From Malassezia furfur (lineage: Eukaryota), in the NCBI GenBank assembly GCA_052055015.1, contig JBQJIT010000006.1: DNA of 20,000 nucleotides. One strand, written 5' to 3'. Numbering within the stretch: position 1 is the first letter of the stretch; each line of letters opens with the position of its first letter. Position numbers and translations under genes: made by a program. Under the pieces are notes generated by a model. It saw nothing but the letters and a program-made list of their open reading frames with translations, made no database searches and was not told the origin of the DNA. Positions 1 to 20,000 of this stretch are shown one piece after another.

Positions 1-185
1 GCGCGGGGGAGTCTGGCAATTATATGCTCAATGGGGAAGCGTCCTGTACGCCGCGTGCGCTGGCCTTCCACGTCGCCACACGCGCAGCCTGCAGCCACAA
101 CACGTAATCTTCCAGCTTCCACGGTGTTCTCCTGTTGTGATGACAGAGGATGAGGTAAGCAACACCACCGCGCACGATCCACCCC

Positions 186-985
186 ATGGCATCGCGGCTG
201 CTGGACCAGTCGCTCGCGGACGTGCGCCGCGAACGGAGAGCCTCGGGCGGTAGCGCTCGCGCCGCGCCATACGAGGTATGCGTTGATGTGATCGACTGAC
301 CATACAGCGTCTACAGCGTGCTTCCGATGACACGTGGAAGCACGACAAGTTTACAGAGCGACGCGGCGCGCCGCGTCACGGCCCTCCGTCGGCGTCGCAC
401 GCAGACCAGGTCGCAACGAAGGTGGCCATCGATGGGCTGCACTACGAGGTGTCCGAGCAGGAGCTGAGGGTACGTACACACTTATTGTGTAGCTGACGCC
501 AGGACCTGTTCAGCCAGGTGGGGCCCGTCGCCAAGGGACCCTCGATCAAGGTACGCACCGTGCCTCTTACACCAGTTCGACGCATCGGGGAGATCAACTG
601 GATCCGCCATGGTGTGGTACCACTCTGAGGAGGATGCCCAAGCCGCCGTGGACGAGTTCGATGGTGCCAAAGCCAAGGGCGAAACGATCCAAGTCAAGGT
701 GCTTGGAACGACGCGTCTAAACCCTGGTCCGTCCAAAAAGGGTACAGCAGGCCGCACCCCGTCCCTCGCAGACCGTCTTGCTGGGACTGCGCCGCAACCC
801 AAACACAAAGTGCCCACGTCGAAACCGCGGGGCGCGCGCCGCGAGCGGAACGCACGCCGTGCGCCGGCGTCGGCAGCGGATTTGGATGCAGAGCTGGACG
901 CGTTTATGAATGCGCCGGCTGCACAGCCGGACCAAGGGGTATGTCCTGCATTGCTGATCAACAGGAAGTGGCTATGGAAGAGTAA
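186..985 (+). CDS. ALYREF: mRNA export adaptor, ALYREF/Yra1/THO4 family RRM protein (~227 aa; exons 186-275, 308-469, 503-550, 576-938, 965-985)
   Basis: The spliced translation has an N-terminal UAP56-binding-like box (LLDQSLAD), a WxHD motif (DTWKHDKF), an RRM (KVAIDGLHYEVSEQELRDLFSQVGPV...FDASGRSTGSAMVWY) and a C-terminal box (ADLDAELDAFM). Four GT-AG introns (32, 33, 25, 26 nt) each keep or restore frame. Confidence 0.9.
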
Positions 986-3425
986 TTAGGCCCCCTCCAG
1001 CTCCATTAGCGCCTCGCGGTCGCGCCGTTTCTTTACCAGCCCGTACTCGCGCGAAACCTGTGTTGTATTCATCCATCCCTCGGGAACAAAGTCGGCGATC
1101 TGGCATGAGCATAGCGAGTACGTACGCGTTTGTACAGTGCCTTGCGCGCATTAATCTCGCTGTAGGTCTCGGGTGAATTCTCGAGCTTCAGTTTCTCGTT
1201 CCGGATCTCGCTCATCGCATTCTCGACGGTGACGATGGTAAAGAGCTCGTCGCGCATCTCGTCGGTCCATCGGAACCGCTTCGCATGGTCTGTGGTAAGT
1301 GATGACACCTACCGTCGTTCGCGCCTGTCCCGTCCTCCTTCTCGGTGAGATCGACTTCGCGGTCGTCGTCGTCTTTTTCGTCGTCGTCGTCCTTTTCGTC
1401 GTCATCGGAGCCAGAAACCGACGCATTCGACGCATTCGTAGTGTTCTCAAACGAGGTCTCCGACTTGTTCTCCTCGGGTGCTTTCTGTCGGCCCTTTTCT
1501 GAAGCCGCATACTCGGCGGCCTGCTGGGGGAACGAGTCCTGGATGAGCTTGTACAGGACATCGAGCTGCTCCTCCTGCAGTTCGCGGTAGTATTCCATGT
1601 GTTTGTGGAAGAACTCGCGCTTGGTCAATTTCTAGGGTCAGCATCACACGGAAAACAGGCGTACCATCATAGTGAACCGATTGTACGGGAAAATGGACGG
1701 CAAGTAGTTGAAAAAATTGTCGTTGTACTCATCCAGCTCGACAGCCAGCTTCGCCGTATCGATCAGCGGAGGTTTGAGCTCGGGAGGGAACTTGGTCTTA
1801 ACCGCAAAGCTTGCCCGCTGAACCAGGGTCTTGAGATGATCGAACATCGCTTGCAGCTGGGGATGGACGGGACGGGTAGGATACTTGTTCTTCTTCTTGT
1901 CCGCCTTGTCCGTAGACGAGCTGGGTACTGGTTGCGTCGGAGTCGCTTCCCGATGCTGGCTCGGCTCCTGGGGGGCGGGGGGGGCGACACTGGTTTCTTT
2001 GTCTGGCTCAGCCTGCGGCGTCGGTGTCGCTTGGTCAGACGGCGTTGGCCCCTCCTCGCTGGTCTTGGGTTTCGGTGCCGGCGGTGCGATACTTTGGCTC
2101 TTGCGCGACGCTGCACGCTTGGCCAAGAGCTTGTTGGTCTGGCGCGCATAGCCAGACCAGCCACCACCCATACCCGACCCGTTGATGCTCGAGCGGAACG
2201 CCGATGCAGACCGGGAAGCGAGTTGGTTCGACTTGGCACGGGCCAATTCAACAGGGCCCAAAGCCACATAGAACCCGTCGGAGCGCGTCTTGACAATGTG
2301 CGTGGGCTCGTCCAGACCTAGCTCAGAGTCGTCCACAAAGGGGTCCTTGGTATCGTATGAGCCCACGTCGTATTCGTCCACACGCCGCTTGCGTTGGGGG
2401 CCGCCACTGCTTTGCGGCGGGTATTTCTGCAAAAGCTTGGCAAGGTCGCCCAGATCCTCGAGCTCTTGCTGAGAGAGGCCCACGCTTTGATAACTTGAAT
2501 GCGACATTTCGGATTCCAAGTAGGTCGAGCGGTACCATGCAGCCCACTTGGGATATTTGGATTCCAGCCGTTCGACCGACAGCTTTGGAATGGACGCGAT
2601 ATAGTCGCTCTTGCTAAGACTGCCTGGATGAATGTCAACTTGGAGCCGGATGGTCGGCCGGGGGAGCGTCGTCGGCGTTGCATCGTCCTCGTCCTCGTCA
2701 GGACTGGGACTACGAGGTCGCTTGCGCGACACTGCATCCGGTTCCTTCTCGTGCTTCTCAGGCTCGTCTTCTTCCATCCTTTCAGGCGCACCACTGCCTT
2801 GTTTGGACTCGTCACTGCGCACTTCCGACGACCGCGTCGCGGCCGGCTGTGATGACGACACGGTGTCAGAGGCGGTGGATGATGTCTGCTCTGCGTTCGG
2901 TTTAACAGATGACGTCTCGGATTCCTTTGATGCCGAGCTCAGGGGAGTAGTTTGTAGTGCGACGCGACGTGGCTTGCCACGCTCATGTGAGGATTTCGGA
3001 CGCTCCTGGGTATTAGAACCGCGCACTGGTTCAACTTCGCCCGTTCTTGGCTTGGGTGAGCTAGCTTTCGATGCCTTTTCGCCTCCCGTTTCCCCTGTCT
3101 CGTGTTCTGCAGACGGAAGCGGCGTATCGATGGATGGAGTTGGCTCCGTATCCCTGAATGGCTCCTCTCTCACCCGTGTAGGCTCTGAAAGCATCGCAGG
3201 CTGCTCACCTGGCATACTTCCTTGTGGTTCCTCGGACTCGGGCCGGCTCGGTTCACTTCGGGGCGCCGGCAGACTGGCTGGAGCACGCGTCAGGTTGCTC
3301 TCAGTATGTGGCCCGTTGACCTGGGTAGGCGGGCTGTCATCAATGGGGAATAGACCTGCTGAAGGGTCAGAAGACCCTGTCCGTGGTATCGAAGGGTTCA
3401 TGTTTATGTCTTGTTCGGGATCCAT
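986..3425 (-). CDS. HPC2: HIR/HIRA histone chaperone complex subunit Hpc2/ubinuclein-like (~785 aa; exons 3425-1665, 1631-1313, 1289-1126, 1099-986)
   Basis: HUN/HRD-like motif EYDVGSYDTKDPFVDDSE...DGFYV, a ubinuclein middle-domain-like segment KFPPELKPPL...NFFNYLPSIFPYNRFTM, and C-terminal RFRWTDEMR...PEGWMNTTQVSREY after splicing. Three GT-AG introns (33, 23, 26 nt) join ORFs 1644..3425, 1212..1628 and 1069..1308 in frame. Confidence 0.85.
1362..1406. repeat. Coding tandem repeat, 18-bp unit x2.5, encoding the acidic tract DDDEKDDDDEKDDDD in Hpc2
   Basis: gtcgtcgtcgtctttttc / gtcgtcgtcgtccttttc / gtcgtcatc read directly. Confidence 0.8.
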
Positions 3426-3847
3426 GACAGCACGTCACTGCATGACCCAGGATGGGAGGAAACACGAAATTTAGGATTCGCGGTGCGCGATCGGCGTGGC
3501 ACTTCCGGACGTGTCACGCCTCCATCCAACACCGCGTTTGGCGCATCGATCGGGCATTTGAACTAATGGTATCGTTACGTTCCTCTACGTGAAATAGCGC
3601 TTTCACGCGCAATAAAATTGAAGCATAATGTGCATGACCAAAAAAGTGAGCCACGCCCTTCAGAGTGGTGTACTGGGTTCACTTCGGCCCTGTGCAACGT
3701 CTCTGTTTCGCTATTGCCAACGGGATATCACCCGATGACTCGTACTTTATTTATGGAAAAATCGCACGGTTTCGATAGTACCCTAGATAAAATAAATCTG
3801 TAGATTTCACAATCTCATCTTGAACCTACCTACCCAAACGCTTGGAC

Positions 3848-5381
3848 ATGAGCACGTTTACGCATGTGCTGATCGTCGGCGGAGGCGCCTACGGTGCCTC
3901 GACAGCCCTAGAGCTCGCGCGCTTGGGCCACAAGGTTACCGTGCTGGAGAAATCGGCGAACGGAAATGCGGCGGACAATGCCGCCTCGAACGACCTGAAC
4001 AAGATCATCCGTGCAGATTACGAGGTAGGTTTCTGAAACTCACAGCAAGGACCAGCACTACCGTGACCTGTGCAAGAAGGCCATTCACCATTGGCGCACT
4101 AACCCGATCTTGAGGGACTACTACCATGAAACCGGAGTATTCTTCCGGTCAGGTATGCATCTCAGCAAGGTCGCTCAGTGGGTCGAGGACAGCGTGAAGA
4201 ACGCCAATGCATCTGTGACGGACATGGGCGACAATGTCGACAAAGTCGATTTGCCGGCAGCTTTTGCTGTGATGGACAGCGAGCGTGCGGTAGGTGTTTT
4301 CCCATCCGAGCTGCAGCCGCACCTGGGACATGCCTACAAGGCGTTTGATGGCCAAGTAGGCTACTTTAACCCACAAGGTGGATGGGCAGAGGCCAACAAT
4401 GCCACTGTGTCGATGCTGAATGAAGCAAGACGTTTGGGTGCGGAGGTCGTGGGCAACGCGCGTGTCACTTCCTTGATCTATGCAGAGCCCAAGTACAACC
4501 AGACCAAACCCAAGGTCATGGGTGTCAAGACGGCTGATGGCCGCGCATTCTATGCTGACCGTGTTGTGCTGGCGGCGGGCTGCTGGACGTCGTCGCTGTT
4601 GAACCAGCTCAAGCTTTCCTTGCCGCGCCCAGTGTTGAAGGCTACGGCGCATTGTGTACTGACGCTCAAGTTGGATCCCGAGGTCGCCAAAAAGTTTAAA
4701 GGCACGCCCGTAACGTTCAACATGTACAGGTATGTTGCTGCGGACGTTAAGACTAATCGCAGCGGTTTCTACACGTTTGAGCCGAACGCAGATGGCATCC
4801 TCAAATGTGCCATCCACGGTGTACGTCTCCTTGCTAACCCTGCAGACCGGATCGCTCGACTTCGATCCTGCAAAGTTCCCTGGCACGGAATACGCCAATG
4901 TGGCGACGGAAAAGCAGTTGAACCAAATGATCGCCGAACTGCGCACGTTGTTCCCCATCCTCCAGCTTGAGGGCCCCAACAAGAATGCCAGCATTTTGTT
5001 TACGCGCATGTGCTGGTACAGTGACTCGGTGGATGAAAACTTCCTGATCGACTTTTATCCCGGTGTCGACGGTCTCTTGGTTGCCTCGGGCGACTCGGGC
5101 CACGGTTTCAAGGTATGTAACATGCTGACGCCTAGTTCCTGCCCGTTCTTGGTCGTCTGATCTCTGCGCGCCTGCTCCATTTGGAAAGCGGCACGGATGA
5201 GCTCGTGCCTGATTTTGGCCTGTCGTCTCACCAGCGTCGTGTGTTTTCATTTGCACACCACCTCGAAATGAACGACCCGGCGAACCCGAACCGGAAGTCG
5301 ACCGACTCCATTCGGGTCGGCGAGGAGGCCCCCAACCCCGAGTCGTATCTGGAATCTGATGCGGTCAAGGCAAAATTGTAA
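3848..5381 (+). CDS. Peroxisomal FAD-dependent amine oxidase of the sarcosine oxidase / L-pipecolate oxidase / fructosyl amino acid oxidase (DAO-like) family (~475 aa; exons 3848-4024, 4050-4729, 4763-4820, 4846-5112, 5136-5381)
   Basis: Rossmann motif VLIVGGGAYGASTALELAR, family motif AASNDLNKIIRADY, RMCWYSDS (Cys at the position used for covalent FAD in MSOX-type enzymes), SGDSGHGFK|FLP rebuilt across a 23-nt intron, and C-terminal AKL (canonical PTS1). Confidence 0.9.
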
Positions 5382-5417
5382 TTGAGCATCTCATATGCAT
5401 AGCTCATACGCCATCAC

Positions 5418-5729
5418 TCAGGTGTGTAGGTTCTCGAGACCATCCAATGCTTTGGAGACGTCTGTCCGCCGCCCACTCTTCTTTGCTTCACGCAACTGTC
5501 TGTAAGTCGGTTCACGTACTGGATTCGCCGGCAGCTGCTCGGCCTGCGCGAGCTGGGGTAGGAGGTCGTCGAGTTCCTCCCGCTGTTTGGCATCGCGGGC
5601 TTTGTTTGAAGAGAGACGCTGCCGCGCCTTGAGATGCGCACGCTTGAACTCCTTGGAAAACTTGGGCACAGGTGAGGTACTTGGCTTGGACGAGCGCGGC
5701 GAGGTCCTGCTGGCGCGCAATTTGGCCAT
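5418..5729 (-). CDS. Small basic hypothetical protein (103 aa), possibly nucleolar or ribosome-biogenesis related
   Basis: Single-exon ATG-to-TGA ORF filling the gap between two flanking genes. K/R-rich with a helical-looking core (KEFKRAHLKARQRLSSNKARDAKQREELDDLLPQL). Function not recognisable with confidence. Confidence 0.65.
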   Translation of the reverse strand: MAKLRASRTSPRSSKPSTSPVPKFSKEFKRAHLKARQRLSSNKARDAKQREELDDLLPQLAQAEQLPANPVREPTYRQLREAKKSGRRTDVSKALDGLENLHT

Positions 5730-5909
5730 CGTCGTTGCAATCGAGAGTTAAACAAAAATTTCCCCCAGGAGGCACCAATGTGGAGGATGAGTGGTATATC
5801 CAATAGATTCGGATCAAAGCGACTGCACTATGTGTTTTCTTCTAATATGACATGCTCCAAGGGTTCTTGGTCGTAATTCTGCAGCAGCCTGTGCGCAAGC
5901 AGGGTTTAC

Positions 5910-7558
5910 TTAGAGCTTGACGTTCTTGGGGAAGAAACGAAGCGCCTGCCTGAGACCAAGATCGGCAAGAATCTCCTCCGAACCGCCAAGGACGGCATCG
6001 AACTTGTAGGTGCGGTGGTACATTTCGACGGGCGCACCCATGCCCGTCCGGGTGAGACCACGGCCACCCATGATCTGAACCGCGCTGTCGGCAACCTGCT
6101 CACTAACGCGCGTCGACCACGCCTTGAGGAAGGCAATCTGGCCCGCAAGGAACTTGGCCTGCTGCTTGTAGGACATCTGGTTCATCTGGTGCGTGATGTG
6201 CTCCAGGTAGGCGTGGAGCGCCTCGACCTGCGCAATCAAGAAAGCAATCTTTTGGCGTACAACCGGCTGGGCACTCAGCGGACGGCCGAACACCTTGCGC
6301 TGGTTGATCCACTTGAGGAGCACCTCGATGATGCCACGGGCGCCGCGGGCGATACCGCACACCATGACCCAGCGCTCGTGGTTGAAGTTGGACAGGACGA
6401 TGGGAATGCCCATGCCGTCCTGGCCCACCAGGTAGCGCGCAGGCACCTTGATGTTGTTGAACATCACAAACGCAGTGCCGGCTGTCGTCGAGTAGGACGT
6501 GTGGAGCTGGCGCGTCTCGACGCCGAGCGAGCGGGGAATGACAATCACACCAAAGCCATCGTCGGTGCGGACAGCGGTCGTGAAGTAGTCCGCGAAGTGG
6601 CCGTTGGTGATCCACTTCTTCGTACCGTTGACGATGTAGTGCTGACCGTCTTCGGTCTTTTGGGCGTACGTCTTGAGACCCATGACGTCGGAGCCGGCAA
6701 AGGCCTCGGTCACGGCCAGCGCAATGAACTTGTCGCCGCGGAATACAGGCTCAACAATCTCCTCCTTGAGGTCGTCCGAGCCAAAGTTGAGAATGGGCGG
6801 CAGACCAATGACCATACCACCGTTGAGACCATCCATGAAGCCGCGCTGACCGCACCGCGAGAGCTCCTGCGTGATGATCATCTCGTGGAAGTAGTCAAAC
6901 TCCTCGGGCTTAATGTCAGCAAAGAGCTTGCGACCCTTGAGGTGCTTGCCAGGGCCAAGACGCATCGCGTTCAGGCCGTTCTCGCCCATGCGCTTGACGA
7001 GCTCCACGTCGGGGCGCTTGCCGTCCAGTTCACACCGTTGCGCAACAGGGCTGACGTAGGTATCGGTGAACTTGCGCATCTCGCGCTGGAAACGGCGGTG
7101 CGACTCGTTGTAGTACGGGGAAGCAAACGGTTCCACCAGCCAAGAGGGCTCGGCGTACGGAACCTTGGACAGTTCGCCGGGTTGCGGGTAGTGAACCTCC
7201 GACTCCTCGCCTTCGACTTGACCAATGATCATCTTTTCGTAACGCTGGAGGATGGCGATGGTGTGGAGACCACTGATGGTTAGCACGCAATTCGCTGCGA
7301 CAAAACGTACAAGAACGTCTCGGTCGCATCCTGACCAGCAATCTCCTCCGAGAGAAGAACGGCCTCACCACCAGGATGGGCCTCCACGAAGTCCGACAGG
7401 TCGTAGACATAGCTGTCGATGATAATCCAGAGATCATCGGCCTTGTTATGCTGTGAGAGTTAGCTTTGCTCCTCGCGCACGTCAATATAAGTACGCACCT
7501 TGGCAACCTCGTCGCGCGAGAAACGCTTCAGTTCCTTCTTCGACTCCTGAGCAGACAT
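5910..7558 (-). CDS. Acyl-CoA dehydrogenase with N-terminal cytochrome b5-like heme-binding domain (~520 aa; exons 7558-7499, 7450-7311, 7272-5910)
   Basis: The spliced N-terminus MSAQESKKELKRFSRDEVAK|HNKADDLWIIIDSYVYDLSDFVEAHPGGEAVLLSEEIAGQDATETFF|GLH is a cytochrome b5 fold with HPGG and a second His. ACAD motifs are ALAVTEAFAGSD, VNGTKKWITNG, RKVFGRPL, QIMGGRG and GGSEEI. The protein ends in VKL. Introns are 48 and 38 nt. Confidence 0.92.
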
Positions 7559-7853
7559 CGTGTGTATGATTCGACTTTCAAATGAAAACGAATAGGTGAC
7601 CACCTAAGAGCACTTCTAGTGGCGTGAGGGAAGTGGGGTAATGCGCCGCTGACCGGCCTCAAAATGCCATTGCAGCTGCGCTCGTTGGCCAGGACGTCGG
7701 CCGAAATCGAACTTAGCACAGTTGCGCACAACGTCCGGCAAGTAAACTCGCCGCTCAGCCGGCGTGGAGCCCCACGTGAGTCAGGTGGAGGGAGTGCCTT
7801 GCGTCGCTCGCGTGGAGAGAAAAGTCACGCACGCGATCCAACACAGCGCGCGC

Positions 7854-8627
7854 ATGGGACTGCTCACCGTGATCCAAAAGAACAAATGTATGCTTCTTTT
7901 GCTTGTTTTAATGATGCTGACACCCGAGAAAGACAAGGACAGGGAGATTCGTGTTCTCTTTCTGGGCCTAGACAATGCAGGAAAGACCACCACACTCAAA
8001 CACCTCATGAATGAACGCGTCGATACAGTCAGCCCCACGTTTGGTTTTGCGATTAAGACATTTACACGTCAAGGGTACGTAAACCAATATGGTATGACTG
8101 ACCTGGTACAGGTATACGCTCAACGTCTGTAAGTCTCGGTACACCGGCAAAGTAAATCGACAGGAATTAACACGTCAGGGGATGTTGGAGGGCAAAGGTC
8201 TCTGCGGCCATACTGGCGCAACTATTTTGAAAAAACCGATGCTATTGTGTGGGTCGTAGACAGCAGCGACCCGCTTCGGATGGAAGACTGCCGACAGGAG
8301 TTATGGTCACTTCTTGGTGAAGAGGTGAGGATCATCGCAATAACTGATGTCAGAGACTTGCTGGAGCAAGTATTCTGATTTTTGCAAACAAGCAAGATAT
8401 ACCCGGTGCGCTCACGCCTGAGCAGATAAAAAAAGTATTGGCCATCTATTTGCTGACCGCCACAGCTTCTACGTCTGGACGAGATTCGGACACATTCTTG
8501 GAGAATTCAGGCATCTAGTGCTTACACTGGTGAGAATTTGGACAAGGGCTTGGACTGGCTCTTGCAGGACATTGCCTCGCGGTTATACTATTATGGAACA
8601 ACGCCTGAGACTGGCTCAAGCGCGTAA
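7854..8627 (+). CDS. ARL2: ADP-ribosylation factor-like GTPase Arl2/Cin4/Alp41 (~193 aa; exons 7854-7887, 7933-8074, 8112-8128, 8179-8324, 8354-8434, 8466-8627)
   Basis: Spliced sequence [31 protein letters not shown]...SPTFGF...[27 protein letters not shown]...[17 protein letters not shown]...SAYTGENL. All G-box motifs and Arl2 signatures are present. Five introns (45, 37, 50, 29, 31 nt). Confidence 0.95.
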
Positions 8628-8709
8628 TCTATGTGGAGGGTCCATAGCGCTGCTGAGATCAGCATCACCGCAACGTCACTCTTGGCTGCCGCGCGCGTCC
8701 TTGCATGCG

Positions 8710-9660
8710 ATGACGATTCGCGCAGTTCTTATATTCAATAACTATGGGAATCCAAGGGTCTCCAAGTTTTATTCACATCTTCCTGTCGATCGCCAGCAGG
8801 CCTTGATTCAGCTTATTTTCCAGCTGGTTAGTCGTCGGGACGACAAAACCGTATGCAACTTTCTCGATGCGCCTGAATTGACGCCACTTCTGCCCCCGAT
8901 GACGGCTGACGCATGGTCGAAGGCATCCTCTGCACCGCTAGCAAATGCGGGAATCTCAGATTCAATTACATCTGAAGACGACGCAGACCAAAACTATGAC
9001 CCTTGGGTCACTTATTCGAAGACGCAGCCCGCCCCGACGAAAAAGACGAATACGCGATGGCGTCCTGACGACGAGCTACGCGTAATCTACCGTCACTATG
9101 CAACGCTATACTTTGTTCTTGTTGTGGACCAAAGCGAGAGCGAACTAGGCATCCTCGACTTGATCCAGGTATGTACAGTACGGTGGGAACTGACACCTAG
9201 GTAATTGTGGAAGCGTTGGATCAATGTTTCGAGAATGTCTGTGAGCTTGACTTGATCTTTCACTTTGACCAAGTATGTTCTGACTTGGCTGACCCGTTCA
9301 GGTGCATGCAATTATTGACCAAGTAATTCAAGGAGGGCTTGTGCTGGATACCAACATTACCGAGATCGTCTCTGGAGGTACGTCGCCGCACGCATACTGA
9401 CAACCATAGCCCGTGCTGTTCTGCAAGCGCGCAAAGCATCAATGGGGTCCGGAATCGGTGCACTGGGCGCATTGGGTGCTGCTCAGAATGCTTCGGCCTA
9501 CTTGAACCCGCAGTCCATCATGCAACAACTGGGCAACGTGTCGCTCGGCAGCCTCGCGGAGCGAGGGACGAGTGCACTGGGAGCCTTGCAACAAGCGGGG
9601 AATAGTTACTGGAGCTCGCCGAGCGGAAACCTCCCCCGCAACCGGTCCACGTGGATGTGA
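8710..9660 (+). CDS. APS3: AP-3 adaptor complex sigma subunit (~285 aa; exons 8710-9168, 9201-9272, 9302-9377, 9410-9660)
   Basis: MTIRAVLIFNNYGNPRVSKFY...VCNFL...VIYRHYATLYFVLVVDQSESELGILDLIQ|VIVEALDQCFENVCELDLIFHFDQ|VHAIIDQVIQGGLVLDTN matches sigma-3 signatures. Three introns (32, 29, 32 nt). Confidence 0.93.
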
Positions 9661-10087
9661 GCCGCCAAGCCCCTGATGCCGAGACGAAGGCGGCTGATAC
9701 GCATTCTGCTCCTCGATCTTAGCATCCTCGCATCGTGTAGAATAAGAAAAGGTTGGCATTGAACAAAGGACCCATGACCGACCAGCAGCCATGGATCAAC
9801 TGAAGCAAACTATAAGAGAGGCATAAAAAGGGAGAGAACAGAAACAGAAGGCAACTTGATGAGCCCATCATTCAAGTTGTACGAGTCACAGAACGAGTCT
9901 GAAATGCCAACAATTTTGAACGTGTCAACGCTGGGTATTCGGACTCTGCACGGAGCGTGCAAAGAGAAACATCAGAAAATGGTTTGCCGTGCGGCAAGGC
10001 ACCAACACCATAAAACCCATAACAAAAGAAACCTGGAACACATCATACAAAGTCTTGCGCTTTCATAAATTGACCCCGAGCCTCTTT

Positions 10088-10501
10088 TTACAGAAGCTTG
10101 AAGTTGAGGCCGGTAAGGACACCCTCATCAAGGTCAGCAAAGTGCGAGAAGAGACCCTTCGTGGCGTCAAAGTGGCCGTAGCCGCAGCCATCGCAGTAGT
10201 CGCGAATCTTAGCCTTGACCGACTTGCCACGGTACGACAGCTCGACCTCCTGGTTGCACTGACCGTAGCCACCGTTCTGAGCGACGGCCACAATCAGATC
10301 CGAGTCCGAGGGAGTGGGACCACCGCAAGCGGGGTTGTCAAGCATGTAGCCGGCGTACCAGGTCAGCTTGCCGTTGTTGCGCTTCTCCATGCCGTTCTCA
10401 GAGGCGTGGCGCGCCTTGAGCTCGTGCGAGCGGAGAGGAGCCTCAGCAGAAACCAGGCCAGCCACGGCCAGGGCAGCAACGAAAACAGAGGTAAACTTCA
10501 T
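10088..10501 (-). CDS. Secreted RlpA-like double-psi beta-barrel (expansin/loosenin/barwin-like) protein, 137 aa
   Basis: Signal peptide MKFTSVFVAALAVAGLVSA, dibasic KR before the domain, and GKLTWYAG...ACG...IVAVA...C...SVKAKIRDYCDGCGYGHFDATKGLFSHFADLDEGVL, which is the fungal DPBB/loosenin pattern. Confidence 0.88.
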   Translation of the reverse strand: MKFTSVFVAALAVAGLVSAEAPLRSHELKARHASENGMEKRNNGKLTWYAGYMLDNPACGGPTPSDSDLIVAVAQNGGYGQCNQEVELSYRGKSVKAKIRDYCDGCGYGHFDATKGLFSHFADLDEGVLTGLNFKLL

Positions 10502-10911
10502 TTCTGTGAATATGTTCAGGTTAGTGGTTAGGTCTTGAGGATTTGAGGATAAACACGACCAGTCGTGTTTTGCGATGGGTGTGGTGAAGGTGAGGAAGGG
10601 CTCTGTGACTTGAGGAGCGGACGGGCGGTAAGGACGATATCGAGCGGCGTTTGCCCTTATTTAACCGAGCCATGGATCTTTGGATCGCACGGCAAGCGAA
10701 CGCAATTGCCGCTGCAAATGGGGACAGGGCTAGGCGTTAGAAGTTGGCTATGTAACACAGTTTTGGCCAATGGTCATGCGCGAAATGGGTGTTGGTATGA
10801 TTATGTAATGTATGTGCGTGAGATATTTGCATAGAATGTGACATGCCTCATGTGGGCTATGCCTGTCTTGCATCCAATGGCATACAGGCGTCAGTTCGGG
10901 TGTGCGTTTTC

Positions 10912-12801
10912 TCAGCCAAAGGCTGTGTTTGGAAGTGACATAGGCTCGTGCGAATCGGGCAAGGGTGTGTTGGACGATGCGAGTGTCCAACACCTCCGTA
11001 GCCCAGTGCCCATTGTCAAGCGCTCCACTGCATCGCGCCGAAGCCATTGTGCGCCACGTGCAATTGTGCCCGATGGATGGGCTGCGTCGGCCCTGGTCAA
11101 ATCGCCCAGATGCATGTCGATGAGGCAGACATGCATGTCCCACTGGAGGTGACTGAACGTGTGCTTAATGCGTCCCAGGAACCGTGCCGTTCCTGGACGC
11201 TCGGTAGTGCATTGCATATAGCCTTGTCCCCCGTTCCATGTCGGCAGCAACAAATCCCGCACATAGTCTTGTGCTTGCGATAAGACTTGGTCCTCCGCAG
11301 GCTCTTCTGTCAGATTCGATAGAACTGCTGTAGGGAATTCCCATAGGCTCGCCAGCAACCCTTTTTCGGGGCGCTGATGCACCAAAAAGAGGGTACCATC
11401 CTGATCATCTGGTAGATTGGGCTGTGCCGGTGAACTCGTGTGCAATCGGAGGATGCATACCAGCCGACCCTCAACACGCACGTTCTGCTTGATAGCCTTG
11501 CGGGGAAATTGCTGCGCGTACTTTTGTGCTACCAGGGCATCCGACGAGGGTTTCGAGGTAGTCCCTGCCGAGGGCTTCGGCCCTGGCTTGGGCGGCGGTG
11601 CCGTTCCAAACAACGTTGTCTGCTTCATCGCCTTTTTTGCAGGGCCGGCCGGCGTGCTTTTTCTGAGGCTGACCTGTTCTTTCTTCAGGTCAGTGAACTC
11701 CGGTACGGCTTCGGGTATGTCGTCGCAAAAGGTACATAGATCTTCAATGTCCGCGGGCTCAGACGGCGCAACGGGTGATACAGCATTGGCCATGCCCTCT
11801 GCAAATGCCATGCACGTTGCCTGGAGGGGGCAAGACGGACAGTCGGGCTTGGTGGGAGTGCATAGTGTACTGCCGAGCTCCATAAGCCCTTGGTTCCATT
11901 TGCCAGGGATGGCGCTCGGCTCGGGAGGACAGTCGTTGTCGTCGCAGGGGGGTGCACCCGGAGATGTGGCCGCTCGCACAACAAGGAGTCGTGCCGTCTC
12001 CCAAAGAAGATCAGTGGTTTGTTTGGTCTTGGGGTCAGCATATAGTGCGATCTGACGGCTGAGAACGCGCGCAACGTTGCCGTCCAGGATCGGAACAGCA
12101 TGGCCGAACACGATCGACGAAATGGCACCCGCCGTATAAGGGCCGACACCAGGCACTTTGCGTTGAAGGTCTTCAACGTGATCCGGGAGCATCCCCTGGA
12201 GCTCTGGGTCCTGTACGACCGACTTTGCCGCCTGGTGAATACGCGTGGCACGACTGTAGTACCCGAGCCCACGCCAAGCAGCCAGTACATCGTCCGGTGC
12301 CGCTTCGGCGAGTGCCTCAATGGTTGGCCAGCGCTCCATCCATGCTTGCCAATAGTCTCGCACGGTTTCGACGCGTGTTTGTTGAAGCATAATTTCCGAG
12401 ATCCAGACCTGGTACGCGCGTCGTTTGAGTTCTTCATGAAGGTCCATCGGTGGCTCCTTATTGTCTGTACGTGCCCGCTTTGCGCGTCGCTCGTTTACAT
12501 CGATCCACTCGCGCCGCCATGGCATGTTCCGGCTGTGCTCCTCCTTCTCGAACCAGTTCAGAAGACGGTCAAACCCCTCGGGGTGATCGAGAAGCTGTGG
12601 CCGGTGGTACTGCGCATGATGTTGGCGCAGCGGGAGCCGCGCCGGTGTCTGAGTAGCCTTGGCCTCCGACGGCGTCTGTAGGAAGGCAAAACTCTTGCTG
12701 CCCGCCTTTTTGGTGCGCGGCAGCGCGCTCGACTTGGCCATGGACGCAAGCGACACTCGCTTTTTGCTACGCGCCTCGCGTGGTTCTTCAGATTTGGTCA
12801 T
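10912..12801 (-). CDS. MUTY: A/G-specific adenine DNA glycosylase MutY/Myh1 (629 aa, intronless; the start could be a downstream Met)
   Basis: RNMPWR, AYQVWISEIMLQQTRVETV, WRGLGYYSRA, HhH VPGVGPYTAGAI, ILDGNVARV, [4Fe-4S] motif CTPTKPDCPSCPLQATC, linker DIEDLCTFC, and a NUDIX-like C-terminus QRPEKGLLASLWEFP...HTFSH. Confidence 0.95.
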   Translation of the reverse strand: MTKSEEPREARSKKRVSLASMAKSSALPRTKKAGSKSFAFLQTPSEAKATQTPARLPLRQHHAQYHRPQLLDHPEGFDRLLNWFEKEEHSRNMPWRREWIDVNERRAKRARTDNKEPPMDLHEELKRRAYQVWISEIMLQQTRVETVRDYWQAWMERWPTIEALAEAAPDDVLAAWRGLGYYSRATRIHQAAKSVVQDPELQGMLPDHVEDLQRKVPGVGPYTAGAISSIVFGHAVPILDGNVARVLSRQIALYADPKTKQTTDLLWETARLLVVRAATSPGAPPCDDNDCPPEPSAIPGKWNQGLMELGSTLCTPTKPDCPSCPLQATCMAFAEGMANAVSPVAPSEPADIEDLCTFCDDIPEAVPEFTDLKKEQVSLRKSTPAGPAKKAMKQTTLFGTAPPPKPGPKPSAGTTSKPSSDALVAQKYAQQFPRKAIKQNVRVEGRLVCILRLHTSSPAQPNLPDDQDGTLFLVHQRPEKGLLASLWEFPTAVLSNLTEEPAEDQVLSQAQDYVRDLLLPTWNGGQGYMQCTTERPGTARFLGRIKHTFSHLQWDMHVCLIDMHLGDLTRADAAHPSGTIARGAQWLRRDAVERLTMGTGLRRCWTLASSNTPLPDSHEPMSLPNTAFG

Positions 12802-12846
12802 ATTTCACGTATCGGGCGTTCCATCGGGAACGCGTCGACCAACACC

Positions 12847-15511
12847 ATGAAAAAGCGCCGGACGTCGGCGGAGACGTCGGGTCTGAGTGCGGGCTCACCG
12901 CTGGCGGGTTTCGGGCTGGCTGGGAGTCCTCTTATGCTTGGGTCAAGGAATCTGGGCATGCTTGGCACGGATGGGAGCACGAGTATGGTGCGTCAGGACG
13001 ACGAGGCGAGCAACAGTGGGCTTCTTGATCTCGACCCCATGCTGCCCATGGCCCGGCATGGGGCGCCCACGCGCCACATGAACATAGGCACGCCTGTTCT
13101 TGGGCCGCAGAGTGATGTCCAGCTCCTCCAACTGCCCCCGCTCCGGGGCAAATCCAAAAGGCCGCCGCGTCGCTCCTCCCTGGATGCGCCATGGCCGCAG
13201 CCGTCCCTCGGCGCGCCGCGCAGCGTCTCGGACACGCGTGCATCATCGGGCGAGTCGAATCACAGCGTGATTATCCACGAAGAAAGTCCTCCGACCAAGT
13301 GGCAGCAGTCGCCCGAGAAAAGTGTGCCAGATGATCCTGCGCCGGCCGCTCAAGACGCGCCCGCCGCGCGTTTGCCTGCGCGGATGCGGCGGTGGATGCA
13401 CGATGCGATGAAGCAGCACATGTACGAGACGGCCATCTTCTGGGGCCGGCATGTCGTGGCCCTCGAGCGTACGTATGCCCCTCCCGACTCACGCAGCTAC
13501 CGAGATGGTTTACAACGACGCCTACTGGCTTGCCCAGGCATACTTCCTGACGCACCAGTACGCACGCGCCGAGCAGCTGCTTACCACACCGCTGCGGTGC
13601 GGTGCGGTGGATGTGCCAGCGGAGCCCCTCGGCCGCGGCGATGCGCGGCCGGCTCCACAGACGGACGCACTGCACGATGCCCTCGCATCGACGCGCGCGC
13701 ACAGCATCCTCCCAGAGTCATTGCGCCGAAGAACAGCGCAGGAGGACGACTCCAGTGAGGACGACGCGCAGGTCGACCATCTGCTCGGCATTCAAGGCGC
13801 CCGACCCGCGCGCCATGCGGCTCCACGCGGCAAACGCGAGCGGTCCTCGTCGTTCGATGCGACGGAGGATATTTTCCAGGCAGATGCGCGTCTGCCGCCC
13901 ACCTTCCTCACGACCGATGAGGAGGTGGAGCAGGTGATCCAGGCTGGATCTGACGCACTGGCCCAGGGCCCGTGTCTGGTAAACTGGAGCACGCCCTGCC
14001 GCTATCTGGCGGCGCAGTGCCAGGTACGGCTCGGCAAGTTTTACGAGGCGCTCGAGCTCACGGGCGAGGATCATACACGGTGGACGGGCGGGGGCACACA
14101 CTCGACTAAGATGCCGGCGCGAGACGACGGCCTGAAGCTGGGGTCGTCGGTGTGTCACCTGCGCGGCCAAATTTACCTGCGGCTCGACGAGGTCGTCAAG
14201 GCAAAAGAGTCGTTTATGCTCGCGCTGAGCCTCGATGTGAAAAACTACGACAGTTTCTCGGCGCTGATCGACGGCAACCTGCTCGGCGCCGACGAGCAGT
14301 GGGACTTTGTCCAGGCACTCGAGTTTGCGTCCCAGGCGGGCGACGAGCCCGGGGCCAAGGACGATTTCGAATGGATCCGCTGGATGTACACCGCGCGGCT
14401 CTCGAAGCAGACCGCGGCGATGGCCCAGCGCGCAGCGCACGCACGGCAGTCGCTCCTAAAGCAGCACAAGATGCTCGGTGCCAGTCCCGACGTGCTCCTG
14501 AGCCTCGCCGAGGCGCTCTACGCGGGGCTCCGGTACGACGACGCTTACGCTGTGACGAGCCACATCATGAAACTCGACCCTTCCTACACGCTTTCGTTGC
14601 CCATCCACATTGCATGCATGTACTATTTGCCGCGGCTGCGTCCGGCCCTGTTTTTGCTGGCACACCAACTGACGGAGGCGGATCCGGAAAGCTGTGAGGC
14701 TTGGTACGCTGTGGGCGTCTGGTACGCAAGCGCGTCGCGCTGGGCCGAGGCGCGGCGGTACTTTAGCAAGTCCTCGCTGCTGGACCCCCGCTTTGCGCCG
14801 TCGTGGATCGCGTTCGGGCACAGCTTCTCGCTCGAGGGCGAGTCAGACCAGGCGGTCACGGCGTATTCCACCGCCGCGCGCAAGTTTCCCTTTAGCGGCC
14901 TCCCGCGCCTGTTCATCGGCATGGAACACCTGCTACAGGGCAACAAAAACCTCGCAGTGCTCTTCCTGGAAAGCAGTGCGGAGGAGCTGGGCGACGACCC
15001 GCTGTGTGCCAACGAGCGTGGCGTCGCTGCGTTTTTGGGCGGGCAGATCGACGAGGCACTCGGCTTTTTCCACGCGGCCATCCGCGCGGCCGAGGCCACA
15101 CAGCAGCCCGCGGGTGCGTGGGTGCATGTGCACCTCAATCTGGGCCTCGCGTACAATCGGCTGCACCGCAACGACGAGGCCCGCACGAGCCTGTTGCGCG
15201 TGATCGAGAGCGACCCGAGCTGTGCTACGGCGTACATCGCGCTCGGGATGTGTGCCCAGCGCGAGGGCGATTTGGCAACGGCCATCGACTGGTATCACGA
15301 GGGGCTGGGCATCGATCCGCGCGACCCAGTGGGTACGGAGCTGCTGACCATGGCGCTGGAAGCGCGCTTGGACCAGGGCTTACCCCCGGGCCTGGTGTCC
15401 CTGTCGGAGGAGAGCGACGAGGCGGGCTTGCAGGGCGTCGCGTCCAGTGGCGCACACGATGCGAGTGCCTCACATCAAGCTTCTTGGACAGGACGCAAGG
15501 CTCCTCGGTGA
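12847..15511 (+). CDS. CDC16: Anaphase-promoting complex TPR subunit Cdc16/Apc6/Cut9 (~878 aa; exons 12847-13468, 13497-15511)
   Basis: MRRWMHDAMKQHMYETAIFWG...NDAYWLAQAYF joined across a 28-nt intron (GTACGT...CTCAC GCAG). TPR signatures ALSLDVKNYDSF, AWYAVGVWY...EARRYFSKSSLLDPRFAPSWIAFGHSFSLEGESDQAVTAYSTAAR, DPLCANERGV. Confidence 0.92.
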
Positions 15512-15566
15512 TGGACGAGTCTGGGTAGAAGCTTGGGGGTATCACGAATGTGTAGCTATGAATGTA

Positions 15567-16688
15567 TTATGCAAGGTGCGCAAGGAACGCATCCAACGCC
15601 TGCTTTTCCACACCGAGCTCCTGGGCGAACGTCGCGACCCCGGCGCTTGCGTCCACTGGCGGGCCCTGCAGCGCCTGCACCAACGCCGCAAGCTTGTCCT
15701 TCGGCAGCGGAAGCGTCGGACGGCGCTTGTCAACGAGCGTCATGATGACTTGCAGCACTTTTTCGTCGTAATCAACGTCATTGCGCGTCGGCTGCCCATT
15801 GCATTCGGCCGCCGCACCTGTAGCACCGGGGAGCAGCGAAGTAAGCAGCGCATCAAAGATGCCGCTCTCTACTAGCGCCTGGGCCACGTCCGGATGCCGG
15901 ACCTTGACGCGCTTGGTCGCCGGTCCCTCTTCAAGGGGCACCGGCGGCATGTGGCTATCGCCCGAGTCCTTTGCCGTCACAGCGGTCTCAGGCATGGGCG
16001 GGCCGTCTTGCATCGGCTCCGAGGAGTCCATGGGGTCCTGAACCAGGAGCTGGTTCAGCAAGAAGGCCACCTTGCGGCGCACCACGATGCTCGAGTCCTG
16101 TAGCGCGCCCGCAAACTTGGCCCAGCCACTCGCCTCGGCAAATTGGGCGACAGCCGCCGGGTAGTGTCCGAGCAGCGACGAGATGGCATACATCGCCTTG
16201 CTCCGCAGCTCGGGCGTTGGCGCCTCGAGCAGCGATAGCAGGATAGGAAGGATACCATGCCCGAGTGCCACAACTTGAGCCTTGTCGTTGTTCTGCATTG
16301 CCGTACCCACAATCCACGCAGCATTCAGCTGGATCTGGGGTTCGTCGCTGGACTGTAGCAGCTTGAGCAACGCCGGCCACATTTGCAGCGACTCCATGTT
16401 GTTCGCATTGTCCACCTGCTCGACCAGCATCTCAAAGTTGTCGAGCGCGGTGAGGCGGTCGGATTCAGGCCGCAAGCGGTCGACCGCCACGCCCAACTCT
16501 TCTTGCATCATCTGTGCCTCGCTTTTGCCCATCAACGCTTCGTACAGCGCCGGATCTTGGAGATCGGGGCGGCGGCCCGCGGCGATATCGTCCGAGACTT
16601 GCGCAACGGACGACTGGCCATTGTCAGCCATCGGGGCATTTTGCAGGCCCCATTTGAGTAGTTCGTCTGCGTTCTTGTTGCCAGACAT
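15567..16688 (-). CDS. FES1: Hsp70 nucleotide exchange factor Fes1/HspBP1 (armadillo repeats, ~373 aa)
   Basis: ELLKWGLQN, ALDNFEMLVEQVDNANNMESLQMWPAL, AAWIVGTAMQNNDKAQ, KAMYAISSL, VRRKVAFLL. The start is placed at ATG 16688 (MSGNKNADELLKW) by homology. The longer start in the ORF track is not an ATG. Confidence 0.93.
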   Translation of the reverse strand: MSGNKNADELLKWGLQNAPMADNGQSSVAQVSDDIAAGRRPDLQDPALYEALMGKSEAQMMQEELGVAVDRLRPESDRLTALDNFEMLVEQVDNANNMESLQMWPALLKLLQSSDEPQIQLNAAWIVGTAMQNNDKAQVVALGHGILPILLSLLEAPTPELRSKAMYAISSLLGHYPAAVAQFAEASGWAKFAGALQDSSIVVRRKVAFLLNQLLVQDPMDSSEPMQDGPPMPETAVTAKDSGDSHMPPVPLEEGPATKRVKVRHPDVAQALVESGIFDALLTSLLPGATGAAAECNGQPTRNDVDYDEKVLQVIMTLVDKRRPTLPLPKDKLAALVQALQGPPVDASAGVATFAQELGVEKQALDAFLAHLA

Positions 16689-16756
16689 GATGTGCGCGCG
16701 CCGATCCGTGCGCGCCCATCTTTTTGTGTCTCCGCGCGCGCGCACCCGATGCCAGT

Positions 16757-16786
16757 CGAAAGTTCGCCCACATTCGGTGAGTTTCG
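16757..16786. promoter_or_regulatory. Putative heat shock element (gap/step type) in the FES1-microprotein divergent promoter
   Basis: cGAAagTTCgcccacaTTCggtgagtTTCg: GAA at 16758 and TTC at 16763, 16773 and 16783 (10-bp period), 70-98 bp upstream of the FES1 ATG. FES1 is a known Hsf1 target in yeasts. Confidence 0.6.
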
Positions 16787-16898
16787 TGGATTGGCATGCA
16801 CAACCACGTGGCCCTTGCAGCCGATGGCGGCCGCGCCTAAAACCAGTCAGGGCGCGGGCTCAGGCTTGCCCTAGTATTGTTTCGTACTCTTAATCAAC

Positions 16899-17210
16899 AT
16901 GGTATGTATCCGTGGTATCGTCCAGATACCGCTCGAGATTTGGATGCTAACGATGTAGGGTTCCTGTTTCTCTTCTATGAGCGGCGGCGACAAGGGCAAG
17001 AAGCTCAGCCGCACCGACACCAACCGTGGCAACGAGCTGCACCGCACCACGTCCTCCTACCAGGGCTCGGTGGCCGACGGCATGCGCTACTCGGATAACG
17101 CGACGTCCTCAGTCGACCGTGACCGTCTGACGGCGTCGCAGGTGCACAAGTCGAGGACGCTCGAGGAGCGTATCCGGCAGGCGGAGCGCGAGAACCGCAC
17201 CCGTGCCTAA
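16899..17210 (+). CDS. 84-aa microprotein with predicted N-myristoylation/S-palmitoylation start MGSCFSS (exon 1 coding part = ATG 16899-16901; exon 2 16959-17210)
   Basis: ATG followed directly by a GTATGT donor, a GCTAAC branch point and a TAG acceptor at 16958 (57-nt intron). The spliced frame reads M-GSCFSS and joins ORF 16977..17210 in frame. Confidence 0.75.
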
Positions 17211-18003
17211 GACTAGCACTTATCTGCCCTGTCAATGAGTCCGACCGTGCGTCTGTTGTCGATATATGATTTAATGCGGATATAACGCGGCGGATTTGTT
17301 CGGTCGGAGACCACGCGTAGGTGTAACCACCGGCTTGGTAGTGTCTCATAATCGGCTGGTGCCTGTTTGATAGTAACGTAATATCCTACGGGCTCCACAC
17401 GCACCGGGCATGGTGTACGATGACGTACATGTTAAGCTTGGCAGATACGGGGATCCTACACCATGTATGTAAACTTTGCGCCACACTGCCTTGGGTGGAG
17501 ACAGAGTGCCGCACCGCGGCCGAATTGACTCAGCACGTGGCCCACGTCCGCCCGATAATCATCGACACGCGCTGCAAGGTCCAATGAGTGTGGAGAAAAG
17601 GGCAGGTCCACGGGGCTTTCATATCTGCTATCTCATAGGCTGCACGAATCAGCGCAAGCAAAACGAAAGAAACGTGGTTCTTGTCAAGTATTGATATCAC
17701 TGCCGCCTTCTTATCGTGGCAAGGGCAGAGCTAAAACTTGGGGATTAGCGGTATATTCGCGCCTATCCTGACTGACCCTCTCGTTTCTCGTAAGAAGCCT
17801 GTAGCACGTCTTCGGAGTCGGTGTTTTTTTTTGTCCTTTGCCCTGTCTTCCAAGTGCTGCTCTTCACGCGATCTTGTTCCACCGCGCAGAGACGTGAGCC
17901 AAACAAAAAATCTTGGGTCAAAAATTTGCCGCCATTCTTTGTGTACGATAACGGCCTTGTCCCTACCGCGATCGTGCCGGTGATCCGCCCTTCTTCGTGA
18001 CAG

Positions 18004-19788
18004 ATGGCTATTACAAGTCTCCAACATCGAGATTCAGTCCTGGATCCTGCTCATCCAGCGCTGCCCTCTCGTTATGATTTTCCGTCCAAACCGGACTACA
18101 GTCACGAGCGCGACGCCCTCTCCCCTCTGGTTCACCATTCACACAGCCGCGAGCCTGTCTCTCTCCAGCAGCGGGCATCGGGAGACAAGCTAGCACCGAT
18201 CTGGCCGCACCACGAGATGAAGCCCGACCAGAGCCCCGTATCCAGTGAGGAGGACTCTCCGCCGCCTCAGCGCCGCCTGTCGCGGACGCCGCCCGAACGT
18301 GAGGAGCCTGCGCGTGCGAAGCGTGCACATCGCTCGTCACCGACGATGCGTCAGAGCGACTGCACACATCCCGCCGTCGGCTCGTGCCCCGGCGATGGAC
18401 TGTGCAACGGCATGGGTGGTACATCGAGCTGTGACGGGTGCCCGACGTATAACAACGTTATCGTCCAGTCATCTACGACGCCGCCCGGCTCGGCGAGTGG
18501 GCAGGAGGGCGCCGCGGCGTCCGAGTCGACCGACAAGAAGCTTGCGTCTGCCACGGCGCCGGGCGCCGAGTCGCGTGGCACGAGCCAGTCATCGAGCCAA
18601 ACGGCGCCCTCGTCCGATACAGCCAACGGCGGTGCGGACAAGACGGAACAAGGCGCCCGCCCGGCCATTGAGGCGCTGCGCTGCACCAACTGCCAGACGA
18701 CCACGACGCCGCTGTGGCGCCGCGACGAGGACGGCAACAACATCTGCAATGCGTGTGGTCTTTACCACAAACTACACGGTACGCATCGTCCGATTGGGAT
18801 GCGCAAAACGGTTATCAAGCGGCGCAAGCGCCTCACGAATAGCGGTGCAAACCACGGCAACGCACATGCACACCACTCGAACGCGGGCAATGCGACTGCC
18901 TCGCCCAGCGGCAGCGGCAGCAACACCAACACCGCTGCTGCGGTGCCTGTGCGCAATGCGCCGTCGGCGGGCGTCTCGCCCGTGAGCATGCGCGGGACGC
19001 CTGCGCACACGAACGACGGGGGTGCCTACGCGCGTGCGGAGCGTGATCGCGAAGCGGCCATGGTCCTCATGGAGGTCGGCACGACGCGCTGGGGCAAGCC
19101 GCCGGTGCAGGCGCGGCACGGCGTGCGCGTGCCGCCGGCGTCGGCGCCGTCGGTGTCGAGTGCGTACGGTGCGCCGCGCAGTGCGCCGAACAGTGCCGCG
19201 GCGTACGCACTGGACGAGGCCGAGGAGGCGGCACTGCTGCAGCAGCGCGCCGCCGAGCATTCGCCCGCGTTTGCCGGACAGTCGCCCGTGCACGCCGACC
19301 GGCGTCTGGCGTCCGAGGCCGAGTACGCGGCGAGTATGGCCCACTCGAATGCGATGGGCATGCACACGCGCATGTATCCTGCCTCGGGTGCGTACGCGGC
19401 CGGCGCGATACCCTATTCCCACGCGATGCGCCTGTCGGAGCTCGAGCGTTTGCGCGACGAGCTGTACCTCGAGCGGAGCCGGCTGAACGACGTGCTGGAG
19501 CGCACCGAGATGGCGCTCGCCGATGCGCGGCGGATGCGCTACCCCGCGCCGCGCATGCGCAAGGCGTCGCCGGGCGACCTGGGCGAAGCCGAGTCGCTGC
19601 ACGTCTCGCGCGTGCACTCGGATGCGCCGTACGAGGACGCGGCGTACTCTACTCCACCCCTTCACGCGCAGGACGTCGGCGTCGAGACCAAGCATTTGTC
19701 GGACCTATCGGACATGCGCGGAGCGCCCGGCGCGGTGGCGACGCCCGCGTCGGTCGTGTCGGCGTGGCGCGCGCGCGATGCGCGCTGA
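18004..19788 (+). CDS. Iron-responsive GATA transcription factor of the SreA/Urbs1/Fep1/Cir1 family, single zinc finger (594 aa)
   Basis: Cys-rich iron-sensing region [26 protein letters not shown], followed by the GATA finger [50 protein letters not shown], and a C-terminal coiled-coil-like segment [29 protein letters not shown]. Confidence 0.9.
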
Positions 19789-19829
19789 CACCCGTTGAAT
19801 AGCTGCATATGGTGCCTCCTCTCTCTATA

Positions 19830-20000
19830 TTATAGCTCTACATGGTTTACGCGGTGTTTGAGCGCGTCGAGCTCGTGCTCGAGGTGGGTGACGGAGCGCT
19901 GGATGCCGCGGTGCTCGGAGGACATGCGCTGCAGCACATTCTCTTTGCTCGCCTCGCCGTGCGCCGTGGGCGCCGCGGTGGGCGCCGCGGCGGGCGCGGC
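19830..20000 (-). CDS. 3' end of a gene entering from beyond the window (partial; ...AAPTAAPTAHGEASKENVLQRMSSEHRGIQRSVTHLEHELDALKHRVNHVEL*)
   Basis: Open frame from the window edge to TAA at 19830-19832, with GC3-rich codons and a heptad-like C-terminus. It converges on the GATA factor gene. Product unknown. Confidence 0.6.
   Translation of the reverse strand, partial: AAPAAAPTAAPTAHGEASKENVLQRMSSEHRGIQRSVTHLEHELDALKHRVNHVEL

Follow-up and report, generated by a model that had tools for sequence, protein, structure and literature searches.

The window analysed here, a 20-kb stretch of DNA, raises the question of how short spliceosomal introns can become in a fungus and whether the shortest of them call for an unusual route of spliceosome assembly. 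Reconstruction of the gene models revealed 23 introns with GT and AG ends in 23/23. The lengths (n = 23) ranged from 23 to 57 nt with a median of 32 nt, the same figures as in the original prediction, and a mean of 33 nt. The shortest classes comprised two introns of 23 nt, three of 25 nt and two of 26 nt. The seven strings of 23-26 nt that had been quoted matched the sequence letter for letter, coordinates included, and a length check bore out that none of the seven is divisible by 3. The window is gene-dense, with approximately one intron per kb of coding sequence and 23 introns in 20 kb. The following eight genes are interrupted, listed with the extent of the coding sequence.

186-985, plus strand: ALYREF/Yra1-like gene, 4 introns
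3425..986, minus strand: ubinuclein/Hpc2-like gene, 3 introns
3848-5381, plus strand: FAD-dependent (fructosyl-amine-type) oxidase gene, 4 introns
7558..5910, minus strand: cytochrome b5 plus acyl-CoA dehydrogenase (b5-ACAD) gene, 2 introns
7854-8627, plus strand: ARL2-like GTPase gene, 5 introns
8710-9660, plus strand: AP-complex sigma-like gene, 3 introns
12847-15511, plus strand: APC6/Cdc16-like TPR gene, 1 intron
16899-17210, plus strand: small gene, 1 intron

The comparisons described below indicate that these are very probably ordinary GT-AG introns of the U2 type, removed by the spliceosome of a Malassezia yeast and shrunk almost to the minimum layout that can work. Removal of the 23 segments produced a single clean open reading frame in each of the eight interrupted genes. 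Retention would introduce a premature stop for 20 of the 23 introns and none for two, while the segment at 939-964 reaches no stop within the model. Since the introns at 4730-4762 and 7888-7932 have lengths that are multiples of 3 and contain no in-frame stop, frame logic is uninformative for both. Comparison with homologs and related genomes demonstrates the layout and the exact boundaries: junctions were residue-exact for 14/23 introns on the basis of gapless homolog alignments, continuity of Pfam coordinates or related Malassezia DNA (oxidase 4/4, ubinuclein 2/3, ALYREF 2/4, ARL2-like 4/5 and AP sigma-like 2/3). A further 6/23 were placed by frame and partial homology, and 3/23 (7888-7932, 9378-9409 and 16902-16958) solely by splice signals. 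The closest named proteins are from Malassezia (oxidase exon, 69% M. yamatoensis; ubinuclein, 72% M. psittaci; ALYREF, 65% M. japonica).

Related loci were obtained by a metagenome scan with an alignment of ubinuclein homologs, which yielded 34 loci. Nine of these (L001-L009) were compared with the window, the comparison covering the ALYREF-like, ubinuclein-like and oxidase genes. A metagenome scan with an oxidase exon returned 402 pattern matches with no relative among them. Where an intron position is common to the window and the relatives, the introns differ in sequence and share the same layout, with lengths (relative versus window) of 23 vs 25, 24 vs 25, 24 vs 26, 25 vs 25 and 26 vs 26 nt.

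The oxidase gene contains three of the shortest introns.

4025..4049, plus strand: oxidase intron 1, 25 nt, AAG acceptor
4730..4762, plus strand: oxidase intron 2, 33 nt, in frame and stop-free
4821..4845, plus strand: oxidase intron 3, 25 nt
5113..5135, plus strand: oxidase intron 4, 23 nt, GTATGT..GCTGAC..TAG

The junction at 4025-4049 (RADYE/DQHYRDL, the slash marking the splice) was gapless in 9/12 homologs; of the other three, one is truncated and two are deposited Malassezia models (M. yamatoensis and M. cuniculi) without 9 residues at this position. L006 codes straight across the site, and L007 and L008 have a 23-nt intron in the same place. Since retention of 4730-4762 yields no premature stop, the evidence for this intron is homology: its 11 codons are missing from 11/12 homologs, and the coding sequence is contiguous in L006, L007 and L008. 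The junction at 4821-4845 (CAIHG/TGS) was gapless in 12/12 homologs; the coding sequence of L006 is contiguous here, and L007 and L008 have an intron of 24 nt at this site. The 23-nt intron at 5113-5135 joins GDSGHGFK/FLP, gapless in 10/12 homologs. One of the other two, the deposited protein of Malassezia sp. CBS 17886, has an 11-residue V...Q insertion exactly at this position, and one goes out of frame exactly there. The segment is absent from 3/3 related Malassezia loci, in which the coding sequence is contiguous at the predicted junction. The expectation that gene finders mishandle such introns is borne out in the deposited proteins of relatives.

The ubinuclein-like gene contains the second 23-nt intron.

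1632..1664, minus strand: ubinuclein-like intron 1, 33 nt, internal stop
1290..1312, minus strand: ubinuclein-like intron 2, 23 nt, GTAGGT..ACTTAC..CAG
1100..1125, minus strand: ubinuclein-like intron 3, 26 nt

At 1632-1664 the junction NRFTMM/KLTKREFF was gapless in 16/21 aligned homologs, the other 5 continuing with V.. exactly there, and the coding sequence was contiguous in 9/9 related loci. Removal of 1290-1312 changes the frame so that the conserved KRFRWTDEM block is read, and the segment is absent from 9/9 related Malassezia loci, again with contiguous coding sequence at the predicted junction. At 1100-1125 the junction ALYKR/IADF was gapless versus homologs; L001-L005 are contiguous here, and the position holds an intron of 24 nt in L007-L009 and of 32 nt in L006. 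The presence or absence of the two 23-nt introns among close relatives provides clean material for studies of intron gain, loss and shrinkage.

Four introns interrupt the ALYREF-like gene, two of them inside the RRM.

276..307, plus strand: ALYREF-like intron 1, 32 nt, GTATGC..ACTGAC..CAG, internal stop if retained
470..502, plus strand: ALYREF-like intron 2, 33 nt, inside the RRM, in-frame stop if retained
551..575, plus strand: ALYREF-like intron 3, 25 nt, inside the RRM
939..964, plus strand: ALYREF-like intron 4, 26 nt, ahead of the last 6 codons

The position of the first is occupied by a 36-nt intron in L006; the junction is not residue-exact because the surrounding protein region is variable. 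The junction at 470-502 was gapless in 3/5 homologs (M. japonica and two Moesziomyces); of the other two, one has 7 extra residues (V..Q) at this point and the other leaves it uncovered. L007-L009 are contiguous at this site and L006 has a 30-nt intron in the same place. Removal of 551-575 gave GPSIK/FDASGRS without a gap, the following exon beginning at RRM_1 profile position 32-34, and the position is occupied by an intron of 25 nt in L007-L009 and of 30 nt in L006. Splicing of 939-964 would give the C-terminus ..GEVAMEE, resembling ..GEAAMED of M. japonica and ..DVEMA of Moesziomyces; at this position L007 has a 26-nt GT..AAG segment followed by ..ARAMDTR and a stop.

Junctions in the ARL2-like and AP sigma-like genes were fixed by Pfam profile coordinates continuing without gap or overlap, and profile coordinates also inform the b5-ACAD gene.

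7451..7498, minus strand: b5-ACAD intron 1, 48 nt, internal stop
7273..7310, minus strand: b5-ACAD intron 2, 38 nt, internal stop
7888..7932, plus strand: ARL2-like intron 1, 45 nt, AAG acceptor, in frame and stop-free
8075..8111, plus strand: ARL2-like intron 2, 37 nt
8112..8128, plus strand: ARL2-like micro-exon, 17 nt
8129..8178, plus strand: ARL2-like intron 3, 50 nt
8325..8353, plus strand: ARL2-like intron 4, 29 nt
8435..8465, plus strand: ARL2-like intron 5, 31 nt
9169..9200, plus strand: AP sigma-like intron 1, 32 nt
9273..9301, plus strand: AP sigma-like intron 2, 29 nt
9378..9409, plus strand: AP sigma-like intron 3, 32 nt, GTACGT..ACTGAC..TAG

In the b5-ACAD gene, a clean 520-aa open reading frame after splicing, exon 2 begins at Cyt-b5 profile position 8 and ends at position 51, and removal of 7273-7310 restores the frame into the ACAD domains. 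The splice signals and the usual N-terminal length of Arf proteins tentatively suggest the ARL2-like intron at 7888-7932, the sole frame-keeping GT donor and acceptor pair among the options tried; the alternative 7888-7942, expected from a first-AG rule, was rejected since it breaks the frame. The Arf profile is continuous across the second and third ARL2-like introns and the micro-exon, which covers positions 57-63 with two split codons: exon 2 ends at 56, followed by G, YTLNV and W, and exon 4 begins at 64. Exon 4 ends at Arf position 111 with residue 1 of exon 5 at 112, and exon 5 ends at 138 with residue 1 of exon 6 at 139. The Clat_adaptor_s profile likewise continues from 85 to 86 across the first AP sigma-like intron and from 109 to 110 across the second. 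The third has perfect signals; the exon downstream had no Pfam match, and retention would end the protein just past the Clat_adaptor_s domain.

One intron was found in each of the two remaining genes.

13469..13496, plus strand: APC6/Cdc16-like intron, 28 nt
16902..16958, plus strand: small-gene intron, 57 nt, GTATGT..GCTAAC..TAG

The former joins two frames into an 878-aa open reading frame. Residue 5 of exon 2 corresponds to ANAPC3 profile position 23, which places the beginning of the domain in exon 1. The latter lies directly after the ATG at 16899-16901. The spliced product would begin MGSCFSS and had no family match; a downstream ATG offers an alternative start.

The splice signals are strong and uniform. 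The 5' splice site hexamer was GTRNGY in 21/23 introns, the exceptions being GTGAGG and GTATTG, and a predicted branch motif YTNAY was present in 23/23, in the form RCTNAY in 19/23. From this predicted motif to the 3' end of the intron the distance was 5-12 nt with a median of 7 (n = 23), which leaves no room for a pyrimidine tract, as had been proposed. In the intron at 5113-5135 the predicted branch A is the 16th nucleotide, 7 nt from the 3' end; in that at 1290-1312 it is the 17th, 6 nt from the 3' end. The motif search thus agrees with the branch position and the lariat loop of 16-17 nt anticipated for both 23-nt introns. In the intron at 4025-4049, a CAG located 3 nt past the predicted branch A is skipped. 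A composite pattern (5' site, branch motif and NAG within a total of no more than 60 nt) matched 24 times in the window against 5.9 ± 2.8 expected from a first-order Markov model (300 simulations, maximum 16); 18 of the 24 matches are exactly introns of the list and 4 more overlap listed introns. Below 23 nt, the full signal pattern was found 0 times in the window with approximately 0.6 expected by chance.

The GT-AG ends, GTRNGY-like 5' site and predicted YTNAY branch motif, with restoration of frame and conserved protein, are consistent with U2-type introns. Minor (U12-type) introns are characterized by the 5' site RTATCCTT and the branch box TCCTTAAC. A U12-type reading was rejected since these motifs are absent from all 23 introns. 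The introns also differ from the degenerate mini-introns of ciliates and nucleomorphs, defined by a weak GTA-only 5' site, no branch motif and very narrow lengths (PMC2483917), the signals being strong and the lengths 23-57 nt. From these features we infer excision from RNA, the branch nucleotide and a rule for the choice of AG. The layout would consist of the 5' hexamer, a spacer that can shrink to approximately 4 nt, a strong branch motif and, 5-12 nt further on, a YAG or AAG acceptor, and recognition would take the intron as its unit (intron definition). In place of a pyrimidine tract, the branch site would set the 3' end as the first usable AG a few nt downstream, AGs only 3 nt past the branch A being passed over, and the lariat loop in the shortest introns would be 16-17 nt.

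That the frame breaks instead reflect sequencing or assembly indels or decaying pseudogenes, with no splicing, is extremely improbable. Metagenome contig L006 does break frame by 1 nt within an A run of its oxidase gene, downstream of the 4025-4049 junction; however, the extra DNA of the window relative to intron-less orthologs amounts to 23-33 nt, not 1-2 nt, and always has GT..AG and a branch motif. Eight genes, several of them housekeeping, would have to be broken. An independent assembly encoding a 99% identical protein carries the same letters of the intron at 1632-1664, into which the protein reads with VRLFSV and then a stop, and the relatives carry introns of different sequence at the same positions. 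It is quite unlikely that any of the shortest or most weakly supported introns are spliced at other sites, for example with a remote donor for 1290-1312, no splicing at 9378-9409 or 16902-16958, or a different first ARL2-like intron. Three introns have signals as their support and, for 1290-1312, the protein region upstream of the junction varies in length among homologs and nine further frame-compatible pairs exist, bringing the GT/GC-AG pairs to 10. The nine alternative donors (e.g. GCACCC, GTTTCT and GTCGAT), however, do not fit the GTRNGY consensus, which among the 10 occurs only in the proposed pair, and that pair leaves 3 residues from the junction to KRFRW, exactly as in all 9 intron-less related loci. 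The other six introns of 23-26 nt are pinned by gapless alignments or a conserved C-terminal motif.

The original prediction further proposed that U1 and U2 snRNPs could hardly bind together on such introns. Early assembly would then be expected to be altered, more compact or purely sequential, possibly through loss or modification of parts of the U1 snRNP, SF1/BBP or U2AF, a proposal considered unlikely here. It draws on the geometry of the 23-nt introns, which leave approximately 4 nt between the 5' site hexamer and the branch motif and 3-4 nt from the branch motif to the AG. Published work on human introns of 43-65 nt discusses this steric problem (PMC4463651), a subset of human introns is reported to use SPF45 in place of U2AF (bioRxiv 10.1101/784868), and a literature search found no treatment of the question for Malassezia, whether for branch points or for U2AF. 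Against it, the strong canonical signals would point to normal U1/U6 and U2 pairing, and still shorter introns (15-21 nt) are reported to be spliced in several lineages (PMC10245619, PMC12316389). Mikrocytos is described as having a reduced spliceosome, so short length alone is no proof of a new route. An Rfam scan of the 20-kb window gave 0 matches and no snRNA. A special assembly route is not required. A related proposition, also unlikely, is a hard geometric floor with full-strength canonical signals, which in this small sample would be at least 16 nt from the 5' site to the branch A and at least approximately 5-6 nt from the branch to the AG, with closer AGs skipped and no pyrimidine tract; early assembly would be sequential or remodelled if U1 and U2 cannot co-occupy such an intron. 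If true, a culturable, transformable yeast would become available for genetic work on the steric problem, still unsolved, that splicing of ultra-short introns poses.

The favored reading, compressed ordinary U2-type introns, accords with the short-intron architecture of Malassezia, to which the protein matches, the syntenic related contigs and a length distribution centred near 30 nt assign the window. Short introns are already a published trait of the genus, as the original prediction had stated: the mean is 30 bp in M. sympodialis, with 5271 of 5350 introns (99%) supported by RNA-seq (Zhu et al. 2017, Nucleic Acids Res, PMC5389616), and the median is 30 in M. restricta (PMC9241646). Annotators of Malassezia have lowered the minimum intron length to 15-20 (PMC6473144), and an older M. 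globosa annotation gave an average of 76-79 bp (PMC4634964), compared with the 30 bp of the curated M. sympodialis set. The M. sympodialis and M. restricta introns resemble those of the window in genus, GT-AG ends, approximately one intron per gene and length (30, compared with 33 for the mean and 32 for the median of the window). The species differ, and the text of those reports gives means and a cumulative plot; no shortest length, branch geometry or splice-site choice was found in it.

Among published mini-introns are those of heterotrich ciliates (15-16 nt), Mikrocytos (16-17), the Bigelowiella nucleomorph (18-21) and Trichomonas (23) (PMC10245619, PMC12316389). In the ciliate, Mikrocytos and nucleomorph cases the spliceosome removes introns with lariat loops no larger than those predicted here, although these extreme lineages are non-fungal with much narrower length ranges. 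The type B introns of Trichomonas vaginalis (approximately 25 nt, shortest 23; PMC12316389) are similar in length, clear 5' site and branch motifs and a fixed few nt from branch to AG. However, this parabasalid is described with only 63 active introns, an ACTAA-type motif, T-rich filler and two discrete length classes, whereas the introns of the window vary continuously from 23 to 57 nt. Intron-poor eukaryotes share with the window a strong branch motif placed at a short and constrained distance from the AG (Irimia & Roy 2008, PLoS Genet, PMC2483917). That report contrasts few introns having regular signals with very short, degenerate introns such as those of Paramecium and B. natans (weak signals, no branch motif), and names Encephalitozoon cuniculi (35.8 nt on average) and T. 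vaginalis as species whose introns combine shortness with strong signals; the introns of the window are very short, regular and not rare. Human ultra-short introns (PMC4463651) pose the same steric question between early splicing factors, but exceed those of the window two- to threefold in length, frequently have weak sites and are rare exceptions in their genome. The fungal case of tiny introns seems under-noticed in the literature consulted and could help to address how the early splicing factors find room on such introns. The finding matters chiefly in practice, in that Malassezia genomes are still deposited with models that skip or swallow introns of 23-33 nt; annotation should permit introns as short as approximately 20 nt, with junctions verified against homologs or RNA.

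Two signal matches were rejected as antisense over the oxidase start codon, one at 3841-3892 on the minus strand of the window and one of 18 nt in L007. Another match to the composite pattern is a candidate 24th intron, missing from the original list.

5496..5519, minus strand: candidate intron, 24 nt, GTACGT..ACTTAC..CAG, in frame and stop-free

The candidate lies in a gene for a small basic protein (5729..5418, minus strand), two homologs of which match the product as far as ..NPV; within the next 9 residues they stop or diverge.

The window is gene-dense, with a GC content of 50-71% over the 20 kb, and sequence comparison places the best named matches of its proteins in Malassezia. The long oxidase exon has 69% identity with the M. 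yamatoensis protein, the ubinuclein-like exon 72% with M. psittaci and 69% with M. yamatoensis, and the ALYREF-like exon 65% with M. japonica. The gene models are as follows.

Gene models of the window
186-985, plus strand: gene A, ALYREF/Yra1-like RRM protein, 4 introns
3425-986, minus strand: gene B, ubinuclein/Hpc2-like protein, 3 introns (PF14075 and PF08729 of Pfam on homologs)
3848-5381, plus strand: gene C, FAD-dependent oxidase, 4 introns
7558-5910, minus strand: gene E, cytochrome b5 and acyl-CoA dehydrogenase fusion, 2 introns
7854-8627, plus strand: gene F, ARL2-like GTPase, 5 introns and a 17-nt micro-exon
8710-9660, plus strand: gene G, AP-complex sigma-like protein, 3 introns
10091-10501, minus strand: small secreted-looking protein, weak DPBB match, apparently intron-less
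10915-12801, minus strand: MutY-type glycosylase (HhH-GPD and NUDIX_4), apparently intron-less
12847-15511, plus strand: gene J, APC6/Cdc16-like TPR protein, 1 intron
15570-16688, minus strand: Fes1 nucleotide exchange factor, apparently intron-less
16899-16901 (ATG), plus strand: gene K, small gene, 57-nt intron directly 3' of the ATG
18004-19785, plus strand: GATA zinc-finger protein, apparently intron-less

Independently built gene models returned the same figures as the original prediction, 23 introns of 23-57 nt with a median of 32 nt, and the seven intron sequences quoted there matched the DNA letter for letter. The mean length is 33 nt (n = 23). Two introns are 23 nt (1290-1312, minus strand, in gene B and 5113-5135, plus strand, in gene C), three are 25 nt and two are 26 nt. 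Removal of the segments left a single clean ORF in each intron-bearing gene model. Retention produced a premature stop for 20 of the 23, located inside the intron in eight cases, and no premature stop for two; with 939-964 retained, no stop was reached inside the gene model. The composite signal pattern matched 24 times on both strands of the window against 5.9±2.8 (maximum 16) expected from 300 first-order Markov sequences, with 18 matches corresponding to listed introns with exact ends and four more overlapping listed introns. No introns shorter than 23 nt matching the full signal pattern were seen in the window, where about 0.6 were expected.

The exon-exon junctions were compared with homologous proteins. 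The spliced oxidase model was aligned with 12 of its 16 matches (P0008, P0010, P0012 and P0016 were left out). Junction 1 was gapless in nine of the 12 homologs, one other being truncated there, junction 2 in 11 and junction 3 in all 12. Junction 4 (GDSGHGFK|FLP), left by the 23-nt intron, was gapless in ten; the remaining two showed an 11-residue V...Q insertion and a loss of frame exactly at the joint. For the ubinuclein-like protein, aligned with 21 of 58 matches, ALYKR|IADF was gapless in 14 homologs and NRFTMM|KLTKREFF in 16, while the five closest homologs continue with V... precisely at the latter joint. One of 99% identity reads VRLFSV and then a stop, which is the translation of window intron 1632-1664. 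All five matches were used for the ALYREF-like protein: two Moesziomyces proteins aligned without gaps over both RRM-internal junctions, and after splicing the C-terminus reads ..GEVAMEE, similar to ..GEAAMED of M. japonica. The ORF-called protein of a relative, P0077, contains in-frame insertions of seven (VCRMLMQ) and nine (VCMAILQQQ) residues exactly at the positions of window introns 470-502 and 939-964, which hints at unspliced introns of 21 and 27 nt.

Single exons were also scanned against Pfam and the profile coordinates of adjoining exons compared. In gene F, exon 2 reaches Arf position 56, exon 4 spans 64-111, exon 5 begins at 112 and exon 6 at 139; positions 57-63 are supplied by a split codon for G, a micro-exon encoding YTLNV and a split codon for W. 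In gene G, Clat_adaptor_s is covered to 85 by exon 1, from 86 by exon 2 and from 110 by exon 3. Thus, adjoining exons show neither gap nor overlap in either profile. Exon 2 of gene E covers Cyt-b5 positions 8-51, and ANAPC3 position 23 corresponds to residue 5 of gene J exon 2. The micro-exon of gene F (8112-8128, plus strand, 17 nt) lies between introns of 37 and 50 nt and fits the Arf profile exactly.

A metagenome scan with the ubinuclein homolog alignment yielded 34 loci, of which 25 from more distant fungi were left out; the nine used, L001-L009, are related Malassezia contigs of 61-79% identity that form about three groups by sequence. Genes adjoining ubinuclein are also present on four of them (L006-L009). 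The 1290-1312 segment is absent, with coding uninterrupted, from all nine loci, where an identical three residues separate the junction from the conserved KRFRW block. The 5113-5135 segment is likewise absent (GDSGHG[FL]K|FLP) from all three loci bearing the oxidase, and intron 1632-1664 from all nine loci. Elsewhere, introns of the relatives sit at the same codon as in the window and share the layout, with unrelated sequences; those of L006 are 30-36 nt.

Intron lengths at shared junctions in locus L007 and the window
Oxidase junction 1: L007 23 nt, window 25 nt
Oxidase junction 3: L007 24 nt, window 25 nt
Ubinuclein junction 3: L007 24 nt, window 26 nt
ALYREF junction 3: L007 25 nt, window 25 nt
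ALYREF junction 4: L007 26 nt, window 26 nt

Compared with intron-less orthologs, the additional DNA measures 23-33 nt, starts with GT, ends with AG and contains a branch motif, which neither a sequencing indel nor a pseudogene explains. The clean ORFs, homolog alignments, Pfam continuity and intron-less relatives constitute comparative evidence that the segments are real ultra-short introns, as originally proposed. Residue-exact support was obtained for 14 of the 23 (470-502, 551-575, 1100-1125, 1632-1664, all four in the oxidase, four of five in gene F and two of three in gene G), and frame with partial homology for six (276-307, 939-964, 1290-1312, both in gene E and 13469-13496); for 7888-7932, 9378-9409 and 16902-16958 the support is from splice signals only. 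Ten GT/GC-AG pairs would keep the frame at 1290-1312, and the proposed pair alone has a consensus donor. Among the seven introns of 23-26 nt, these comparisons fix five exactly and give good support to the other two.

Intron presence varies among the Malassezia relatives, with 1290-1312, the 33-nt intron 1632-1664 and 5113-5135 all missing from the sampled contigs; yet read-through at the same intron positions is seen in further relatives, in the protein models P0002, P0006 and P0017-P0022. From sequence, the three look like shared positions with losses, and gain is a possible alternative. A 1-nt frame break in a run of A in the L006 oxidase ortholog, near the codon matching window residue 69, is probably an assembly error in the metagenome contig.

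The 5' site reads GTRNGY in 21 of the 23 introns, and every intron has a branch motif, RCTNAY in 19 cases, at a distance of 5-12 nt (median 7) from its 3' end. The acceptor is AAG in two introns and either CAG or TAG in the other 21. The predicted branch A lies at intron positions 16-49; judged by the motif, the two introns of 23 nt have it at 16 and 17, in agreement with the original prediction. The polypyrimidine tract is essentially absent, also as predicted, since the few nucleotides between branch motif and AG leave no space for it. AGs 3-5 nt past the predicted branch A are skipped in 4025-4049 (a CAG at 3 nt, the AAG at 7 nt being used), in a candidate intron at 5496-5519 on the minus strand (CAG at 7 nt used) and at ALYREF junction 3 of L007; in 7888-7932 a GAG at 8 nt is passed over for a later AG. 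The skipped AGs suggest a minimum branch-to-acceptor distance, although 13469-13496 accepts an AG at 5 nt.

Because the 5' site and branch signals are strong and canonical, splicing most likely relies on ordinary U1/U6 and U2 pairing, with recognition across the intron and a 3' site that would be chosen by its distance from the branch. No snRNA was found in the window. The original prediction had proposed that U1 and U2 could hardly bind together on such introns, implying a putative compact assembly route. The same steric puzzle is raised in a study of human introns of 43-65 nt (PMC4463651). Shortness alone, however, is no proof of a new route, since two papers (PMC10245619, PMC12316389) describe spliced introns of 15-16 nt in heterotrich ciliates, 16-17 nt in Mikrocytos, 18-21 nt in a nucleomorph and 23 nt in Trichomonas. 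The introns and the annotation hazard attributed to them stand, whereas the putative special assembly route is not required.

Short introns are already known for Malassezia. In published accounts, curated M. sympodialis has 5350 introns averaging 30 bp, 5271 (99%) with RNA-seq support (PMC5389616); the median is 30 in M. restricta (PMC9241646), whose annotators worked with intron minima of 20 and 15 (PMC6473144); and a review mentions 'very short introns' in Malassezia genes (PMC7426719). To this the window adds another species and, for two introns of 23 nt, clean proof by comparison. A literature search of papers available without subscription found none dealing with the geometry of the branch site or the composition of the spliceosome in Malassezia. 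Irimia and Roy (PMC2483917) set very short, weakly signalled introns against rare, strongly signalled ones, and name E. cuniculi and T. vaginalis as species that combine short introns with strong signals. The Malassezia introns of the window group with those of these two species but are far more frequent. The expected mis-annotation is evident in deposited proteins of relatives, which are wrong at intron positions: the M. yamatoensis and M. cuniculi oxidases lack nine residues at junction 1, that of Malassezia sp. CBS 17886 retains 11 residues (V...Q, or GT...CAG) at junction 4, and several assembly-derived proteins show a stop or frame change at intron starts. An earlier M. globosa annotation gave average introns of 76-79 bp (PMC4634964).

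The candidate at 5496-5519, missing from the original list, is possibly a 24th intron. It is 24 nt, in frame and without a stop, and lies in a small basic-protein gene (5729..5418); its signals, GTACGT..ACTTAC..CAG, are perfect. Two homologs match as far as ..NPV, after which they stop or lose similarity within nine residues, as expected if an intron begins there in the homologs too. Since the gene K ATG directly precedes the 57-nt intron, the first coding exon is predicted to be the ATG alone (16899-16958 with the intron). No Pfam match was found for gene K; its spliced product would start MGSCFSS, a sequence reminiscent of an N-terminal lipidation motif, and translation could instead begin at an ATG further downstream. 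In gene G exon 1 (8710-9168, plus strand) the Clat_adaptor_s match is split into two stretches by a long insertion, apparently in frame, of about 60-70 residues that lie outside the profile.
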